From an uncultured Candidatus Saccharibacteria bacterium (GTDB taxonomy: Bacteria > Patescibacteriota > Minisyncoccia > Minisyncoccales > GWA2-38-27): a DNA stretch of 62,507 nucleotides. The stretch lies in contig CAYUSS010000005.1 of the NCBI GenBank assembly GCA_964447515.1, forward strand, positions 1 through 62,507, written 5' to 3'. Every line of letters begins with the position of its first letter. Position 1 is the stretch's first letter. Under the pieces are notes generated by a model, which saw only the letters and a program-made list of their open reading frames with translations, made no database searches and was not told where the DNA came from. The position numbers and the translations under genes are program-made. Below, piece by piece: positions 1 through 62,507 of the stretch.

Positions 1-986
1 TAGCCTTGCGGCCGTACTTCCCAGGCGGGACACTTAACGCGTTAGCTTCGCCACCCAAAGGGTCGACACTTCAGATAGCCAGTGTCCATCGTTTACGGCT
101 AGGAATACGAGGGTATCTAATCCTCTTCTCTCCCCTAGCTTTCGTTCCTCAGCGTCAGGGTCGTTCCAGCTGAATGCCTTCGCTTTTGGTGTTCCAGTCG
201 ATATCAACGGATTTCACCCCTACACCGACCGTTCCATCAGCCTCTAACGCCCTCTACCTCGCCGGTTTTCTCTGCAGTTCTAAGGTTAAGCCCTAGAGAT
301 TTAACAGAGAACCTAATGAGGCGCCTACGAACGCTTTACGCCCAATAAATCCGGATAACACTTGGGGATCACGTTTTACCGAGGCTTCTGGCACGTGATT
401 AGCCTCCCCTTATTCCTGGAGTACCGTCACCATCCTCCGCTCCTTACTTCGTTTGGAGCTATGGATAGCACAGCCCGAAGGCTTGCCGCTCCGAAGCTCT
501 TTGCGAAACAAAGAGCGAAGGACGGTTCTTCCTCCAGAAAAGCTCTTTACACCCCGAAGGGCTTTTTCAAGCACGCGGCGTCGCTCGATCAGGCTTTCGC
601 CCATTGTCGAATATTCTCGACTGCTGCCTCCCGTAGGAGTATGGACCGTTCTCAATTCCATTGTTGGGGAACATGTTCTAGCATCCCCTACCCGTCATAG
701 CCTTGGTAAGCTGTTATCTTACCAACAAGCTGATAGGCCGCGGGCTGATCCTAAAGCGGTTGCCGAAGCTTCCATTTATCCTTTCCAACTTTTGTAAGAA
801 AGGGACTATCGGGAATTAGCCCGCCTTTCGGCGGATTATACCCGTCTTTAGGGTTCATTACCCACGTGTTACTAACCCGTTCGCCACTATCGAGTACTCA
901 GCGAACTGAGTGCTCGACCGTTCGACTTGCATGCCTTATCCACGCCGCTAGCGTTCATCCTGAGCCAAGATCAAACTCTCAAAGTA
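1..986 (-). rRNA. rrs: 16S rRNA, 5' portion (runs off the window start at about E. coli position 907)
   Basis: Reverse complements of universal 16S motifs: AGAGTTTGATC at 969-979, ACTCCTACGGGAGGCAGC near 625-645, GTGCCAG..GGTAA near 376-394, GGATTAGATACCC near 111-124. Confidence 0.98.
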
Positions 987-1122
987 ATACTGACAACCAC
1001 CGATAATAGTTGATTACCACCGATAAAAAAATCAGTGAAAATCTGTTATAAATCAGCGGAAATCAGTTTGTTTTGACTTTTGTCAAAACAGAGTCGGGAC
1101 AACTCTAAAAAACTGACTCAAA

Positions 1123-1135
1123 TTTTCAAAGAACT
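1123..1135 (-). promoter_or_regulatory. rrn boxA antitermination element
   Basis: Minus strand reads AGTTCTTTGAAAA in the rRNA leader, matching the Firmicute-type boxA consensus. Confidence 0.7.
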
Positions 1136-1237
1136 TTCTAAAAAAATAGCCGCGAAGACACCTTCGCGGGCATTTTCGATGTCTTCTAATCTTTAATTCT
1201 TACATATATCTTAATCCGTTACCCATTATCTATCTTT

Positions 1238-1265
1238 ATTCTACTTTTCTAAAAACCTTTGTCAA
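1238..1265 (-). promoter_or_regulatory. sigma70 promoter of the rRNA operon
   Basis: Minus strand TTGACA-16 nt-TAGAAT upstream of boxA and the 16S gene. Confidence 0.7.
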
Positions 1266-1266
1266 G

Positions 1267-1338
1267 AGCCGAGGAGAGGACTTGCACCCCCAACCTATGG
1301 TTTACAAAACCATTGCTCTTCTGTTAAGCTACCTCGGC
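1267..1338 (-). tRNA. tRNA-Thr(UGU), CCA not encoded
   Basis: Cloverleaf on the minus strand: acceptor GCCGAGG/CCTCGGC, anticodon stem ATGGT-tt-TGT-aa-ACCAT, variant T-loop GTGCAAGTC. Confidence 0.9.
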
Positions 1339-1342
1339 AAAA

Positions 1343-1723
1343 TCACTTTTTCTTTTTTACCCACACACCATAACGAGTTTCTCGTTTGGTGTAGGGGTTT
1401 ATTTTTTTCCAGTAGTCAGCTGAAAAATTACTTTTCTTTTTTGCTGATTTCTGCCGCAATTTCATTAGCCAAGTACTGGTCTTATTGTCAGTTTTTAGAC
1501 TCAAAACTCTAATTTTAGAAAGTATTTTTTGTAATAATGTCTCACCGGAAAAAGTTTTAAGAGCTCCATTCTTTTTAATTTTATCTTTCAATCTTCCAAA
1601 AATTCCTGGACCCTTAATTTCTTGGGGCGATAATTCGGTCAAAACTGGAATTTCCCGAACTATAATCACGCCCATACCAATGAGACCGGTTACTAAAATT
1701 ACTATAGCAAATAGTTCTATCAT
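1343..1723 (-). CDS. hypothetical protein with N-terminal TM helix
   Basis: 126 aa ORF whose start overlaps the tsf stop; hydrophobic N-terminus, basic C-terminus. Confidence 0.7.
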   Translation of the reverse strand: MIELFAIVILVTGLIGMGVIIVREIPVLTELSPQEIKGPGIFGRLKDKIKKNGALKTFSGETLLQKILSKIRVLSLKTDNKTSTWLMKLRQKSAKKKSNFSADYWKKINPYTKRETRYGVWVKKKK

Positions 1724-2304
1724 ATTTTGTATCTCACAAACCTTTTTACTATAATATTCTCCCCTATTATACTAATATAACTTTCAATCAAGCCCTTTAT
1801 GGTCTTTGTTTCATCTTTTATCCAAAGTTGCGACATTAAAGAAATTTCTTCTTTATACTTTTTCAATTTTCCTTCCACAATTTCATCAATTATTTTTTGC
1901 GGTTTCCCAGAATTTTTTAATTGTTCGTGATAAATTTTTCTCTCACCGTCTAAAAATCTTTCAGGAATATCTTCTTCTCTCAAAAAAAGAGGATCCATTG
2001 CCGCAATTTGCAAACAAAGTTCATGGGCTAATTTCTGGAATTCTTTTGATTTGGCCACAAAATCACTTTCAGAACAAAGCTTAACCATGGCCCCGATTCT
2101 TTTGTCGGGATGAACATAACTCTCAATTATCCCCTCACCCGCTTCTCTATCTGCTTTCTTGCCAGCCGATTCTTTGCCCCTTTTCCTTAAAATCTCTTTT
2201 GCCTTTTCCAAATCGCCCCTTGCTTGCTTAAGGGCTTTTTTACATTCTGTTATTGAAATCCCTGTCTCTTGGCGGAGTTGTCTAATTTGGTCAATATCAA
2301 CCAT
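1720..2304 (-). CDS. tsf: elongation factor Ts (short form)
   Basis: QLRQETG-ISITECKKAL N-terminal motif, EGII.SY.H, CESDFVA; adjacent to rpsB. Confidence 0.96.
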   Translation of the reverse strand: MVDIDQIRQLRQETGISITECKKALKQARGDLEKAKEILRKRGKESAGKKADREAGEGIIESYVHPDKRIGAMVKLCSESDFVAKSKEFQKLAHELCLQIAAMDPLFLREEDIPERFLDGERKIYHEQLKNSGKPQKIIDEIVEGKLKKYKEEISLMSQLWIKDETKTIKGLIESYISIIGENIIVKRFVRYKI

Positions 2305-2305
2305 A

Positions 2306-3100
2306 TTATTTCTTCGCTTTCAATATTACCTTTTTTACTTTCTCTAAGATATATTTCACAGAGCTAATGGCATCGTCATTTGCTGGAATTGGATAATCGG
2401 CCAAACACGGGTCAACATTAGTATCTGCAATAGCAATAATTTTTATTCCCTTTTTTCTCCCCTCGTTAACTGCTAAGGCATTTTTTCTTATATCTACTAC
2501 AAAAATAGCATTAGGAGTTTTCTCTAATTCTTTTATTCCTCCGAATTTAATTTCCAATTTTTTTAATTCCTGGTCTATGTCGGCTCTTTCTTTTTTAGTA
2601 TATTTTTCTAATTCTCTATCTTTTTTTTTCTTTTCTAATTCTTTAAAGTATTCTATTCTTTTTTTAATGGTTTCAAAATTAGTAAGAGTCCCTCCCAACC
2701 ATCTCTCATTAACATAGGGTAAGTTGCAATCTAGGGCGATATTTTTTACTAAATCTTTAATTTGAACTTTTGTGCCGACTAAAAGTAAAATTTTATTTTC
2801 AGAAATAAGTTTCTGAATAAATTTAAGGGCCTCTTTAAGTTTTTCAACGGTCTTATTAAGGTCAATAATATGAATAGTATCTCTCATTCCATAGATATAG
2901 GGTTTCATTTTAGGATGAGAACGAGAAGCGCGATGCCCAAAATGCAAACCGGCCTGAGCCATCTCCTCAAGATTGAGTTTGAATTCGTCTTTTTCTGTCT
3001 TTTTTATCTCTTTTTTCTCTTGCTTGCCCGCCCTAGCTTTAGGGGAAGAGGGTTCCTCTGTCCCAGTCTGCTCGGCGGCAGTGGTCTTCTTCTTTCCCAT
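2306..3100 (-). CDS. rpsB: 30S ribosomal protein S2 with ~40 aa N-terminal charged extension
   Basis: AGLHFGH, ERWLGGTLTNF, DTNVDP, PANDDA motifs. Start set to MGKKK (3100) instead of the upstream start at 3148. Confidence 0.96.
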   Translation of the reverse strand: MGKKKTTAAEQTGTEEPSSPKARAGKQEKKEIKKTEKDEFKLNLEEMAQAGLHFGHRASRSHPKMKPYIYGMRDTIHIIDLNKTVEKLKEALKFIQKLISENKILLLVGTKVQIKDLVKNIALDCNLPYVNERWLGGTLTNFETIKKRIEYFKELEKKKKDRELEKYTKKERADIDQELKKLEIKFGGIKELEKTPNAIFVVDIRKNALAVNEGRKKGIKIIAIADTNVDPCLADYPIPANDDAISSVKYILEKVKKVILKAKK

Positions 3101-3311
3101 AATATTAGTATCTTCTAATATACCACACCCAAATTTTAAATCAAGCAAAACATCAACGAGGCCTAACCTCGTTGATATTCGTATGGGCGCATTCGCATAC
3201 CCGAGCGTAGCCCATAGGGAAAAGCGAGGTTGCGCTATTCGCGTGCAATAAAAAAAAGGGGGAAAGCTTGGTACTTTCCCCTTGGAGCCGTAGGGCTTGG
3301 AGCCGTAGGGC

Positions 3312-4031
3312 CTAAAATGTGAAGGTTTTCTGAATACGTAGCATCTCCTCCCCGTCTTGGTCCCAGGTGAGCTGAAGATTGAAATCGCCGACGCCGCCGG
3401 GCAGTATACCGATGGGGTCCTTTATGACAATATTGGGACCCACTCGCCATGTCCACTCGTCGTCACCGACGTTTGCCCAAGAAGCATTTCCACCAACACC
3501 TACTTGAAGCCAGTCGTTGATTTTGTAGTTCAGAGATGTAGTGAGGGTAGAAAACTGTTCGGTCCCTTCGCTTTCCAGAGGCAGGTAATACATCGGCAGA
3601 CTGTTAAATCTCCATCTGCCCCAACCGCCTTCAATCCAGAAGCAAGGACCGAAATACTGAGAATCTTCGGCTACCACATAGTATGGCAATGCCCAGAAGT
3701 TGAGACCCAGAACGCTGAATGCCTTATAGCCGACGCAGAAGCCGAGCTCCTGATAGGAGCTGTCTCCGACATCGTAGTAGTAGATATCAGCAGGCACCAG
3801 CTTTCCTTTTGCCAGGAACACTTCTGTGTAACGACCGACAGCTTTCCAGTCCTTGTTCACTTCGGTCCGGAGACAAATCCATGCTGAAAGCGGATTTTCT
3901 TCCGGGCCGGCGGTAATGACCGCGGAGTCGAGGTTCGTTAGTTCATCCTTTGGCTGGTCCTGAGCATTTGTAGTCACGACAAAGAAAAACGTCGCTATTA
4001 CCATCAAGACAAAAACTCTTTCCTTTCTCAT
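3312..4031 (-). CDS. secreted hypothetical protein, beta-barrel-like
   Basis: Signal peptide, aromatic-rich alternating strands, C-terminal Phe (RIQKTFTF); visibly more GC-rich than its neighbours. Confidence 0.7.
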   Translation of the reverse strand: MRKERVFVLMVIATFFFVVTTNAQDQPKDELTNLDSAVITAGPEENPLSAWICLRTEVNKDWKAVGRYTEVFLAKGKLVPADIYYYDVGDSSYQELGFCVGYKAFSVLGLNFWALPYYVVAEDSQYFGPCFWIEGGWGRWRFNSLPMYYLPLESEGTEQFSTLTTSLNYKINDWLQVGVGGNASWANVGDDEWTWRVGPNIVIKDPIGILPGGVGDFNLQLTWDQDGEEMLRIQKTFTF

Positions 4032-4097
4032 CAGATATCTCCTTTCTTTGTTTATGTAGTTGTGAATGTTTGAACTCAGAATGAGTCCACTGTTGAT

Positions 4098-4126
4098 ATT
4101 ATATACCTATACTCCAAATTTGTCAA
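4098..4126 (-). promoter_or_regulatory. consensus sigma70 promoter for 3312-4031
   Basis: Minus strand TTGACA-17 nt-TATAAT. Confidence 0.75.
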
Positions 4127-4204
4127 ACTTTTCGCTCTTATTCTTGACTTTTTAGGAAACCTTTGATAATATAAAATTGCTATCAATTCGTAATTCATAG
4201 AGCT

Positions 4205-4429
4205 ATGAAAAAAGACATACATCCTAAATATTATCCAAAGGCTCGGGTTCAGTGCGCTTGCGGGAACTCCTTTACGGTTGGCTCAGCCAAGGAGTTTATT
4301 GAGATTGAAATTTGTTCAAAATGCCATCCTTTTTATACTGGCAAGAAAAAAATTGTTGATACTCTGGGAAGAGTTGAGAAATTTAGAAAGCGATTAGCCA
4401 AAAAGCAAACAAAGAAAGCCAGGAAGTAA
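4205..4429 (+). CDS. rpmE: 50S ribosomal protein L31 (Zn-binding type)
   Basis: [23 protein letters not shown]. Confidence 0.97.
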
Positions 4430-4456
4430 GCCCGGCAGAAAAAAAAAGAGATAATC

Positions 4457-5197
4457 ATGGAAAATTTTGAACCAAATTCAATAATTATGGAAATTAGAGC
4501 CGGGGCCGGCGGTGAAGAGGCCGGACTTTTTGCTGCTGATTTATTTAGAATGTATTCAAAATACGCTGTTTCTCAGAATTGGAGGCAGAAAATTTTAGAT
4601 TCACATCTAACCGAACTCAGCGGTTTCAAACAAATAATTTTTGAATTAAGGGACGGCGATGTTTTTTTTAAAATGAAATATGAAGGCGGAGTCCATCGGG
4701 TTCAAAGAATTCCCAAAACCGAAAAGTCAGGCAGGGTTCATACCTCAACCGCTACTGTTGCTGTTTTACCTAAACCCCAAAAAACTCAAATTAAAATAAA
4801 TCCCAGCGACTTAAAAATTGATATTTACAAATCTTCAGGACCGGGAGGCCAAAACGTCAATAAAAGAATGACCGCAGTAAGAATTACTCATTTACCAAGC
4901 GGGCTTGTTGTCGCTTCTCAGACCGAAAGAAATCAGCTTCAAAATAAAGAAAACGCTTTGTCAATTTTATCCGCCCGGCTTTTAGAAAAAAAAGGGCAAG
5001 AGGAAGAAACAAAAATTGGGGGCAAAAGAAAAACCCAGATTGGCAAAGCAAAAAGGGCTGAAAAAATTAGAACCTATAATTTTCCCCAAGACAGGGTAAC
5101 CGACCACCGGATTAAAAAAAGCTGGTCAAATATTGAGCAAATTATGGGAGGAAAATTAGATAAAATAATAAGTGTCCTACAAAAAAAGCTTCAATAA
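4457..5197 (+). CDS. prfA: peptide chain release factor 1, lacking N-terminal domain 1
   Basis: EIRAGAGGEEA, P-x-T motif (QRIPKTE), GPGGQ, RTYNFPQDRVTDHRI; only 246 aa. Confidence 0.9.
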   Translation: MENFEPNSIIMEIRAGAGGEEAGLFAADLFRMYSKYAVSQNWRQKILDSHLTELSGFKQIIFELRDGDVFFKMKYEGGVHRVQRIPKTEKSGRVHTSTATVAVLPKPQKTQIKINPSDLKIDIYKSSGPGGQNVNKRMTAVRITHLPSGLVVASQTERNQLQNKENALSILSARLLEKKGQEEETKIGGKRKTQIGKAKRAEKIRTYNFPQDRVTDHRIKKSWSNIEQIMGGKLDKIISVLQKKLQ

Positions 5198-5253
5198 AAC
5201 GGTCGAGAACAGTTCTCGACCGTTTTAATACTACGAGAACCGTTCTCGTAGTA
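5196..5253. repeat. two tandem palindromes with core CGAGAAC-N-GTTCTCG between convergent genes; possible bidirectional terminator
   Basis: AAAACGGTCGAGAAC-A-GTTCTCGACCGTTTT (5196-5226) and TACTACGAGAAC-C-GTTCTCGTAGTA (5229-5253). Confidence 0.85.
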
Positions 5254-5274
5254 TGCTCTCGTAGTATTTTCTAT

Positions 5275-6735
5275 TTAAAATATTAACTCTTCACATTTAA
5301 AAGACATAGTTCCCTGGTCTATAAAAACTTGAATACAGGAAGCTCGAGGATTAATATAGCTTTTAAAATACCAATCATATAGAGATGAATATGAACCATG
5401 GAGATAGGTCACAGTCGCTATCCATTCAGCATTATATGTCTGCTTTGCAGCGCCAGCATCTCTTAAAAATAATCCAGCTGCTAAAAAAGCGTCCAAGGGT
5501 TTCCAGGGATCAGCAAGTTTTCCAATAATAGTTTCTATTCTTTTTTCATAGAAGACCCAAGTAGTTGGCATAAACTGAGCCGGTCCCATTGCTCCTCCAT
5601 ATCCCGCATAATCAGGCGAAGGGCAAGAAACCTTAGTGCTATAAGCATCCCTATTGGGTAATTTTTCACAAATAGCCAAGAAATCATCTACATCCCCCTT
5701 TCTCCCGAGCAATCCCATCGGTTTCATTACCCCTTTAACTTGCTTCCCAGTTATTGCTCTAATGCCATCGCCTGTTTTAGAATCTTTTAAATAACACTCT
5801 CCCACATTCCTGCCTAAAGCAGATTCGCCACTAATAAGACCTATTAAGAAAGCAGGCCTGATGCCAGTCTTAGTCTCTACATACTTAGCAATTTCTATAG
5901 CCTGACCTAAATTAATCTGTTGTTCTTCTGGCAATCCAACCAACTTAAGAATCTTCGCTTCTATTTCAGCTGCTTTTTTTTCAACCTCTTCTTTTTCCCG
6001 AAGCTGTTTCTGAAATTCTTGTTCGGTTAAATTCCAATAATACTGCTGTTCTTCTTTTGTTTTGGCACTTTCGTTTTTTTGAAGGGTCTGAATTTGAACT
6101 GTTTGCTCTAAATCCCCTTTTTCTTGTCCTAAAGCGAGGCTTTGCTGTTCTAAATTTGATTTCAAATCTTTAATATTCTCTAAAAGTTCCCTGTTCTCAT
6201 TATTTAAAATCTCTAAAGCCACTAAATTGTCAAAGAAATCAGAAAGTTCTGGTTCAGATAATAAAATTTCAATAACCGGTTTCTGGTCTTCTTCATAAAT
6301 AGTTCTTAAAATACCGCTTAACTTTTCTTTGGAGCCCTCAATTTTTAAAGAAGTTTTTTCAATAGATGTTCCGGTATCTTCAATTTGAATTCCTAAATCT
6401 TTAATAACTAAATTGCTCTGGTAAATCTGGTAATTTAAGTTTTCTATTTTGTTGCTCAAACTCCAAATTTTATTCTGAAGTGTCTTTTTCTCTTCTCCGG
6501 TCTTGCTGATATCTTTTTCAATCTCGCTAATTTTTTCTTCATAAAGAACTTGGCACTCTTTTAATAAGGATTGATAATTCTCTTTTGAAAGGTTTTGCTG
6601 GCCTTTGTTAATTATTTCTTCACATCTCTCACTTAAATTTTCCTCTCCAAAAACAAAATTGCCAGAAATTGGCAATACAAAAACTAAAATTAAAATAAAT
6701 ACCAAAACGATTTTTGAAATACGAGTCATTGTCAT
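5275..6735 (-). CDS. coiled-coil (PcsB/CwlO-like) + lytic murein transglycosylase domain protein
   Basis: N-terminal TM helix, long heptad coiled coil, then ES..G.NVG and GAMGPAQFMPTTW (SLT/MltB-like). Confidence 0.8.
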   Translation of the reverse strand: MTMTRISKIVLVFILILVFVLPISGNFVFGEENLSERCEEIINKGQQNLSKENYQSLLKECQVLYEEKISEIEKDISKTGEEKKTLQNKIWSLSNKIENLNYQIYQSNLVIKDLGIQIEDTGTSIEKTSLKIEGSKEKLSGILRTIYEEDQKPVIEILLSEPELSDFFDNLVALEILNNENRELLENIKDLKSNLEQQSLALGQEKGDLEQTVQIQTLQKNESAKTKEEQQYYWNLTEQEFQKQLREKEEVEKKAAEIEAKILKLVGLPEEQQINLGQAIEIAKYVETKTGIRPAFLIGLISGESALGRNVGECYLKDSKTGDGIRAITGKQVKGVMKPMGLLGRKGDVDDFLAICEKLPNRDAYSTKVSCPSPDYAGYGGAMGPAQFMPTTWVFYEKRIETIIGKLADPWKPLDAFLAAGLFLRDAGAAKQTYNAEWIATVTYLHGSYSSLYDWYFKSYINPRASCIQVFIDQGTMSFKCEELIF

Positions 6736-7433
6736 TGTTTTTTGGATTTTTCTTTGGGTTCCTTCTCCCCCTTTTCTTTTTCTCTCTCTTCTTCTTTCTT
6801 TTCCTCCTCAACCTTCTCAACCCCTTCTACTTCTTCTCCAACCGGTTTTACTAATTCTTCTTCCACTTTCTCGGGAGGCGTAACAAGGGCTACAATTTCA
6901 TCTGCTTCTTTTCCAATCTTAACATCTTTTGGCAATTCCAAATTCTTTATTAAAATTTCATCCTCAAAAGTTTTTAAACCTTCTACATTTACTTTAATTT
7001 CATGAGGAAGATTTTGAGGCAGGGCCTTAACTGTTAATTCTTGAATTTCCTTTACTAAAGTTCCCCCTAATTCTTTTACTGCCGGAGCCTCTCCTTCAAA
7101 AACCAAAGACACAGTTGCCTCAACTTCTTCGGTGAGTATTGGCTGATAAAAATCTATATGAATCAGCTCTCCGCTTAAAGGGTCTTGTTTTACTCCATGA
7201 ACCAATACTAATGATTTCTTAATTTGTCCTGAGTCCTTTGAAGGAACCTGAAGTGAAATTAATGAACTTTCTCCGGCTTCTTTAAAAACTTTCTTAAATT
7301 CTTTTAAATCAACCCTTAGGGGTTGGCTTTTTATTTTCGGCCCATACAAAACAGCCGGTAAAATACCCTTTTTTCTTAAAAGGTTCACCTTTTTTCCAAG
7401 AACTTCTCTAATTTTAGCTCTAAGGAATAACAT
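6732..7433 (-). CDS. rplY: 50S ribosomal protein L25/Ctc
   Basis: LRKKGILPAVLYGP, HIDFY, C-terminal beta domain and acidic tail. Confidence 0.95.
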   Translation of the reverse strand: MLFLRAKIREVLGKKVNLLRKKGILPAVLYGPKIKSQPLRVDLKEFKKVFKEAGESSLISLQVPSKDSGQIKKSLVLVHGVKQDPLSGELIHIDFYQPILTEEVEATVSLVFEGEAPAVKELGGTLVKEIQELTVKALPQNLPHEIKVNVEGLKTFEDEILIKNLELPKDVKIGKEADEIVALVTPPEKVEEELVKPVGEEVEGVEKVEEEKKEEEREKEKGEKEPKEKSKKQ

Positions 7434-7503
7434 TTCTCATCTAAGCATTTAAGCATATAAACAGTTTGAAATTAAATTTTGTTTAAATGTTTAAATGTTT
7501 AAA

Positions 7504-7938
7504 TTATTTAATAATAAACTCATTAGAATAAAAGCGCTCATCCTCTTCAAACATTTCATTTATACTACATCCAACGCATGCCGGTATAGCAAGTCGGTGG
7601 GATACTGCGTCTATTAAAGGCAAGGTAAGTTCAAATGCTTTAACCTCTCCCGGACTGATACATTTTTCAACTAAATTATCAGTCAAACAGTCGGCATAAG
7701 AATAATCCTTCCATTTTCCTTCTTTTTTCTTTTCCAAATAATAAGGATAACAAGAAGAAAAACAAATGCTCTTTCTTGAATCATTTTCAATTTTTACTTT
7801 TAAAACTTTACTTGCCTCATACTCTGATTTATCAGTAATAACACTTACTTGCCCCTCTGAAGGAAGCAAAAAAGCAATTAAAATTATTATAGCTAAAACA
7901 GCTATACCTGTTCCTATTATTAAAAATTCCCTCTTCAT
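7504..7938 (-). CDS. hypothetical membrane-anchored Ig-like protein
   Basis: TM helix followed by a beta-rich domain (TDKSEY, several Cys). Confidence 0.65.
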   Translation of the reverse strand: MKREFLIIGTGIAVLAIIILIAFLLPSEGQVSVITDKSEYEASKVLKVKIENDSRKSICFSSCYPYYLEKKKEGKWKDYSYADCLTDNLVEKCISPGEVKAFELTLPLIDAVSHRLAIPACVGCSINEMFEEDERFYSNEFIIK

Positions 7939-8010
7939 AAATTAGACATTGGATATTAGATGATAGATAAGGGTTTAGATGTTCGTTGCCCAATATCTAA
8001 AATCTAATAT

Positions 8011-8880
8011 TTAAAATCTATTCTTGCTACCAAATAATTCTAATTTTTCTTCAACCTTTTTTTGAACCGATTTAATGGCTTGAGGAAGATATTTATAAGG
8101 AGTAATTTCTCTGGTTTTCTCCAATTCTTTCTTTAAGGAAAAGGTGTAGGCCTTTCTAATTTCTGTATTAATGTTTATTTTCACAATGCCTAACTTTATT
8201 GCCTTCCTAATATCATTTAGAGGAATACCTGAACCGCCATGTAAGACCAAAAACTTATCACCAACTTTTCTCTTTATTTCTTCTAACCTTTTTAATCGAA
8301 GCCGGGGGTTAAAACCACTGATTTCTATTCCATGAAAATTCCCAATACTAATTGCTAAACTATCTACTTTTGTCTCTTCAATAAATTTCTGAGCATCGTC
8401 AGGCACAGTTAAATCTTTCTCTTTTATCTTAAATGTTTTTTTGTAAATCTTTGACGATTCTGTGCCTATTGCTCCTACTTCACCCTCAACTAAGACGCCT
8501 TTCTTATGGGCATATCTTACTATCTTTTTAGCATATTTAATATTTTTTTCAAGAGATAATTCTGAGCCATCAAAATGAACTGCTGAATATCCATAATCAA
8601 TAGCTTTTTTTATTAATTTTAAATCTTTCCCATGGTCAAGATTTAAAAAAGCAGGAATATGATATCTCACCTTAGAAATCTCAACTAAAGCGATAGTTTC
8701 TTTTATTCCTAAAAAATTGCTCTCCCCTTCTGAGGTCCCTAAAATCACCGGACTTTTCATTTTTTGAGCAGCAGCCAAAATCCCTCTCAATTGTTCAAAG
8801 GTGGAAAAATTAAACTGGCCGATAGCGTAATGCTTTTTTTGAGCGTCTTTAAGAATTTGTTTTAAGGTTAAATTGGCCAT
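8011..8880 (-). CDS. fba: class II fructose-bisphosphate aldolase
   Basis: LNLDHG, VHFDGS, EGEVG, LAISIGNFHG, LVLHGGSG, KININTE. Confidence 0.93.
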   Translation of the reverse strand: MANLTLKQILKDAQKKHYAIGQFNFSTFEQLRGILAAAQKMKSPVILGTSEGESNFLGIKETIALVEISKVRYHIPAFLNLDHGKDLKLIKKAIDYGYSAVHFDGSELSLEKNIKYAKKIVRYAHKKGVLVEGEVGAIGTESSKIYKKTFKIKEKDLTVPDDAQKFIEETKVDSLAISIGNFHGIEISGFNPRLRLKRLEEIKRKVGDKFLVLHGGSGIPLNDIRKAIKLGIVKININTEIRKAYTFSLKKELEKTREITPYKYLPQAIKSVQKKVEEKLELFGSKNRF

Positions 8881-8893
8881 AATTTATCTTTTT

Positions 8894-8920
8894 GTCTGTT
8901 GCTATTTGATACCAACAGAC
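8894..8920. repeat. 27-bp hairpin element (monomer of the unit dimerised at 24884)
   Basis: GTCTGTTGCTATTTGATACCAACAGAC versus GCCTGTTAGTATTTGATACCAACAGGC. Confidence 0.75.
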
Positions 8921-8929
8921 GCTTAATGA

Positions 8930-9910
8930 TTAGATACGGATTTTTTCCACTTTCACTCTCCCCCATTTCTCGCTTTTCTTCAATAATCCGTTTTTTGCTC
9001 CCCATTTTTTAAGACAAAAACTAGCGTTAGCCGCGCCTAATTGAACAGCATATTCTATATCTCCTTTTTTTCTAATAAAACCGCTAACAAAACCTGAAGC
9101 AAAAGAATCTCCTGCTCCGGTTCGGTCAACCATCTTTGATTTTAGAATTCCGGCTCTATAAAGTTCTTTTCCCCATGAAACCACTACTCCGGCCGGTCCT
9201 TTAGTCATTACAACAACACCGGGACAAAGTTCGCTAATTTTTCTAAAGATTTGTTTCTCTTTTTGAAAAGGAATTTTAGTAACTAATGAAGCTTCTTCCT
9301 GATTCAAAATTAAAATATCAACTTTTTTAAAGATTCTTTTTAATTTGCTTTTTGGAAGACAAAGCTGGGAATTTCCGGGATTGGCAACAACTTTTATTCT
9401 ATTCCTTTGGGAAAAATTAACCAAATCCTCAAAGATATTACAGAGTTTTCCAGAAAGTGGCGCCAAATAAAACCATTTTGTTTTTAGCTTTTTCCAAGGA
9501 ATTTCTTTCTTTTCTAAAATTTCTGAAGCCCCCCGATAAGCTAAAATCGTCCTGTCTTTTTGGGGTAAGTTTAAAACAACTGAATGATTAGTTGGTTTTA
9601 ATTTTGTTTTTGAAATAAATTGAGTTCCTACGCCAAAACTTTTTAATTCTTCAATTATTTCTTTTCCAGAAATGTCATCCCCTACTCTTCCGCAATAAGC
9701 TGTCTTAAAGCCTTGTTTTGAAAAACTAATTGCTGTGTTTGTTCCTCCACCTCCCGAAGAAAAATATATATCTTGAATATCAACTTTGGATCCTAAATTA
9801 AAACAAATCCCTTTGCCGGTAACAAATTTTTTATTTCTTATCACTTGGAAATTTCTTGCTCTCAAAAAAATATCCCAAGTTGCCGAACCAAATGTAATAA
9901 TGTCGTACAT
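8930..9910 (-). CDS. PfkB-family carbohydrate kinase
   Basis: GGGGTNTA and DRTGAGDSF PfkB signatures. Confidence 0.92.
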   Translation of the reverse strand: MYDIITFGSATWDIFLRARNFQVIRNKKFVTGKGICFNLGSKVDIQDIYFSSGGGGTNTAISFSKQGFKTAYCGRVGDDISGKEIIEELKSFGVGTQFISKTKLKPTNHSVVLNLPQKDRTILAYRGASEILEKKEIPWKKLKTKWFYLAPLSGKLCNIFEDLVNFSQRNRIKVVANPGNSQLCLPKSKLKRIFKKVDILILNQEEASLVTKIPFQKEKQIFRKISELCPGVVVMTKGPAGVVVSWGKELYRAGILKSKMVDRTGAGDSFASGFVSGFIRKKGDIEYAVQLGAANASFCLKKWGAKNGLLKKSEKWGRVKVEKIRI

Positions 9911-9915
9911 ATTAA

Positions 9916-10281
9916 TTATTTTTTATATTTTTTATCATATCCGCCGAGATAAACATTTGTGTGTTTACCTTTTGTCCTTGCAATTGGAAACCTTTTTTTA
10001 TTTTTTTTAATAACTCCTTGAATTGCTTCATCAATATCAATATCACAACTATTTGCTAATATTGCCAAAAACCAAAATATGTCTCCAATATTATCCTTTA
10101 CCTCTTTCTCATTCTCTAAAAGGACTTTTTTAATTATCTCTGGCTCTTGCTCCCATTTAATTATATTTCTAAATTCACCGATTTCTTCAATTATTCCTAA
10201 TAAAAGGTCTTTGGGATTATGAAATTGGTCCCAGTTTCTCTTTTCGCAAAATTTTTTAATTTCTTTTTGATAAGAATTCAT
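9916..10281 (-). CDS. MazG-like nucleotide pyrophosphohydrolase
   Basis: RNWDQFHNPKDL..GIIEEIGE and D..GD motif. Confidence 0.85.
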   Translation of the reverse strand: MNSYQKEIKKFCEKRNWDQFHNPKDLLLGIIEEIGEFRNIIKWEQEPEIIKKVLLENEKEVKDNIGDIFWFLAILANSCDIDIDEAIQGVIKKNKKRFPIARTKGKHTNVYLGGYDKKYKK

Positions 10282-10300
10282 AATTCAGATTTTAAAACTA

Positions 10301-10385
10301 TTAGAAATTTAACGGTGGTTTTGTCTTTTTCTTCTTTGCTAAAATCATAATTGTTTTAATCACTGTATCAGGATTTAAAGAAATT
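10301..10385 (-). pseudogene. relic 3' end of a ppsA allele
   Basis: Translates ISLNPDTVIKTIMILAKKKK; 10350-10385 matches 11457-11492 of the intact ppsA at 31/36 nt. Confidence 0.75.
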
Positions 10386-10504
10386 AAGAATATCTTATCA
10401 AAATATACCAATGATGCGAATTGTAATTCTACCCGCAAAATTCGCATAAAATTCGTAAATTCGGATTATTTAATTATATCGTAAAACCTAAAATATAAAA
10501 TAAA

Positions 10505-11353
10505 TTATTTTTCAATTATTTTGTGTTTTTCCAGGCCTTCGGCGTAAAGTTTTTGGATTTGAGTCAAGTTCAAGGCTTCTTCATAAATGCGGACTCCGTC
10601 GATGAGGCCGTTGAAATAAGAACCACCTCCAGAATGACTATATCTACCTATGTTCAGAGGATTGGTAGTAGATGACAATACAGAAGCGCTCCCGTCAGTT
10701 CCCTTCACTCCATTTATATACACTTTAATAACATTGCTACCATCCCAAGTTCCTACTACATGATACCACTGCCCAACTGAAAGACCATTAGTAAAATAAG
10801 CAAAAGGAACAACGTTGGGAGTAGTAATAAAAAATTTTAAAGTTCCGCCAATACTATTTCGTAAAATCCACCCTTTATAATTCCCGCCATATTTAGTTGC
10901 TATTTCTTGATATGCACTAACACTCTTTGGTTTCACCCACGCCTCAACCGTAATCGCATCAGTAATATTCAAACTCTCATCATTGCCACAATCAACATAA
11001 TCATTCCCCCCGTCAAAATCAAGAGAATTTCCCAAGGCATTATTAGGAGTATCATCTGTCCATTGAGGGCAAGAACCTGTACCCGCAGTACAGGTTCCAT
11101 TTCCTAAGGTTCCATCATTTCCATTGCTGCTCATATCTTTCGCTGTTGTTCCACTACCTTCGTTAAAATCCCAAATACCTACGGCATAAGCTCCGAGAGC
11201 GTGATGAACTTGGGCAGAAAAGTTAAGGCCTTTAGCAATCCTGGCTTTGTCTTTTGCTCCTTTCAAACTAACTAAAACAATACTTGCTAAAAGTCCGATA
11301 ATAGCGATTACTACAAGAAGCTCTATAAGAGTGAAGGATTTTTGCTTTTTCAT
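10505..11353 (-). CDS. type IV pilin-like protein with LamG/laminin-G domain
   Basis: Class III signal KS|FTLIELLVVIAIIG; LDFDG, ITVEAWVKP, GQWYHVVGTWDG, GLIDGVRIY. Confidence 0.9.
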   Translation of the reverse strand: MKKQKSFTLIELLVVIAIIGLLASIVLVSLKGAKDKARIAKGLNFSAQVHHALGAYAVGIWDFNEGSGTTAKDMSSNGNDGTLGNGTCTAGTGSCPQWTDDTPNNALGNSLDFDGGNDYVDCGNDESLNITDAITVEAWVKPKSVSAYQEIATKYGGNYKGWILRNSIGGTLKFFITTPNVVPFAYFTNGLSVGQWYHVVGTWDGSNVIKVYINGVKGTDGSASVLSSTTNPLNIGRYSHSGGGSYFNGLIDGVRIYEEALNLTQIQKLYAEGLEKHKIIEK

Positions 11354-11428
11354 AGTTTATTAAACACAATCTACTGGACATGCGATGTTAGACATTGCAT
11401 GTTAAAATAAATAAAATAGGGATAGTTC

Positions 11429-13852
11429 CTATTTTCTTTTTTTACCTAAATTTAAGATTGTTTTAATCACTGTGTCAGAGTTCAAAGACATTGTCTCTAT
11501 CCCCTCTTTCATTATGAATTCGGCGAAATCAGGCAAATCGCTCGGTGCCTGACCGCAAATTCCAACATATTTTTTTCGCTTCCGGCACACTTTAATTACT
11601 TTTCTAACCTGCTCTTTTACAGCTTCGTTCCTCTCATTTCCCACATAGGCAATTTGAGCATTATCCCTATCTAAGCCTAAGGTCAACTGGGTTAAATCAT
11701 TAGAGCCAATACTCATACCGTCAAAAATATCTAAAAATTTATCAATTAAAATCACATTAGAGGGAATTTCACACATCACATAAATCTTTAATTTTGTAGA
11801 AGCAGATTTACGCGGATGGCTATGCGGATCTAAGCGGATAAGGTCAAATTTCTTCATCAAATCAATGACCTTCTGAGCTTCCTCTACTGTTCGGCAAAAT
11901 GGAATCATTGTAGCAATATTCTTTAAACCGAAAACATTCCTGGCTCTCTTTATGGCTTGACACTCCATTCTGAAAGCAGGCTGGAAATCTTTATCTAAAT
12001 ACCGGCAGGCTCCTCTAAATCCAAGCATCGGATTGGCTTCTTCTCCTTCAAAAAGTTCTCCCCCGATTAAATTCTTATATTCATTTGTTTTAAAATCAGA
12101 AAATCTAACAATAACTTCTTTAGGATAAAAAGCAGCAGCTATCTGGGCAATTCCTTCGGCTAATTCTTTGATAAAAAATTCTTTTTTATCTTTATGCTCA
12201 ATGGTTATTTCTCTAATTTTCTTTTTTATCTTCCGGTTTTTTAATTTATTGAAATGGTAAAGAGCCAGAGGATGAATTTTGATTTTCTCGGCAATAATAA
12301 ATTCTTCCCTGGCTAAACCTACTCCATCCACAGGCAAAAAAGAGCTTTTAAAGGCAATCTCCGGCGCTCCGATATTGAGCATTATCTTTGCTTTCAATTT
12401 AGGAACCTTTTTAAGGTCGTATTTTTTAATTTGAAAAGGAATTTTGCCTTCAAAAATCCTGCCGCTTAATCCTTGAGTGCAATCAACAGTAACTGTTTGA
12501 CCAGTTTTTAAAACCTTAGTGGATTTTTCAGTACCAACGATACAGGGAATGCCAAGTTCCCTGGAGATAATTGCGCTGTGGCAGGTCTTGCTACCCTCAT
12601 CAGTAATAATGGCTGAAGCCATAGTCATAATTGTCGTCCAGTCAGGGTCTGTCATTTTGGTTACCAGCACCTCGCCTTTTTTGAATTGGCCGATTTTTGA
12701 AACATTGTAAATTATATGAACAGGACCTGTGCCAACTTTATCCCCAATAGCAGTGCCGGTTAAAATCGGTTTTTTCTTAGATTTAATTTCGTATTCTTCA
12801 TAAACTTTACCAATTTTGGGAGCGTGAACTGTTTCCGGCCTTGATTGGACGATAAAAAGTTCTCCTGTCTTTCCGTCTTTTGCCCATTCAATATCCTGAG
12901 GCATCCATTTTTTAAATTTTTCAGAATAATGTTTTTCAATAATTACGGCCCATCTGGCTAAAGTTAAAATATCTTTATCGTCCAAGGAAAACTGAAGCTG
13001 TTTGTTTTCGGAAACTTTAACTTTTTTTATCCCCCCCTTTTTGCTATAAACATATTTTACCGCCTTTCTGCCCAAATCTTTTCTAATAATAGCTTTATAG
13101 TTTTGCTTTAAAGTCGGTTTAAACACATAAAATTCATCCGGGGTAATCCTCCCCTTTACAATCATTTCTCCGATTCCCCAGATTGAGTTGATTAAAACAA
13201 TATTAGAAAAACCTGTTTCGGTGTCTAAGGTGAACATTATTCCTGAAGAAGCTAAATCAGACCTTACCATTTTTATAACTCCAATTGAAAGGCCAAATTT
13301 CAATTGTTTAATTTTCTTATCATATCGATAAGCAATGGCGCGGTCGCTAAAAGTTGAGGCTACGCATTTTTTTATCGCTTCAAATAATTTTCCTTTCCCT
13401 TTTACATTTAAATATGTTTCAAACTGCCCGGCAAAAGAAGCATTAGGCATGTCTTCGCAGACACCGGATGTTCTAACGGCTACATCAAGATTCTCGCCAT
13501 ACTTTTTTTCAAGTTTTTGATAAGCGCCAAAAATTTCTTCTTTTAATTCCTCGGGAAGTTCCCCTTTTAAGATAAGCACCCGGGATTTTCTTCCGGTTTC
13601 TTGAAGGCTTTTTATGCTTTCCGGGTCAAATTTTTTAAAGATTTTTTTTAACTCTTTATCAATTTTATTGGCTTTCAAAAACTTCCAATAGGCATTTGTA
13701 GTTAAAACAAAACCATCAGGAATATTTATTCCTTTTTTGGAGAGTTCTCTACACATCTCTCCTAAAGAAGCATTTTTCCCTCCTGCTAAAGGAACGTCTT
13801 TGTAAGAAATTTCTTTAAGCCATAAAATATTTTTTTGTGATTTCTTTTTCAT
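11429..13852 (-). CDS. ppsA: phosphoenolpyruvate synthase
   Basis: GGKNASLGEM, QDIEWA, phospho-His motif TCHSAIISRELG, EANPMLGFRG, GICGQAPSD. Start set at MKKK (13852). Confidence 0.96.
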   Translation of the reverse strand: MKKKSQKNILWLKEISYKDVPLAGGKNASLGEMCRELSKKGINIPDGFVLTTNAYWKFLKANKIDKELKKIFKKFDPESIKSLQETGRKSRVLILKGELPEELKEEIFGAYQKLEKKYGENLDVAVRTSGVCEDMPNASFAGQFETYLNVKGKGKLFEAIKKCVASTFSDRAIAYRYDKKIKQLKFGLSIGVIKMVRSDLASSGIMFTLDTETGFSNIVLINSIWGIGEMIVKGRITPDEFYVFKPTLKQNYKAIIRKDLGRKAVKYVYSKKGGIKKVKVSENKQLQFSLDDKDILTLARWAVIIEKHYSEKFKKWMPQDIEWAKDGKTGELFIVQSRPETVHAPKIGKVYEEYEIKSKKKPILTGTAIGDKVGTGPVHIIYNVSKIGQFKKGEVLVTKMTDPDWTTIMTMASAIITDEGSKTCHSAIISRELGIPCIVGTEKSTKVLKTGQTVTVDCTQGLSGRIFEGKIPFQIKKYDLKKVPKLKAKIMLNIGAPEIAFKSSFLPVDGVGLAREEFIIAEKIKIHPLALYHFNKLKNRKIKKKIREITIEHKDKKEFFIKELAEGIAQIAAAFYPKEVIVRFSDFKTNEYKNLIGGELFEGEEANPMLGFRGACRYLDKDFQPAFRMECQAIKRARNVFGLKNIATMIPFCRTVEEAQKVIDLMKKFDLIRLDPHSHPRKSASTKLKIYVMCEIPSNVILIDKFLDIFDGMSIGSNDLTQLTLGLDRDNAQIAYVGNERNEAVKEQVRKVIKVCRKRKKYVGICGQAPSDLPDFAEFIMKEGIETMSLNSDTVIKTILNLGKKRK

Positions 13853-13872
13853 AAGATAAATGACTTTATTTT

Positions 13873-14391
13873 CTACTGACATCCCTGGCACATTCCAATA
13901 GTAATGCCACTGTAGTTAAAATAATGACCATCACAAGCTGTCACGCCTGGACTAGTTATATCCGGTTTTTCCAATTTATAAACCAACATATACCATTGCT
14001 GGGAACAACCATAACCCAAGGAGAAATAGCAATAATTATATTTGCCGCTCCCAGCCCAACCAGTTGTATCGTTGATTGGGTCCTTGGGAAGAGTAACTTC
14101 ATTGCTGAATTTGCTTTGGAGGATATTCCAGCTAGCGTCTCCACTATTGCTCCAGCCACCATTTGGAGAACTCGCTCCCCCTGAAGCAGGATATTCTTCG
14201 TTCTCCGCGTAATACACCTCTAATGCCGTCATTATTTGTCTTATTTCTGCTTTTCTTCTCGCATCTCTGGCTTTTTCTCTTGCCCCCTTTAAACCAACCA
14301 AAACAATGGAAGCCAAAAGACCGATAATGGCAATAACTACTAAAAGTTCGATAAGGGTAAACGATTTTTGTTTCTGCCTAAATTTTTGCAC
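13873..14391 (-). CDS. type IV pilin / GspG-like protein
   Basis: KS|FTLIELLVVIAIIG, ARDARRKAE, LPKDP. Confidence 0.9.
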   Translation of the reverse strand: MQKFRQKQKSFTLIELLVVIAIIGLLASIVLVGLKGAREKARDARRKAEIRQIMTALEVYYAENEEYPASGGASSPNGGWSNSGDASWNILQSKFSNEVTLPKDPINDTTGWAGSGKYNYCYFSLGYGCSQQWYMLVYKLEKPDITSPGVTACDGHYFNYSGITIGMCQGCQ

Positions 14392-14465
14392 AATTAACTG
14401 TTAAAATTGAGGATTTAAACATAAGCTTATAATTTTTAAACTAAGCTCATGTTTAAATTGAGGAT

Positions 14466-15503
14466 TTAAACACTAATTTTTAGAGCTTTAATTTTTTTAG
14501 CTATTGCCAATTCCTCATCTGTTTTTATGGTTAAGATTTTAGTATTTTCTAAAATAGTTAAATTCTTACAAATGCTATTTCTAATCTTAGCAGAACCCGA
14601 ACCAATTGCCCCGGTAAATATTAATAAATCGCATCCTTCTAAAATAGCAAAATAAGCCCCGATATATTTTTGAATTTTATAAATAAATATTTCCAAGGCA
14701 AGTTTTGCTTTTTTGTCTCCTGTTTTAGCTTTTTTTAAAACTTCCAGCATCTCTCCTTCCCCGCTAATCCCTTTTATGCCTGATTCAATGTTTAAAAGTC
14801 TGTCGGTTTCTTTCACAGAAAAATTTTTAACAAGTTCTAAAACAATACCAGAATCAATATCGCCACAACGAGTCATCATTACCAACCCTTCCATTGGGGT
14901 AAAGCCCATTGAGGTGTCAATTGCTTTTCCGTTTTTTATAGCAGTAATGCTGGCTCCTCCGCCTAAATGACAGGTAATGATTTTCAATTTTTCAAATGGC
15001 TTTTTTATCTTTTTGGCTGCTGTTTTAGCTACATATTCATGAGAAATTCCATGAAAACCAAACCTTTGAAATCTATATTTCCTTCTTATATTTTCTGGTA
15101 AAGGATAAATATAAGCTTTTTTTGGTAAATTAGAATAAAATTCAGTGTCAAAAACAGCAATCTTGGGAACTCGGGGAAAAATTTTCTTGGCAATCTTTAT
15201 TCCTAAAACATTAAAAGGATTATGCAAAGGAGCTAATTTATTAAATTTTTCTAATTCTTTTAAGATTTTCTTATTTATTTTTATTGGTTTTTTAAATTTC
15301 TCTCCCCCGTGAACAACCCGATGTCCGATTATCCGGATATCTTTTTTATAGTTATCTAACTTATTTAATTCTTTTGTCAAAAAATTTTGATAATCTTTAG
15401 GATTAAAAACTTCTCTTTTCCCCTTTTTTATTAATTTTAAATCCTTCTTCTTAAACAACTTCCACTTTATTGACTGACTTCCGCAATCTAAAACTAAAAT
15501 CAT
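14466..15503 (-). CDS. ackA: acetate kinase (compact form)
   Basis: LDCGSQSIK, GHRVVHGG, LAPLHNP, GFHGISH, HLGGGAS, DTSMGFTP. Confidence 0.95.
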   Translation of the reverse strand: MILVLDCGSQSIKWKLFKKKDLKLIKKGKREVFNPKDYQNFLTKELNKLDNYKKDIRIIGHRVVHGGEKFKKPIKINKKILKELEKFNKLAPLHNPFNVLGIKIAKKIFPRVPKIAVFDTEFYSNLPKKAYIYPLPENIRRKYRFQRFGFHGISHEYVAKTAAKKIKKPFEKLKIITCHLGGGASITAIKNGKAIDTSMGFTPMEGLVMMTRCGDIDSGIVLELVKNFSVKETDRLLNIESGIKGISGEGEMLEVLKKAKTGDKKAKLALEIFIYKIQKYIGAYFAILEGCDLLIFTGAIGSGSAKIRNSICKNLTILENTKILTIKTDEELAIAKKIKALKISV

Positions 15504-16072
15504 AACAAAATTTCTCCTTTACCTTTTTTATTTATTCCGGCGGCGTTTCCTTCGTCAGTATCAAGGTGCATGCAGAGTCTATCGCCCTCACCTATTCTTA
15601 TTACAACATTATGAAATGTTAATCCTCTATCACCGCCGCATTTAACAGAAACCATAATTCTATCTTTGAATCCTAATTTTTCTGCTTCTTGGGGATTGCA
15701 GTGAATATGCCGCCAAGCAATTATTACTCCTTTTCTTAATTCTACTTCTCCCCTTGGGCCTATTAAAACTAACCCCGGGGTTCCTTCTAAATCCCCGGAA
15801 ACCTTAATTGGCGGATTTAATCCTAAATTAATGGCATCGGTTAAAGAAAGTTCTACTTGCGTTTCCTCTCTCGGCGGACCTATAATTCTTACTCCGGAAA
15901 ACCTTTTTCCGTTATAAAAAATATCTAATGTTTCCTGGGCCGCAAACTCAGGCGGTTCAGTAAGATCCTTAAATTTTTTAAGTTGATAATTTTCTCCAAA
16001 AAGAATACCTAAGTTCTTTTGAGAAAGATGAATATGCCTGGCTGAAATCTCAATTGGAATCTTCTTTTCCAT
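15500..16072 (-). CDS. pduL: PduL-type phosphate acyltransferase
   Basis: SARHIHL, RHIH, MHLDTDEGNAA; translationally coupled to ackA. Confidence 0.92.
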   Translation of the reverse strand: MEKKIPIEISARHIHLSQKNLGILFGENYQLKKFKDLTEPPEFAAQETLDIFYNGKRFSGVRIIGPPREETQVELSLTDAINLGLNPPIKVSGDLEGTPGLVLIGPRGEVELRKGVIIAWRHIHCNPQEAEKLGFKDRIMVSVKCGGDRGLTFHNVVIRIGEGDRLCMHLDTDEGNAAGINKKGKGEILL

Positions 16073-16157
16073 AATTAATTTTTGATTAAACTTGTTTTGC
16101 TTATTATACCTCTTTTTAAAAAAAATAAAAAATATTTCTAAACTCTATTGAAAATAA

Positions 16158-17321
16158 TTATTTTAATTCTAAATTTAATATTCTATCTATTTCCTCAGTA
16201 ATTTTTTTTACTACTATACTCCCGCCAAAATAAGTCAAATGTATACCATCTGAAATTCGAGCTAATTTATACCTCCCTCCATTATCAAGTAAATAAGAAG
16301 CATAATTACTTTCAGAATCGGCTAATAAACTCCAAGTTGAAAGGAAATAAACGTCTTGATGACTTTCAGCTTCTCTTTCATAAATCGAATTAAGATTATT
16401 TATTTTGTTGGAATATGGTTTATCTCTCATAATAGGAAGTCCTATCCAAAAAACAATAATATTTTTTTCTAAAAAAATCTCTGACAAATATGATACTCTT
16501 TCACCATATCCTTTATTCCACCCCGATGCTCCATAATTTTTAATAAATTTTCCGTCTGGAATTGATAATGATTGAGGATCATTTGCTCCAAACATAACTA
16601 TAGCTAAGTTCGGCTTGTATAAAGAAATAAGCTTTATAGTTTCTACATTCCAATTAAAATAGTCGGGTCTGGAAAGCCCGCTGGAAACCTTTCCCTCTCT
16701 TATAACCTCTACATTTTTATATGTTAAAAGCTCTCTTTCTAAAATATCCCCTACTCCTCCGCCGGTAGCTATGAAAGAATTTCCTATAATTAAAATCCTT
16801 AAAGGTAATTCGGGTCCTAAAATTAATTTATCGGCAGTAGCCTCTTTTGGAAGATGTTCTTCTTCTTTAGAAACTATTGCTTTTTCTTCAACTTTTTTTT
16901 CCGCTTCGGAGTCTTTTATAGTTTGTGGTTTCTCTACAACTTTAGTTTTCTCTGCTTCTTTTAATTTTTCTACCTTTTGTTCTATCAAACCAGTTATTTC
17001 TCTTTTAAGTATCTCTTCGGGATATTCTATATGAAAAACTAAAGGAGACTCTTTTATCTTAGCCCAAAAAGCATGTTCTTTTTTAAAAAACTTATTTAAA
17101 TCAAAAATTTCTTTTAGTTTTTCTGATTCATAGGCATATAATAAGATTGAAGATTGGAATATATTGCTTCCTTTAACTTCTTCTTGAATTCCCCATCTTA
17201 TAACTCTTTTTGATTCATAAAAAGGGACAATAACAATAATCAACAAAAAAAGTAAAATAACTTTTTTGTAGTTAGAAAGATTAAATTCTTTATCTGGGAA
17301 TTGATAATTAACCTCTTCCAT
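16158..17321 (-). CDS. DUF459/SGNH hydrolase-like O-acetyltransferase partner (PatB/AlgJ-like)
   Basis: GNS block I, SSGLSRPDYFNW, GAND, DGIH; directly downstream of the MBOAT gene. Confidence 0.8.
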   Translation of the reverse strand: MEEVNYQFPDKEFNLSNYKKVILLFLLIIVIVPFYESKRVIRWGIQEEVKGSNIFQSSILLYAYESEKLKEIFDLNKFFKKEHAFWAKIKESPLVFHIEYPEEILKREITGLIEQKVEKLKEAEKTKVVEKPQTIKDSEAEKKVEEKAIVSKEEEHLPKEATADKLILGPELPLRILIIGNSFIATGGGVGDILERELLTYKNVEVIREGKVSSGLSRPDYFNWNVETIKLISLYKPNLAIVMFGANDPQSLSIPDGKFIKNYGASGWNKGYGERVSYLSEIFLEKNIIVFWIGLPIMRDKPYSNKINNLNSIYEREAESHQDVYFLSTWSLLADSESNYASYLLDNGGRYKLARISDGIHLTYFGGSIVVKKITEEIDRILNLELK

Positions 17322-17329
17322 ATTTTGAA

Positions 17330-18790
17330 CTAAAAGTTGAAATAGATAAAAGACGGTACGGTATCGGGGCTAAGTTTAAATATTAATATTAGGGTTGCAA
17401 TTATAAACAAAAGCCAAAAAACTAAAGATAGCTTGTCTTGAATTTTTACCATGGTTTTAATGACTTCTTTTTCAAATAGAAAAAGCAAAAAGCCGATAAT
17501 CATAACAACTAAAATATAAAGCTTAAATGGTTCAATAGTTTTTCCGAAATTAAAAATGGATTTTATAAAAATAAAAATATTTTCTTTACCTTCTATTCGA
17601 AAAAATATCCAACTAAAGGAAACAAAAACAAAAGTGCTAAAACAACACAGTGCTTTTTTGGCAATACTGTTTTTCTTATTCAAATTTTTTCTGGTTAGAA
17701 AACTAATGTTTTCTTTTTTATAATCCTGTCTGTTTAACTTTCTATCTTTATAATAATGGGTTCCAGCTAAAGCTAATCCATGAAGAAATCCCCAAAAAAT
17801 AAAATGCATCTTTGGTCCATGCCAAAAACCAATTAAAGTCATAGCCACAATTAAATTAAAATATTTCCTTTTTCTCCCTTTTCGGTTTCCGCCCAAAGGA
17901 ATATAAACATAATCTCTAATCCAACTTGAAAGAGACATATGCCATCTTCTCCAAAACTCTTTAATATTTGAAGCTAAATAAGGAGTGTTGAAATTAATCG
18001 GCGATTTAAATCCCATTAATCCAGAAAAACCAATAGCTAGATCGCTGTAAGCACTAAAATCAAAATAAATAACTAATGAATAAGCAAAAATTGTTAACAC
18101 TATAACAGGGCTTGCAAAAGATTCTGGAATAGCAAAAACATCAAAGGTTAAATTTAAAACAAGATAACTTGAAATAACCAATTTTTTAAAAAGACCCAAT
18201 AAAATTAAAGTAACATTCTCATTTAAATTTTCTATTTTCCTTGCTCCCCCGTCTTTAAGCTGAGTTAAAAAATCTTTAGCCCGCATTATTGGGCCGGAAA
18301 GAAGTTGTGGGAAAAATGCAACATAAACTAAAAAATTAACAAAAGGTGCGGGTACTATTTTTTTTGAATAAACATCGATATTGTAAGAAATCGTCCTAAA
18401 AATATAAAAAGACAACCCTATTGGCAAAATTATTTCAACAAGAGGAAAAGTAACTAAAATGCCAATTTTTTCTAATAATAATTCCGCCGAGCTTCGAAAA
18501 AAATCATAATATTTAAATAATCCCAATACATAAATATTACCGATAATTGCTAATATCAACATCGGTTTACTTCTGCTAAAAGAGTTTTTATAAATTAAAT
18601 AAGCAGTAAAAAAATTAAAGATAGAAGTTGCGAAAAGGATTACCAAAAAATGGATATCTAAAAATAAATAAAAAATATAACTTGAAAAAAGCAACCATAA
18701 ACGCCAAAAAAGAGGCCAACGTTTTAAAAACCAATTTAAAATTAAAACAAGAGTAAAAAAAATAAAAAAGCCAAAAGTAAAAAAATTCAT
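17330..18790 (-). CDS. MBOAT O-acyltransferase (AlgI/PatA-like)
   Basis: LPIGLSFYIF, FFPQLLSGPI, YFDFSAYSD, FWRRWHMSLSSWIRDYVYIPLGG, GFWHG. Confidence 0.92.
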   Translation of the reverse strand: MNFFTFGFFIFFTLVLILNWFLKRWPLFWRLWLLFSSYIFYLFLDIHFLVILFATSIFNFFTAYLIYKNSFSRSKPMLILAIIGNIYVLGLFKYYDFFRSSAELLLEKIGILVTFPLVEIILPIGLSFYIFRTISYNIDVYSKKIVPAPFVNFLVYVAFFPQLLSGPIMRAKDFLTQLKDGGARKIENLNENVTLILLGLFKKLVISSYLVLNLTFDVFAIPESFASPVIVLTIFAYSLVIYFDFSAYSDLAIGFSGLMGFKSPINFNTPYLASNIKEFWRRWHMSLSSWIRDYVYIPLGGNRKGRKRKYFNLIVAMTLIGFWHGPKMHFIFWGFLHGLALAGTHYYKDRKLNRQDYKKENISFLTRKNLNKKNSIAKKALCCFSTFVFVSFSWIFFRIEGKENIFIFIKSIFNFGKTIEPFKLYILVVMIIGFLLFLFEKEVIKTMVKIQDKLSLVFWLLFIIATLILIFKLSPDTVPSFIYFNF

Positions 18791-18900
18791 AGGATAAATA
18801 ACATTAATTTATTATATCCCCTGCCAAAAAGACTTTCCAAATCTTTCTGGCTCAAATGAATATGCCGAGCTGAAACCTCAATTGGATTTTTTTTATTCAT
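18787..18900 (-). pseudogene. relic 5' end of a pduL allele (37 aa)
   Basis: MNKKNPIEVSARHIHLSQKDLESLFG versus intact MEKKIPIEISARHIHLSQKNLGILFG; its TGA overlaps the MBOAT ATG. Confidence 0.85.
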
Positions 18901-18980
18901 AAAACTTTTGAACCTGTTATATTATTATAGCCTAAAAATTCTGAAGAAAAAGCTGCCCATGGGGATAACCAATATCATTT

Positions 18981-19037
18981 ATCAACGAGGCCCGTCCTCG
19001 TTGATTTTACCTCCGCATACCGGTATGCGGAGGTAAA
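18981..19037. repeat. two adjacent palindromes
   Basis: ATCAACGAGG-5 nt-CCTCGTTGAT (same arms at 3152-3176), then a perfect 32-bp palindrome TTTACCTCCGCATACC|GGTATGCGGAGGTAAA. Confidence 0.85.
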
Positions 19038-19123
19038 CTGAAAGTATACGGGATTATCTCGTATAAATAAAAAAAAATGGCTCAAAAAGATTGAGCCACT
19101 CTTGCCGGGCTTGCTTCAAAGGA

Positions 19124-19366
19124 CTAAGTAGCTTCCATAACTTTCTGTGGTTCATCCTGTTTCATCAAGCCATTGCCTATAAAACAGACCTTAAGTTGGT
19201 TTCCCAATGCCTTATGTCCCTACATGGTAACCGCTGAAGAATCAACTCCACCAGACAGGGTAATAATAACAGAATCTTTTCCAACTATTTTTGATATTTC
19301 CCTTACTTTCCTCTCTATAAACTCTCCAGCATTTAATTCCTACGCTGTTATTTTTTTGTTTTCCAT
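19124..19366 (-). pseudogene. GMP synthase subunit B / PP-loop ATPase N-terminal pseudogene
   Basis: MENKKITA*ELNAGEFIERKVREI...TLSGGVDSSAVTM*GHKALG...GNGLMK; two in-frame TAG stops and truncation after 80 codons. Confidence 0.8.
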
Positions 19367-19388
19367 CTCCTTGCCTCCTTTATTTTCC

Positions 19389-19562
19389 TTACAGATATCT
19401 AATTACTCTTTCTAAATACTCCAGGCTGAATTCTTTCTCCGGGCAAGAATAAACTATCACGCCTTCTCGCAATAAAAGACGAAAAGGCACTCTCCTTTTC
19501 CCAACTCTCTCTTTTTTAAGTTGATATCCTGGAGGCAGTGTAAAGTCATCGCCCTGATTCAT
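19389..19562 (-). CDS. small hypothetical protein (57 aa), missing from the ORF track
   Basis: AAAGGAG RBS, MNQGDDFTLPPGYQLKKERVG...; TTGACA-17-TAATCT upstream at 19605-19633. Confidence 0.5.
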   Translation of the reverse strand: MNQGDDFTLPPGYQLKKERVGKRRVPFRLLLREGVIVYSCPEKEFSLEYLERVIRYL

Positions 19563-19709
19563 TTTTTTCTCCTTTATTAAGTTTTGCTTCGTTGTACTAC
19601 TATCAGATTATCAAACTAGCTTGTAACTGTCAAGAAAAATTAAAAAAAGTGTGCGGGAAAAGGTCCCGCACAAACATATACTACATTCTCCACGGCCGTA
19701 GGAAATGTA

Positions 19710-20717
19710 TTACAATTTTTTTCCGATGAATTCGGCGAATTCGGCTAATCGGCAGGCATAGCCGTATTCATTATCATACCAGCTGACAACCTTAATTAAG
19801 TTGTCTTGAACCATTGTCTGGGGAGCATCAACGATTGTTGAATAGGTATCACCGATAAAATCTGTGGAAACCAGGGGTTCTTCTTCTATTCTCAAAATCC
19901 CTTTAAGTTTCTCAGTTTCAGATGCTTTTTTAAAGGCATTATTCACCTTTTCAACATTAGTAGCTTTTTCCACTTTTACAACTAAATCTAAAATCGAAAC
20001 CGTGGGCGTAGGAACCCGAAGAGCAATCCCATTTAATTTACCCTCTAATTCAGGAATAATTTTTCCGATTGCTTTGGCCGCTCCGGTGGTGGTAGGAACA
20101 ATATTTAAAGCAGCGGCTCTGGCTCTTCTTAAATCTTTATGAGGTAAATCTAAAATTCTCTGATCGGTAGTGTAGCTATGGATAGTGGTCATAAATCCTT
20201 TCTCAATTACAAAATTATCATTTAAAACCTTTACTGTCGGGGCTAAGCAATTAGTAGTGCAAGAGCCCATATCAATAATATCATCTTTCTCTGGCGCAAA
20301 TTTTTCTTCATTTACACCCAAAACAAAACCCGGAATTTCTGGACTTTTTCCCGGAGCTGAAATAATCACTTTTTTAGCTCCAGCTTTAATATGTTTCTTT
20401 GCTCCTTCTAAATCTCTAAAAACTCCTGTGCATTCTAAAACCACATCCACCCCTAAATCTTTCCAAGGCAGCTTTTCCGGGTCCTTCTCTTCAAAAACTC
20501 TAAATTTCTTTCCATTAACCGTAATACTCTCTTGGTCAAATTCCATTTCTTTGTCATATCTTCCATAGACAGAATCATATTTTAAAAGATGGGCCAGAGT
20601 TTTGTTGTCTGTTAAGTCATTGATTGCCACAACCTCCAAATCCGGATGATTTTCTATAATCCTCCGAAATGTTGGCCGACCAATCCGACCGAAGCCATTG
20701 ATAGCAATTTTAACCAT
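19710..20717 (-). CDS. gap: type I glyceraldehyde-3-phosphate dehydrogenase
   Basis: AINGFGRIGR, SCTTNCL, SWYDNEYGY. Start set at MVKIA. Confidence 0.97.
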   Translation of the reverse strand: MVKIAINGFGRIGRPTFRRIIENHPDLEVVAINDLTDNKTLAHLLKYDSVYGRYDKEMEFDQESITVNGKKFRVFEEKDPEKLPWKDLGVDVVLECTGVFRDLEGAKKHIKAGAKKVIISAPGKSPEIPGFVLGVNEEKFAPEKDDIIDMGSCTTNCLAPTVKVLNDNFVIEKGFMTTIHSYTTDQRILDLPHKDLRRARAAALNIVPTTTGAAKAIGKIIPELEGKLNGIALRVPTPTVSILDLVVKVEKATNVEKVNNAFKKASETEKLKGILRIEEEPLVSTDFIGDTYSTIVDAPQTMVQDNLIKVVSWYDNEYGYACRLAEFAEFIGKKL

Positions 20718-20725
20718 AGAAATTG

Positions 20726-20977
20726 TTATTCTTGGATATTTAATAATCCACAAATTTTCTCTTTATCAAAACCAACCACGACTTGACCATCTATATCAAC
20801 AACCGGCACTCCCATCTGGTCCGATTTCTTTACCATCTCATCCAAAGCCGATTTATCTTTTGAAACATCAATATCTTCAAATTCAATATTATACTCTTTT
20901 AAGAATTGTTTCAAGGTAAGGCAATACGGACACATACTTGTACTATATACCCGAACTTTCGGTTGTTTATTATTCAT
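20726..20977 (-). CDS. glutaredoxin-like protein (NrdH/YruB family)
   Basis: CPYC, QMGVPV, VVGFD. Confidence 0.9.
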   Translation of the reverse strand: MNNKQPKVRVYSTSMCPYCLTLKQFLKEYNIEFEDIDVSKDKSALDEMVKKSDQMGVPVVDIDGQVVVGFDKEKICGLLNIQE

Positions 20978-20982
20978 ATTTA

Positions 20983-21744
20983 TTAGCCTTCTACTTGGTT
21001 AATTAAATCTTGCACAGGACCACAAACATCAGTAGGCTCATTGTTTGTTAATTTACAAATTAAAGCAGTAAGATACTGGGATTCTTTTTCCTCACCAGAT
21101 TGTGTTCCAGCCCCAACTCTGTAATATTTACATCCGAAAACTAAAGTTGGTATGCCGCCGGTACTATATTTAGAAAATACCTCTTTATCAGCATCTGAAT
21201 CAACATTATTATGAAAGATTATCTCTCCCTCAAATTTTGTAGCCACTTCTTCCATAACAGGATGCTCCCATTTACAATAGCCGCACCCTTCAGACCCAAA
21301 AAAATAAACAATAGGTTTTCCATTTTCCTTACAAACCTCATCTTCGCTTATTGAGAAATTGCCGATAGTAAGCTCTTGCTCTACTACCTCTTCCGATAAA
21401 TCAATTGCTGCTTCTTTGGGAAATAAAAACTTTCCATCAAGGGTTACATAGGTTTCAATTTCTTGTCCCTCAATAGTAAATTTTATTTTATACATCCTAT
21501 TTTCTTTAAGAATTTCATTCAAAGAAGCAGTGCTTTCTCCTTTTAGAATATTTTGATTAATAAAATTTATTACTTTTTCCCCTATCTCTTGAGGAGATAG
21601 TACTTGGCTTTCAGTTGACGTCTCTTCTGGTATTCCTTCGATTGATATTTCTCCTGGACACTTTGGATAATTTAAATAAATAACTGCTCCGGCAATTAAA
21701 ACACCGGCAATAATAACTGCTATTGGTATTGTGCTTCTTTCCAT
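20983..21744 (-). CDS. membrane-anchored thioredoxin-fold protein
   Basis: N-terminal TM helix, CGYC motif, GGIPT cis-Pro loop. Confidence 0.75.
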   Translation of the reverse strand: MERSTIPIAVIIAGVLIAGAVIYLNYPKCPGEISIEGIPEETSTESQVLSPQEIGEKVINFINQNILKGESTASLNEILKENRMYKIKFTIEGQEIETYVTLDGKFLFPKEAAIDLSEEVVEQELTIGNFSISEDEVCKENGKPIVYFFGSEGCGYCKWEHPVMEEVATKFEGEIIFHNNVDSDADKEVFSKYSTGGIPTLVFGCKYYRVGAGTQSGEEKESQYLTALICKLTNNEPTDVCGPVQDLINQVEG

Positions 21745-21799
21745 AATATTATTTGATATTATATATTATTCGGCTTGTTGTTTAATTCTAATAAAAAAA

Positions 21800-23002
21800 T
21801 TATTTTTTGGCAATAGCTAAAATTTTCGACATAAGGTTTATCTGTTTTATTTTCCCCAGCTTTCCTTTTTTACAGGTTTTTTCAGAAAAATTTGATAATC
21901 CTTTTCTTCTTATTTTCCCCCCATATATCAAAATCGGAATAAAGTCATTTGAATGGTCTTTTATTTCGCAGGGAGTGCAATGGTCGGCGGTAATCACTAA
22001 AAGAGTCTTTTTCAATTCTAAAAGAAATTTTAGTTCTTTGTCAATCTTTTCTATAAACTTTTTCTTTCCCTGAAAATTTCCGTCATGACCAAAAGTATCG
22101 GCAGCTTTAATGTGACAGAAGACAAAATTATATTTTTTTATATTTCTCCGGACGGCTAAAAACTTACCTTTAAGATTAGTGTTGGCAAGACCGGTAGCTC
22201 CTTTAACTTTCTTCAAATCCATTCCTAAAATTCTGGCTATTCCTTTATAAAGTCCTCCTCCGGCGATACAGCAGGATTTTAAATCATATCTTTTTTTAAA
22301 ATCCGGAACTTTTTTAAATATTCCCGCTCCTCTCACTAAAAGATAATTCGCCGGCAAAAGTCCTTGTTTTTTTCTTTTTTTATTTAAAGGATGATTTTCT
22401 AAAATTTGATAGGCTTTTTCTAAAAACTTATTTAAAATTTCTGCCGTAAATTTAGCTTCTGGCGATTTGTCCAAAGGAATAATTTTTCTTGGTTTTACTC
22501 CAATTTCTTCGGGATCGCCATCATTAACTTTCATTGATAAACCTTTTCCTCTTAAAATTAATCCTGCCCGATGGCCGAAAGATTCTTTAATTAAAAATTT
22601 AATCCCGTCAATTTTTATACAGGATAAAGCTTTTATTAAAGGTTTAGTATTGTTAATTCTCCCCGCTCTTCTGTCAATAATTTTGAAATTAGAATCTACT
22701 GTGGCGAAATTTACCCTGAACGCAACATCTTCTTTTTGCATTTTCATACCAATTCCGGCTGCCTCGTATGGTCCTCTGCCCAAAAAATAATTCTGATACC
22801 CAAATAACGCAATATGAGCTCCTTCCGAAGTCGGCGTTTTCTCTTTTGGAAATTGAAAAGGTTTAACTAACCCGCAAATCCCCTGCCCTGCCAGCCAATC
22901 CAAATTCGGCGTTTTTGCCGCACCAAGAGGCGTTTTATTGCCTAATGCTGATACAGGTCTATCGCCTAAACCGTCTATTATAATCAAGATAATCTTTTTC
23001 AT
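21800..23002 (-). CDS. apgM: 2,3-BPG-independent phosphoglycerate mutase (ApgM, archaeal-type)
   Basis: IIDGLGD, KTPNLD, PTSEGAH, D..GHDG, TADHCTP. Confidence 0.92.
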   Translation of the reverse strand: MKKIILIIIDGLGDRPVSALGNKTPLGAAKTPNLDWLAGQGICGLVKPFQFPKEKTPTSEGAHIALFGYQNYFLGRGPYEAAGIGMKMQKEDVAFRVNFATVDSNFKIIDRRAGRINNTKPLIKALSCIKIDGIKFLIKESFGHRAGLILRGKGLSMKVNDGDPEEIGVKPRKIIPLDKSPEAKFTAEILNKFLEKAYQILENHPLNKKRKKQGLLPANYLLVRGAGIFKKVPDFKKRYDLKSCCIAGGGLYKGIARILGMDLKKVKGATGLANTNLKGKFLAVRRNIKKYNFVFCHIKAADTFGHDGNFQGKKKFIEKIDKELKFLLELKKTLLVITADHCTPCEIKDHSNDFIPILIYGGKIRRKGLSNFSEKTCKKGKLGKIKQINLMSKILAIAKK

Positions 23003-23024
23003 CTAAATTATGTTCAAGGGCGGG

Positions 23025-23047
23025 TGTTCAAGGTCGGGTCTTGAACA
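23025..23047. repeat. hairpin element providing the eno stop (family D)
   Basis: TGTTCAAGGTCGGGTCTTGAACA, identical at 26171-26192; encodes FKTRP* on the minus strand. Confidence 0.85.
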
Positions 23048-24296
23048 TTTCTTGTTCTATTCTTAAAAGCCGATTATACTTAGCTACCCTTTCCCCCCTT
23101 GCCGGCGCTCCTGATTTAATAAAATCAGCTCCGATGCCAACTGCTAAATCCGAAATAAAATCATCACAAGTATCTCCTGAACGATGAGAAACTATGATTT
23201 TCCATTTAAAAGATTTAGCTAATTTTGCTGCCTTAAGGGTCTCAGTAATAGTTCCAATTTGATTTGGTTTTAAAATAAGTCCGGAACAGGCTTTTTTATC
23301 TTGGGCTTGTTTTATTCTTTCAATATTAGTAGTTAAAAGGTCATCTCCGACAATAGTTATTTTCTCTCCCAACTTTTTAGTAATTTCCTGAAACCCTTGC
23401 CAATCTTCTTCTGAAAAGGGATCTTCTAAAAAAATAATTGGATAATTTTTTACAAGGTCTTTATAAAAAGCTAAAAGCCCTTGTTTGGTAAAAACTGCTC
23501 CCTCTAATTGGTATTTTTTATCTTTGTAAAATTGAGTCGCTGCGCAGTCCAAACCAATTTTTATTTTATTTTGATAATTGGCTTTTTTAACTGCCTTAAT
23601 TATTAAATCCAGTGCTTGTTTGGTTTGTTTAATTGGAGGAGCAAATCCCCCTTCATCTCCTACATTGGTTGCCTCTCTCCCTAAAAATTTTCTTAAAATA
23701 TCTTTTAAGATATGATATATTTCTTTCCCTGCTTGTAAATTTTCTGAAAAAGATTTTTGTTCAGGAACAATCATAAATTCCTGAAGAGCCAATTTATTTC
23801 CGGCATGAATTCCTCCTTCAATTATGTTAAAACAGGGAATCGGCAAGCTCCACGAGACCCGGCCTCGTAACGAGGCCGGGTCTCGTAACTCAAAAATATA
23901 TTTCCCCAAAGGTATACATTTGGCAACGGCTCCGGCTCGGCAAGTTGCTATTGAAACGGCTAAAATTGCATTAGCTCCCAAATTTGATTTATCTTTTGTT
24001 CCATCTAATTCAATCATTAATTGGTCAATTTCTTTTTGTTTTGTCGGGTCTTTGCCTTTAAGTTTGGGAGCAATAATTTCGTTAACGTTTTTAATTGCTT
24101 TTGAAACCCCTTTTCCGCAATATCTTTTTCCGCCGTCTCTCAACTCCTTTGCCTCATATTTTCCTTTTGAAGCGCCCGAAGGAACCGAAGCCCTAAAAAT
24201 ACCTAAATTGGTTTCTAATTCGGCTTCAACTGTCGGCTCTCCTCTGGAGTCCAAAATCTCCCTGGCTTTTATTGATTTGATTTTAGAACTTTTCAT
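23028..24296 (-). CDS. eno: enolase carrying an internal palindrome-derived insertion and a repeat-derived C-terminus
   Basis: EILDSRG, VPSGAS, VGDEGGFAP, GDDL, SHRSGDT, ERVAKYNRLLRIE. Confidence 0.97.
   Translation of the reverse strand: MKSSKIKSIKAREILDSRGEPTVEAELETNLGIFRASVPSGASKGKYEAKELRDGGKRYCGKGVSKAIKNVNEIIAPKLKGKDPTKQKEIDQLMIELDGTKDKSNLGANAILAVSIATCRAGAVAKCIPLGKYIFELRDPASLRGRVSWSLPIPCFNIIEGGIHAGNKLALQEFMIVPEQKSFSENLQAGKEIYHILKDILRKFLGREATNVGDEGGFAPPIKQTKQALDLIIKAVKKANYQNKIKIGLDCAATQFYKDKKYQLEGAVFTKQGLLAFYKDLVKNYPIIFLEDPFSEEDWQGFQEITKKLGEKITIVGDDLLTTNIERIKQAQDKKACSGLILKPNQIGTITETLKAAKLAKSFKWKIIVSHRSGDTCDDFISDLAVGIGADFIKSGAPARGERVAKYNRLLRIEQEMFKTRP
23852..23886. repeat. 35-bp palindrome in-frame in enolase
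   Basis: ACGAGACCCGGCCTCG-TAA-CGAGGCCGGGTCTCGT; peptide RDPASLRGRVS. Confidence 0.9.
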
Positions 24297-24324
24297 TCCA
24301 AAATAAGATTAAGTTTATTAATTT

Positions 24325-24852
24325 TTATTGTTTTTCAAACCCACCAGCAACCCAATCAAATTCACTCTGCCAATTCCGGCTCGGGCAACTCCAGCCAGGA
24401 CTGTCGGGATGAGGCCTACCACTACTTTCCATGCCACGAACACCTAAAACGAAAAAAGGACCCTTGGCCGAATCGCAACCGGCATTGCCGGCAGGATATC
24501 TATAATAATTATATCCATAACAACCTGTTCCTGAACCGTCTTTTGGATCAGTAGGAGTTCCCCCTGGAAACAACCCTTCTGTTGCTAAAGCACCAATAAA
24601 AGGATCCCCCCCACATGGTCCTTGATCCCAGCCATCGCAACAGCTATCCCCAGAAATATTAGGATACCTTCCATATTTATCGTGATATATCCGAAGAGCT
24701 GTTAGTATTTGATTCATATCATGTAATCTTACAGCATCTCTTGCCCTTTCTCTTGCTCCCTTTAAACTAACCAAAACAATAGAAGCTAAAAGACCTATAA
24801 TGGCAATGACTACTAAAAGTTCGATTAGGGTGAATGATTTATTATGTTTCAT
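24325..24852 (-). CDS. type IV pilin / GspG-like protein
   Basis: KS|FTLIELLVVIAIIG, ARDAVRLHD, PTDP, Cys-rich tail. Confidence 0.9.
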   Translation of the reverse strand: MKHNKSFTLIELLVVIAIIGLLASIVLVSLKGARERARDAVRLHDMNQILTALRIYHDKYGRYPNISGDSCCDGWDQGPCGGDPFIGALATEGLFPGGTPTDPKDGSGTGCYGYNYYRYPAGNAGCDSAKGPFFVLGVRGMESSGRPHPDSPGWSCPSRNWQSEFDWVAGGFEKQ

Positions 24853-24883
24853 CTTTTTTATGTTTTATGTTTCACAACCTTTT

Positions 24884-24941
24884 AAAGCCTGTTAGTATTT
24901 GATACCAACAGGCCTGTTGGTATCAAATACTAACAGGCTTT
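24884..24941. repeat. perfect 58-bp loopless palindrome
   Basis: AAAGCCTGTTAGTATTTGATACCAACAGG|CCTGTTGGTATCAAATACTAACAGGCTTT. Confidence 0.92.
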
Positions 24942-24955
24942 TTACAGGGTAAAAT

Positions 24956-25972
24956 TTATTTTTGTTTTTGAATATATCCATAAGCGGCTAAGGCAGCTTT
25001 GGCTCCTTCACCGCAGGCAGTGATAATTTGCTTGTATTGACCAATATTTACATCGCCTACCGCAAATAGTCCTGGAGTTTTGGTTTGACAGGTTTCAAAC
25101 TCAACTTTTATTTCGTCTTTTTCATTAAATTCAACCAAACCCTTAACAAATGCGGTTGCCGGCTGGCTTCCAATTTCCACAAAAACACCCTCAATAGATA
25201 AGGTTTTTTCTTCTTTAGTTTTCCGAGATTGATAAACCATTGATTCTACAAACTTTTTGCCTTTAATTTCTTTCAGAGCAGCATTTGTTATTATTTCTGC
25301 TTTTTTAGTTTTCTTTATAATTTCCTGGTTTGTTTCATCAGCGCTAACTCGGGGACCATATTCTAAAATATAAATTTTTTTAACATAATTTGACAAAAAT
25401 ATCGCTGATTCAAAACCGGCGTTTCCTCCTCCAATAACTGCCACTGTTTTGTCAGCAAATAACACTCCGTCACATATGCTGCAATAACTCACGCCCTTTC
25501 CGATAAATTCTTCTTCACCAGGAACCTCTAAGGGCCGAGGGTCGGCTCCTGAAGCTACAATTATTGCTTTTGCCTGAAATTCTTTTTTATTTTTAGTAGA
25601 AACTAAAAAATCATTGTTTGTTTTTTTAACCCCGTTAAATAATTTCGCCTTCGGCGAAATTCCCGCTTTACGGGATTTAACAGGGTAAATTTTTTTTACT
25701 TCATCAATTTTAATTTCAACTTGCCCGCCCAAGTTTTTCTCCGAAAAACTTGGGCGGGCAAACTTTTTCAAATGGTTTTCAAATTTTTGAATAAGTTCTT
25801 GGCCTGAAATTTTTTCAAATCCAGGATAATTTTCAATAGCAACAGCTTTTTTTACTACCTGACCGCCAAAACTTTTGGTGATTAAAAGAGTATTTAATTT
25901 TTGTCTGGCAGCATAAATTCCAGCTGTAATTCCGGCCGGACCACCACCAATAATTATAAGGTCATAAATCAT
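24956..25972 (-). CDS. trxB: thioredoxin-disulfide reductase with two in-frame palindrome insertions
   Basis: IIGGGPAG, GKGVSYCSICD, VIGGGNAG, GLFAVGDV. Confidence 0.93.
   Translation of the reverse strand: MIYDLIIIGGGPAGITAGIYAARQKLNTLLITKSFGGQVVKKAVAIENYPGFEKISGQELIQKFENHLKKFARPSFSEKNLGGQVEIKIDEVKKIYPVKSRKAGISPKAKLFNGVKKTNNDFLVSTKNKKEFQAKAIIVASGADPRPLEVPGEEEFIGKGVSYCSICDGVLFADKTVAVIGGGNAGFESAIFLSNYVKKIYILEYGPRVSADETNQEIIKKTKKAEIITNAALKEIKGKKFVESMVYQSRKTKEEKTLSIEGVFVEIGSQPATAFVKGLVEFNEKDEIKVEFETCQTKTPGLFAVGDVNIGQYKQIITACGEGAKAALAAYGYIQKQK
25629..25689. repeat. family C element (TIR ACCCYGTTARAT...ATYTAACRGGGT) in-frame in trxB
   Basis: Outer stem plus two inner hairpins; near-identical to 30722-30775 in ftsZ; both encode GISPKAKLFN. 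Confidence 0.9.
25721..25761. repeat. family A palindrome in-frame in trxB
   Basis: TTGCCCGCCCAAGTTTTTC-TCC-GAAAAACTTGGGCGGGCAA; peptide ARPSFSEKNLGGQ. Confidence 0.92.
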
Positions 25973-26173
25973 AGAAAATAGTTATCGGAAAATAAGAACC
26001 TTTCGTCGCTTCGCTCCTCAAGAACCTTGATTCGCTAAGGAATAATCATATATTCTTGAATTAGAAAATGGTAATAGAAACTAAAAATTGAAAAATAGTA
26101 AATTCACTAATTTCTAATTTCCATTTTACATAACTAATTTCCAATTTTTTACGGGATGTTCAATGTCGGGTGT

Positions 26174-27049
26174 TCAAGGTCGGGTCTTGAACAAAACTTC
26201 AGGGATTGCCTCAATTAAATCTGTTGCCATTAGTGATTCCCCTAATTTTTCAGCTGCCAATCTTCCGGCCGAGCTATTAATAAAAGCGGCGGCTTGGCCT
26301 GCTTCAAACGGACTAATTCCTCTTGACATTAAAGCCCCGGCAATGCCGGCTAAAGTATCCCCTGTGCCGCCAACCGTCAATAAAGGCGAACCAATCTTTG
26401 AAAGAGCGGTTTCTTGACCGTTAGAAATTATATCTATTTTTCCTTTAAGTAAAATTGTGGTTTTAAGGCGCTCAGCTTGCTCTTGAACTATTTTTATTTT
26501 CTCCTCGTCAGAAAATTTGGATATATCTTTTCCTGTCAAAACAAAAAACTCATAACTATGAGGAGTAATCAAAAAAGGTTTTTGAGATATAATTTTTGGA
26601 TTCTTGCTTAAAGCATGAATTCCATCGGCATCAATTACTATAGGCAGAGAAACCTGCGATAGATATTCTAAAATTGTATCCTGGGTTTCCTCTGATCTTC
26701 CCGTTCCCCCACCAATCACTACAGCTGTTTTTCCTCGGGCAACCGCTTTAGCTGACTCTGTCATTGAAATCAAGATACTCAAGTGTTCTTTATTTAAGCG
26801 AATCCCTTCAAGGGGATAGGCTGCTAAATCAGGAGTAAAAGAAGCAATTATATTGGCTGCTCTCTTCGGGGCAATGATTTTAACCATATCTACTCCTGCT
26901 TTAAAAGCGGCCAAAGCTGAAAAAGCCGGCGAACCGCTGTAAAACTCAGAGCCTCCAATAACTAATAAAAGTCCGTAATCGTATTTCTTGACATCAGCCG
27001 GTCTTTTTTTATAAATGTTTTTTAAAATAGATTTGGTAACTTCTAACAT
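26174..27049 (-). CDS. nnrD: NAD(P)H-hydrate dehydratase (YjeF C-terminal)
   Basis: KYDYG.LLVIGGS..YSG, VIDADG, LITPH..EF, GGTGDTLAG. Start set at MLEVTK. Confidence 0.9.
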   Translation of the reverse strand: MLEVTKSILKNIYKKRPADVKKYDYGLLLVIGGSEFYSGSPAFSALAAFKAGVDMVKIIAPKRAANIIASFTPDLAAYPLEGIRLNKEHLSILISMTESAKAVARGKTAVVIGGGTGRSEETQDTILEYLSQVSLPIVIDADGIHALSKNPKIISQKPFLITPHSYEFFVLTGKDISKFSDEEKIKIVQEQAERLKTTILLKGKIDIISNGQETALSKIGSPLLTVGGTGDTLAGIAGALMSRGISPFEAGQAAAFINSSAGRLAAEKLGESLMATDLIEAIPEVLFKTRP

Positions 27050-27209
27050 AAATTGTGAATAAGCGCGAGGCAACAAGTCTCAAAGCAAACTTCGGAGGCC
27101 TGCCGGCATGGTCTGCCGCCGAAGGCGGCAGCGACAGGTCGAGAAATTAGACCCCAAAATCTCGCTGGGATTTTGAGGGTCGGTGATTTGAGACTTCATT
27201 GCCGAGCGA

Positions 27210-28085
27210 TTACAAGGTTTTTAAAAATTTTCTTAATTCCGGACCTATTTGGGGATGTTTTAATGAAAGATAAAGATGAGATTTTAACCATCCAAGCTTA
27301 TTTCCACATTCAAGCCATTTCCCTTCAAACTCATATCCATAAATTACTTTACCCTCTGTCAGCATTTTATCAAAAACCTCAGCAAGAATGAGCTCTCCTT
27401 TTTTATTAAATTTAGCTTTTTTCAAATAATCAAAGACCTCAGGAGTTAAAATATATTTTCCAACAATAGCCAAATCAGAGGGAGCTTGTTCTAAAGAGGG
27501 TTTTTCTACAATTTTTTTAATTTTATAAAAACGGTTAGCAATTTTTTCCACACCAACCACCCCATAGAAAGGAATTCTCTCTTTGGGTAAACGATAAAGA
27601 GCAATAACCGGTTTCTGACAGGTTCTAAAAACTTTTTTTAATTGCAAAAGGCAAGGAGTCTTTGAATCTACAATATCATCTGTGAATAAACAAGCCACCG
27701 GTTCTTCATTCAAAAGTTTTGCTGTCTGTAAAATAGCATGTCCGTCTCCTAAAGATTTTTTTTGGAAAATATAAGAAAAAGAAAGAGCCTTAAAAAAATC
27801 TTCTGATTTTTTAAGTTCTGCCAAAAGGGTTCCTTTTTTTCTTTCTTTTAAGAGCTTCTCCAATTTAAGAGAAGGTTTTAAATAATCTGAAACTATCTTT
27901 TTATTTTCTGGCTTGAGAACAAAAATTATCTCGCTAATACCCGAATTTTTGGCTTCAGCGATAATATATTGCATCATCGGTAAATCTACTAACGGCCAAA
28001 GCTCTTTTGGTACAATTTTTGATAGAGGCAAAAATCTTGTCCCCAATCCGCCAATAGGAATAATGGCTTTTTTAACTTCGTTCAT
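27210..28085 (-). CDS. galU: UTP-glucose-1-phosphate uridylyltransferase-like
   Basis: KAIIPIGGLGTRFLP, PKELWP.VD.P, LGDGHAI, IVEKP, GKYILTP. Confidence 0.8.
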   Translation of the reverse strand: MNEVKKAIIPIGGLGTRFLPLSKIVPKELWPLVDLPMMQYIIAEAKNSGISEIIFVLKPENKKIVSDYLKPSLKLEKLLKERKKGTLLAELKKSEDFFKALSFSYIFQKKSLGDGHAILQTAKLLNEEPVACLFTDDIVDSKTPCLLQLKKVFRTCQKPVIALYRLPKERIPFYGVVGVEKIANRFYKIKKIVEKPSLEQAPSDLAIVGKYILTPEVFDYLKKAKFNKKGELILAEVFDKMLTEGKVIYGYEFEGKWLECGNKLGWLKSHLYLSLKHPQIGPELRKFLKTL

Positions 28086-28253
28086 ATAAATTTTATTAGA
28101 AATTAGAATTTTCTACTAGTGTAGAAATTGCTTTATTAAATTTAGCCTGTTTTTGGCTGTTCATGGTTTTTGTATTTTCTTTTAGTTTTTTTATTTTGTT
28201 TTTACGAATTTCGTTTATGGTGGACATAGATTTTCCTCTACTTCTATTCTAGC

Positions 28254-28958
28254 TTATTTTATTTTTCTTTTTAAATAATCTTGAGCTTCTTTTTCAAAAT
28301 ATTCTTTTATTTTGTTTGGCTTATAAAATTCTTTTTTGAATATCAAGGGTTTAATCTCATTTAACCTTGCTGCTCCTTCTAAAATTTTACTCACCAATAA
28401 AACTGGGTCTATCTCTACTCCGAATTTCTTCTTGACCCATTTTAAAATTGTAAGAAATTTAATTTTCTTTTTTTTAAAAATACAATAAAGATCAAAAACA
28501 TCTTTTGCTTCGGCTCGTTCAAAAATAGTATGGGTCTTATTGGCTAACATGTCTTCAATTGCATCAATTTTAATATTAAACTCTTTAAGCTTTAATGGTC
28601 TTTTAATCTTGGGAAAAGGATAAAACACGAACTCAATTTTCAAAACTTCTCTATTCTTTTTAAACCAAAATTGGTGACGATTAAATTTTTTTTGTTCTTC
28701 AATTTCTTTAATTTTTAAGCTCTTGGCAATTTTTTTAATCTGACTTAAAAGATAATCATCTGCCAGTAAATCTTTTGATAAAAAATCTAAATCCTGGGAC
28801 TTACGATGGGAAAGATATTGATAAGCAAGGGCAGTTCCACCCGACCAAACAAAATAAGAACCGAGTTTACTCTTCCCAATTTCTTTTAGTGCTTCTTTTT
28901 GAAAAGGGGTTAGAACTTTATCCGGCACCTTTTTATTTTTATTAATAATATTAGTCAT
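28254..28958 (-). CDS. AbiEii/AbiGii-family nucleotidyltransferase toxin
   Basis: SGGTALAYQYLSHRKSQDLDF, ANK, R...KDVFDL. Confidence 0.85.
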   Translation of the reverse strand: MTNIINKNKKVPDKVLTPFQKEALKEIGKSKLGSYFVWSGGTALAYQYLSHRKSQDLDFLSKDLLADDYLLSQIKKIAKSLKIKEIEEQKKFNRHQFWFKKNREVLKIEFVFYPFPKIKRPLKLKEFNIKIDAIEDMLANKTHTIFERAEAKDVFDLYCIFKKKKIKFLTILKWVKKKFGVEIDPVLLVSKILEGAARLNEIKPLIFKKEFYKPNKIKEYFEKEAQDYLKRKIK

Positions 28959-28995
28959 AAACTGTTATAACCCGCATACTAAAAAGGTGCGGGGT

Positions 28996-29208
28996 TTAAC
29001 CATATTTCTTCAAAAAATTTCTAAGAATTTGTTTGAGATAAACATTAATTTTTAATCTGGACAAATACTTCTTTAAGGTTTTTTTATCTAAGACCTCCCA
29101 ATCACCATGTTCAACTTTTCTTTGCAAATACCAAAGCAAAACCCTGGGATTAGATAAATCCAGTTTTTTAACATCGTAATCCCAAATGTAATTTTTGGTA
29201 AGTTTCAT
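28996..29208 (-). CDS. small helical protein, putative antitoxin partner
   Basis: YIWDYD..KLDL motif; immediately upstream of the AbiEii gene. Confidence 0.6.
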   Translation of the reverse strand: MKLTKNYIWDYDVKKLDLSNPRVLLWYLQRKVEHGDWEVLDKKTLKKYLSRLKINVYLKQILRNFLKKYG

Positions 29209-29288
29209 ACTTTTATTTTATCATAATTTTAATCAAAATAAAACACCCTGCCCGCGTGAAACGCGGGTAGGGGATGTTTGAAATCTTA

Positions 29289-29936
29289 TTACTCCAAAAA
29301 GCGAAAAGTGGAAAGCATTTGGTTGGTAATTCTTCCTTGTTCTTGGCTGGGGATATAATCTTCTTGTTCAGATAAATCAAGACTATATGCTTCATGGAGC
29401 GACCACCTCTCAATCAAAAAAGTATTTACTCCTTTTTCTTTAACACAATAATAGAAAATTCCTTCTCCTTCAGCTCCGCTATAATATCTATCCCCTTCTA
29501 TATTTCCAAGATTGAAAGCTTCGGGTTCCTCCCCGTATTTCTGAAAGAAAGACTTTAATTCGTCGCACTGACTTGTATCCTTTTTAAAAGTTATTGAGAT
29601 ATCACCAGCTAAACCTAAATCACTTCCATCTTTTTTGCTGTACATATGGAAGTTTTTTAAGGTGTGTGAGAGAGTAACTTTATTAACATCTAATTGAAAA
29701 ATATCACTTGGATACTTCACTTCAAATCCATATTCTTCGTTTCGATAAATCTCCCAATTAGCGGTTTCGTCTTCTTGGGTAATTTCTCCTTCCGGCGGCT
29801 TAGCTTCCTCTTTTGCTAACCACCCATACTGCCAGACTAAAATTCCTCCAGCTAAGAGAAGACAAATGACAATAATCAGAATTCCTACAGGAGTAGAAAT
29901 TCCCTTATTAAGATTAGTTTGATTTTGATTATTCAT
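29289..29936 (-). CDS. secreted PsbP-like hypothetical protein
   Basis: KGISTPVG signal/TM segment, WEIYRNEEYGFEVKYP, C-terminal QMLSTFRF. Confidence 0.7.
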   Translation of the reverse strand: MNNQNQTNLNKGISTPVGILIIVICLLLAGGILVWQYGWLAKEEAKPPEGEITQEDETANWEIYRNEEYGFEVKYPSDIFQLDVNKVTLSHTLKNFHMYSKKDGSDLGLAGDISITFKKDTSQCDELKSFFQKYGEEPEAFNLGNIEGDRYYSGAEGEGIFYYCVKEKGVNTFLIERWSLHEAYSLDLSEQEDYIPSQEQGRITNQMLSTFRFLE

Positions 29937-30056
29937 AATTGATTTTTATTTCACTAATTATGCCGACCTTTTATAGTGTTTGACTTTCCAAGCCAAACAA
30001 GAAATTGCCTAGGCAAGAAAATTACAACTTTTGTTGTAAAAGTTGAATAATTAAAG

Positions 30057-31871
30057 TTAAAAGCTGGATGATTTTTTGCTGGCTTTGAATTTCTCTCTCC
30101 TGAAAATGGCTGGGGTTTGCCAAATTTTTTCCTTTTCTAATATTTCTTTTTCTTCTTCCTCAACTGCTTTTTTTAGCTGAAGACCTGTTCGTCTAACTTT
30201 TTCGTGCCCCAGCTCTTGGTAATCTAATGGTTTCTCTTTTTCTAATTTACCCCCCACCTTTTCTGCAGAAAAGGTGGGGGGGGTTTTTTCTTCCCCTGGC
30301 TTTTTTAGAATCTTGTTAGGAGTTTGCCCTGTTAGGGGCTTGTCCCCCACTTTCTTAAGTAAAGTGGGGGGTTCGCTTACTTTAGATTTTTTCTCTGCCT
30401 TTGCAACCTTTAACCGGGCTTGTTTTTTCTGACCTCTTAGGGATTTTTCCCCTTTGGGTTTTTTCTTTGGTTTTGGTTTTGGTTTTGTTTTCTTTACCCC
30501 TACGCCAGAACGAGGACTGGCTTTGCCAATTTTCCCGCCAGAGTCGGGTTGTCCTTGTTTGGTCTGGGGGCTTTTTTTAGTTTTACCCCCCACCACTTTT
30601 CCTTGAAAAGTGGTGGGGGGTTTATCTTCCACTACTTTCTCCTTTTGTTGAGAAACAGCACGAGCTTTAGGCTTCTTGGTTCCTAAAATTGGAGACTTCA
30701 CAACCTGAGAAGGTTCTACTATGTTAAATAATTTCGCCTTTGGCGAAATTCCCCCTTTAGGGTATCTAACAGGGTGAACCCTGTTAGATACCCGGCCTTT
30801 CGCAGAATGACTGGGTCTCACTTTAGGGGATTTAACAGGGTAAATCAAAAGCCCCTTTAGACCGCATCCTACAGCCAACAAAGTTATCTTAATTTTATCC
30901 TGAAGTTTTTGATTCTGGTTAATACCGAAAATAATTTTAGCTTTCTTGCTTATTGATTGAGAAATTATTTTTGATATTTGAGAAACCTCTGAAAGTTGGA
31001 GCGCTCTGCCACCGGTTATATTGTATAAAACCCTCTTCGCCCCTTTAGTAGTATAAGGATATAAGGGGCTAGAAATCACTTTTTTAACTGCTTCTTCTTT
31101 GTTGGGTGCTTTAACTTCTATGCTATTCAAATAAGCCAACCTGGCCCTACCGGTTAGGATTGTTTTTAGGTCAGCAAAGTCAATATTAATCAAACCAGGC
31201 AAATAAATCATTTCAATTAATCCTTCTAAATTTCCGGCCAATTTTTGGTTAATAGCAGAAAGAGCATTTTTTAAAGGAGCATTTTTATCAACAATTTGGA
31301 AAATTCTTTCATTAGGAATAACCGAATAGGCATTAAGGTGTGATTTTATTTTTCCAAGAGATTCTCTGGCAATTTCCATCTTTTTTTCTCCCTCAAATTT
31401 AAAGGGCAGAGTAAAAATTCCATAACTAAGACAACTTAAATTTTTAGAAATCTTAGCAAAAACCGGAACAGCACCAGAGCCGGTTCCCCCTCCCAAACAG
31501 GCAACAATAATACAAACATCCTGTTCCTCAAAAAGTTTTTTTATTTTTTCCTTTTCATTTTGGGCAGCCATTTCACCTATTTCTACATTCATCCCGGTGC
31601 CTAAACCCTGAGTTAGGTCTTGACCAAATTGAAATCGTTTCACTTTTTTGGCTACTTTTCTAAGAGCCCGGCTATCAGTATTAGCCGCTACAAAATCTGC
31701 TTTCTTCATTCTGGAGGCAATTTCTGAAACAATTGAACTGCCGCCCCCGCCAACGCCGATTAATCTGATTTTGGTCTTGCGAACCTCCTCTTTTGTTCTA
31801 ACCTTCTTGGTTTTAATAGGTCTTAAAACTTTCTTTTTCCTTTTTTTTATCTTTTGTTTTTTAGTAGTCAT
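30057..31871 (-). CDS. ftsZ: cell division protein FtsZ with very long repeat-built linker
   Basis: IGVGGGG, ANTD, GLGTG, CLGGGTGSGA, PFKFEG, GLINIDFADL, C-terminal QTPAIFRR. Start set at MTTKK. Confidence 0.92.
   Translation of the reverse strand: MTTKKQKIKKRKKKVLRPIKTKKVRTKEEVRKTKIRLIGVGGGGSSIVSEIASRMKKADFVAANTDSRALRKVAKKVKRFQFGQDLTQGLGTGMNVEIGEMAAQNEKEKIKKLFEEQDVCIIVACLGGGTGSGAVPVFAKISKNLSCLSYGIFTLPFKFEGEKKMEIARESLGKIKSHLNAYSVIPNERIFQIVDKNAPLKNALSAINQKLAGNLEGLIEMIYLPGLINIDFADLKTILTGRARLAYLNSIEVKAPNKEEAVKKVISSPLYPYTTKGAKRVLYNITGGRALQLSEVSQISKIISQSISKKAKIIFGINQNQKLQDKIKITLLAVGCGLKGLLIYPVKSPKVRPSHSAKGRVSNRVHPVRYPKGGISPKAKLFNIVEPSQVVKSPILGTKKPKARAVSQQKEKVVEDKPPTTFQGKVVGGKTKKSPQTKQGQPDSGGKIGKASPRSGVGVKKTKPKPKPKKKPKGEKSLRGQKKQARLKVAKAEKKSKVSEPPTLLKKVGDKPLTGQTPNKILKKPGEEKTPPTFSAEKVGGKLEKEKPLDYQELGHEKVRRTGLQLKKAVEEEEKEILEKEKIWQTPAIFRREKFKASKKSSSF
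30250..30844. repeat. cluster of at least five palindromic elements in the ftsZ linker
   Basis: Family B at ~30250-30283, 30344-30370 and 30585-30621; family C at 30722-30775 and 30778-30844. Confidence 0.88.
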
Positions 31872-31975
31872 TATTAGACCTCTCCCTGCGCAATACCAGC
31901 TGGGCATTGTGCAGTGGGTCTTTTATTTTAACTTTTTCTAATTATAAAAACAATAGTCGGTAGATTTAAGGTTCA

Positions 31976-33658
31976 CTATTTAATATCTATATCCACTCCC
32001 CTTTTTTTAAGATAATTAATATAATAAGCAGCCCGGTCAAGATTATCTTGTTCAATGTAATAAGCCGCTAAATTATAACAGGCTTTAATATGCTCAGGAT
32101 TGATTTGGAGAGTTTCCTCCCAAGAATTTTTTGCTTTTTCAAATTCCCCTTTTTTATAATAAAGCAAGCCAAGATTAAAATAAGCATCATCATAAAATGG
32201 ATTAATTTCCAGTTCTTTCTTATACTCAATCTCGGCTTCTTCAAACATATTTTTATTCATATAAATTAATCCTAAATTATTATGAACCATTTCTTCTTGA
32301 GAATTAAGTTCAAGAGATTTTTTATATTCAATTTCCGCCTGGTCTAAACGGCTGTCAAGATAATACATTGCCCCTAAATTCCTATGAGCCAAAGGTGAAT
32401 GAGGAGAATTTTCAGCCGCGTTTTTCCAAAAACTTAATCTGCCTTTGAAATTAAAACAGTGATTAATAGTTAAACCTGCCAGCAAGACCAAAACCAAACC
32501 AGAAATTATTAAAACTTTTCTATTTTTGGGTGGCGGGCGGGTGGCGTCCAAATTCTTGAGCCAGTCAATCTCCGAGGCAATAATAAAAAACCCCAGTATT
32601 GGGAGATATAAGCGGTGCTCTATAAAATCTGCAACAAGTTCTATATTAGGCCTAATAAAAGAAGGCAGCAAAAAAACCAAAAACCAAAAAGCGCCAAACA
32701 AAATATAATTTAGGCGCTTTTGTTTCGAAAAAACCAAAAGCAAAAGCAAAAGCGCTAAACTAACCATACCGTATATAAAAGTAGTATCTTCAATAATAGG
32801 CAAAACCGAAAGATTAAATGGCAAAACAACTTTACCAAACATTTGAAGAGCAGCTGGTAAGTTCTGCCAAACTGACTTTACCATTACAGAAAAAGGCATT
32901 GCCAAAGGGTTTACAAAAGCCCAGCTCCGCATTAAAAACCAAAAAGCAATCACTCCTGCCCAGCCCATTCCAAGTTTTAATTTGTCTTGAGAGAAAATTT
33001 TCTCTTTTTTTATAAGTTGAAGATAAGCCAGGCATAGAAAAACCAAAAACAAAGAAATTTCTTTGGTAAAAAAAGCCAGAGTAAAAAACAAAATATGCCA
33101 GAGATAGTTTTTCCAGTTTTTATGGGGCGGAGGGATGGCGTCGTCTAAAAACTTCAAAAAGAAAATAAAAGCAGCAAGCAAAAACAAGGTCATTAAAGAA
33201 TCATTCCTACCGGGAATCCAAGCCACTGCCTGAGTTAAAACTGGATGAACTACAAAAATTAGACCAAAAAATAAAGCTAATTGCTTTTTATACTTCAGTT
33301 TCAGTAAAACAACAAAAACCAAACAGCTTGCCAAAACATGCAAGATTATATTTGTTAAATGATAAATAAAAGGAGAAGTTCCTGCCCACTGGGCATCTAA
33401 GATTAAAGAAATGGTAAAAATCGGCCGATAATAAGCGTCAGCATAGGAAAGAAAAACATCCTCTTTAAATGTATTAAAGATATTAGAAAGCTCTTTAACA
33501 AAATGAAAGTTATTCAAAATCAGCTCATTGTCGTCCAAATAAGTAAAGCCAAAAAACAAGGTTGGAAGATAGACCAAAAAGCCAATTAAAACAATCCAGA
33601 AATAAGGACGTCGTCCTTCTAAAAAAACTCTTTGAAACCAATTATTTTTTTTGTTCAT
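31976..33658 (-). CDS. GT-C fold + TPR protein (TMTC-like O-mannosyltransferase)
   Basis: YLDD, YYRP, HPVLTQAVAWIPGRND, EHRLYLP, C-terminal TPR repeats. Confidence 0.82.
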   Translation of the reverse strand: MNKKNNWFQRVFLEGRRPYFWIVLIGFLVYLPTLFFGFTYLDDNELILNNFHFVKELSNIFNTFKEDVFLSYADAYYRPIFTISLILDAQWAGTSPFIYHLTNIILHVLASCLVFVVLLKLKYKKQLALFFGLIFVVHPVLTQAVAWIPGRNDSLMTLFLLAAFIFFLKFLDDAIPPPHKNWKNYLWHILFFTLAFFTKEISLFLVFLCLAYLQLIKKEKIFSQDKLKLGMGWAGVIAFWFLMRSWAFVNPLAMPFSVMVKSVWQNLPAALQMFGKVVLPFNLSVLPIIEDTTFIYGMVSLALLLLLLVFSKQKRLNYILFGAFWFLVFLLPSFIRPNIELVADFIEHRLYLPILGFFIIASEIDWLKNLDATRPPPKNRKVLIISGLVLVLLAGLTINHCFNFKGRLSFWKNAAENSPHSPLAHRNLGAMYYLDSRLDQAEIEYKKSLELNSQEEMVHNNLGLIYMNKNMFEEAEIEYKKELEINPFYDDAYFNLGLLYYKKGEFEKAKNSWEETLQINPEHIKACYNLAAYYIEQDNLDRAAYYINYLKKRGVDIDIK

Positions 33659-33694
33659 AAGAGCGTCTAATGTAAGCCCGACAGGACTAAATAT

Positions 33695-35149
33695 TCATTT
33701 TTTTGGTTTTATCCATTTTAGAAAATTAAGTGCGGATAAAAACGATTTCAAAGAATTAACCTCTTTAATAGTTTGAAAAAACATTTTCGGCCGGAAATAA
33801 AATTTGAAATAAGCTTTATCTCTGAGTTTTTTAATTTCTTTGGCAGTCAAATTTTCATTTCTCATTACTGATTTAGTTAAATCAAATTGGGAAAAATTGT
33901 TCATCTTAATCCAATTGTTTTCTTTAGCAATTCTGCCTAATTCGGTTTTAGGGTAAGGTACGACGCAGTAAAATTGAGCATAATTGAGAGAACTCTGACA
34001 AGCCCATTCAATGGTTTTTTTAGCTGTTTTTTTTGTTTCGCCGGGCAGACCAAAAATAAAATGGCCCATTGAATTAATACCAGCTTTTTTAACTAAAGCA
34101 ATGGCTTTTTCAATCTGTTCTAAACTAATATTTTTGTGAGTTAAATCAATAATTTTTTGGTTAAATGATTCAATGCCCAAACTAAGCAAATGGCAACCAG
34201 CTTTTTTCATTTTTTCCAGTAATTGTTTATTCAAAGTATCTACCCGCGAAGCAGTCGCCCAAGTTATTTTTAAATTCCTTTTAATAATTTCATCACAAAT
34301 TTTCTCCCCATAAACCGAATCAATACTAAACGATTCTCCCCAAAAAAGAAAATTTTTGATACGATATTTATTAAGGCATTCTTCTATTTCATTAACAATA
34401 GAATCAACTTCTCGCTTGCGGAATTTTTTTCCGTAATAAAGATTGGCTACGCAAAAACTGCAATTATAGGGACAACCCCTGCCAACACTCAAAAGAGTGA
34501 ACTTTTCTCCATTGGTAGGTAAACAATAAGCCCCGTTATTAAGCAGGTCTCTGGCTGGAAAGGGCAGCTGGTTAATATCATTTTTAGATAAATCCTGAGG
34601 AAGATTAATTTTTATTTCCCCATCTCTGCGATAAACCAAACCGTTTATTTTTTCCAAAGGATTATCATTTTCTAAGGCTTGGCTTAAATTTTTAACCACC
34701 CATTCTGGCTCCCCAACAACAGCAAAGTCTGCTTGATTGAATTCTTTTAAAGACCTTTTTTCCAATAAAGTTGGATAAAGACCGATGATTGCTATTTTGG
34801 CTCGCCCTCCCAAATTTTTGGAGAAAATTTGGGAGGGTGAAGGAAAAGAATTTTTAATTAAACTGACTGTCTCCATATCCCCTTTTATTGAAGGAAAAGC
34901 AGTATTTACTATAATCAGTTCTGGTGAAAATTTTTCAGCCAATTCTAATAAATCTTTATTATTAATTTTCTCGGCAATACAATCGATTAAAAGGATATTA
35001 TACCCGTCCTGTCTTAAAAAAGCGGCTGTATAAGCCAAAGACAAAGGCATCCACAAAGCGGCCCAAGATGATTTCGTCTGCATACATCTCCCCTCTCTGA
35101 TATAATCTTTTTTATTGTAAGCCGGAGGATTAATAATTAATATTTTCAT
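33695..35149 (-). CDS. B12-binding radical SAM protein
   Basis: PLSLAY, GEPE, GRGCPYNCSFC, GIES, FIFGLPGET. Confidence 0.9.
   Translation of the reverse strand: MKILIINPPAYNKKDYIREGRCMQTKSSWAALWMPLSLAYTAAFLRQDGYNILLIDCIAEKINNKDLLELAEKFSPELIIVNTAFPSIKGDMETVSLIKNSFPSPSQIFSKNLGGRAKIAIIGLYPTLLEKRSLKEFNQADFAVVGEPEWVVKNLSQALENDNPLEKINGLVYRRDGEIKINLPQDLSKNDINQLPFPARDLLNNGAYCLPTNGEKFTLLSVGRGCPYNCSFCVANLYYGKKFRKREVDSIVNEIEECLNKYRIKNFLFWGESFSIDSVYGEKICDEIIKRNLKITWATASRVDTLNKQLLEKMKKAGCHLLSLGIESFNQKIIDLTHKNISLEQIEKAIALVKKAGINSMGHFIFGLPGETKKTAKKTIEWACQSSLNYAQFYCVVPYPKTELGRIAKENNWIKMNNFSQFDLTKSVMRNENLTAKEIKKLRDKAYFKFYFRPKMFFQTIKEVNSLKSFLSALNFLKWIKPKK
34803..34839. repeat. family A-type palindrome in-frame in the radical SAM gene
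   Basis: CGCCCTCCCAAATTTT-TGGAG-AAAATTTGGGAGGGTG; peptide PSPSQIFSKNLGGR. Confidence 0.85.
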
Positions 35150-35817
35150 TTAAATTTTTTTTTAAATAAATTATAGAAATTATCAAAGCCGTCTCTAATC
35201 AATTTTAATTTTACCTCGCCTTTTCTTTTTTTATAATTTAAATCCACTTCTTTTGCTTTAAGTTTGGTAAAGGCCTCAATTTTTATCTCCTGGCTTAAAG
35301 ACATACCTCTGCTTGTTAGGCTTAATTTCTTTAGGGCTTCTTTTTTTAAAACCCACATTCCGCTTTGAGAATCTTTTAAATCAAGGTGAAACAAAAAATT
35401 AAGAAAAAAAGTTAAAATTTTATTGCCAAATCTGTTAATTATTTTCATCGCTCCTTTTTCCATAAAACCAAAACGGTTGGCAGTTATAAAATCAAGCTCT
35501 TGCTTCTGGAAAATGTCCAGTAAATAAGGAATTTTTTCCATTGGATAGCTGCAATCAGAATCAGCAGTAACAATAATTTTGCCTCCTGCCTTTCTAAAGC
35601 CGATTCTGTACTGAAGCCCATAGCCAGCTAAAGATTGAACAACTTTAGCCCCTTTTTCCCCGGCTATTTTTCTGGTCTTGTCCCTGCTTCCGCCGTCAAC
35701 TACTAAAACCTCTGTTTTATATCCAAGTTCGTTTAGTCTTTTAAAAGGAATACTGTCAATAGTTTCCCCAATAGAATCTTCCTCGTTTAAACTGGGCATT
35801 AAAATAGTTAAATCCAT
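35146..35817 (-). CDS. GT2 glycosyltransferase (polyprenol-phosphate mannose synthase-like)
   Basis: PSLNEE, VDGGSRD, TADSDCSYP, DSQSGM. Confidence 0.88.
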   Translation of the reverse strand: MDLTILMPSLNEEDSIGETIDSIPFKRLNELGYKTEVLVVDGGSRDKTRKIAGEKGAKVVQSLAGYGLQYRIGFRKAGGKIIVTADSDCSYPMEKIPYLLDIFQKQELDFITANRFGFMEKGAMKIINRFGNKILTFFLNFLFHLDLKDSQSGMWVLKKEALKKLSLTSRGMSLSQEIKIEAFTKLKAKEVDLNYKKRKGEVKLKLIRDGFDNFYNLFKKKFK

Positions 35818-35820
35818 AAT

Positions 35821-38800
35821 TTATTGGGCGTAATTACAAATTTCTCTAAAATCACAAAACTTGCACTGCCAGCCAGGATTTGGAGCAAAATCACTCTTTT
35901 CAATTTTTTCAATCTCTAACAATATTTTTTCTTTTTGTTTTTCTTTTTCCTTTTCTTTACCCAAAAAAGAAGTTATCTTCCCTTCTTTTAAATAATAATA
36001 ACCAAGTTTTGTTGGTTTAAGCCCAAAAATCTCTTCAACGGCAATCTGATAAATCAAAAGCTGTTGTTTATCTTCTGAAGATAATTTCTCTTTAAATCTC
36101 CCGGTTTTATAGTCAATAATTCCCACCCCGGTTTTCAATTTATCAATCCTGTCTATTCTGCCCAATAAAATATGTCCTCCCAGCTTTAATTTAAAAGGCA
36201 GTTCCAGAGCAATTTGCTTATTGATTCTTAAAATCTCCGGCGGCTTTTCTTGAAATTTATTGTAAAAATCTTTAAGTATTTTCCTGCCTAATTTATAATA
36301 TCCCTGCTTTTGATTTTGGGATTCATACCATTCATCAATCCATTTTTGCTTATATATCTTAACTAAATCTTCAAAATTAAAACCCTTAACACCCGACGTT
36401 TTCCTCGGCGCCTCTGGCGCCAATTCCTCAACGTCGGGTGTTGAAAGGTCGGGTTTTGTATCAACAAACAAATTGCTCTGGCTAACCCATTTTTGTTCAA
36501 TAACCAATTTCACAAACTGGTATAAGGTATTGTGTATTGTCTTACCAAAAGAGAAAACCGCCTTGCCCCTAATCGGCACTCTAAGAATATGGGCAAATTT
36601 ATATTGTAAAGGGCATTTTTCAAAAGCGGCTAATTGGGAAAATGAAAAATGAGAAGGCAGGATATTCTTAACGCCCTTAATACTCTTAACATCTTCAACA
36701 CCCGACGTTTCCCTTGGCGCCTCTGGCCCGCCTAAATTTTTCTCTGAAAAACTTAGGCGGGCTGGCGTCAATTCCTCAAGGTTGGGTGTTGTAACATCAA
36801 GTTTTTTACCAAAACCCATTTCAATTAAAAATCTTGATGGTTTCTTCTTTCTCAGACCACCGTAATCATCGGCTGAAGTAAAAAATAATTTCTCCTTTGC
36901 TCGAGTCATTGCCACATAACAAAGCCTTCTCTCCTCTTGTAAATGGACATCGCCTTGAGTAATAAGCTCTTTAACTAATTCCCGGGGAATTTCAATCGGT
37001 TCTTTGCGTTCAGTAGTTGGAAATTTTCTGTCTGTTAAATTAACTAAAAATACATATTTGAATTCCAGACCCTTGGCCGAATGAATAGTCATTATTCTGA
37101 CCATATCCGGCCCCTGTTCAGGGTCAAATTCAAGTTTACCCTGCTGTCCTGATTCTATTTCTAAATTTATTTGTTCTATAAAATTTTTAAGGGTTGGGTC
37201 TATTGCCAATTCCTCAAACTCTTTGACTTTTTTATAAAACTGATTGATTAAATCCAAGTCCTGCTTGCCTCCCATCACTTTTTCTTGAAAAGTGGTGGGG
37301 GGTTTACTTTCTTTATCTATCAAATAATTTAAATAACCGGAATCTTTTAAAAAGGCAACCAAAACCTCAGAAACATTTTTCTGGCGCGACAGCTCAGTGT
37401 GTTTCTGAAGTAAACTTAAAAGAAAATTAATTTTATTATGGGTTTTTTGGGAAAGGCCGTAAATTAAAGGAAGCTCCCGGAGGGTCTGGTAAATTGATTT
37501 TGCTTTCCGCCAACTATATTGAGTAATTTTCATTATTTCTTCTGAAGGAATTTCTAAAAATGGCAAATTCAAAATTCTATAAATTGAAGAACCCTCCTCA
37601 TAATTATCTAAAAGTTTAAAATAAGAAATAATATCTAAAATAACCGGCTTGGTATAAAGTCCCCGAGAGGCTAAAAACTGATAAGGAAAACCGGCTCTCT
37701 CTAATGCCCTAATAAATGAGTTGGCTGATTCATTTGTTCTAACTAAAATAGCAAAATCATTAAAATTTGCTTCTTTGTCTTTTTTCAAAATCTCGCTAAT
37801 TTTATTGAGCACTCCCTGGGTCTCCTCCTCTGAATCTTTAAAATGTGAGCACTCAATAAGACCTTTGTCTTTTTTGTCAGCAATCAATTTTTTATTAACT
37901 TTACTAACATATTCAAGCCGATTGGGATTATTGGCTTTGATAAATTTGTAAGATAAATCCAAGATATTTTGAGCAGAACGATAATTTTTAATCAAAGAAA
38001 TTTCTTTCGCCTTGGGAAAATCTTTCCTGAATTGGATAATGTTATTAAAAGAGGCCCCGCGCCATCTATAGATTGCCTGGTCATCGTCAGCCGAGACCGT
38101 AAGATTATTTTTTGGTACGGCTAATATTTTTGCTAATTCATATTGAGCCCAGTTAGTATCCTGAAACTCGTCAATTAAAATATACTTAAATTTTTCTCTG
38201 TACTTTTCCAAAATAAGGGGTCTTTCTTGGAAAAGTTTCAAGCAGTAATTAATTAAGTCGCCAAAATCCAAAAAATTATTTTCCAGAAGCAAATTCTGAT
38301 AAATATGATATGCCTCAGCCACCTCTTTAATTCTTTCTGTTTCCTGATTTTCCGGCAAATCAGTGAGATTAGTTTTTAGCCCTTCGCTATATTTTAAATA
38401 ATCTTCTGGATAAATTCCCTGGTCTTTACAACGGGAAAAATGAGAAATTAAAGCCTGGACAAATTTAGTTGGTCTGCCCAAGGGTTTGTAATAATCAAGC
38501 TTAAATTTATCTAAATTCTGCCTAATCAAAAGCCAAGCGGCAGTTTGGTCTAATAATTTAAAATCAGGAGACAAGCCAATATCCAAAGCATGCTCTTTTA
38601 AAATTCTTTGACAAAAAGAATGAAAAGTAGAAATCCATAAATCCATATAGCCGTAGGGCAAAAGTATATCTACCCGTTCTTCCATTTCTCCGGCCGCTTT
38701 GTCAGTAAAAGTTACTGCTAAAATTTCCTCCGGTTTAGCTTTGTTGCTTTCAATTAAATAAGCAATGCGTTGGGTAATTACTGTTGTTTTGCCGGTGCCG

Positions 38801-38883
38801 GCTCCGGCCACAATTAGAAGCGGTCCCTGTCCATAAGTAACCGCTTGTTTTTGTTCTTTATTTAATTTATTTTGAATATTCAT
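35821..38883 (-). CDS. UvrD/PcrA-family helicase fused to a C-terminal PD-(D/E)xK nuclease
   Basis: AGAGTGKT, IDEFQD, DDDQAIY.WRG, TIHSAKGLEF, EERRLCYVAMTRAK; C-terminal GRIDRID/IIDYKTG and four-Cys motif. Confidence 0.92.
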   Translation of the reverse strand: MNIQNKLNKEQKQAVTYGQGPLLIVAGAGTGKTTVITQRIAYLIESNKAKPEEILAVTFTDKAAGEMEERVDILLPYGYMDLWISTFHSFCQRILKEHALDIGLSPDFKLLDQTAAWLLIRQNLDKFKLDYYKPLGRPTKFVQALISHFSRCKDQGIYPEDYLKYSEGLKTNLTDLPENQETERIKEVAEAYHIYQNLLLENNFLDFGDLINYCLKLFQERPLILEKYREKFKYILIDEFQDTNWAQYELAKILAVPKNNLTVSADDDQAIYRWRGASFNNIIQFRKDFPKAKEISLIKNYRSAQNILDLSYKFIKANNPNRLEYVSKVNKKLIADKKDKGLIECSHFKDSEEETQGVLNKISEILKKDKEANFNDFAILVRTNESANSFIRALERAGFPYQFLASRGLYTKPVILDIISYFKLLDNYEEGSSIYRILNLPFLEIPSEEIMKITQYSWRKAKSIYQTLRELPLIYGLSQKTHNKINFLLSLLQKHTELSRQKNVSEVLVAFLKDSGYLNYLIDKESKPPTTFQEKVMGGKQDLDLINQFYKKVKEFEELAIDPTLKNFIEQINLEIESGQQGKLEFDPEQGPDMVRIMTIHSAKGLEFKYVFLVNLTDRKFPTTERKEPIEIPRELVKELITQGDVHLQEERRLCYVAMTRAKEKLFFTSADDYGGLRKKKPSRFLIEMGFGKKLDVTTPNLEELTPARLSFSEKNLGGPEAPRETSGVEDVKSIKGVKNILPSHFSFSQLAAFEKCPLQYKFAHILRVPIRGKAVFSFGKTIHNTLYQFVKLVIEQKWVSQSNLFVDTKPDLSTPDVEELAPEAPRKTSGVKGFNFEDLVKIYKQKWIDEWYESQNQKQGYYKLGRKILKDFYNKFQEKPPEILRINKQIALELPFKLKLGGHILLGRIDRIDKLKTGVGIIDYKTGRFKEKLSSEDKQQLLIYQIAVEEIFGLKPTKLGYYYLKEGKITSFLGKEKEKEKQKEKILLEIEKIEKSDFAPNPGWQCKFCDFREICNYAQ
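36388..36789. repeat. two family E elements in UvrD; the second carries a nested 39-bp family A insertion
   Basis: AACACCCGACGTT...AACGTCGGGTGTT at ~36388-36442; copy at ~36696-36789 interrupted by CCGCCTAAATTTTTCTCTGAAAAACTTAGGCGGGCTGGC. Confidence 0.88.
37268..37302. repeat. family B palindrome in-frame in UvrD
   Basis: CCTCCCATCACTTTTTCTTGAAAAGTGGTGGGGGG; peptide PPTTFQEKVMGG versus PPTTFQGKVVGG in FtsZ. Confidence 0.88.
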
Positions 38884-38943
38884 TAAGCCATTTTATCAAA
38901 TTTTCCAAACAAATTAAAGGGCTCATTTTTCCTAAAATGAGCC

Positions 38944-39456
38944 CTATTGACAAAAGTGCTTTTGCTTTTTATTACCATTTTTCAGAAATAGAATTTTCTC
39001 TTCAATAAATTCCCTACTTTCTTCTAAACCAATTGGCAATACTGGAATTTCAGGATGTTTCTTTTGATGTCTTTCAACCCATTTCCAGCCAGTGACTGAA
39101 AAACGACAAATTTTATACTGGCTCTCAACGTAAACAAAAATAAAATCCACTCCTTTGACTAAATCAGCATAACTTAATTCCCCTGTTCCTGAATAATCGC
39201 GGATTTTCCCTTTCTCTTTTAAGCTCTGAAGGGCATCAGAAACTTTTTTTTCTCTCAATTTACCAATAGATTGGTTTTTTTCTGACCCCTCTAAGATTTT
39301 CTTTTGAATTTTTGGTTGAACCCTGGCTAAAGTTTCAGCTTTTTCTACTTCTTTAGGAAATATCTCCAGCCAGTCATTTCTCTTCCAGGGTTTCCTTTCT
39401 CTTATCTTCTTTTTATGACTTATTTTTTTTCTCAATCTTTTTGCCAATTTAATCAC
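38944..39456 (-). CDS. hypothetical protein (possible PD-(D/E)xK-like fold)
   Basis: 170 aa ORF; D..KGVDF segment. Confidence 0.55.
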   Translation of the reverse strand: MIKLAKRLRKKISHKKKIRERKPWKRNDWLEIFPKEVEKAETLARVQPKIQKKILEGSEKNQSIGKLREKKVSDALQSLKEKGKIRDYSGTGELSYADLVKGVDFIFVYVESQYKICRFSVTGWKWVERHQKKHPEIPVLPIGLEESREFIEEKILFLKNGNKKQKHFCQ

Positions 39457-39672
39457 CTCTCTTCCTTTTTGTTAATGTGCCAATTTTATTTTACCCCGTT
39501 AGAAATTTAAAATCAATGCAATTCATTTGTAATAAAATAAAAAAACCAAAAAATTTCTAACGGGGTTTGGCTGTCCCTGTTTAACTTACGATGTTAAACA
39601 TTTTAAAAATTGATTGGTTTTAAAAATCAGAGTTGACACCATTTTTTTATTTACCAGAAATTAAAAAAATTT

Positions 39673-39693
39673 GGGGCTCCTGAAAGGAGCCCC
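39673..39693 (-). terminator. intrinsic terminator
   Basis: GGGGCTCC-5 nt-GGAGCCCC followed by a U-rich tract on the minus strand. Confidence 0.7.
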
Positions 39694-39865
39694 TTTAAAT
39701 TGTAGGGATACTGTCATCTCGGAGGTGAACGAGCATGGTAACTATTTACTCCCTGACCTCTCCTAAGAAAGAACTGCTCCCTCAATTTGTGCCTCCTTTC
39801 TGGAGTTTTAAATTGAGGCACAACGCCCTTAGGCACTCTGCCCAAAGGCACAAAGACCTGGATGG

Positions 39866-39893
39866 AGTATAACAAACGCAAAAATCTTGTCAA
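39866..39893 (-). promoter_or_regulatory. sigma70 promoter
   Basis: TTGACA-16-TATACT with extended -10 TG. Confidence 0.65.
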
Positions 39894-40218
39894 CCGTCTT
39901 AGGTGTGAATAACTCTCTTTATTTATGTTTAACTTACGATGTTAAGCATTTTAAAAATTGATTGGTTCATTTTTCTTAAAAATTCGGAAACGTCCCTAAT
40001 TTTTTCTTCTTCTATAAAAATTCAGAGTTGACCCCATTTTTCAACATTTTTCAATAATAGGTGCCAAGGCAAGTACTCTCGAAAATAAAAAACAGCCCGA
40101 AGATGGACTTTTTTGATTATTCTAATATTCTTAAGTTCCAAAATGTTAATGAAAGAAATCAGAAATTTATTATTTATAAAAAAATGCCGCCTCTATTCGC
40201 ACAGAAGCGGCTCTGTTT

Positions 40219-40887
40219 TCAACCCAGTCTTCCTTTAGGAAACACGGGGTTCCAAATCAGAATTTCTCCTTTGCCCCTGCATTCCCAGCAGACTCGGTAT
40301 ATGGGACCATTTTCGTCTTTCCCCCACACGGTCTTTGTTCCCAGACATTTGGGACACCTCATCATGAGAAGCGGATGTCTGAAGACACCAGTTCCGTTAC
40401 ACGCTCTGCAATCCACAACTCTTCTGGTTCTTCGCTGAGTAAACTTACCAGTGCCCCTACAAGCACGACAAGGAAATTCCCTGGAAACACGGCCTAACTC
40501 ATCACATTCTTCACAAACACTCCAACTACGTCCATATTCAATCGTATATCCACGATGCTCGCAAGTAGGGCAATTTTTTCCATTGGTTGTAGGACCTAAT
40601 CCTTGACCGAGTTCAACCAAAGGAATACCATCTACCGTTTTCTTAGAATTACCATTAATCTCCTCCTCTCTAAAAACACCGAGTGCTTTCCCGTGCAGTG
40701 CTAAAAGAAACTCGTATGCGTTCTGCATTTTCTTGAAAGCTTCCTCACTGCCTCCCAAATCGGGGTGTAATTCTCTGCTGGCTTTGCGGTATGCTTTCTT
40801 GAAATCTCCAATACTCAAAGGCAGAGTTAGACCAAAAAACTTTTCAGCAAAACTCGCAGCCTTAACTAAAGAACCATTGGCATGCAT
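40219..40887 (-). CDS. J-domain protein with six CxxC(xGxG)-type Zn repeats
   Basis: KKAYRKASRELHPDLGG; CPTC, CEEC, CRAC x2, CPKC, CWEC. Confidence 0.8.
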   Translation of the reverse strand: MHANGSLVKAASFAEKFFGLTLPLSIGDFKKAYRKASRELHPDLGGSEEAFKKMQNAYEFLLALHGKALGVFREEEINGNSKKTVDGIPLVELGQGLGPTTNGKNCPTCEHRGYTIEYGRSWSVCEECDELGRVSREFPCRACRGTGKFTQRRTRRVVDCRACNGTGVFRHPLLMMRCPKCLGTKTVWGKDENGPIYRVCWECRGKGEILIWNPVFPKGRLG

Positions 40888-40942
40888 TTGGGCATCCTCC
40901 TTTAACGGGTTTTAAAAGGTCTCACAAATTTCCTTTATTATG

Positions 40943-40971
40943 ATTATAACAAATTAGATTATATTTGTCAA
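40943..40971 (-). promoter_or_regulatory. consensus sigma70 promoter for the J-domain gene
   Basis: TTGACA-17-TATAAT on the minus strand. Confidence 0.75.
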
Positions 40972-41234
40972 GCACAAAGCGAATGAAAATAAAAACAGCC
41001 CAGTGATGGGCTTTTGGTACCGAACAATAGCCCCCAGCTCCCCCAACTGAACGCTATCCGAACCTGTCTAAGAAAAATAGAAAAATAGGAAAAATAGGGG
41101 AAAATAGGGGAAAAATAGTGTCAACTCTGATTTTTTTTAAATACTTTACCTAGAATTGATTAACTTTAAAAAATAGAGTCGACTCCATTTCTCCCTCTTT
41201 TAGACCTCATTTTTAGATTTTTTTGTATAAAAAT

Positions 41235-41558
41235 TTATTCTTTTGAGAACCAGCCCGCTCTTTTCAGTGCTTCTATGGCAATCCTATTGCTTGGACCGTC
41301 CCCTCTGGCTACGGAAACACTAACATTTTCCCCAACTGCTTCTGATAATTCAGCGACATCTTTATTGGTAAATCCCGGGCAGAGAAGAATTGAGCAAACA
41401 CCTTGTTTTTCAACAAATTCTTTAGACACTTCAAGGGCTTGTTCTTGGTTTCTAACCAAGGTTACAAAAAGCTTGTATTTAGATGTTTCAATCACACTTC
41501 GATGCTTTTTTGGCTCTGCATCGGGAGTGTGAGCGAGAAAAAGTGCTTTAAATACCAT
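41235..41558 (-). CDS. conserved small protein (DUF6506-like)
   Basis: FLAHTPDA, SILLCPGF, ARGDGPS. Confidence 0.7.
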   Translation of the reverse strand: MVFKALFLAHTPDAEPKKHRSVIETSKYKLFVTLVRNQEQALEVSKEFVEKQGVCSILLCPGFTNKDVAELSEAVGENVSVSVARGDGPSNRIAIEALKRAGWFSKE

Positions 41559-41570
41559 AATTATCACTTC

Positions 41571-42365
41571 CTATCTATTTTCGTTTTCGTCTCCCTCGTT
41601 TTTATTCTCTTTTGGTAATTCTTTGCCAAATCTTTCAAAGGCCCTCAAAATTTCCAAGGGCACGGCAAAAATAATCGTATTTGACTGGTCAGAACTTATA
41701 TCATTGATTGACTGAAGGGTTCTTAAATGAAGGGCTCCCTTGGCTTCCGATAAGGTTCTGGCAGCTTTAGCCATATTGTTAGCGGCAATAACTTCTCCTT
41801 CAGCCCTGATAATTATCGCTCTTTTTTCTCTCTCTGCTTCTGCCTGCTTGCCAATCACTCTTTTCATTTCTTCCGGCAATGTTATATCTTTTAACTCCAC
41901 ATTAATAACTTTAATCCCCCAAGGGTCACTGGCTTTATCAATAATGTCCCTTATGCTTTCTGAAACTCTGTCTCTTTGAGAAAGAAGCCCGTCTAAATCC
42001 ACCTGACCAACGGCGTTTCGCATTGTTGTTTGGGCTAATTGAGAAATGGCATAGTAAAAATCCTCTACCTCCAAAACCGCCTTATCGGCTTCCCGAACTT
42101 TATAATAAATAACGGCATTAACACTAACCGAGATGTTGTCTTTAGTAATTGCCTCTTGATTTGCCACATCCACTGCTTTCACCCTTAAATCTATCTTTCT
42201 GTAAGAATAGAAAATCGGCCAAATCAATCTCCAGCCGGGCTTCATTATACCAATATACTTTCCCAATCTAAACTTAACTCCATTTTGATACTGATTAATT
42301 TGTCTAATAGAAATTAAAACTATAACAATAATCGCTATTAAAATTGTCCAAATTATACTTGGCAT
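41571..42365 (-). CDS. SPFH/band 7 (slipin) protein
   Basis: ITKDNISVSVNAVIYY, AQTTMRNAVG, WGIKV..VELKD, AEAEREKRA. Confidence 0.93.
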   Translation of the reverse strand: MPSIIWTILIAIIVIVLISIRQINQYQNGVKFRLGKYIGIMKPGWRLIWPIFYSYRKIDLRVKAVDVANQEAITKDNISVSVNAVIYYKVREADKAVLEVEDFYYAISQLAQTTMRNAVGQVDLDGLLSQRDRVSESIRDIIDKASDPWGIKVINVELKDITLPEEMKRVIGKQAEAEREKRAIIIRAEGEVIAANNMAKAARTLSEAKGALHLRTLQSINDISSDQSNTIIFAVPLEILRAFERFGKELPKENKNEGDENENR

Positions 42366-42521
42366 ATTTTTTTACCCTGTTAAATACTGTTTTACGGCAA
42401 TTTTGCCAAAGACAAAATTATTTAACAAGGTGAATTATTAATAATAAATCTCTTTTTGCCCTTTCTTAAATTTTACCACAATTAAAAATCCAAGGCAATC
42501 TGCTCGCTGATGAAAAAGGTG

Positions 42522-42583
42522 AAAAAGGTGTCAGGAACCTTTTTCCGTTCACCCTAAAGATAAAAGGTTCCTGACACCTTTTT
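42522..42583. repeat. REP/REPIN-like 22-bp perfect inverted repeat
   Basis: AAAAAGGTGTCAGGAACCTTTT-18 nt-AAAAGGTTCCTGACACCTTTTT. Confidence 0.85.
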
Positions 42584-42605
42584 CCAGTGAAATATAACCT
42601 TCCGC

Positions 42606-43679
42606 CTATTCCGTTTTGTTGATAAAAACCGTTTGAGTAGGATAGGCAAAGATAATTCCCTCCTTTTCAAATTGCTCCTTAATGGCAAGATTTATTTCCT
42701 GCTGGGTGTCCATATACTGGTTATAATCGCTGCTATTTAAATAATAGACTACTTCAAAATTCAAACTGAAATCACCGAAAGCTTTAAAATGAACTCGGTC
42801 TATCTCGGCAAGATCAACTTTATCTATAATATCTTTAATCAAAGCAGGTATTTTTTTAATTTTTTCTGTGGGGGTTTCGTAAAGTACGCCAAAAGTAAAA
42901 ACAATTCTTCTTTTTTCCATTTTTTTGTAGTTGTGCACCCTGGTCTCTGTTAACTCCTTGTTAGAAACCACTAACTCTTCCCCTTGGAGAGTTTGGATTC
43001 GGGTAGATTTGATTCCGATTTTCTTTACCACCCCCATATCATTACTAACTATGATAAAATCTCCCACCTGAAAGGGTTTATCAAGATAAATAGAAAAAGA
43101 AGAAAAAATATCACCTAAGATATTTTGAAGAGCAAAAGCAATGGCAATTCCCCCAATACCTAAACCGGCAACTAAAGTAGAAATATTATAACCCAAGTTT
43201 TGCAAGATGATGATTATAGCCACCAGCCACAAGACAATTTTGGCGATCTTGTTTAAAAGACGAATAACCGAAGGGTCAAATTCTTTCCCTTGCTTTTCTT
43301 CCTCCCGTTTTATAAATCTCTCAAAAACATAATTGATTATCCTTTGAAAACCTTTAACCAGATAATAGACAACAGAAATTAAAAATAGATAGTAAATGGC
43401 TTTCTCTAAAAGTTCTGGTAATTGGATAAACTGGCAACCTAAGTACAAAGCCAAAAGCAAATAAAGCGGCCAGCCAAGGGAATCAATAACATTTATTATC
43501 AAATCATCAAGTTCTGTTCTAGTATGGTCTATTAGAGCTTTCAGTTTCTTGACTATTACATACTTAAAGAACTTCAAAACAATAATAGATAAAACAAAAA
43601 CTCCAAAAACAATTAGGTATTCCCTCACCGAGTTGTTCCAAAAAGTATAGTTTAAAATTTCACCAAAATCTAATGACAT
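42606..43679 (-). CDS. mscS: small-conductance mechanosensitive channel
   Basis: LVAGLGIGGIAIAFALQ, DKPFQVGDFI, IGIKSTRI, FAYPTQT. Confidence 0.92.
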   Translation of the reverse strand: MSLDFGEILNYTFWNNSVREYLIVFGVFVLSIIVLKFFKYVIVKKLKALIDHTRTELDDLIINVIDSLGWPLYLLLALYLGCQFIQLPELLEKAIYYLFLISVVYYLVKGFQRIINYVFERFIKREEEKQGKEFDPSVIRLLNKIAKIVLWLVAIIIILQNLGYNISTLVAGLGIGGIAIAFALQNILGDIFSSFSIYLDKPFQVGDFIIVSNDMGVVKKIGIKSTRIQTLQGEELVVSNKELTETRVHNYKKMEKRRIVFTFGVLYETPTEKIKKIPALIKDIIDKVDLAEIDRVHFKAFGDFSLNFEVVYYLNSSDYNQYMDTQQEINLAIKEQFEKEGIIFAYPTQTVFINKTE

Positions 43680-43859
43680 AATATTTTTATATTATATACT
43701 AATTTGCTTTTGAAGCACAACCCAATCAGGCAAAGTGAGAGATATAAAATCTCCATCTTTGAATTTCCTCTTGAATTTTTCTATGGTCGGTTGCTTCAAC
43801 TTTTAAAAGATTTTCAATTAAAGGACTCACGTTATTAATTTAGAATACCTTGTCTAAAA

Positions 43860-44051
43860 TTGATTGGCTTAATAAATTTATTCTACCAAAAAATCGCTCT
43901 TTTGGCGATTTTTGATGCGGCTCGGTCTCTCGAACCGAGCACTACCCTGCTCGCTTGGCGGGACAGCTTTCGAACATACGAATGGGAGAAAGCTTGCCCC
44001 GTTCCTGATTTGATTATATCACAAGTTAAGCAATTATTGGCACTGGTATAA
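43860..44051 (+). pseudogene. probable C-terminal relic of a serine recombinase (old island border)
   Basis: LLAWRDSFRTYEW...P.PDLIISQVKQLL resembles the C-termini of CPR site-specific recombinases as recalled; not verified by search. Confidence 0.4.
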
Positions 44052-44151
44052 ATTACCCCACCCCGCTACTCACTATTTCTTATGTTTTCTTGACTAAAAA
44101 AACTCTTCAAATTTGTTTGATGAGTATAAAAAGATTGTTTTACCTTTACTG

Positions 44152-44610
44152 CTATAGGTCCTTTTCTGGTCTCAATTGGATCGATTGAGCTGTAATGCTT
44201 CCGTCCTCATTTGCCTTTCCGCTAATTGTAACTGAGTTTCCGACTTCAAGGTCATCTGGAGTTCCGTTTACAAATTTGCCAACTTCAGTATTATTTGAGT
44301 AAAAGATAATTTTTGAACCGCCGTCCCGAAGTTCTATGGTAATGCTTTGGTCATCTTTTGAAATAACCTCTCCAGTGGCAAAACCAGAATCTGTTCGATC
44401 TCCTATTCTTTCGCCAATAAAACCCATACCAGCCACTCCCATTTCTTGAAATCTTTGCTGGCGTTCTTCTGGGGATAAATTACGGAGTTCTTCAAGATCA
44501 CCCCGTGCAAATCCTTGCGAGGTTTTAGTTTGAGCATACTTCATTCCTCCGTAAAACGCTCCCCCACCGATTACAACAAGCACGATAATAATTGGTAATA
44601 ATTTTTTCAT
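44152..44610 (-). CDS. exported hypothetical protein (DUF5666-like OB fold)
   Basis: [11 protein letters not shown] segment, [37 protein letters not shown]. Confidence 0.65.
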
Positions 44611-44665
44611 GTTGATCCTTGTATTATTGAAAACCTTTATTCAATCGCTCGACCAAGCGATTTTT

Positions 44666-45889
44666 TTATTCGTATCTCAACGCCTCTATTGGATTAAGTG
44701 ATGCTGCCCGTCTGGCTGGGTAATAACCAAAGCCAATTCCGATAACAGCTGATACGCCAAATGCCAAAAAAATAGAAAACATTGAGACACTTGTGGTAAT
44801 TCCGCCAAATTTAGCAATTAGCAAAGAAATAACCCAACCAAAGATAACGCCAATCACTCCGCCAATAAAAGTAAGAGTTGTTGCTTCTGAAAGAAACTGC
44901 AAGCTGATATCTTTGTTTTTAGCGCCTATGGCTTTACGAAGTCCAATCTCTCGAGTTCGCTCTGTGACCGTTGTCAACATCATATTCATAATGCCAATAC
45001 CGCCTACTACTAAAGAAATACTAGCAATGGCAGCCAGAAGCACTGTAAAGGTATTAGCGACAGAAGAAGCAGTTTCTACAATATCAGCTTGATTCATTAC
45101 AGAAAAATCAGCCATTAGAGGATCGGAAATGTTATGCCGAGCCAATAAAAGATTAGTTACTTGCTGCTGAACATTCGCCATATAATTTGAATCTTGGGCT
45201 TGCACGCTGATAGTTGAGACATAATCATCGCCAGATAAAAATCTCTGGGCAGTAGTAAGAGGAATAAGAATCATATCATCTTGGCTGCCGAATCCTGTTC
45301 CACCCTTTGCTTTAGTAACCCCAATAACCGTAAAATCAATTCTATTAATCCTTACTTTTTGACCGACGGGATTTACATTTTCTCCAAACAAATCATCGCG
45401 GGTTGTAGGTCCAAGAACTGCTACCTTTGATAAACTTCTTACATGCTGATCAGAAATAAACGAACCTAACTCTATTTCAACATTTCTTACTTGGCTATAG
45501 GAAGCAACCGTGCCGATTACTGAAGTATTGGTGTTTGTTCCTTTGGCTGTGATTTGATACCTATTTGAGATTTCTGGTGCTACCGCTTTTACAAAAGAAA
45601 CTTGTTCATAAATAGCTTCAGCATCTTCTTGAGTAAGCGTTTGAGCTGAGCCTCTGCCAGAGCGCACTTGCGATCCAGCACCCATCTGAAATCCAGGCAT
45701 TACCATTATTAAATTTGAACCAATGCTTTCAATGTTTGCTTGAATTTCTCCCTGAGCGCCCTGTCCAATAGAAATCATAGCCACCACTGAACCAATACCA
45801 ATAATAATACCTAAAATGGTAAGCCCTGATCTGGCTTTGTTCATAGAAATTGCCGAATAAGTTTCTTGGAATAGATCAGATATAATCAT
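44666..45889 (-). CDS. MacB/FtsX-type ABC permease
   Basis: RSGLTILGIIIGIGSVV, VGGIGIMNMML..VTERTREIGLRKAIGA, PIEALRYE. Confidence 0.93.
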   Translation of the reverse strand: MIISDLFQETYSAISMNKARSGLTILGIIIGIGSVVAMISIGQGAQGEIQANIESIGSNLIMVMPGFQMGAGSQVRSGRGSAQTLTQEDAEAIYEQVSFVKAVAPEISNRYQITAKGTNTNTSVIGTVASYSQVRNVEIELGSFISDQHVRSLSKVAVLGPTTRDDLFGENVNPVGQKVRINRIDFTVIGVTKAKGGTGFGSQDDMILIPLTTAQRFLSGDDYVSTISVQAQDSNYMANVQQQVTNLLLARHNISDPLMADFSVMNQADIVETASSVANTFTVLLAAIASISLVVGGIGIMNMMLTTVTERTREIGLRKAIGAKNKDISLQFLSEATTLTFIGGVIGVIFGWVISLLIAKFGGITTSVSMFSIFLAFGVSAVIGIGFGYYPARRAASLNPIEALRYE

Positions 45890-46599
45890 ACTTTTTTATG
45901 ATTAATTAAACGCTGACGCTGGTTTTTATTATCCTCAACTATAGCGCCATCAATAATATGGATAATTCGGTTGGCATGCTCGGCAACATAACGTTCATGG
46001 GTAATAAGCACAATAGTTCGCTTCTGTTCAGAGTTAAGCTTCTGAAATGTTTCCAAAACAATTTTACCTGTTTTTGTATCGAGGTTACCTGTGGGTTCGT
46101 CAGCCAAAATTAAAGAAGGATTATTAACAAGAGCTCGAGCAATAGCAACTCTTTGCGTTTGCCCGCCAGAGAGCTGATTAGAGAGGTGATGAAAATGAGA
46201 TTCTTCAAAGCCTGCATTCAAAAGAGATTCCCTTACCAACTTCTCTCGTTCCTCTCGTCTAATGCCAACATAAACAAGCGGCAAGACAACATTACGAAGC
46301 ACTGTAGTTCGAGGCAATAAATTAAATGATTGGAAAACAAATCCAATTTTATTTTTTCTAATATCTGCTAACTCATCATCAGAAAGCTGCGAAATATCCT
46401 GACTTGCTAAAAAATAATTTCCATAAGTGGGGGTGTCCAAACATCCTAAAATATGCATTAAGGTGGACTTACCAGAACCAGAAGGACCCATAATAGCTAC
46501 AAACTCACCCTCTTTAATGGTAAAAGAAACGCCTTTGAGCGCCTTAGTTTCTACATTACCGCTCTTATAAATTTTAGTTATATTTTGAACTTCAATCAT
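45886..46599 (-). CDS. ABC transporter ATP-binding protein (MacB/LolD-like)
   Basis: [34 protein letters not shown]. Confidence 0.95.
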
Positions 46600-46603
46600 A
46601 TAC

Positions 46604-48622
46604 TTAACGCATCATTCTAAACATTTGTCCCTGCATTTGACTGCTACCACCGAATCCTGAATTTTGTTGCGTTTGGCTTTGATTACTGGAAGAAACCATT
46701 TGAGTAATCACAATATCACCTTCTTTAAGACCATCAATAATTTCTGTCATCGTATCATTAGATAAACCGACTTGAACCTGCTGTGTTCTTAGGTTAGATG
46801 TGGGTATGATAACGCCAGAAATATTTGCTGCAGCTAAGTTAGACTCTATGGTTGTTGTGTCCGCTACTTGCACATACGCTGTATCACCCTGTTGTTTTAT
46901 CGCCGAATTGGACACCATCAGAACGTCTTGTTTAGTATCGGTAATAATTGCGACAGAAAGACTCATCCCTGATTTTAATCGCTCATCCTGCGTATCAAGG
47001 GCAATCTTAACATCGTAGGTTACCACACCTTGAGTTATAGATCCGAGAGAATCAATTTCAATAACTTTACCCGTAAGAGTCAACTCATCTATGGCATCAA
47101 AAGTAAAAGTGGCAAGCTGTCCTAATTCGACTCTCGCGATATCCACTTCGTTAAGAGTTATATTTGCCAAATAGTCTTTGCTGACAATGGTTATAAATGA
47201 AGAACCCCCTGCCCCTCCATTAGATAAAGTTTGTTCTCCTGCTTTTTCTCCTACTTTTTGATTGATTTCCACTACTACTCCATTTATAGGAGAAACAAGA
47301 AGCGCACTAGCGAGTTTGTCCTCCGCCTCCGACAGATCAAGCCGTGCCTTAGCAACTTGAGCCTCAAGAGAAGTCACGCTGTTTTCGTCAGCGCCTCGTT
47401 TAACGTCTTCCAGCTTCTCTTGGGCTTCCAAATACGCAACTTCCGCTTTGCTGACTTCATTTTGGGCTTTGGCAATTTCCAATTCATTAGGTGATTCATT
47501 GTTTACGAGATCGTCATAGAGTTCTTCTGCTTCCTCCCAATCAGCAAGGGCTTCACTTACTCCTATCTCTATGCTTTTTAATTCTGCCTGCGTATAGCCT
47601 TTTTGCTTTTTATCGAGCTCATCTTGAGCCTCAAGATATTTTATTTCAAGTTCATTCCTTTTAATCCTCGCGTCCTCGATATCCTGTTGATCAGAAGGAG
47701 GGTTGGATCGGATATTATTGTATTCGTCAACAGCGTTCTGCCAAGCGGTGTAAGCCGATTCCCTTTGGGCTTGAGCAAGCTGATATTCCGCCTGCTTTAC
47801 TGAATTGTCGGGATCTTCATTTAGCTCAGCCAGTTTCAAAGCTTCGTAAGCCAAGGCTTCCTGATATGCGGCGTATTTCTCGTCCATTTTGTTTTGTGCC
47901 GCTTGAATTTCCGCTTGAGTCGGCGTAGGATCGTTTATTAAGTCAATGTATTCTTGATTGGCTCTGTTGTAAGTAGCCAGAGCTTTATCATAGGCAATTT
48001 GAGCTTTTTTGATCTCAAGTTCACCATAACCGTTTTGCATATCTTCATACTCTTCCTTAAGGTCCAAATAACGTAATTCCAGTTCGTCCATTTTATTTTT
48101 TGCGTCATCGAGTTCTCTCTGCTCTGGTGGATCATTGGCGATGAACTCTTCATAATCCTGCTTGGCTTCTTCCAGATTTAGACGGGCTATTTCTACAGCT
48201 GTTCCCAAAGAGCGCAACTCGGCTGCAGTAGCTTCACTCAGAAGTTCCGCAAGCTGCTCGTCTTTGTCGGCAAGATTTACTTTAGCTAAAGCAACCTGCA
48301 ACTGTAGTTCAGTGCTGTCAACTCGAGATAACCAATCTCCTTTCTCCACTTCCTCGCCTTCTTCCACATAAATGTTGGTTATTCTTCCATTACTGTCAAA
48401 ATCAAGACCGACTTCCTCTGCCAGGCTAATTGTGCCACCACCGCTTATAGAAGTGATAATCGTGCCTCTTTCAACTGCTGCTGTAACATATCGTGTAGCA
48501 CCGTCATCTTTGGTTAATCCTTGATAACCAAAATAGCCACCAACAATAATCAATATCAGGCTTATTCCTATTATTAGTTTTTTCCGAAAAATCTGTTTGA
48601 ATAGCTTAACCAATATACTCAT
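46604..48622 (-). CDS. MacA-like membrane fusion protein with very long helical hairpin
   Basis: VEEGEEVEKGD...lipoyl-like half, LVSPINGVV, beta-barrel and GLSNDTMTEIIDGL; ~330 aa coiled-coil insert. Confidence 0.85.
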   Translation of the reverse strand: MSILVKLFKQIFRKKLIIGISLILIIVGGYFGYQGLTKDDGATRYVTAAVERGTIITSISGGGTISLAEEVGLDFDSNGRITNIYVEEGEEVEKGDWLSRVDSTELQLQVALAKVNLADKDEQLAELLSEATAAELRSLGTAVEIARLNLEEAKQDYEEFIANDPPEQRELDDAKNKMDELELRYLDLKEEYEDMQNGYGELEIKKAQIAYDKALATYNRANQEYIDLINDPTPTQAEIQAAQNKMDEKYAAYQEALAYEALKLAELNEDPDNSVKQAEYQLAQAQRESAYTAWQNAVDEYNNIRSNPPSDQQDIEDARIKRNELEIKYLEAQDELDKKQKGYTQAELKSIEIGVSEALADWEEAEELYDDLVNNESPNELEIAKAQNEVSKAEVAYLEAQEKLEDVKRGADENSVTSLEAQVAKARLDLSEAEDKLASALLVSPINGVVVEINQKVGEKAGEQTLSNGGAGGSSFITIVSKDYLANITLNEVDIARVELGQLATFTFDAIDELTLTGKVIEIDSLGSITQGVVTYDVKIALDTQDERLKSGMSLSVAIITDTKQDVLMVSNSAIKQQGDTAYVQVADTTTIESNLAAANISGVIIPTSNLRTQQVQVGLSNDTMTEIIDGLKEGDIVITQMVSSSNQSQTQQNSGFGGSSQMQGQMFRMMR

Positions 48623-48633
48623 ATTATTAAGGA

Positions 48634-49155
48634 TTAAAGCAATGGAAATTGAGAACCTTTGTAGGGCATAGGTGAACCTTTTAATTCTCCATTAAAAACG
48701 CGTATCAGCTTAGCTTCGATTTGTCCTTCTTCATTTGGTGAGCCAATAATGACCACGCCATTACCAACCCCCAAGCTATCTTTTACGGTCTCCATCCCTC
48801 TTTTGATTACCGTATCTTCGGTGATTATAACTATTTTCTCTACATCGCCACGACCTTTAATGACAAAACCATTATCTTTAAGCTCAATAATTTCGCCAAA
48901 CGCACCATGACCTTCAATAAATTCTCCAGGCATAGGGGGCATTTTTTGCCAATCGCCAAAAAATCCTCCCCGAGGTCCAGCAAAGTTCTTATGATAGCTT
49001 TCTGCCCAGCGATAAGAAAACTTTGCCTTCATTCCGCCAACAACCATACCTGCACCGAATATCAAAACAACAACTGCAAAACCAACCAAAGCAATAACGA
49101 CCCACTTAAGAGTATCGTGGTTTATTTTTTTATTATATTGTTTTTCTTCATTCAT
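48634..49155 (-). CDS. membrane-anchored hypothetical protein (DUF5666-like)
   Basis: TM helix, WAESYHKNF, HGAFGEII, EAKLIRVF. Confidence 0.65.
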   Translation of the reverse strand: MNEEKQYNKKINHDTLKWVVIALVGFAVVVLIFGAGMVVGGMKAKFSYRWAESYHKNFAGPRGGFFGDWQKMPPMPGEFIEGHGAFGEIIELKDNGFVIKGRGDVEKIVIITEDTVIKRGMETVKDSLGVGNGVVIIGSPNEEGQIEAKLIRVFNGELKGSPMPYKGSQFPLL

Positions 49156-49189
49156 ATATTTTTATTAAAATTAGATTAATAATTATTTA

Positions 49190-49609
49190 TTAAACAAAAC
49201 CCTGCATTAAATAGCCAAGTAGTAATCTCTTTCTGTGTAGAAACAATCTAAGTGTAAAAACAGATACAGCCAGACTCAGCAAAAAAACCATTATGCTTCT
49301 AATTGGTAATGACTCAATAATAGCTAAGCTAAAATCTTGCCAGAGAGCAAAAAATGTCCCCAAATCGCTGATTGCGGTGGAGATAAAATAAGAAATCCCT
49401 GAACTTTCTACTTGATTGACAAGCATCGTCCCAGAAAGAGGAGTGGCAACTAAGGAAACTAATAAGAGAGATAAAAAACCAAACAGTAATCTCTTAGTAT
49501 GCCGTAGTTCCTGTTCTCGCTTAATTGCAAGAATTATCCGATCAAAAAGACCCACAGGCGGTTCTTTGGGTTCAAGATTGGTAAAAAGTTTCTCGTAGTC
49601 TTTACGCAT
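49190..49609 (-). CDS. membrane protein, putative anti-sigma factor
   Basis: EPP..LFDRIILAI followed by TM helices; directly downstream of the ECF sigma. Confidence 0.55.
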   Translation of the reverse strand: MRKDYEKLFTNLEPKEPPVGLFDRIILAIKREQELRHTKRLLFGFLSLLLVSLVATPLSGTMLVNQVESSGISYFISTAISDLGTFFALWQDFSLAIIESLPIRSIMVFLLSLAVSVFTLRLFLHRKRLLLGYLMQGFV

Positions 49610-49679
49610 ATCTCTATTTACTAATACGAAAAAAGGATGCATTTTGGTGCATCCTTTTTTGTTGGTCTTTGAAATAAAT

Positions 49680-50240
49680 TTAGGAGTTGGTGAAGAGTTT
49701 TCTAAGTAAAATAAGAGCTCGCCTATGCCTGCTTTTAATAGTATTCAAAGGCTCTCCCAGAACTTCAGCAATTTCTCTAAAAGTAAAATGATCATTATAT
49801 CGAAGGAATAAGACCATGCGGTTTTTTGGAATCAATTGATTCATCACCGCATTAAGTGTTTCCGTGATGCCAATTCGTTCAAGAATCTCGTTAGGAAGGG
49901 GGGCGGGATTCGCAAGAGTCTCTATAAGTATGTTTTCTCCCTCTTCATTCTCGAAATTAGAAAAAGGTATGGCTTTTTTCTTCCTGAGCCAGTCAATGGA
50001 AGTATTTTTGGCAATACTAAAAATCCAGGTTTTGAAGTTTTTGTTTTGGTCAAATTTTTTCAAGTTCCGCCATACCTTCACAAAAACTTCCTGCGTTATA
50101 TCTTCGGCTTCCTGTTCATCGCCAACATAGCGATAAACAAAGCTATAAATCGGCTTGAGATAGCTCTTTATCAAAGCCTCAAATGCTCCCTCATCACCTG
50201 CGAGATAATCAATTATAAGTTGTTTATCTGAACGATTCAT
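49680..50240 (-). CDS. ECF RNA polymerase sigma factor
   Basis: AEDITQEVFVKVW, FKTWIFSIAKN..ID, region 4 TFREIAEVLGEPLNTIKSR. Confidence 0.93.
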   Translation of the reverse strand: MNRSDKQLIIDYLAGDEGAFEALIKSYLKPIYSFVYRYVGDEQEAEDITQEVFVKVWRNLKKFDQNKNFKTWIFSIAKNTSIDWLRKKKAIPFSNFENEEGENILIETLANPAPLPNEILERIGITETLNAVMNQLIPKNRMVLFLRYNDHFTFREIAEVLGEPLNTIKSRHRRALILLRKLFTNS

Positions 50241-50320
50241 ACTTTATGTAAAATAGCAGATATTTATAAAAAAGTCCATTGTATTATCTTATTTTACCCT
50301 ACCCTTTAACTCACTATTTT

Positions 50321-50566
50321 TCAAGTTTTCTTTCTCAAATAATCGGAAAGCATTCCCAATAATTCTGCGGCAAATCCAACCATTATTCCTGATATAGCTC
50401 CTTTTCCTACGATATACCAATTAAATCCAGAAAATAGGGCGATTATAAAACCAATTATTGCTCCAGCAGTTAACCCGCCCCAAAGAGCATTCCGTCCACG
50501 CCTAAAATATACGGCTAATAAAATGATTGAAATAATGCCAAGTATTATCCAAATGTTGTTAGTCAT
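50321..50566 (-). CDS. small membrane protein
   Basis: 81 aa, three hydrophobic segments. Confidence 0.55.
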   Translation of the reverse strand: MTNNIWIILGIISIILLAVYFRRGRNALWGGLTAGAIIGFIIALFSGFNWYIVGKGAISGIMVGFAAELLGMLSDYLRKKT

Positions 50567-50603
50567 AATTATTATTGGTCTCGCCCGACACTTCGGGTAA
50601 GGT

Positions 50604-53072
50604 TCAGCGATTTAAGACTTTATCAATTGATTTATCAAGTTCTTTTAGTTCGTGTTGGTGTTTCGCCTTAAAGGAAGTGGAAACTTGGATGTGCGAAATA
50701 ATGCTTTTTTGTAAATCCGAATGTCTTTTCGGATTTGGTATTTGGACTTCTTTTATCACATTAAACGAAACGGCGTCTCTAATACTACCAGTAGCCAATA
50801 ACTCTAAATAAAGGCGATAGAAATTATTGCGAAGAATAGAAATAATGTATTGTGGTTCAATTTCTTTCTTCTTTCCATTTTTTACTCTCATAACAACATA
50901 GGCGGGACTAACAAGCATCCCATCTAATTCTTTCGGGACGACTCCTATTGAACCAACATTGATACGATAAGGGTTGTATGCAATGTCTCCAGCCCGAACC
51001 ACTTTATATTTCTGATTGATGTCCTCGCCCAATCTTTCCTCATTAAAAAGCACTAAACCCTCGTTAATAACAGATAGTATTGGATAATACTTTGATGGTT
51101 CTTCACGGGGGTCAATCTTATCTTTAACCTCGTCAACAAAATTACCAAGTTTTACTCTTTCAAACTTCCTTCGTTCCAACTCTCGTCTAAACCAGTAATA
51201 TCTGGCATCGAATCTGTCTTCTAACGAGCCCGAATCAACCACAAAAGACAAGTCTTCGCTGACATTCTTCCCGCTTAAAAATTGTTCCCAGCCCAAGAGA
51301 ACCTTATCTAAATCAGTTTTTTCGCCTTCTTTTATTGTCGGCTTACCATTAGGCTCATATCCAATATCTTTCACAACTCCCATAAAGATTTTGTGAGAGC
51401 GTTTAACTCCGCCCTTTTTCTTTTTTAGAAACAACAAACTGGTATTGATTGTAGGAACTCCGCTCGGAGTAAAGGTATGTGCTGGCAACGAAACAACCCC
51501 GACTATCTGGGCGTTTTCTAAAATAAACTCTCGCACATATCCCATTGATGGATTTCCTAAAACTCCGTCTGGTAAAACTATCCCCATTCTTCCCCCTTCT
51601 TTTAAGTAATCTAAACATCTCTCAATAAATAAAACTTCTGTTCTTTGTTGTTTTCTGCCGTTGGTTTTAGAGCCCAGAAAATAATCTGCTAAATAACGAT
51701 GCTCTTTTTCTGACACACTTGCACCAAAGGGCGGATTGGTAAGCAACAAAGTGTATTTACCCAATTTAATATCTCGGCGGGGATTAAACTTTGATACCAC
51801 ATCAAGAGAATCATTATTTTCTATATTGGAATGACCATCCTCGTGGATAATCATATTCATCATTGCTATTCTCGATAGCTGACTATTTACTTCTACCCCA
51901 TAAAGATTATAAAGAGCAAAATCACTCCACTGGCGTTTTGCATTATCTGGTTCAAACTTCGCTTCAATTTCTTTCCTGACTTTATCTAAAATATAAAGAA
52001 GAAAACCACCGCTTCCGCACGCTGGGTCAATAACCACATCGTCAACGACTGGCTTCATAAAATCTACCATAAACCTAACGACTTCTCGTGGGGTAAAATA
52101 CTGACCCATTTCGCCTCTAAATATCTTTTTAAGAAATGTCTCAAAAGCCCTACCCTTAGAATCCAGCTCGGTTCTTGAAAGAGAAATACCCTGTAATTTT
52201 TCTACCACGCTATAAAGCACTTCATCGCTTAACCTCAATGGTGCTTCGAAAACATCGGGGTCTCTTTGTTGAGCTTTTTGGTAAATGCCACGAACCCTAT
52301 CCGCTACCTCTTTTGCTGTTTCGTGAGTTCCGACTTGAAAATTATAATAATCGCCGATAGGCGTAAGCGTTCGTTCGTCTTTATCTTTACAAAACATTAA
52401 CTTGCTCATTTCATCAAAAGCCTCTGCTGGGTTCATCTTGCCGCCCTGCCAGATAATGTCGTGGCACTGCTGAAGACGAGATTGAAGTTCATACAAATTA
52501 GCTGGTTTCAAATCCCATTCAGGGTCGGCTTTTTTGAACTTAAACTTTACAACTTTCCCATAGCGAATAGGAATGTCAGAGATAATGTTTTTATCTCGCT
52601 CCTGCGGGTCAAAACCAGCTACATCAAAGGCAACCTCAATACTTCCCGCTACCATCATCGCATAGGGGGCTCTTAAAGAGTTTGCGTTCCCGAACGCCTG
52701 CTCAATCGCTTGGGAGATTGCTGACTGCGGTATGCCTTCTTTTTTACACTCCACGACAATATAGGGACGCTTTCTGGCATCGTCTTCATAAATTACAATG
52801 TCGGCAGAATCCGATGGGGTGCGTCTTGGCACAACCACTTCTAAATCAATGCGATTTTCTGGATATTTGTATTTATCAATTAGTTTTACATAAAAAGACG
52901 CCCGCACGATTTCTTCGGGGTCTTGAAAATTATAAGACTTGCCTGTTTTGAGGTAAGTTATTCTGCCATCTTTAATAGAAAGCAGTTTGTTCTTTTCGCC
53001 AAGTGCAATGAGATGCTGAAAGGCGTCAAAAGAATCTTTATGATTTTGATTCTCATTCTTATTTTTAGGCAT
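50604..53072 (-). CDS. fused restriction-modification enzyme (HsdR_N nuclease + N6-adenine MTase + single TRD; type IIG/IIB-like)
   Basis: SADIV..VVECKK nuclease motif, GQYFTPR, DPACGSGG, TNPPFG, C-terminal HsdS-like segment. Confidence 0.85.
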   Translation of the reverse strand: MPKNKNENQNHKDSFDAFQHLIALGEKNKLLSIKDGRITYLKTGKSYNFQDPEEIVRASFYVKLIDKYKYPENRIDLEVVVPRRTPSDSADIVIYEDDARKRPYIVVECKKEGIPQSAISQAIEQAFGNANSLRAPYAMMVAGSIEVAFDVAGFDPQERDKNIISDIPIRYGKVVKFKFKKADPEWDLKPANLYELQSRLQQCHDIIWQGGKMNPAEAFDEMSKLMFCKDKDERTLTPIGDYYNFQVGTHETAKEVADRVRGIYQKAQQRDPDVFEAPLRLSDEVLYSVVEKLQGISLSRTELDSKGRAFETFLKKIFRGEMGQYFTPREVVRFMVDFMKPVVDDVVIDPACGSGGFLLYILDKVRKEIEAKFEPDNAKRQWSDFALYNLYGVEVNSQLSRIAMMNMIIHEDGHSNIENNDSLDVVSKFNPRRDIKLGKYTLLLTNPPFGASVSEKEHRYLADYFLGSKTNGRKQQRTEVLFIERCLDYLKEGGRMGIVLPDGVLGNPSMGYVREFILENAQIVGVVSLPAHTFTPSGVPTINTSLLFLKKKKGGVKRSHKIFMGVVKDIGYEPNGKPTIKEGEKTDLDKVLLGWEQFLSGKNVSEDLSFVVDSGSLEDRFDARYYWFRRELERRKFERVKLGNFVDEVKDKIDPREEPSKYYPILSVINEGLVLFNEERLGEDINQKYKVVRAGDIAYNPYRINVGSIGVVPKELDGMLVSPAYVVMRVKNGKKKEIEPQYIISILRNNFYRLYLELLATGSIRDAVSFNVIKEVQIPNPKRHSDLQKSIISHIQVSTSFKAKHQHELKELDKSIDKVLNR

Positions 53073-53326
53073 AGGTGAACGCTATGTTTCGGCTATCTTC
53101 AAAACAAAAAGGGACAGCCAAGCTGTTCACCCACAACGGTTCGTCCCGAAGGAGTCCCCAATTATGGAACTTGACTGCCCCTTCCTACCCACAATTGGGT
53201 AAAGAGACAGTTCTCCTTCGGAAAAAATCCGTTGTAGGTGAACAATTTTATAGTATCTCATTTTTCTAAAAAAATAAAGTGTTTTAACTTGAAAAATAAC
53301 CAAAAATAAGATAAAATAAGTATAAA

Positions 53327-55135
53327 ATGAGTATGAAAAATGAAAATGTGAAATCAAAAATCAAAAAAGAGCAACTGCTTTCAGAACAGACATTTATCAA
53401 TTATTGCGGTTATGACGAAGCCAACATTCACGGGGGAAGGACAAGCAGGTTAGATATTGACCAAAAATTTATTAAAGCGGCTGAAAAAGATGGTTTTATA
53501 AAACCTTTATTGAAATCAAAGGAATCAGTTAAGCAAAAGGACGGGGATGAAAAGTTGGAAATGGTTAATTATTATAGCCCTTTTCAAATTTATCTTGTTT
53601 TGGAATTATCGAAAAATATAATTGATGAGAATGGCTATCTACGAAGTCCTTCTAACCTTGAGTGGCAAAAAGAAAAAAACTTCAGATGGGTTAACTGGGG
53701 CGGGGGTATGTCCCTAACAATAGATAAGAAAAGGAGATGGGAACGCAACCCGAAGTTTGCGTCTGAAAATCTCCCCTTATTCTGTGATTATTTTCATCGT
53801 TTTCTTGCGTTTATACACACTTTTGAATTAAAAACAGACTATATCAGAGAAATTGAAGAACGCAGGCATTTCTCAAAATTGCCATCAGTTTCTTATAACT
53901 TTGAATCTCTTAAGGACGGGGGCTTAAAATTGCTTAAAAATCATAAATTGGACATAAAAACTCTTAATCTACTTAGAAAGGAAGTGGCACAACTTGCGAC
54001 AATGATTGACCCGCTCGAACATTGGTATTACTACATCAAACGACATACTCAATTTAGAAAAGACCTACTTAAGGGCGATGCGGCGTTGGCACAAGAACTC
54101 TATCGAATCTATGATTTAATAACAATAATTGTAGAGACAATGACTGGAGAAAAATCAGAACCGCTATCTGATTTTTTATATCCAGATATCACCCCCTTCT
54201 TAATACAGAAGGTAAATTATCAAAGTGGAGAAGATGTAAAAGCTCTACAATTTGCTATCCAGCAATTCAAAGAATGGAAAAAGAAAAAAGAAAATAAGCG
54301 TTTTGCCACCAAAGAAATAATGAAAAAATTGAATGCAGTTGAGAAAAAAATAAAAGGCTACGAACAACGATATGGCGATAGAAGTTATGCTGGTAGCGTA
54401 AGGACAATAGAAGCTGAAGAAAATATAAAACTTGATGATTTAGATGAAGAAACCAAAAAAGATGTTAAAGACACGCTCAAACAAATGAAAGAACAAAAAA
54501 TGAAGGTTGAGTTAGGACAAGAAATTTCTCAAGCTATAGAACATAGACTCTCTGAATTAAGGCGTGAATTAGATGGCATCTTCTATGATGTTGGCGGAAA
54601 ACTTCGGGACAGAGAAAATGAGTGGTGGCAAAAAGAACGAAATTTCCATAACATCTTCTGGATGGCTAACCGAGAGAAACTTGCAAAACTTCCAAGAGAA
54701 GAACAATTAAAATTATCCAGAAAAGAATCTGATAAAATTGTCAGGAAGGCGAAGGAGTGGGGACGGCGAGGAGAAGAATTTGCTAATTCCGTCTCAAGAT
54801 ATGCTGACCTTGTTTTTTGTAAGGTTTGTAGAAAAAATCCGATTCAACTCCATATTGAAAATAACAACTTGAATATGTGGGAAGTTTCTCGCTCGGTAAT
54901 CTGTGATGAGTGTATACGGACTAAAAAACTTGAGGAAATGGAATCGGGGGAATGGAAGTGTTCGTGCGGTAAAATTTTATACAAGTTTGTGCATAATAAT
55001 ATCATCGCTCTTAGAACACAAAATAAAGTAGATATTAAGCTCGAAATCGCATATGGAAAAAGTCTATTAGAGGCTACTTGCCCTGAATGCGGCAGAAAAA
55101 ACCAACGAAGAATAGACTGGGGATGGATGCCGTAA
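53327..55135 (+). CDS. large hypothetical protein with C-terminal Cys clusters
   Basis: 602 aa; CKVC, CDEC, CSC, CPEC; no family recognised. Confidence 0.7.
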   Translation: MSMKNENVKSKIKKEQLLSEQTFINYCGYDEANIHGGRTSRLDIDQKFIKAAEKDGFIKPLLKSKESVKQKDGDEKLEMVNYYSPFQIYLVLELSKNIIDENGYLRSPSNLEWQKEKNFRWVNWGGGMSLTIDKKRRWERNPKFASENLPLFCDYFHRFLAFIHTFELKTDYIREIEERRHFSKLPSVSYNFESLKDGGLKLLKNHKLDIKTLNLLRKEVAQLATMIDPLEHWYYYIKRHTQFRKDLLKGDAALAQELYRIYDLITIIVETMTGEKSEPLSDFLYPDITPFLIQKVNYQSGEDVKALQFAIQQFKEWKKKKENKRFATKEIMKKLNAVEKKIKGYEQRYGDRSYAGSVRTIEAEENIKLDDLDEETKKDVKDTLKQMKEQKMKVELGQEISQAIEHRLSELRRELDGIFYDVGGKLRDRENEWWQKERNFHNIFWMANREKLAKLPREEQLKLSRKESDKIVRKAKEWGRRGEEFANSVSRYADLVFCKVCRKNPIQLHIENNNLNMWEVSRSVICDECIRTKKLEEMESGEWKCSCGKILYKFVHNNIIALRTQNKVDIKLEIAYGKSLLEATCPECGRKNQRRIDWGWMP

Positions 55136-55167
55136 TCCCTTTGTCGTCTATTGTTATAGAGAGAATG

Positions 55168-55196
55168 TTGACAGCGGAAAATCAGTTTGCTAAAAT
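55168..55196 (+). promoter_or_regulatory. sigma70 promoter
   Basis: TTGACA-17-TAAAAT. Confidence 0.7.
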
Positions 55197-55256
55197 TAAA
55201 TTAGCTAAAATAAATAACCAGTTAGTTAAGGGCTAACCCAAGTAGCGATAAAAAGG

Positions 55257-55309
55257 GCTACTAATGAATATCCAGTAATCATACTGGGTGTCTGTTAGTA
55301 GCTTTTTTT
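55257..55309 (+). terminator. leader terminator upstream of the sigma2-only gene
   Basis: GCTACTAA/TTAGTAGC outer stem, inner stem, T7 tract. Confidence 0.65.
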
Positions 55310-55350
55310 GTTGCTAATCACTCATATGATTACTGAGAATAAGTAATTGT

Positions 55351-55650
55351 ATGAGAATGCGTTTATTTAATTCAAAATACCAAGATGACATTCTTGGAAA
55401 AGCTAAAACATATAATATCCCAAATATGGAATGGCAAGATGTTGCCCAAGAGTTAGATATAGCTCTCTGGCAAAACTTAGGTAAATTTCAGGGTCGCAAT
55501 AACGCCAGCGAGCGGACTTTTGCGATGAAAGTAATGCGGAATAAAATCATTGACTTGGCTAAATCCGCAAACCGAAAGAAAAGATTGATTGACAGCTACC
55601 ATCTTTCGCTCGATGAGCTGATGGAGCGAGAGTTCGCCAGCAGTTATTAA
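55351..55650 (+). CDS. sigma-70 region 2-only protein
   Basis: QDVAQE...LW...KF....ERTFA...MRNKIIDL...NRKKR (SigH/ComX-like region 2); ends before any region 4 HTH. Confidence 0.7.
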   Translation: MRMRLFNSKYQDDILGKAKTYNIPNMEWQDVAQELDIALWQNLGKFQGRNNASERTFAMKVMRNKIIDLAKSANRKKRLIDSYHLSLDELMEREFASSY

Positions 55651-55724
55651 GGATTTGTCGTCTATTGTATTAGAAGGATAAATTAAAAAATTAAAGGTAG
55701 CTAAGGGCTACCCCAGATAGCAAT

Positions 55725-55787
55725 AAAAAGGGCTATCAATACTACTCTGCGATTTTTTCGTGGGGTGTTATTGATAGTCCTTTTTTT
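55725..55787 (+). terminator. second leader terminator upstream of the replication operon
   Basis: AAAAAGGGCTATCAATA/TATTGATAGTCCTTTTT stem plus T tract. Confidence 0.65.
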
Positions 55788-55824
55788 CATTAACGCCCAG
55801 TCGCAGAGACTGGGCGTTTTTATT

Positions 55825-56109
55825 ATGGCTAAAACAAAAACAACCAAACAAGATGGCAGATACTTCCGCATTTCAAGTTTTTATGTGGCGGCTTTCTTAT
55901 TCGCCAAAGGATTGGAGCTGGTGAATGTAGATAAAATCACCGACCCAAAAAGAGCACAGTTTGTTTTTAGAGATTCACCAGAACGAGAAATTTTAGTAAA
56001 AAGCTACAACTTTGCTAAAGAAGACTCGCCAGAAGCGATGATAGATGCCCGTAAGTTTGTAATGGCAATAAAAATGCTAAAAGACAAACTTTATCAAGAT
56101 AAGTTTTAA
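55825..56109 (+). CDS. DUF5659-like small DNA-binding protein
   Basis: SSFYVAAFLFAKG.EL..VD, RAQFVF. Start set at MAKTK. Confidence 0.65.
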   Translation: MAKTKTTKQDGRYFRISSFYVAAFLFAKGLELVNVDKITDPKRAQFVFRDSPEREILVKSYNFAKEDSPEAMIDARKFVMAIKMLKDKLYQDKF

Positions 56110-56111
56110 TT

Positions 56112-56297
56112 ATGGTCAGCCAACAGCTTATTGAAGAACTAAAAATAATCATCAAAGAAGATTATGGAAAAGACTTAGAAATAAAAGAGGTTTCCCAAAT
56201 TGCAAATAATTTAGTGGGCTATTTTAACCTGTTGGCGAAAATTTACCATCAAATGAAAACTCACAATAATGAGGATAACGAAAACACAAACAACTGA
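56112..56297 (+). CDS. small hypothetical protein
   Basis: 61 aa helical ORF coupled to its neighbours. Confidence 0.6.
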   Translation: MVSQQLIEELKIIIKEDYGKDLEIKEVSQIANNLVGYFNLLAKIYHQMKTHNNEDNENTNN

Positions 56298-56910
56298 AGA
56301 ATTTGATTGGGAGTTTTGGAATTGTATTTGGGATTTAGAAAAGGAATGGAAGGCTTCCCTGCCGAGATTTACTGACAAGGAATTGCTGGAGATATTTCCA
56401 GAAGCAAAACAGATTATTCCAGAAAAAATAAAAGAATGGGAACGAAAAAGGGCTGAGTTTTCGGACACCATAAAAAAGAAGCTAACGCTAATCAAATACA
56501 AAATCACAGATGAATTTTCCCAGTGGTTCTGGCGGGAGTGGGTCAAGGTCAATGAGGGTCAGGAGCTTCTAAAAGTTGATGGACATATAGCACGGCTCAA
56601 AAGATTGTTTGCTGTGGCACGGGGGTGGGGGTCAAAAGGCAGAATTACTGAAGAAAAGATACAACAAGCCCTACACACACCAATTGAAAATATCGCTAAT
56701 CAACATCTTAAACTTTACAAAAGTGGCAGAGCATTAGTCGGACCTTGCCCCTTTCATCCTGAAAAACGCCCATCGTTCTTCATTTATCCAGAAACAAATA
56801 GTTGCTGGTGCTACGGGTGCAATCAGGGCGGAGATATTATTAACTTCGTGAGATTGCTTCACGGCTATTCCTTTAAGGAAGCAGTAAACTATCTCATTGG
56901 AGAAAAATGA
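56269..56910 (+). CDS. CHC2 zinc-finger (DnaG N-terminal-like) protein
   Basis: GPCPFHPEKRPSF, WCYGC..GGDII.FV. Confidence 0.88.
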   Translation: MRITKTQTTEEFDWEFWNCIWDLEKEWKASLPRFTDKELLEIFPEAKQIIPEKIKEWERKRAEFSDTIKKKLTLIKYKITDEFSQWFWREWVKVNEGQELLKVDGHIARLKRLFAVARGWGSKGRITEEKIQQALHTPIENIANQHLKLYKSGRALVGPCPFHPEKRPSFFIYPETNSCWCYGCNQGGDIINFVRLLHGYSFKEAVNYLIGEK

Positions 56911-58250
56911 ATATGAGCATAGATAATCACAAAGACCAAATTTTAGAACAAAAAGTCCAAGAAATTGAAAAAACTATCCCAGAAAAAATAGATACATCTC
57001 AATTTAAGTTAATTTCTTCTCAAGAGCTGATTGAAATACTTGGACTAACAATCAAAAAAGATGAGGAGAATAAACTAATAACCTTTTTATGCGAACTCTC
57101 GGCTTACACTGAAGATTCGCAGTTCAACATTAGCTTCAATGCTCCATCCTCAACTGGAAAATCCTATATCCCGACAGAGATTGCTCGATTATTCCCAGAA
57201 GAAGATGTAATTGAGATTGGCTATTGCTCCCCAACTGCTTTCTTCCACGATATTGGGGAGTATCAAAAAGAAAAAAATGGATACATAGTTGACTTGTCCA
57301 GAAAGGTTTTAATCTTTCTTGACCAGCCCCACACCCAGCTTTTGGAACGGCTAAGACCTTTGCTCTCCCACGATAAAAAGGAAATCAGTTTGAAAATTAC
57401 AGACAAGACTCAGAAATACGGGCTCAAAACCAAAAATGTTTTATTAAAAGGTTATCCTGCGGTAATTTTCTGCACAGCTGGTCTAAAAATTGATGAACAG
57501 GAAGCGACACGATTTCTGCTTTTAAGCCCAGAGACAAACCAAGAAAAAATCAGAGAAGCAATCCACGAAAAAATCAAAAAAGAAACTGACGCTGACACCT
57601 ACCAAAAATGGCTGGATAGCAAACCAGAAAGGAAAATCTTAAAAGAGAGAATAAAAGCAATAAACCAAGAAAATATCAGAGAGATAAAAATAGCTTCGCC
57701 AGAGAAAATTGAAGAAAGATTCTTTAAGAAAAACAAAATGCTCAAGCCCAGACACTCAAGAGATATAGGACGGCTTATCTCGCTAATTAAATCATTCGCT
57801 TTGCTTAATTTATGGTTTAGGGAACGGAATGGTTCAGCCATCATAGCGAACGATGAAGACATTGAAGGGGCTTTCAAAATTTGGGACGCCATCTCTGAAA
57901 GCCAAGAACTTAACCTACCGCCCTATATTTACCACCTCTATCACGAAGTTATCTTAACTGCTTGGAATGACAAAAATAAAAACAGGGCTGAAGACTTTGA
58001 AGAAATAACTGGAGAACTGGGCTTAACCCGCCAAGATATAATTCAAAAACATTATCAGGTTTATGGACGATTTATAGCCGACTGGCAATTACGACAGCAA
58101 ATCATTCCAATGCTGGAAACTGCGGGTCTAATAATGCAGGAGCAAGACCCGTCAGATAAGCGAAAAATGTTAATTTACCCTACCGCCTCGTTCACTATCT
58201 CTAAAGGACAAAACAATAGTGAGTTGAAGGGTGGGGTAAATAAAATATGA
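56907..58250 (+). CDS. P-loop NTPase (replication helicase-like) with C-terminal winged helix
   Basis: Walker A-like APSSTGKS, Walker B-like LIFLDQ, EQEATRF. Confidence 0.72.
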   Translation: MNMSIDNHKDQILEQKVQEIEKTIPEKIDTSQFKLISSQELIEILGLTIKKDEENKLITFLCELSAYTEDSQFNISFNAPSSTGKSYIPTEIARLFPEEDVIEIGYCSPTAFFHDIGEYQKEKNGYIVDLSRKVLIFLDQPHTQLLERLRPLLSHDKKEISLKITDKTQKYGLKTKNVLLKGYPAVIFCTAGLKIDEQEATRFLLLSPETNQEKIREAIHEKIKKETDADTYQKWLDSKPERKILKERIKAINQENIREIKIASPEKIEERFFKKNKMLKPRHSRDIGRLISLIKSFALLNLWFRERNGSAIIANDEDIEGAFKIWDAISESQELNLPPYIYHLYHEVILTAWNDKNKNRAEDFEEITGELGLTRQDIIQKHYQVYGRFIADWQLRQQIIPMLETAGLIMQEQDPSDKRKMLIYPTASFTISKGQNNSELKGGVNKI

Positions 58251-58771
58251 CTACAGAAAAACAAGTAAAAGCCAATAGAGAAAATGCCAAAAAGGGCGGA
58301 GTGAAAACGCCCGAAGGTAAAGCTATTGTCCGATATAACGCCCTAAAACACGGATTGCTGAGCAAAGAGGTATTATTGGGCAATGAGGAAGAAAAAGACC
58401 TTGTGGGGCTTTGTAGGCGATTAAAAACCGAATTAAAACCAGCTTCAGAGATTGAGCAAGTTCTGGTTGATAGAATTATAGCCAATTTCTGGAGATTAAG
58501 GCGAGCTATGCGAGTAGAACGAGAAATGATAGAGGATGACTGCAAAGATGAAGATTGGAAAGGAAATATCAAACAAAAAACTCTTGGAGAAGCATTTAGT
58601 TATGATTTTACGAATGCTGACACTTATGGAAAACTTATCCGCTACGAAACCAGTATCGAAAGAGGTATTTATAAGGCTTTGCACGAATTACAAAGAATTC
58701 AATCAGCCCGCAGAGGAGAAAAACCCCCTGCCCCGTTAGCTGTAGATGTGGATATTTCAACTGATAAATAA
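58247..58771 (+). CDS. hypothetical protein, TerS-like N-terminus
   Basis: ANRENAKKGGVKTPEGK...NALKHGL motif, LIRYETSIER. Confidence 0.6.
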   Translation: MTTEKQVKANRENAKKGGVKTPEGKAIVRYNALKHGLLSKEVLLGNEEEKDLVGLCRRLKTELKPASEIEQVLVDRIIANFWRLRRAMRVEREMIEDDCKDEDWKGNIKQKTLGEAFSYDFTNADTYGKLIRYETSIERGIYKALHELQRIQSARRGEKPPAPLAVDVDISTDK

Positions 58772-58920
58772 AATGGGTTTGTTCCGTAAAAGAGTTAGGT
58801 TTTGTTAGGTTTTCAAAAATTACCAAAAAGTGCTTATTTTAAGCTAAAATGAAGTGTCTAAACACTTAAAATATGGTTATAAATGTTTAATGATTTCGGT
58901 AATTTTTTGGAAAAAATTTT

Positions 58921-59517
58921 ATGGGAAGATGGAGTTTTTCAAGTAAACAAGAAGCTGATTATCTTAAAAAGGTAGAAATGTGGTGGCTCAAGAAATACGG
59001 CTATCTTAATGGTTGGAAATCTGGCGGGATTGAATGGAAAAGTGGATTTTCAGACGAGAAAAGTAGTATAGGAATTGAGGTCTGCACAATAGAGAATTAT
59101 ATCCGCTTTTTCTATACTCAAACAGAACAAAACGGCGAGAAAAAGAATTTTGATTATAAGGTGCAACTAACTACCACTCCTTGTAATTACGGCGGGGTAA
59201 GATACTGGTTTATATGCCCGCTTGTAAAGAATGGTCAACCCTGCCATAGACGGGTAGGAGTGCTTTATAAAGCAGGAGATTACTTCGGCTGTCGGCATTG
59301 CTATGACCTGACCTACAGCTCCAAAAATGAGAATCGTAGATATAAAAGCTATCCTTTATTCTTCTGGCTTAAAAGCTGGAAAAAAATTGAGGAATTGGAA
59401 GAAAAGATAAAAAGACCATATTATAGAGGTAAGCCCACACGCACACAAAGAAGATTGGAAAAAATTGAAAACCGAATGATACCTTACCTTGACTTGGTAA
59501 AGAAAGATGGATTATAA
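58921..59517 (+). CDS. conserved mobile-element hypothetical protein with Zn ribbon
   Basis: TTPCNYGGVRYWFICP, CHRRVGVLY, GCRHCYDLTYSS. Confidence 0.7.
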   Translation: MGRWSFSSKQEADYLKKVEMWWLKKYGYLNGWKSGGIEWKSGFSDEKSSIGIEVCTIENYIRFFYTQTEQNGEKKNFDYKVQLTTTPCNYGGVRYWFICPLVKNGQPCHRRVGVLYKAGDYFGCRHCYDLTYSSKNENRRYKSYPLFFWLKSWKKIEELEEKIKRPYYRGKPTRTQRRLEKIENRMIPYLDLVKKDGL

Positions 59518-59648
59518 TGAAAATGTAGCCCAATGTTGCAAATCCACCCGTGAGATTTTTAATGGCTTCCGCCTTTGAAGGGGCGGTCTGCCAGAAGCCA
59601 ACCCTCACGGGAAAGCAACTGGGCTACCAGACCGTCCCTTTGAGTTAT

Positions 59649-61235
59649 ATGAAAAATCTTACAAAAGCAGTAATATACTGCCGTGTGTCATCAAGAGAAC
59701 AGGAAGAAACTGGTTATTCTCTCCCAGCTCAAGAGAAGTTTTTGAGGGATTATGCCCAAAAGAATGGCTTTGGAGTTGCTAAAGTTTTTGCGGTATCAGA
59801 ATCAGCTGGCGGGAAAGTGAGACGAAAAATCTTTAACGAGATGATGGATTACATAAGGAAAAACAAGATTGCGATTGTTATTGTAGAAACCACTGACCGC
59901 TTAACAAGAAACTTCGCCGATGTGCCAATAATTGACGCTTGGGTTCTGGAAAACGAAACTCATCAAATTCATTTAGCCAAAGAAGGATGTATATTGCACA
60001 AAAACTCTAAGTCGCACGAATGGTTTATGTGGCGAGTTAAAGTGGCTACTGCCGAATACTATGTAAGACTGCTTTCTGAGAATGTGAAAAAAGGACAGAA
60101 AGAAAAACTTGCACAAGGATGGCTACCAACTAGACCGCCTCTTGGATATAAAACAATCGGCGAAAAAGGACATAAAACCCATATCATAGATGAGGCGAAA
60201 GCTCCAATGGTTAGAAAAATGTTTGAGTTATATTCCACTGGCAATTACTCGCTTAACGCTTTGGTAAAAGTTATGTATCAAGAAGGATTAAGGAATGAGA
60301 ATAATAGAATTGTTGGCAGAAGCAGAATACACGAGTTGCTTTCTGACCCGTTTTATTACGGCGAGAACCGATGGAAAGGAGAGATTTCCGCTGGACAGCA
60401 AGAAATCCTAATCTCTAAGGAGTTATTTGATAAGGTGCAGGAGAAACTTACCCGAAAAATTAACAGTCCTCAATATAAAAAACATTTGCCAGTGTTTAAG
60501 GCAAAGATTAAATGCGAGGAATGCGGCGGAACTATAACTTGGGAAATTCAACGAGGTCATTGGTATGGACATTGCAATCATTACAAAAATTGCTCCCAGA
60601 AAACTTGGTTAAGACAAGAAAAAGCAGAAGAACAACTATTCCCGCTTTTTGACAAAGTAGCACCTAAAAACGAAAGGATTATAAAGTGGCTGGAAAAGGC
60701 ATTAAAAGAAAGCCATACTGGCGAAATTGATTATAACACCAAACAAAGGGAAGAACTTAACAGAATAATCAAAATGGCTGACGAAAGAATGGAAAAAGCA
60801 TACCGAGATAAATTGGATAGCAAAGCTCCTGCAATTCTTTGCGAAAAAATAATAGCTGATTCTGATAAAGAGAAAAAAGATGCCTTAGAATCTCTAAATA
60901 AATTAGGCGAGACCAGAATAAAGTATTACGAAGCTGGCTACGCTATCCACGAGCTCGCTCTGCACGCCAAAGAGATATACCAAAGCGTAAAAGCCAAGAC
61001 AGAAGACAAAAGACTGCTTTTGAGCCAAGTATTTTCGAACTTAAGCCTAAATGAAGGAAATATAAAGCCAAATTACACTCTGGCGTTCGAATTTCTATCA
61101 AAATGGATGCCTTTAGTGAATAATACTTTCGAACAGCCAAAAATAGGGCAAAATAAACGGAAAACGGACGATTTGGCGTCCGTTTGTCCTGAAATGCTCC
61201 GGCGGCAGGATTCGAACCCCTCTCGGTCGCCCTAG
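59649..61235 (+). CDS. large serine recombinase (resolvase + recombinase + Zn ribbon)
   Basis: AVIYCRVSS, YSLPAQ, DRLTRN, PPLGY, CEECG. Start set at MKNL (59649). Confidence 0.93.
   Translation: MKNLTKAVIYCRVSSREQEETGYSLPAQEKFLRDYAQKNGFGVAKVFAVSESAGGKVRRKIFNEMMDYIRKNKIAIVIVETTDRLTRNFADVPIIDAWVLENETHQIHLAKEGCILHKNSKSHEWFMWRVKVATAEYYVRLLSENVKKGQKEKLAQGWLPTRPPLGYKTIGEKGHKTHIIDEAKAPMVRKMFELYSTGNYSLNALVKVMYQEGLRNENNRIVGRSRIHELLSDPFYYGENRWKGEISAGQQEILISKELFDKVQEKLTRKINSPQYKKHLPVFKAKIKCEECGGTITWEIQRGHWYGHCNHYKNCSQKTWLRQEKAEEQLFPLFDKVAPKNERIIKWLEKALKESHTGEIDYNTKQREELNRIIKMADERMEKAYRDKLDSKAPAILCEKIIADSDKEKKDALESLNKLGETRIKYYEAGYAIHELALHAKEIYQSVKAKTEDKRLLLSQVFSNLSLNEGNIKPNYTLAFEFLSKWMPLVNNTFEQPKIGQNKRKTDDLASVCPEMLRRQDSNPSRSP
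61195..61218 (-). other. tRNA 3'-end fragment, putative att core (tRNA-Gln-like)
   Basis: Minus strand GGTTCGAATCCTGCCGCCGGAGCA = T-loop, 3' T-stem, acceptor strand and G73; no 5' half present. Confidence 0.7.
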
Positions 61236-61356
61236 TGCTATGGGCGGTTCAGTCACTTGAACTAACCACAGCATCACTTCCCTTAGTAGACAATGTTTGT
61301 TTAGTAGAGTCTTCGGTATAGAAAAATCTTTTATAATTCCATATAGCGTTTACTTT

Positions 61357-62507
61357 TCAAAAAATTGAAATTATTCTCCAAGCTAAACCAGCAAATAAAA
61401 GACCATAAACTATTGATGATGCTGTTAAAGCTATTGCTTTTTTAATTCCGAATTCTTTAATAAGCATTCCCAAAGCAATTATGCATGGGATTCCGATTGT
61501 AGAAACTACACCAAATGTATAAATTTGGAGAGAAGTCAGAGTTAAAGATATTTTACTGCCCAAAACTGATAAAAGCATCGCTCCAGTTAAATCTTTTTGC
61601 AAAAATCCAAATGCCAAAGGGATAACAATCACAGCAGGCAATCCTAGCCAAGTAGTGATTGGCGAAAGAGGTTCTACTACAATGTTGGTAAGACCTAATA
61701 TATCCAAAATTCCATAAGCTATTCCTCCAATTACCAATAGAGGCATAACTATATATACAAAATCTTTCATTCTAACCCAGCTTTTAGCAAGAACATTTTT
61801 AACCAAAGGCTTTCTATAAGGGGGTAATTCTAAAAGTAAAGGTTCACTTTTTATATGAATAACTTTTTTTATCCCAAAAGCCCAGATCAAACCAGCAATT
61901 AATAAAGTAGCAAAAACAGAAAAAGCCAGCTTTATGCCTCCATAAAATCCAACTATCCCCATTATTATAGCAATTCTTGAGGAACAAGGTACAAAAGCAA
62001 ATAAAGAAGCAGTATGAAATTGCTCTTTTTTAGATGACAAGACCCTGGTAGCTCTAGTTGCTGGTGCAGTACAACCAAAGCCTAATGCTAAAGGAATAAA
62101 TGATTTTCCGGGTAAACCTAATTTTTTAAGAAATCTTTCTGCATTAACAATAAATCTTGAAAGAAGCCCTATATCCTCTAACAAACCTAAAAGCAAATAA
62201 AACAAGAAAACATAAGGCAGGGCAATGGAAACACCTGCTACAAGTCCGGTTAAACCTTGAACTAATATCATAGCAATAAGAGAGTGTTCCGCTATGCCAA
62301 AAGAAGATAAAAAGCTTTCTGTCAATCCCATAAGAATGCCTTGTATTGAATTGCCAAGATATAACAATGCCCCAAAGATAGCAAGAAGAAATAAAATAGT
62401 AGTAAACGGGCCCCAAGTTTTATGTAAGAGAATTTGGTCAATTTTCTCTTCAAATTTTTTTTCTTTTTCTACAGGAACTATTTGAGTAACTTTTTCTGCT
62501 ATAAATG
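61357..62507 (-). CDS. feoB: FeoB-like ferrous iron transporter, C-terminal part (5' end beyond the window)
   Basis: Frame stays open to the window edge (DQILLHKTWG); LEDIG, GKSFIPLALGFGCTAPA, PCSSR, LLLELPPYR. Confidence 0.85.
   Translation of the reverse strand, partial: FIAEKVTQIVPVEKEKKFEEKIDQILLHKTWGPFTTILFLLAIFGALLYLGNSIQGILMGLTESFLSSFGIAEHSLIAMILVQGLTGLVAGVSIALPYVFLFYLLLGLLEDIGLLSRFIVNAERFLKKLGLPGKSFIPLALGFGCTAPATRATRVLSSKKEQFHTASLFAFVPCSSRIAIIMGIVGFYGGIKLAFSVFATLLIAGLIWAFGIKKVIHIKSEPLLLELPPYRKPLVKNVLAKSWVRMKDFVYIVMPLLVIGGIAYGILDILGLTNIVVEPLSPITTWLGLPAVIVIPLAFGFLQKDLTGAMLLSVLGSKISLTLTSLQIYTFGVVSTIGIPCIIALGMLIKEFGIKKAIALTASSIVYGLLFAGLAWRIISIF

Follow-up and report, generated by a model that had tools for sequence, protein, structure and literature searches.

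A region-2-only sigma-family protein and its conserved adjoining box on a Patescibacteria integrative element: a putative minimal transcription switch

The gp55 protein of bacteriophage T4 has a sigma region 2 homology domain that sits on the clamp helices of RNA polymerase; by itself it gives basal initiation, and its promoters show no conservation at -35 (PMC7892883). Its co-activator gp33 is a five-helix protein (PMC7892883), and the T4 late motif spans 8 bp. For ECF (group IV) sigma factors, two -10 variants are documented, CGTC and CGTA, as in the sigmaW, sigmaX, sigmaM and sigmaV regulons of B. subtilis (PMC5758882). The ECF census admitted only proteins that have region 2 as well as region 4, so that proteins with region 2 only were left out of it (PMC7826278). 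The SigO-RsoA (YvrI-YvrHa) system of B. subtilis has a stand-alone region 2 polypeptide co-transcribed with a small partner gene (PMC8103513), and RinA, ArpU and LtrC, late-gene activators in phages of Gram-positive bacteria, are encoded by small genes immediately upstream of phage packaging genes, with a terminator before terS (PMC3152322).

Here we describe a 99-residue sigma-family protein whose gene is carried by an integrative element of ~8 kb belonging to a CPR (Patescibacteria) bacterium. The window is the whole stretch of DNA analysed, 62,507 nucleotides in length, and the features discussed are collected in Table 1. Taken with the box that adjoins it, the gene points to a putative minimal transcription switch.

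Table 1. Positions of genes, sites and RNA elements around the sigma2-only gene
Feature	Position	Strand	Remarks
p602	53327..55135	+	602 aa, conserved upstream partner; four invariant CxxC-type cysteine pairs
Box copy 1, TTTGTCGTCTATTGTTATAGAGAG	55140..55163	+	36.1 bits, weight matrix; position (upstream of the sigma2 gene) kept in about 30 loci
Sigma70-type promoter, TTGACA-17-TGcTAAAAT	55168..55196	+	11/12 plus TG; expected start near 55203
P1 hairpin, leader copy 1	55221..55237	+	6 bp and tetraloop
Antiterminator hairpin a:b, copy 1	55241..55262	+	AGTAGC 55241-55246 : GCTACT 55257-55262
Long terminator hairpin, copy 1	55247..55312	+	b:c stem, c 55294-55302, inner hairpin, U7 55303-55309
Sigma2-only gene	55351..55650	+	99 aa; in-frame second ATG at 55357 would give 97 aa
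Box copy 2, TTTGTCGTCTATTGTATTAGAAGG	55654..55677	+	37.9 bits; downstream of the sigma2 gene in 18 loci, close subclade only
P1 hairpin, leader copy 2	55696..55712	+	GGTAGC...GCTACC; compensatory relative to copy 1
Antiterminator hairpin a:b, copy 2	55716..55737	+	GATAGC 55716-55721 : GCTATC 55732-55737
Long terminator hairpin, copy 2	55725..55787	+	U7 55781-55787; -44 kcal/mol, z-score -6.3
Second, independent intrinsic terminator	55792..55821	+	11-bp stem, 7 G-C pairs, then U5
DUF5659 gene	55825..56109	+	94 aa; Pfam PF18903; always next gene in clade 1
Co-oriented operon remainder	56112..61235	+	p61, DnaG zinc-finger-only protein, p447, p174, p198, large serine recombinase
DnaG zinc-finger-only protein	56269-56910	+	part of co-oriented operon
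p447	56907-58250	+	447-aa protein without family assignment
Large serine recombinase	59550-61235	+	part of co-oriented operon

The 99-residue protein matches the Pfam profile Sigma70_r2 (E 8.3e-11), residues 9-75 aligning with profile positions 4-70 of 71, and has no other Pfam match. Its sigma matches in Pfam, NCBIfam and PHROG are all confined to region 2: the ECF and SigH models of NCBIfam match across this region, and the PHROGs scan gave the generic sigma family phrog_1740 only. The match to TIGR02937 (E 1.2e-9, 38 bits) falls under the whole-protein cut-off of 42.9 bits because the counterpart of half of the model is missing. There is no Sigma70_r4 match in the protein, and the C-terminus lies ~20 residues past region 2. 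The AlphaFold model (pLDDT 83.8) resembles sigma domain 2 structures, and these are also the best Foldseek matches (probability about 1.0; rmsd 1.8-1.9 Å over 55-65 residues); they include complexes with -10 single-stranded DNA and E. coli sigmaE region 2 with its -10 element. Among homologues, the DxAQE core-binding motif is invariant, as are R55-T56-F57...N64 in the helix corresponding to regions 2.3/2.4.

The preliminary description, made from the DNA sequence, recognised sigma region 2 and the lack of region 4, and the domain matches, the fold and the lengths of family members all agree with it. The 75 close homologues are 95-155 aa long and contain region 2 only; the concern that full-length relatives would reveal a frameshifted pseudogene was thereby dismissed, the close homologues all being of ~100 aa. 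The wider family comprises 677 clusters at E <= 1e-3; of its best 150 cluster representatives, 122 are shorter than 150 aa and most lack region 4. A relative of 152 aa at locus L057 carries both Sigma70_r2 and Sigma70_r4. An exact-sequence look-up of the window's own protein in the contig index gave no match. We conclude that this is a genuine region-2-only protein with a sigma2 fold, from a family that generally lacks region 4.

Attention had been drawn to a 15-mer, TTTGTCGTCTATTGT, beside the sigma gene, and an exact search finds two copies and no more in the window, at 55140-55154 and 55654-55668, each on the + strand. The first copy starts 4 nt past the TAA of the upstream gene (55133-55135) and the second 3 nt past that of the sigma gene (55648-55650). 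The repeat was real and its extent had been underestimated: the 15-mer is the core of an asymmetric box of ~23-24 nt, TTTGTCGTmTATTGTAnTAGAGG, and the copies also share ~120 nt of structured module downstream. As had been pointed out, the copies have no -35 element in common; this is because their upstream flanks are unrelated coding DNA. Eight further matches to the 15-mer at 3 mismatches are not upheld by the position weight matrix and seem to reflect base composition.

Among loci whose proteins are 43-97% identical, the box is conserved better than any other part of the region; it is kept beside homologues down to ~45% identity and invariably lies on the + strand. A weight-matrix scan of 308 kb revealed no box outside the two positions adjoining the sigma gene, and shuffled windows yield ~0.2 matches per 62.5 kb at equal threshold, so that the box is far beyond chance. 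The box is thus both conserved and strictly linked to the sigma2 gene. A multi-promoter regulon was rejected on the same scan; each element has one or two boxes and therefore lends no support on the scale of a regulon. The core alternates between CGTC and CGTA only, which are the documented ECF -10 variants (PMC5758882), in line with the ECF-type -10 element proposed earlier. No indels, palindrome or covariation were found in the box across the loci, and we therefore regard it as a linear, oriented site. A palindromic operator or RNA hairpin was discarded, changes in one half-site being uncompensated in the other, as was pairing of the box with leader segment b, the two not covarying. The box is offset by -29 to +30 nt from the end of the preceding co-oriented ORF, overlapping it in L040 and L059, and that ORF may be p602, a sigma2 gene of either clade or, in L037, a small ORF; mechanistic coupling to the upstream stop codon was rejected on the basis of the variable offset and the overlaps. 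The position close behind a co-oriented ORF fits a compact genome, and also a site acting on polymerase that arrives from upstream.

The sigma2-only genes of a second, distant clade (clade 2) have a related version of the box at their stop codon or close to it. When the weight matrix trained on clade 1 only is applied to L041, L043, L058 and L059, the best match in each whole locus falls at the sigma2 stop codon, and these loci are without p602, DUF5659 and the RNA module. We estimate the chance probability of this placement to be about 1e-6. The sigma2 gene is the only gene common to both box-bearing clades, which argues that protein and box are a cognate pair. This linkage, which extends to a different genomic setting, gives the earlier idea of a sigma2-only factor beside its probable target motif its strongest support, and it answers the question of whether the motif is conserved beside homologues. 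The large terminase gene follows the sigma2-only gene at 0.3-1.9 kb in L058, L059 and L045, a placement that resembles that of phage late-gene regulators such as RinA (PMC3152322), and the order on the phage contigs is regulator gene, box, structured leader, late genes. RinA differs in resembling sigma region 4 where the 99-residue protein corresponds to region 2, and in RinA phages the terminator is followed by the late promoter, whereas here the box is followed by the terminator.

The whole repeat is a module of ~120-150 nt comprising the box, a covarying tetraloop hairpin (P1) and a long intrinsic terminator, with which an antiterminator pairing competes. P1 shows compensatory changes at 6/6 pairs, with 96% of cells paired. 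In copy 1, the a:b loop GAUAAAAAGG is conserved and two pairs display G-C to A-U covariation; RNA ending before segment c folds into the a:b hairpin. The terminator stem of this copy, lengthened by A-run:U-run pairs, has a stability of -40 kcal/mol (z-score -6), and RNAalifold identifies compensatory changes at 19 of the 27 predicted pairs of the long hairpin. The alternative a:b structure is 88.6% paired, compared with 32-39% when slid, and none of 500 shuffles reaches its value. Truncated leader RNAs form P1 and a:b, full-length leader RNAs form b:c, and loop and junction nucleotides are conserved. We conclude that these RNA structures and their alternative pairing are genuine. As in terminator/antiterminator leaders, the a:b and b:c helices are mutually exclusive and both covary, a stable G+C-containing hairpin is accompanied by a U-run, and the alternative helix sequesters the 5' arm. 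The leader differs from such systems in matching no Rfam family at threshold (the best, 23S-methyl, scores 36.6 bits against a threshold of 50), for which reason a known RNA family was rejected. No conserved leader peptide was found in the leader regions of the loci compared. The leader linked to the sigma2 gene is thus an undescribed structured element with clear covariation.

The second copy arose by duplication of the whole module and is confined to a close subclade; in distant relatives the DUF5659 gene abuts or overlaps the sigma2 gene. Two flanking sites are therefore not the ancestral design, and the earlier picture of a sigma gene between two target motifs holds for this locus only as a feature of its close subclade. 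The second terminator, which stops 3 nt short of the ATG of the next gene, is kept in the downstream copies. Any transcript begun at the box would have to pass one terminator (copy 1) or two (copy 2) to reach the following gene.

A near-consensus sigma70-type promoter is present at copy 1 and absent from copy 2, as the preliminary description had it. About 22 of the 27 distinct upstream regions have a promoter scoring >=9/12 at 6-25 nt beyond the box; the match is no more than poor in four upstream regions and in every downstream copy. Since the spacing ranges so widely, the box is an element independent of the sigma70-type promoter, and a role for it as a fixed-distance activator or UP site was rejected.

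In every clade-1 locus that extends far enough, p602 immediately precedes the sigma2 gene. The p602 product ends in an invariant ...DWGW..* motif; all 37 homologues are annotated as hypothetical, none has a Pfam match, and the p602 profile gives a weak match to a TFIIS zinc ribbon (E 0.014). The DUF5659 gene begins with an ATG at 55825 and not at 55828. The DUF5659 model (pLDDT 84) has a beta-alpha-beta-beta-alpha-alpha topology without a PDB neighbour, its sole matches being uncharacterised phage proteins. Gene order in the operon is kept in L002, L003, L010, L023 and L026. The term 'replication operon' used previously is justified only in part, the operon containing a DnaG zinc-finger-only protein, a 447-aa protein without a family assignment and a serine recombinase. 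A PADLOC scan of the island proteins matched only a methyltransferase-type gene and the DnaG zinc finger, and assignment to a defence system was rejected.

Comparison with T4 reveals that the 99-residue protein, like gp55, is a sigma-family protein of a phage or mobile element that keeps a region 2-like domain only, that its box, like the late promoters, has no conserved -35 element, and that relatives of its gene adjoin late (terminase) genes (PMC7892883, PMC2988020). It nevertheless shows no detectable sequence relationship to gp55, is about half its size and matches region 2 of the ECF/SigH type. Among the island proteins, Pfam, PHROG and NCBIfam revealed neither a gp33-like co-activator nor a sliding clamp, and DUF5659 is mixed alpha/beta, in contrast to the five helices of gp33. 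The box, too, differs from the 8-bp late motif, being ~23 nt long with a CGTC/CGTA core and terminators beyond it. With ECF factors such as B. subtilis sigmaW, sigmaX, sigmaM and sigmaV the protein shares the type of its region 2, a candidate cognate site just upstream of its own gene, the CGTC/CGTA core of their regulons (PMC5758882) and the pairing of the site with a housekeeping-type promoter. It departs from them in that its family is without region 4, the box has no AAC-type -35 or anything else conserved there, and no anti-sigma gene is recognisable.

We propose that the box is a gp55-like promoter, read through its -10/bubble region only by the sigma2-only factor and gated by the leader attenuator, and consider the chances of this reading to be about even. 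By homology, the factor would dock on the beta-prime clamp helices of the host's core RNA polymerase and read the ~23-nt box in the non-template strand. Within the box, GTCGTmT would be the ECF-type -10 element; for the 3' half, TAGAGG, our guess is that it sits, at its fixed distance, at or just past the start site. Both parts would then lie within the opened bubble, so that specificity would come entirely from the bubble with no need of a -35 contact, much as for T4 gp55. At copy 1, the sigma70-type promoter in tandem with the box may supply seed expression. Both promoters would feed the leader, in which P1 is followed by the a:b antiterminator in competition with the very stable b:c terminator, and the sigma gene would therefore be low by default and self-reinforcing after read-through. 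Duplication of the box-plus-leader module, minus the sigma70 promoter, between the sigma gene and the DUF5659-to-recombinase genes, with gain of a second terminator, would put the latter genes under the same factor. We infer that the factor binds core polymerase and the box, that initiation occurs at the box and that the terminator is overcome. Several observations count against the promoter model: one strong terminator (copy 1) or two (copy 2) between box and gene, a conserved stretch of ~23 nt that is far longer than a -10 element, the position of the box close behind a co-oriented ORF, and the presence of no more than one or two boxes per element. The terminators are unexplained by a simple promoter, and an additional step of attenuation or terminator resistance is therefore assumed.

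In the main rival reading the box would instead be a loading or pause site, the sigma2-only protein acting as a processive antitermination switch of the Q, N or RfaH kind. It would bind the clamp helices of a polymerase elongating from the upstream gene and read the box in the non-template strand of the bubble, and the complex would then resist the terminators downstream. We regard this as unlikely, though with an appreciable chance of being correct. Region 2 of sigma70 reads promoter-proximal -10-like pause sites, and RfaH reads ops. Moreover, regions 3.2 and 4 are the parts that nascent RNA must displace for sigma release, so that a factor without them could remain on the polymerase. Strong intrinsic terminators always lie downstream of the box, in tandem at copy 2; the box is always close behind a co-oriented ORF, whichever that may be; and the gene order on the phage contigs parallels lambda Q-PR'-tR'. 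One contig labelled 'RNA?' starts in the sigma2 coding region and continues over the box into P1, and the quasi-repeat of the box, GTCGTCTA / GTAGTAGA, could, speculatively, combine a -10 element with a -10-like pause element after it. With lambda Q (PR'-qut-tR') and RfaH (ops) the locus would share the succession of regulator gene, short specific DNA site, terminator(s) and controlled operon, and a site read by a clamp-helix-bound protein; the likeness is one of architecture alone, there being no sequence or fold relationship to Q or NusG/RfaH. Several points oppose antitermination: we know of no sigma2-only antiterminator; the copy 1 sigma70 promoter is downstream of the box, so that its transcripts never see it; the a:b/b:c alternative already offers a local, non-processive route past the first terminator; and the conserved ~23 nt exceed the ~12-nt bubble of an elongation complex. 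None of the public RNA runs considered for start-site mapping holds the window, and its relatives are represented by a few contigs of 150-270 nt that are of low depth and may contain DNA. A reading that unites the two activities seems to us rather improbable: one-domain sigmas of CPR phages and integrative elements may combine, in ~100 residues, a sigma factor with a Q-type antiterminator at one composite site. Such a factor would use the first half of the box to open a promoter without a -35 element, re-engage the -10-like second half of the box and carry polymerase through the terminators that follow, staying bound because it has none of the parts by which sigma release is enforced; where it is carried by an integrative element, the conserved leader RNA might be the target of DUF5659 or p602.

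It is improbable that the protein is a decoy, occupying the clamp helices in competition with host sigmas without reading DNA, either as a host shut-off or as a copy-control brake, with the box left to a host factor or serving as an RNA-level signal at the leader edge. Within the protein nothing is more strictly conserved than the core-binding motif of region 2.2, small inhibitors that bind polymerase are common products of phages, and no sigma4 partner or co-activator was found. However, the DNA-contacting residues R55, T56, F57 and N64 are just as invariant, the box has an ECF-type -10 core, protein and box look cognate from their joint occurrence in both clades, and the 62-kb host window has no further copies of the box, contrary to expectation for the site of a host factor. 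Very improbable is a split sigma of the SigO-RsoA type, in which a separate region 4 protein of element or host would supply -35 recognition. This has a precedent (PMC7826278, PMC8103513), with which the locus shares a stand-alone polypeptide for region 2 and a small, putatively co-transcribed partner gene; in distant loci the sigma2 and DUF5659 genes are coupled in translation, and a full-length ECF sigma gene lies nearby (49680-50240). The fold of DUF5659, however, is not the helical one of sigma4, and it was rejected as the missing domain; none of the eight annotated proteins from p602 to the recombinase has a Sigma70_r4 match at E <= 0.1, so that the search for a separate sigma4 partner recommended earlier yielded none; the box copies share no -35-like element; and clade 2 has the box without DUF5659. 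Least credible, and largely refuted, is a 15-mer that is a duplicated intergenic part without function of its own, a promoter for a single-subunit T7-like polymerase or a dimeric-repressor operator. The second copy did arise through whole-module duplication, the box has the size of a T7/SP6-type promoter and its distant versions end in ...CTATAGAGGGG, and there is partial TCTA-N6-TAGA symmetry. Yet the box is better conserved than anything around it and recurs in clade 2 without the rest of the module; p602, the polymerase candidate, has no polymerase match by Pfam, PHROGs, NCBIfam or PDB profile and is absent from clade 2, and no polymerase-like gene is present; and a C-to-A change in the left half is never compensated on the right, so that the box is neither palindrome nor hairpin.

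A census of sigma factors in which region 2 and region 4 are both obligatory will miss this family, which is widespread, with hundreds of sequence clusters, among the phages and mobile elements of CPR bacteria, a group whose transcription has hardly been explored. Both factor and candidate site are of a size that lends itself to direct biochemical and structural study of bubble-only promoter reading, and the pair could find use as a compact, orthogonal switch for transcription. Should it act in the way proposed, the factor would be the smallest natural sigma known and, after T4 gp55, a second independently evolved case of promoter recognition by region 2 only, derived in this instance from ECF-type sigmas.

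Exactly two copies of the 15-mer TTTGTCGTCTATTGT are present in 62.5 kb, both on the + strand, one starting 4 nt past the upstream gene's stop codon and the other 3 nt past that of the sigma gene. The preliminary description had reported this exact repeat but had missed its real extent: the 15-mer is the core of a box of about 23–24 nt, tTTGTCGTmTAttGTAnTAGAGG, which is accompanied by an RNA module. For comparison, 61 related loci were fetched, and a weight matrix derived from 31 distinct sites was used to scan 308 kb. The matches are confined to two places and always lie on the + strand: just past the stop codon of the upstream gene, 180–227 nt ahead of the sigma start, in about 30 loci, and 2–6 nt past the sigma stop codon in 18 loci. 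Shuffled windows yield about 0.2 matches per 62.5 kb. The alignment of boxes contains no indels, and the changes, mostly CGTC to CGTA, are uncompensated elsewhere in the box, which therefore represents a linear, oriented site; a palindrome or hairpin was rejected on the same grounds. Both CGTC and CGTA are –10 variants at the sigmaX/W/M/V promoters of B. subtilis (PMC5758882). The two copies are preceded by unrelated coding DNA, so that, as originally claimed, no –35 element is common to both. Eight sites with three mismatches to the 15-mer are seen in the window where 1.9 are expected, mostly on the strand carrying the majority of genes; since none passes the weight matrix, this excess is probably an effect of composition and codons.

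Positions of features in the window and on its flanks
Feature	Position	Strand	Remark
16S rRNA gene	1–986
tRNA-Thr	1266–1338
15-mer sites, 3 mismatches	14303, 17233, 18694, 24776, 43362, 53717, 60153	–	none above matrix threshold
15-mer site, 3 mismatches	47876	+	below matrix threshold
Full-length ECF sigma gene	49680–50240	–	186 aa
822-aa protein gene	50604–53072	–	divergent from p602
Co-oriented block	53327–61235		p602 to recombinase
p602	53327–55135		~600-aa family
15-mer, copy 1 (start)	55140	+
Box quasi-repeat, copy 1	55142–55163
Sigma70-type promoter	55168–55196		TTGACA-17-TGcTAAAAT
sigma2 gene	55351–55650	+	99 aa
15-mer, copy 2 (start)	55654	+
Box quasi-repeat, copy 2	55656–55677
Second independent terminator	55792–55821	+	ends 3 nt ahead of next ATG
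Terminator-like hairpin and U-run	55792–55827		next to DUF5659 AUG
DUF5659 gene	55825–56109
'Primase-like' protein gene	56269–56910		213 aa
Large serine recombinase gene	59550–61235		closes element
feoB-like gene	61357–62367	–	Gate and FeoB_C domains

Within the box there is a quasi-repeat with a spacing of ~11 nt, GTCGTCTA followed in most loci by GTAGTAGA; the two copies of the window have GTTATAGA and GTATTAGA. Region 2 could bind at both units in succession, the first serving as a –10 element and the second as a –10-like pause element. When L010 (positions 4197–4293), a related locus, is compared with a contig from an aquatic 'RNA-Seq' run (X29, record 5), the first 47 nt are unlike and the match starts exactly at the first base of the box, which thus forms the 5' edge of a mobile or conserved module in a further context.

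The 99-residue product of the sigma gene (sigma2) has Sigma70_r2 as its sole Pfam match, covering nearly the whole model, and the NCBIfam ECF and SigH models and one PHROG sigma family likewise match its region 2 only. The AlphaFold model, computed from 39 sequences (pLDDT 83.8), consists of four helices, and its best PDB neighbours are sigma domain 2 structures, including sigmaA domain 2 with –10 single-stranded DNA and region 2 of E. coli sigmaE with its –10 element. The protein has a region-2-only sigma fold, in agreement with the preliminary description. The D-x-A-Q-E motif of region 2.2, an established point of contact with the beta-prime clamp helices in sigma factors, is invariant across the family, and so, in the helix corresponding to regions 2.3/2.4, are R55-T56-F57 and N64. 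All 75 close homologues are 95–155 aa in length, possess region 2 only and come from Patescibacteria assemblies, which disposes of the concern that homologues might be full-length and the gene broken. A profile search of 1.84 billion representatives returned 677 clusters; among the 150 best-ranked cluster representatives, 122 are shorter than 150 aa. A 152-aa relative on an IMG/VR contig (L057, 5911–6369) is a complete two-domain mini-sigma with Sigma70_r2 and Sigma70_r4, and is likely to be the ancestral form from which the short sigma2 proteins derive. A box-like sequence lies 30 nt past its stop codon.

The likeness between the two intergenic copies extends far past the box. The module continues with P1 (a 6-bp hairpin with a tetraloop), segment a, the conserved purine-rich stretch GAnAnAGAAGG, segment b, an inner hairpin, segment c and a run of seven U residues. 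RNAalifold, applied to 38 non-redundant modules, predicts P1 together with a long b:c hairpin; compensatory changes are seen at 19 of the 27 predicted pairs, and the many G-U pairs assign the structure to the + strand RNA. The alternative a:b pairing also covaries (88.6% paired, against 32–39% when slid; equalled by 0 of 500 shuffles) and would prevent terminator formation. Leader RNAs ending before segment c are predicted to fold as P1 and a:b, and full-length leaders as the b:c terminator (–40 to –44 kcal/mol). The leader is accordingly a covarying terminator/antiterminator. A covariance model of the module scores 68–110 bits, with matches only at these positions and only in clade 1, the window-like relatives; no Rfam family matches it.

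A near-consensus sigma70-type promoter accompanies the first copy alone, as previously noted. Such promoters, with scores of 9 of 12 or more, are carried by about 22 of 27 distinct upstream regions, at a variable distance of 6–25 nt from the box. DUF5659 directly adjoins or even overlaps sigma2 in distant clade 1 loci, and the window's second copy is therefore a duplication specific to the close subclade, in which the sigma70 promoter has been lost and a second terminator gained. A terminator-like hairpin and U-run ending 0–4 nt ahead of the next AUG is seen at DUF5659 in the window and, in the same layout, just 5' of the clade 2 sigma2 genes in L038, L041, L043, L044, L057, L058 and L059. This leaves no Shine-Dalgarno space, and such hairpins may also serve RNA processing, stability or unusual translation initiation.

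A distant clade 2 of sigma2-only proteins (35–46% identity, 76–110 aa) is encoded on contigs that have no other gene in common with the window's element and lack the RNA module. A box of unchanged length, GTCGTmT-TTAAk-AgTAgAGG, nevertheless lies either at the sigma stop codon or at most about 30 nt away in seven of about ten loci. When a matrix from clade 1 sites only was run over both strands of whole clade 2 loci, the best match in L041, L043, L058 and L059 was at the sigma stop codon, a placement with an estimated chance probability of about 1e-6. The co-occurrence of motif and homologue, proposed earlier as a check, is thus borne out in both clades. The genetic linkage to the oriented, ECF-like box is strict: sigma2 is the sole gene common to every box-bearing locus, from which we conclude that protein and box are a cognate pair and that p602 and DUF5659 are not the box readers. 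In L058, L059 and L045, the sigma2 gene lies 0.3–1.9 kb 5' of the large terminase gene, which is where regulators of phage late genes, RinA for example, are located (PMC3152322). About 1.5 kb (6371–7859) separates box and leader from the terminase genes in L058; the only + strand ORF of at least 35 aa there is a 42-aa ATG ORF (7335–7463), with a 29-aa ORF from 6371. Possibly a structured RNA lies here, or the phage reads a different genetic code.

The window is chromosomal, with rRNA and tRNA genes near its start. Its co-oriented block comprises p602, sigma2, DUF5659, p61, a DnaG zinc-finger-only protein, p447, p174, p198 and a large serine recombinase, and the recurrence of this order in many loci defines a family of ~8-kb CPR integrative elements. 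The junction between recombinase and feoB-like gene is likely to be the right-hand boundary and integration site. In the p602 family, four cysteine pairs and a C-terminal DWGW motif are invariant; scans of Pfam, PHROGs and NCBIfam gave no assignment. Its profile (21 members) matches the TFIIS domain III zinc ribbon weakly (E 0.014), with four equally spaced cysteines and no acidic hairpin, and we treat this likeness as a lead and no more. DUF5659 has at least 168 homologues, more than sigma2, and so also occurs without it. The 'primase-like' protein contains a DnaG CHC2 zinc finger only (residues 136–210), with no match to a TOPRIM or catalytic domain; its PADLOC matches are to the DnaG-like portions of defence reverse transcriptases. 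In the 822-aa protein, an N6 DNA methylase is joined to an HSDR_N-like N-terminus and to a C-terminus resembling type I specificity subunits. This protein may be part of the element, since distant homologues (27% identity) occupy the equivalent position in L001, L009 and L010. The full-length ECF gene (Sigma70_r2 and r4), 3 kb left of the element, may form a host ECF/anti-sigma unit with the two small ORFs that come next on its strand and match no family.

Among known systems, T4 gp55 is the closest in working mode. Sigma2 is not a member of that family, having neither sequence relationship nor gp33 or clamp partner, and the box is different from, and longer than, the T4 late motif. The protein descends from the ECF type, although region 4 and the –35 element, two defining features, are missing. 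An ECF census demanded both Pfam domains (PMC7826278), so the sigma2-only family would have been left out, and a full-text literature search returned no description of DUF5659 or of such CPR sigma2-only proteins.

DNA of the element occurs in salt-marsh or groundwater samples (runs X1–X4). None of the public RNA runs searched contains the window. At related loci, RNA contigs are sparse, of low depth and from runs of uncertain type; one runs from the sigma2 coding region through the box into P1, and a second extends over the upstream terminator as far as the sigma gene. Of the possible mechanisms, we would give roughly an even chance to sigma2 being a –35-independent initiator at the box, in the manner of gp55, which by itself supports basal initiation at –35-less late promoters (PMC7892883). 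The protein would bind core polymerase through region 2 and read the non-template strand of the box, with GTCGTmT as –10 element and TAGAGG, at its fixed distance, at or near the start site, so that a –35 contact would be unneeded. The sigma70 promoter would seed sigma2 expression, which the box would reinforce by positive feedback, and the leader would hold the system off by default. This reading has a weak point, namely that RNA initiated at the box meets one or two strong terminators. Those terminators become the purpose of the design in the main rival reading, where the box is a loading or pause site: polymerase coming from the upstream gene would pick up the factor there and so become resistant to termination, as happens with RfaH at ops or Q at qut. 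Such loading would fit the fact that the box always lies behind a co-oriented ORF and that sigma2 lacks the regions which normally force sigma release; we judge it possible but rather unlikely. Initiation and antitermination may also be combined in one factor.

Two further readings are less likely than either of these. That sigma2 is a decoy seems to us improbable, and that it is one half of a split sigma with an unseen partner more improbable again. The separate sigma4 that the preliminary description suggested looking for did not emerge: no Sigma70_r4 was found among the proteins scanned from p602 to the recombinase, and the region 4 subunit that defines SigO–RsoA is missing. DUF5659 was rejected for this role, its model (pLDDT 84) being beta-alpha-beta-beta-alpha-alpha with no PDB neighbour and structural matches only to uncharacterised phage (Caudovirales) proteins. 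A functionless repeat, a T7-type promoter and a palindromic operator are largely excluded, a very slight chance being left to the three together.
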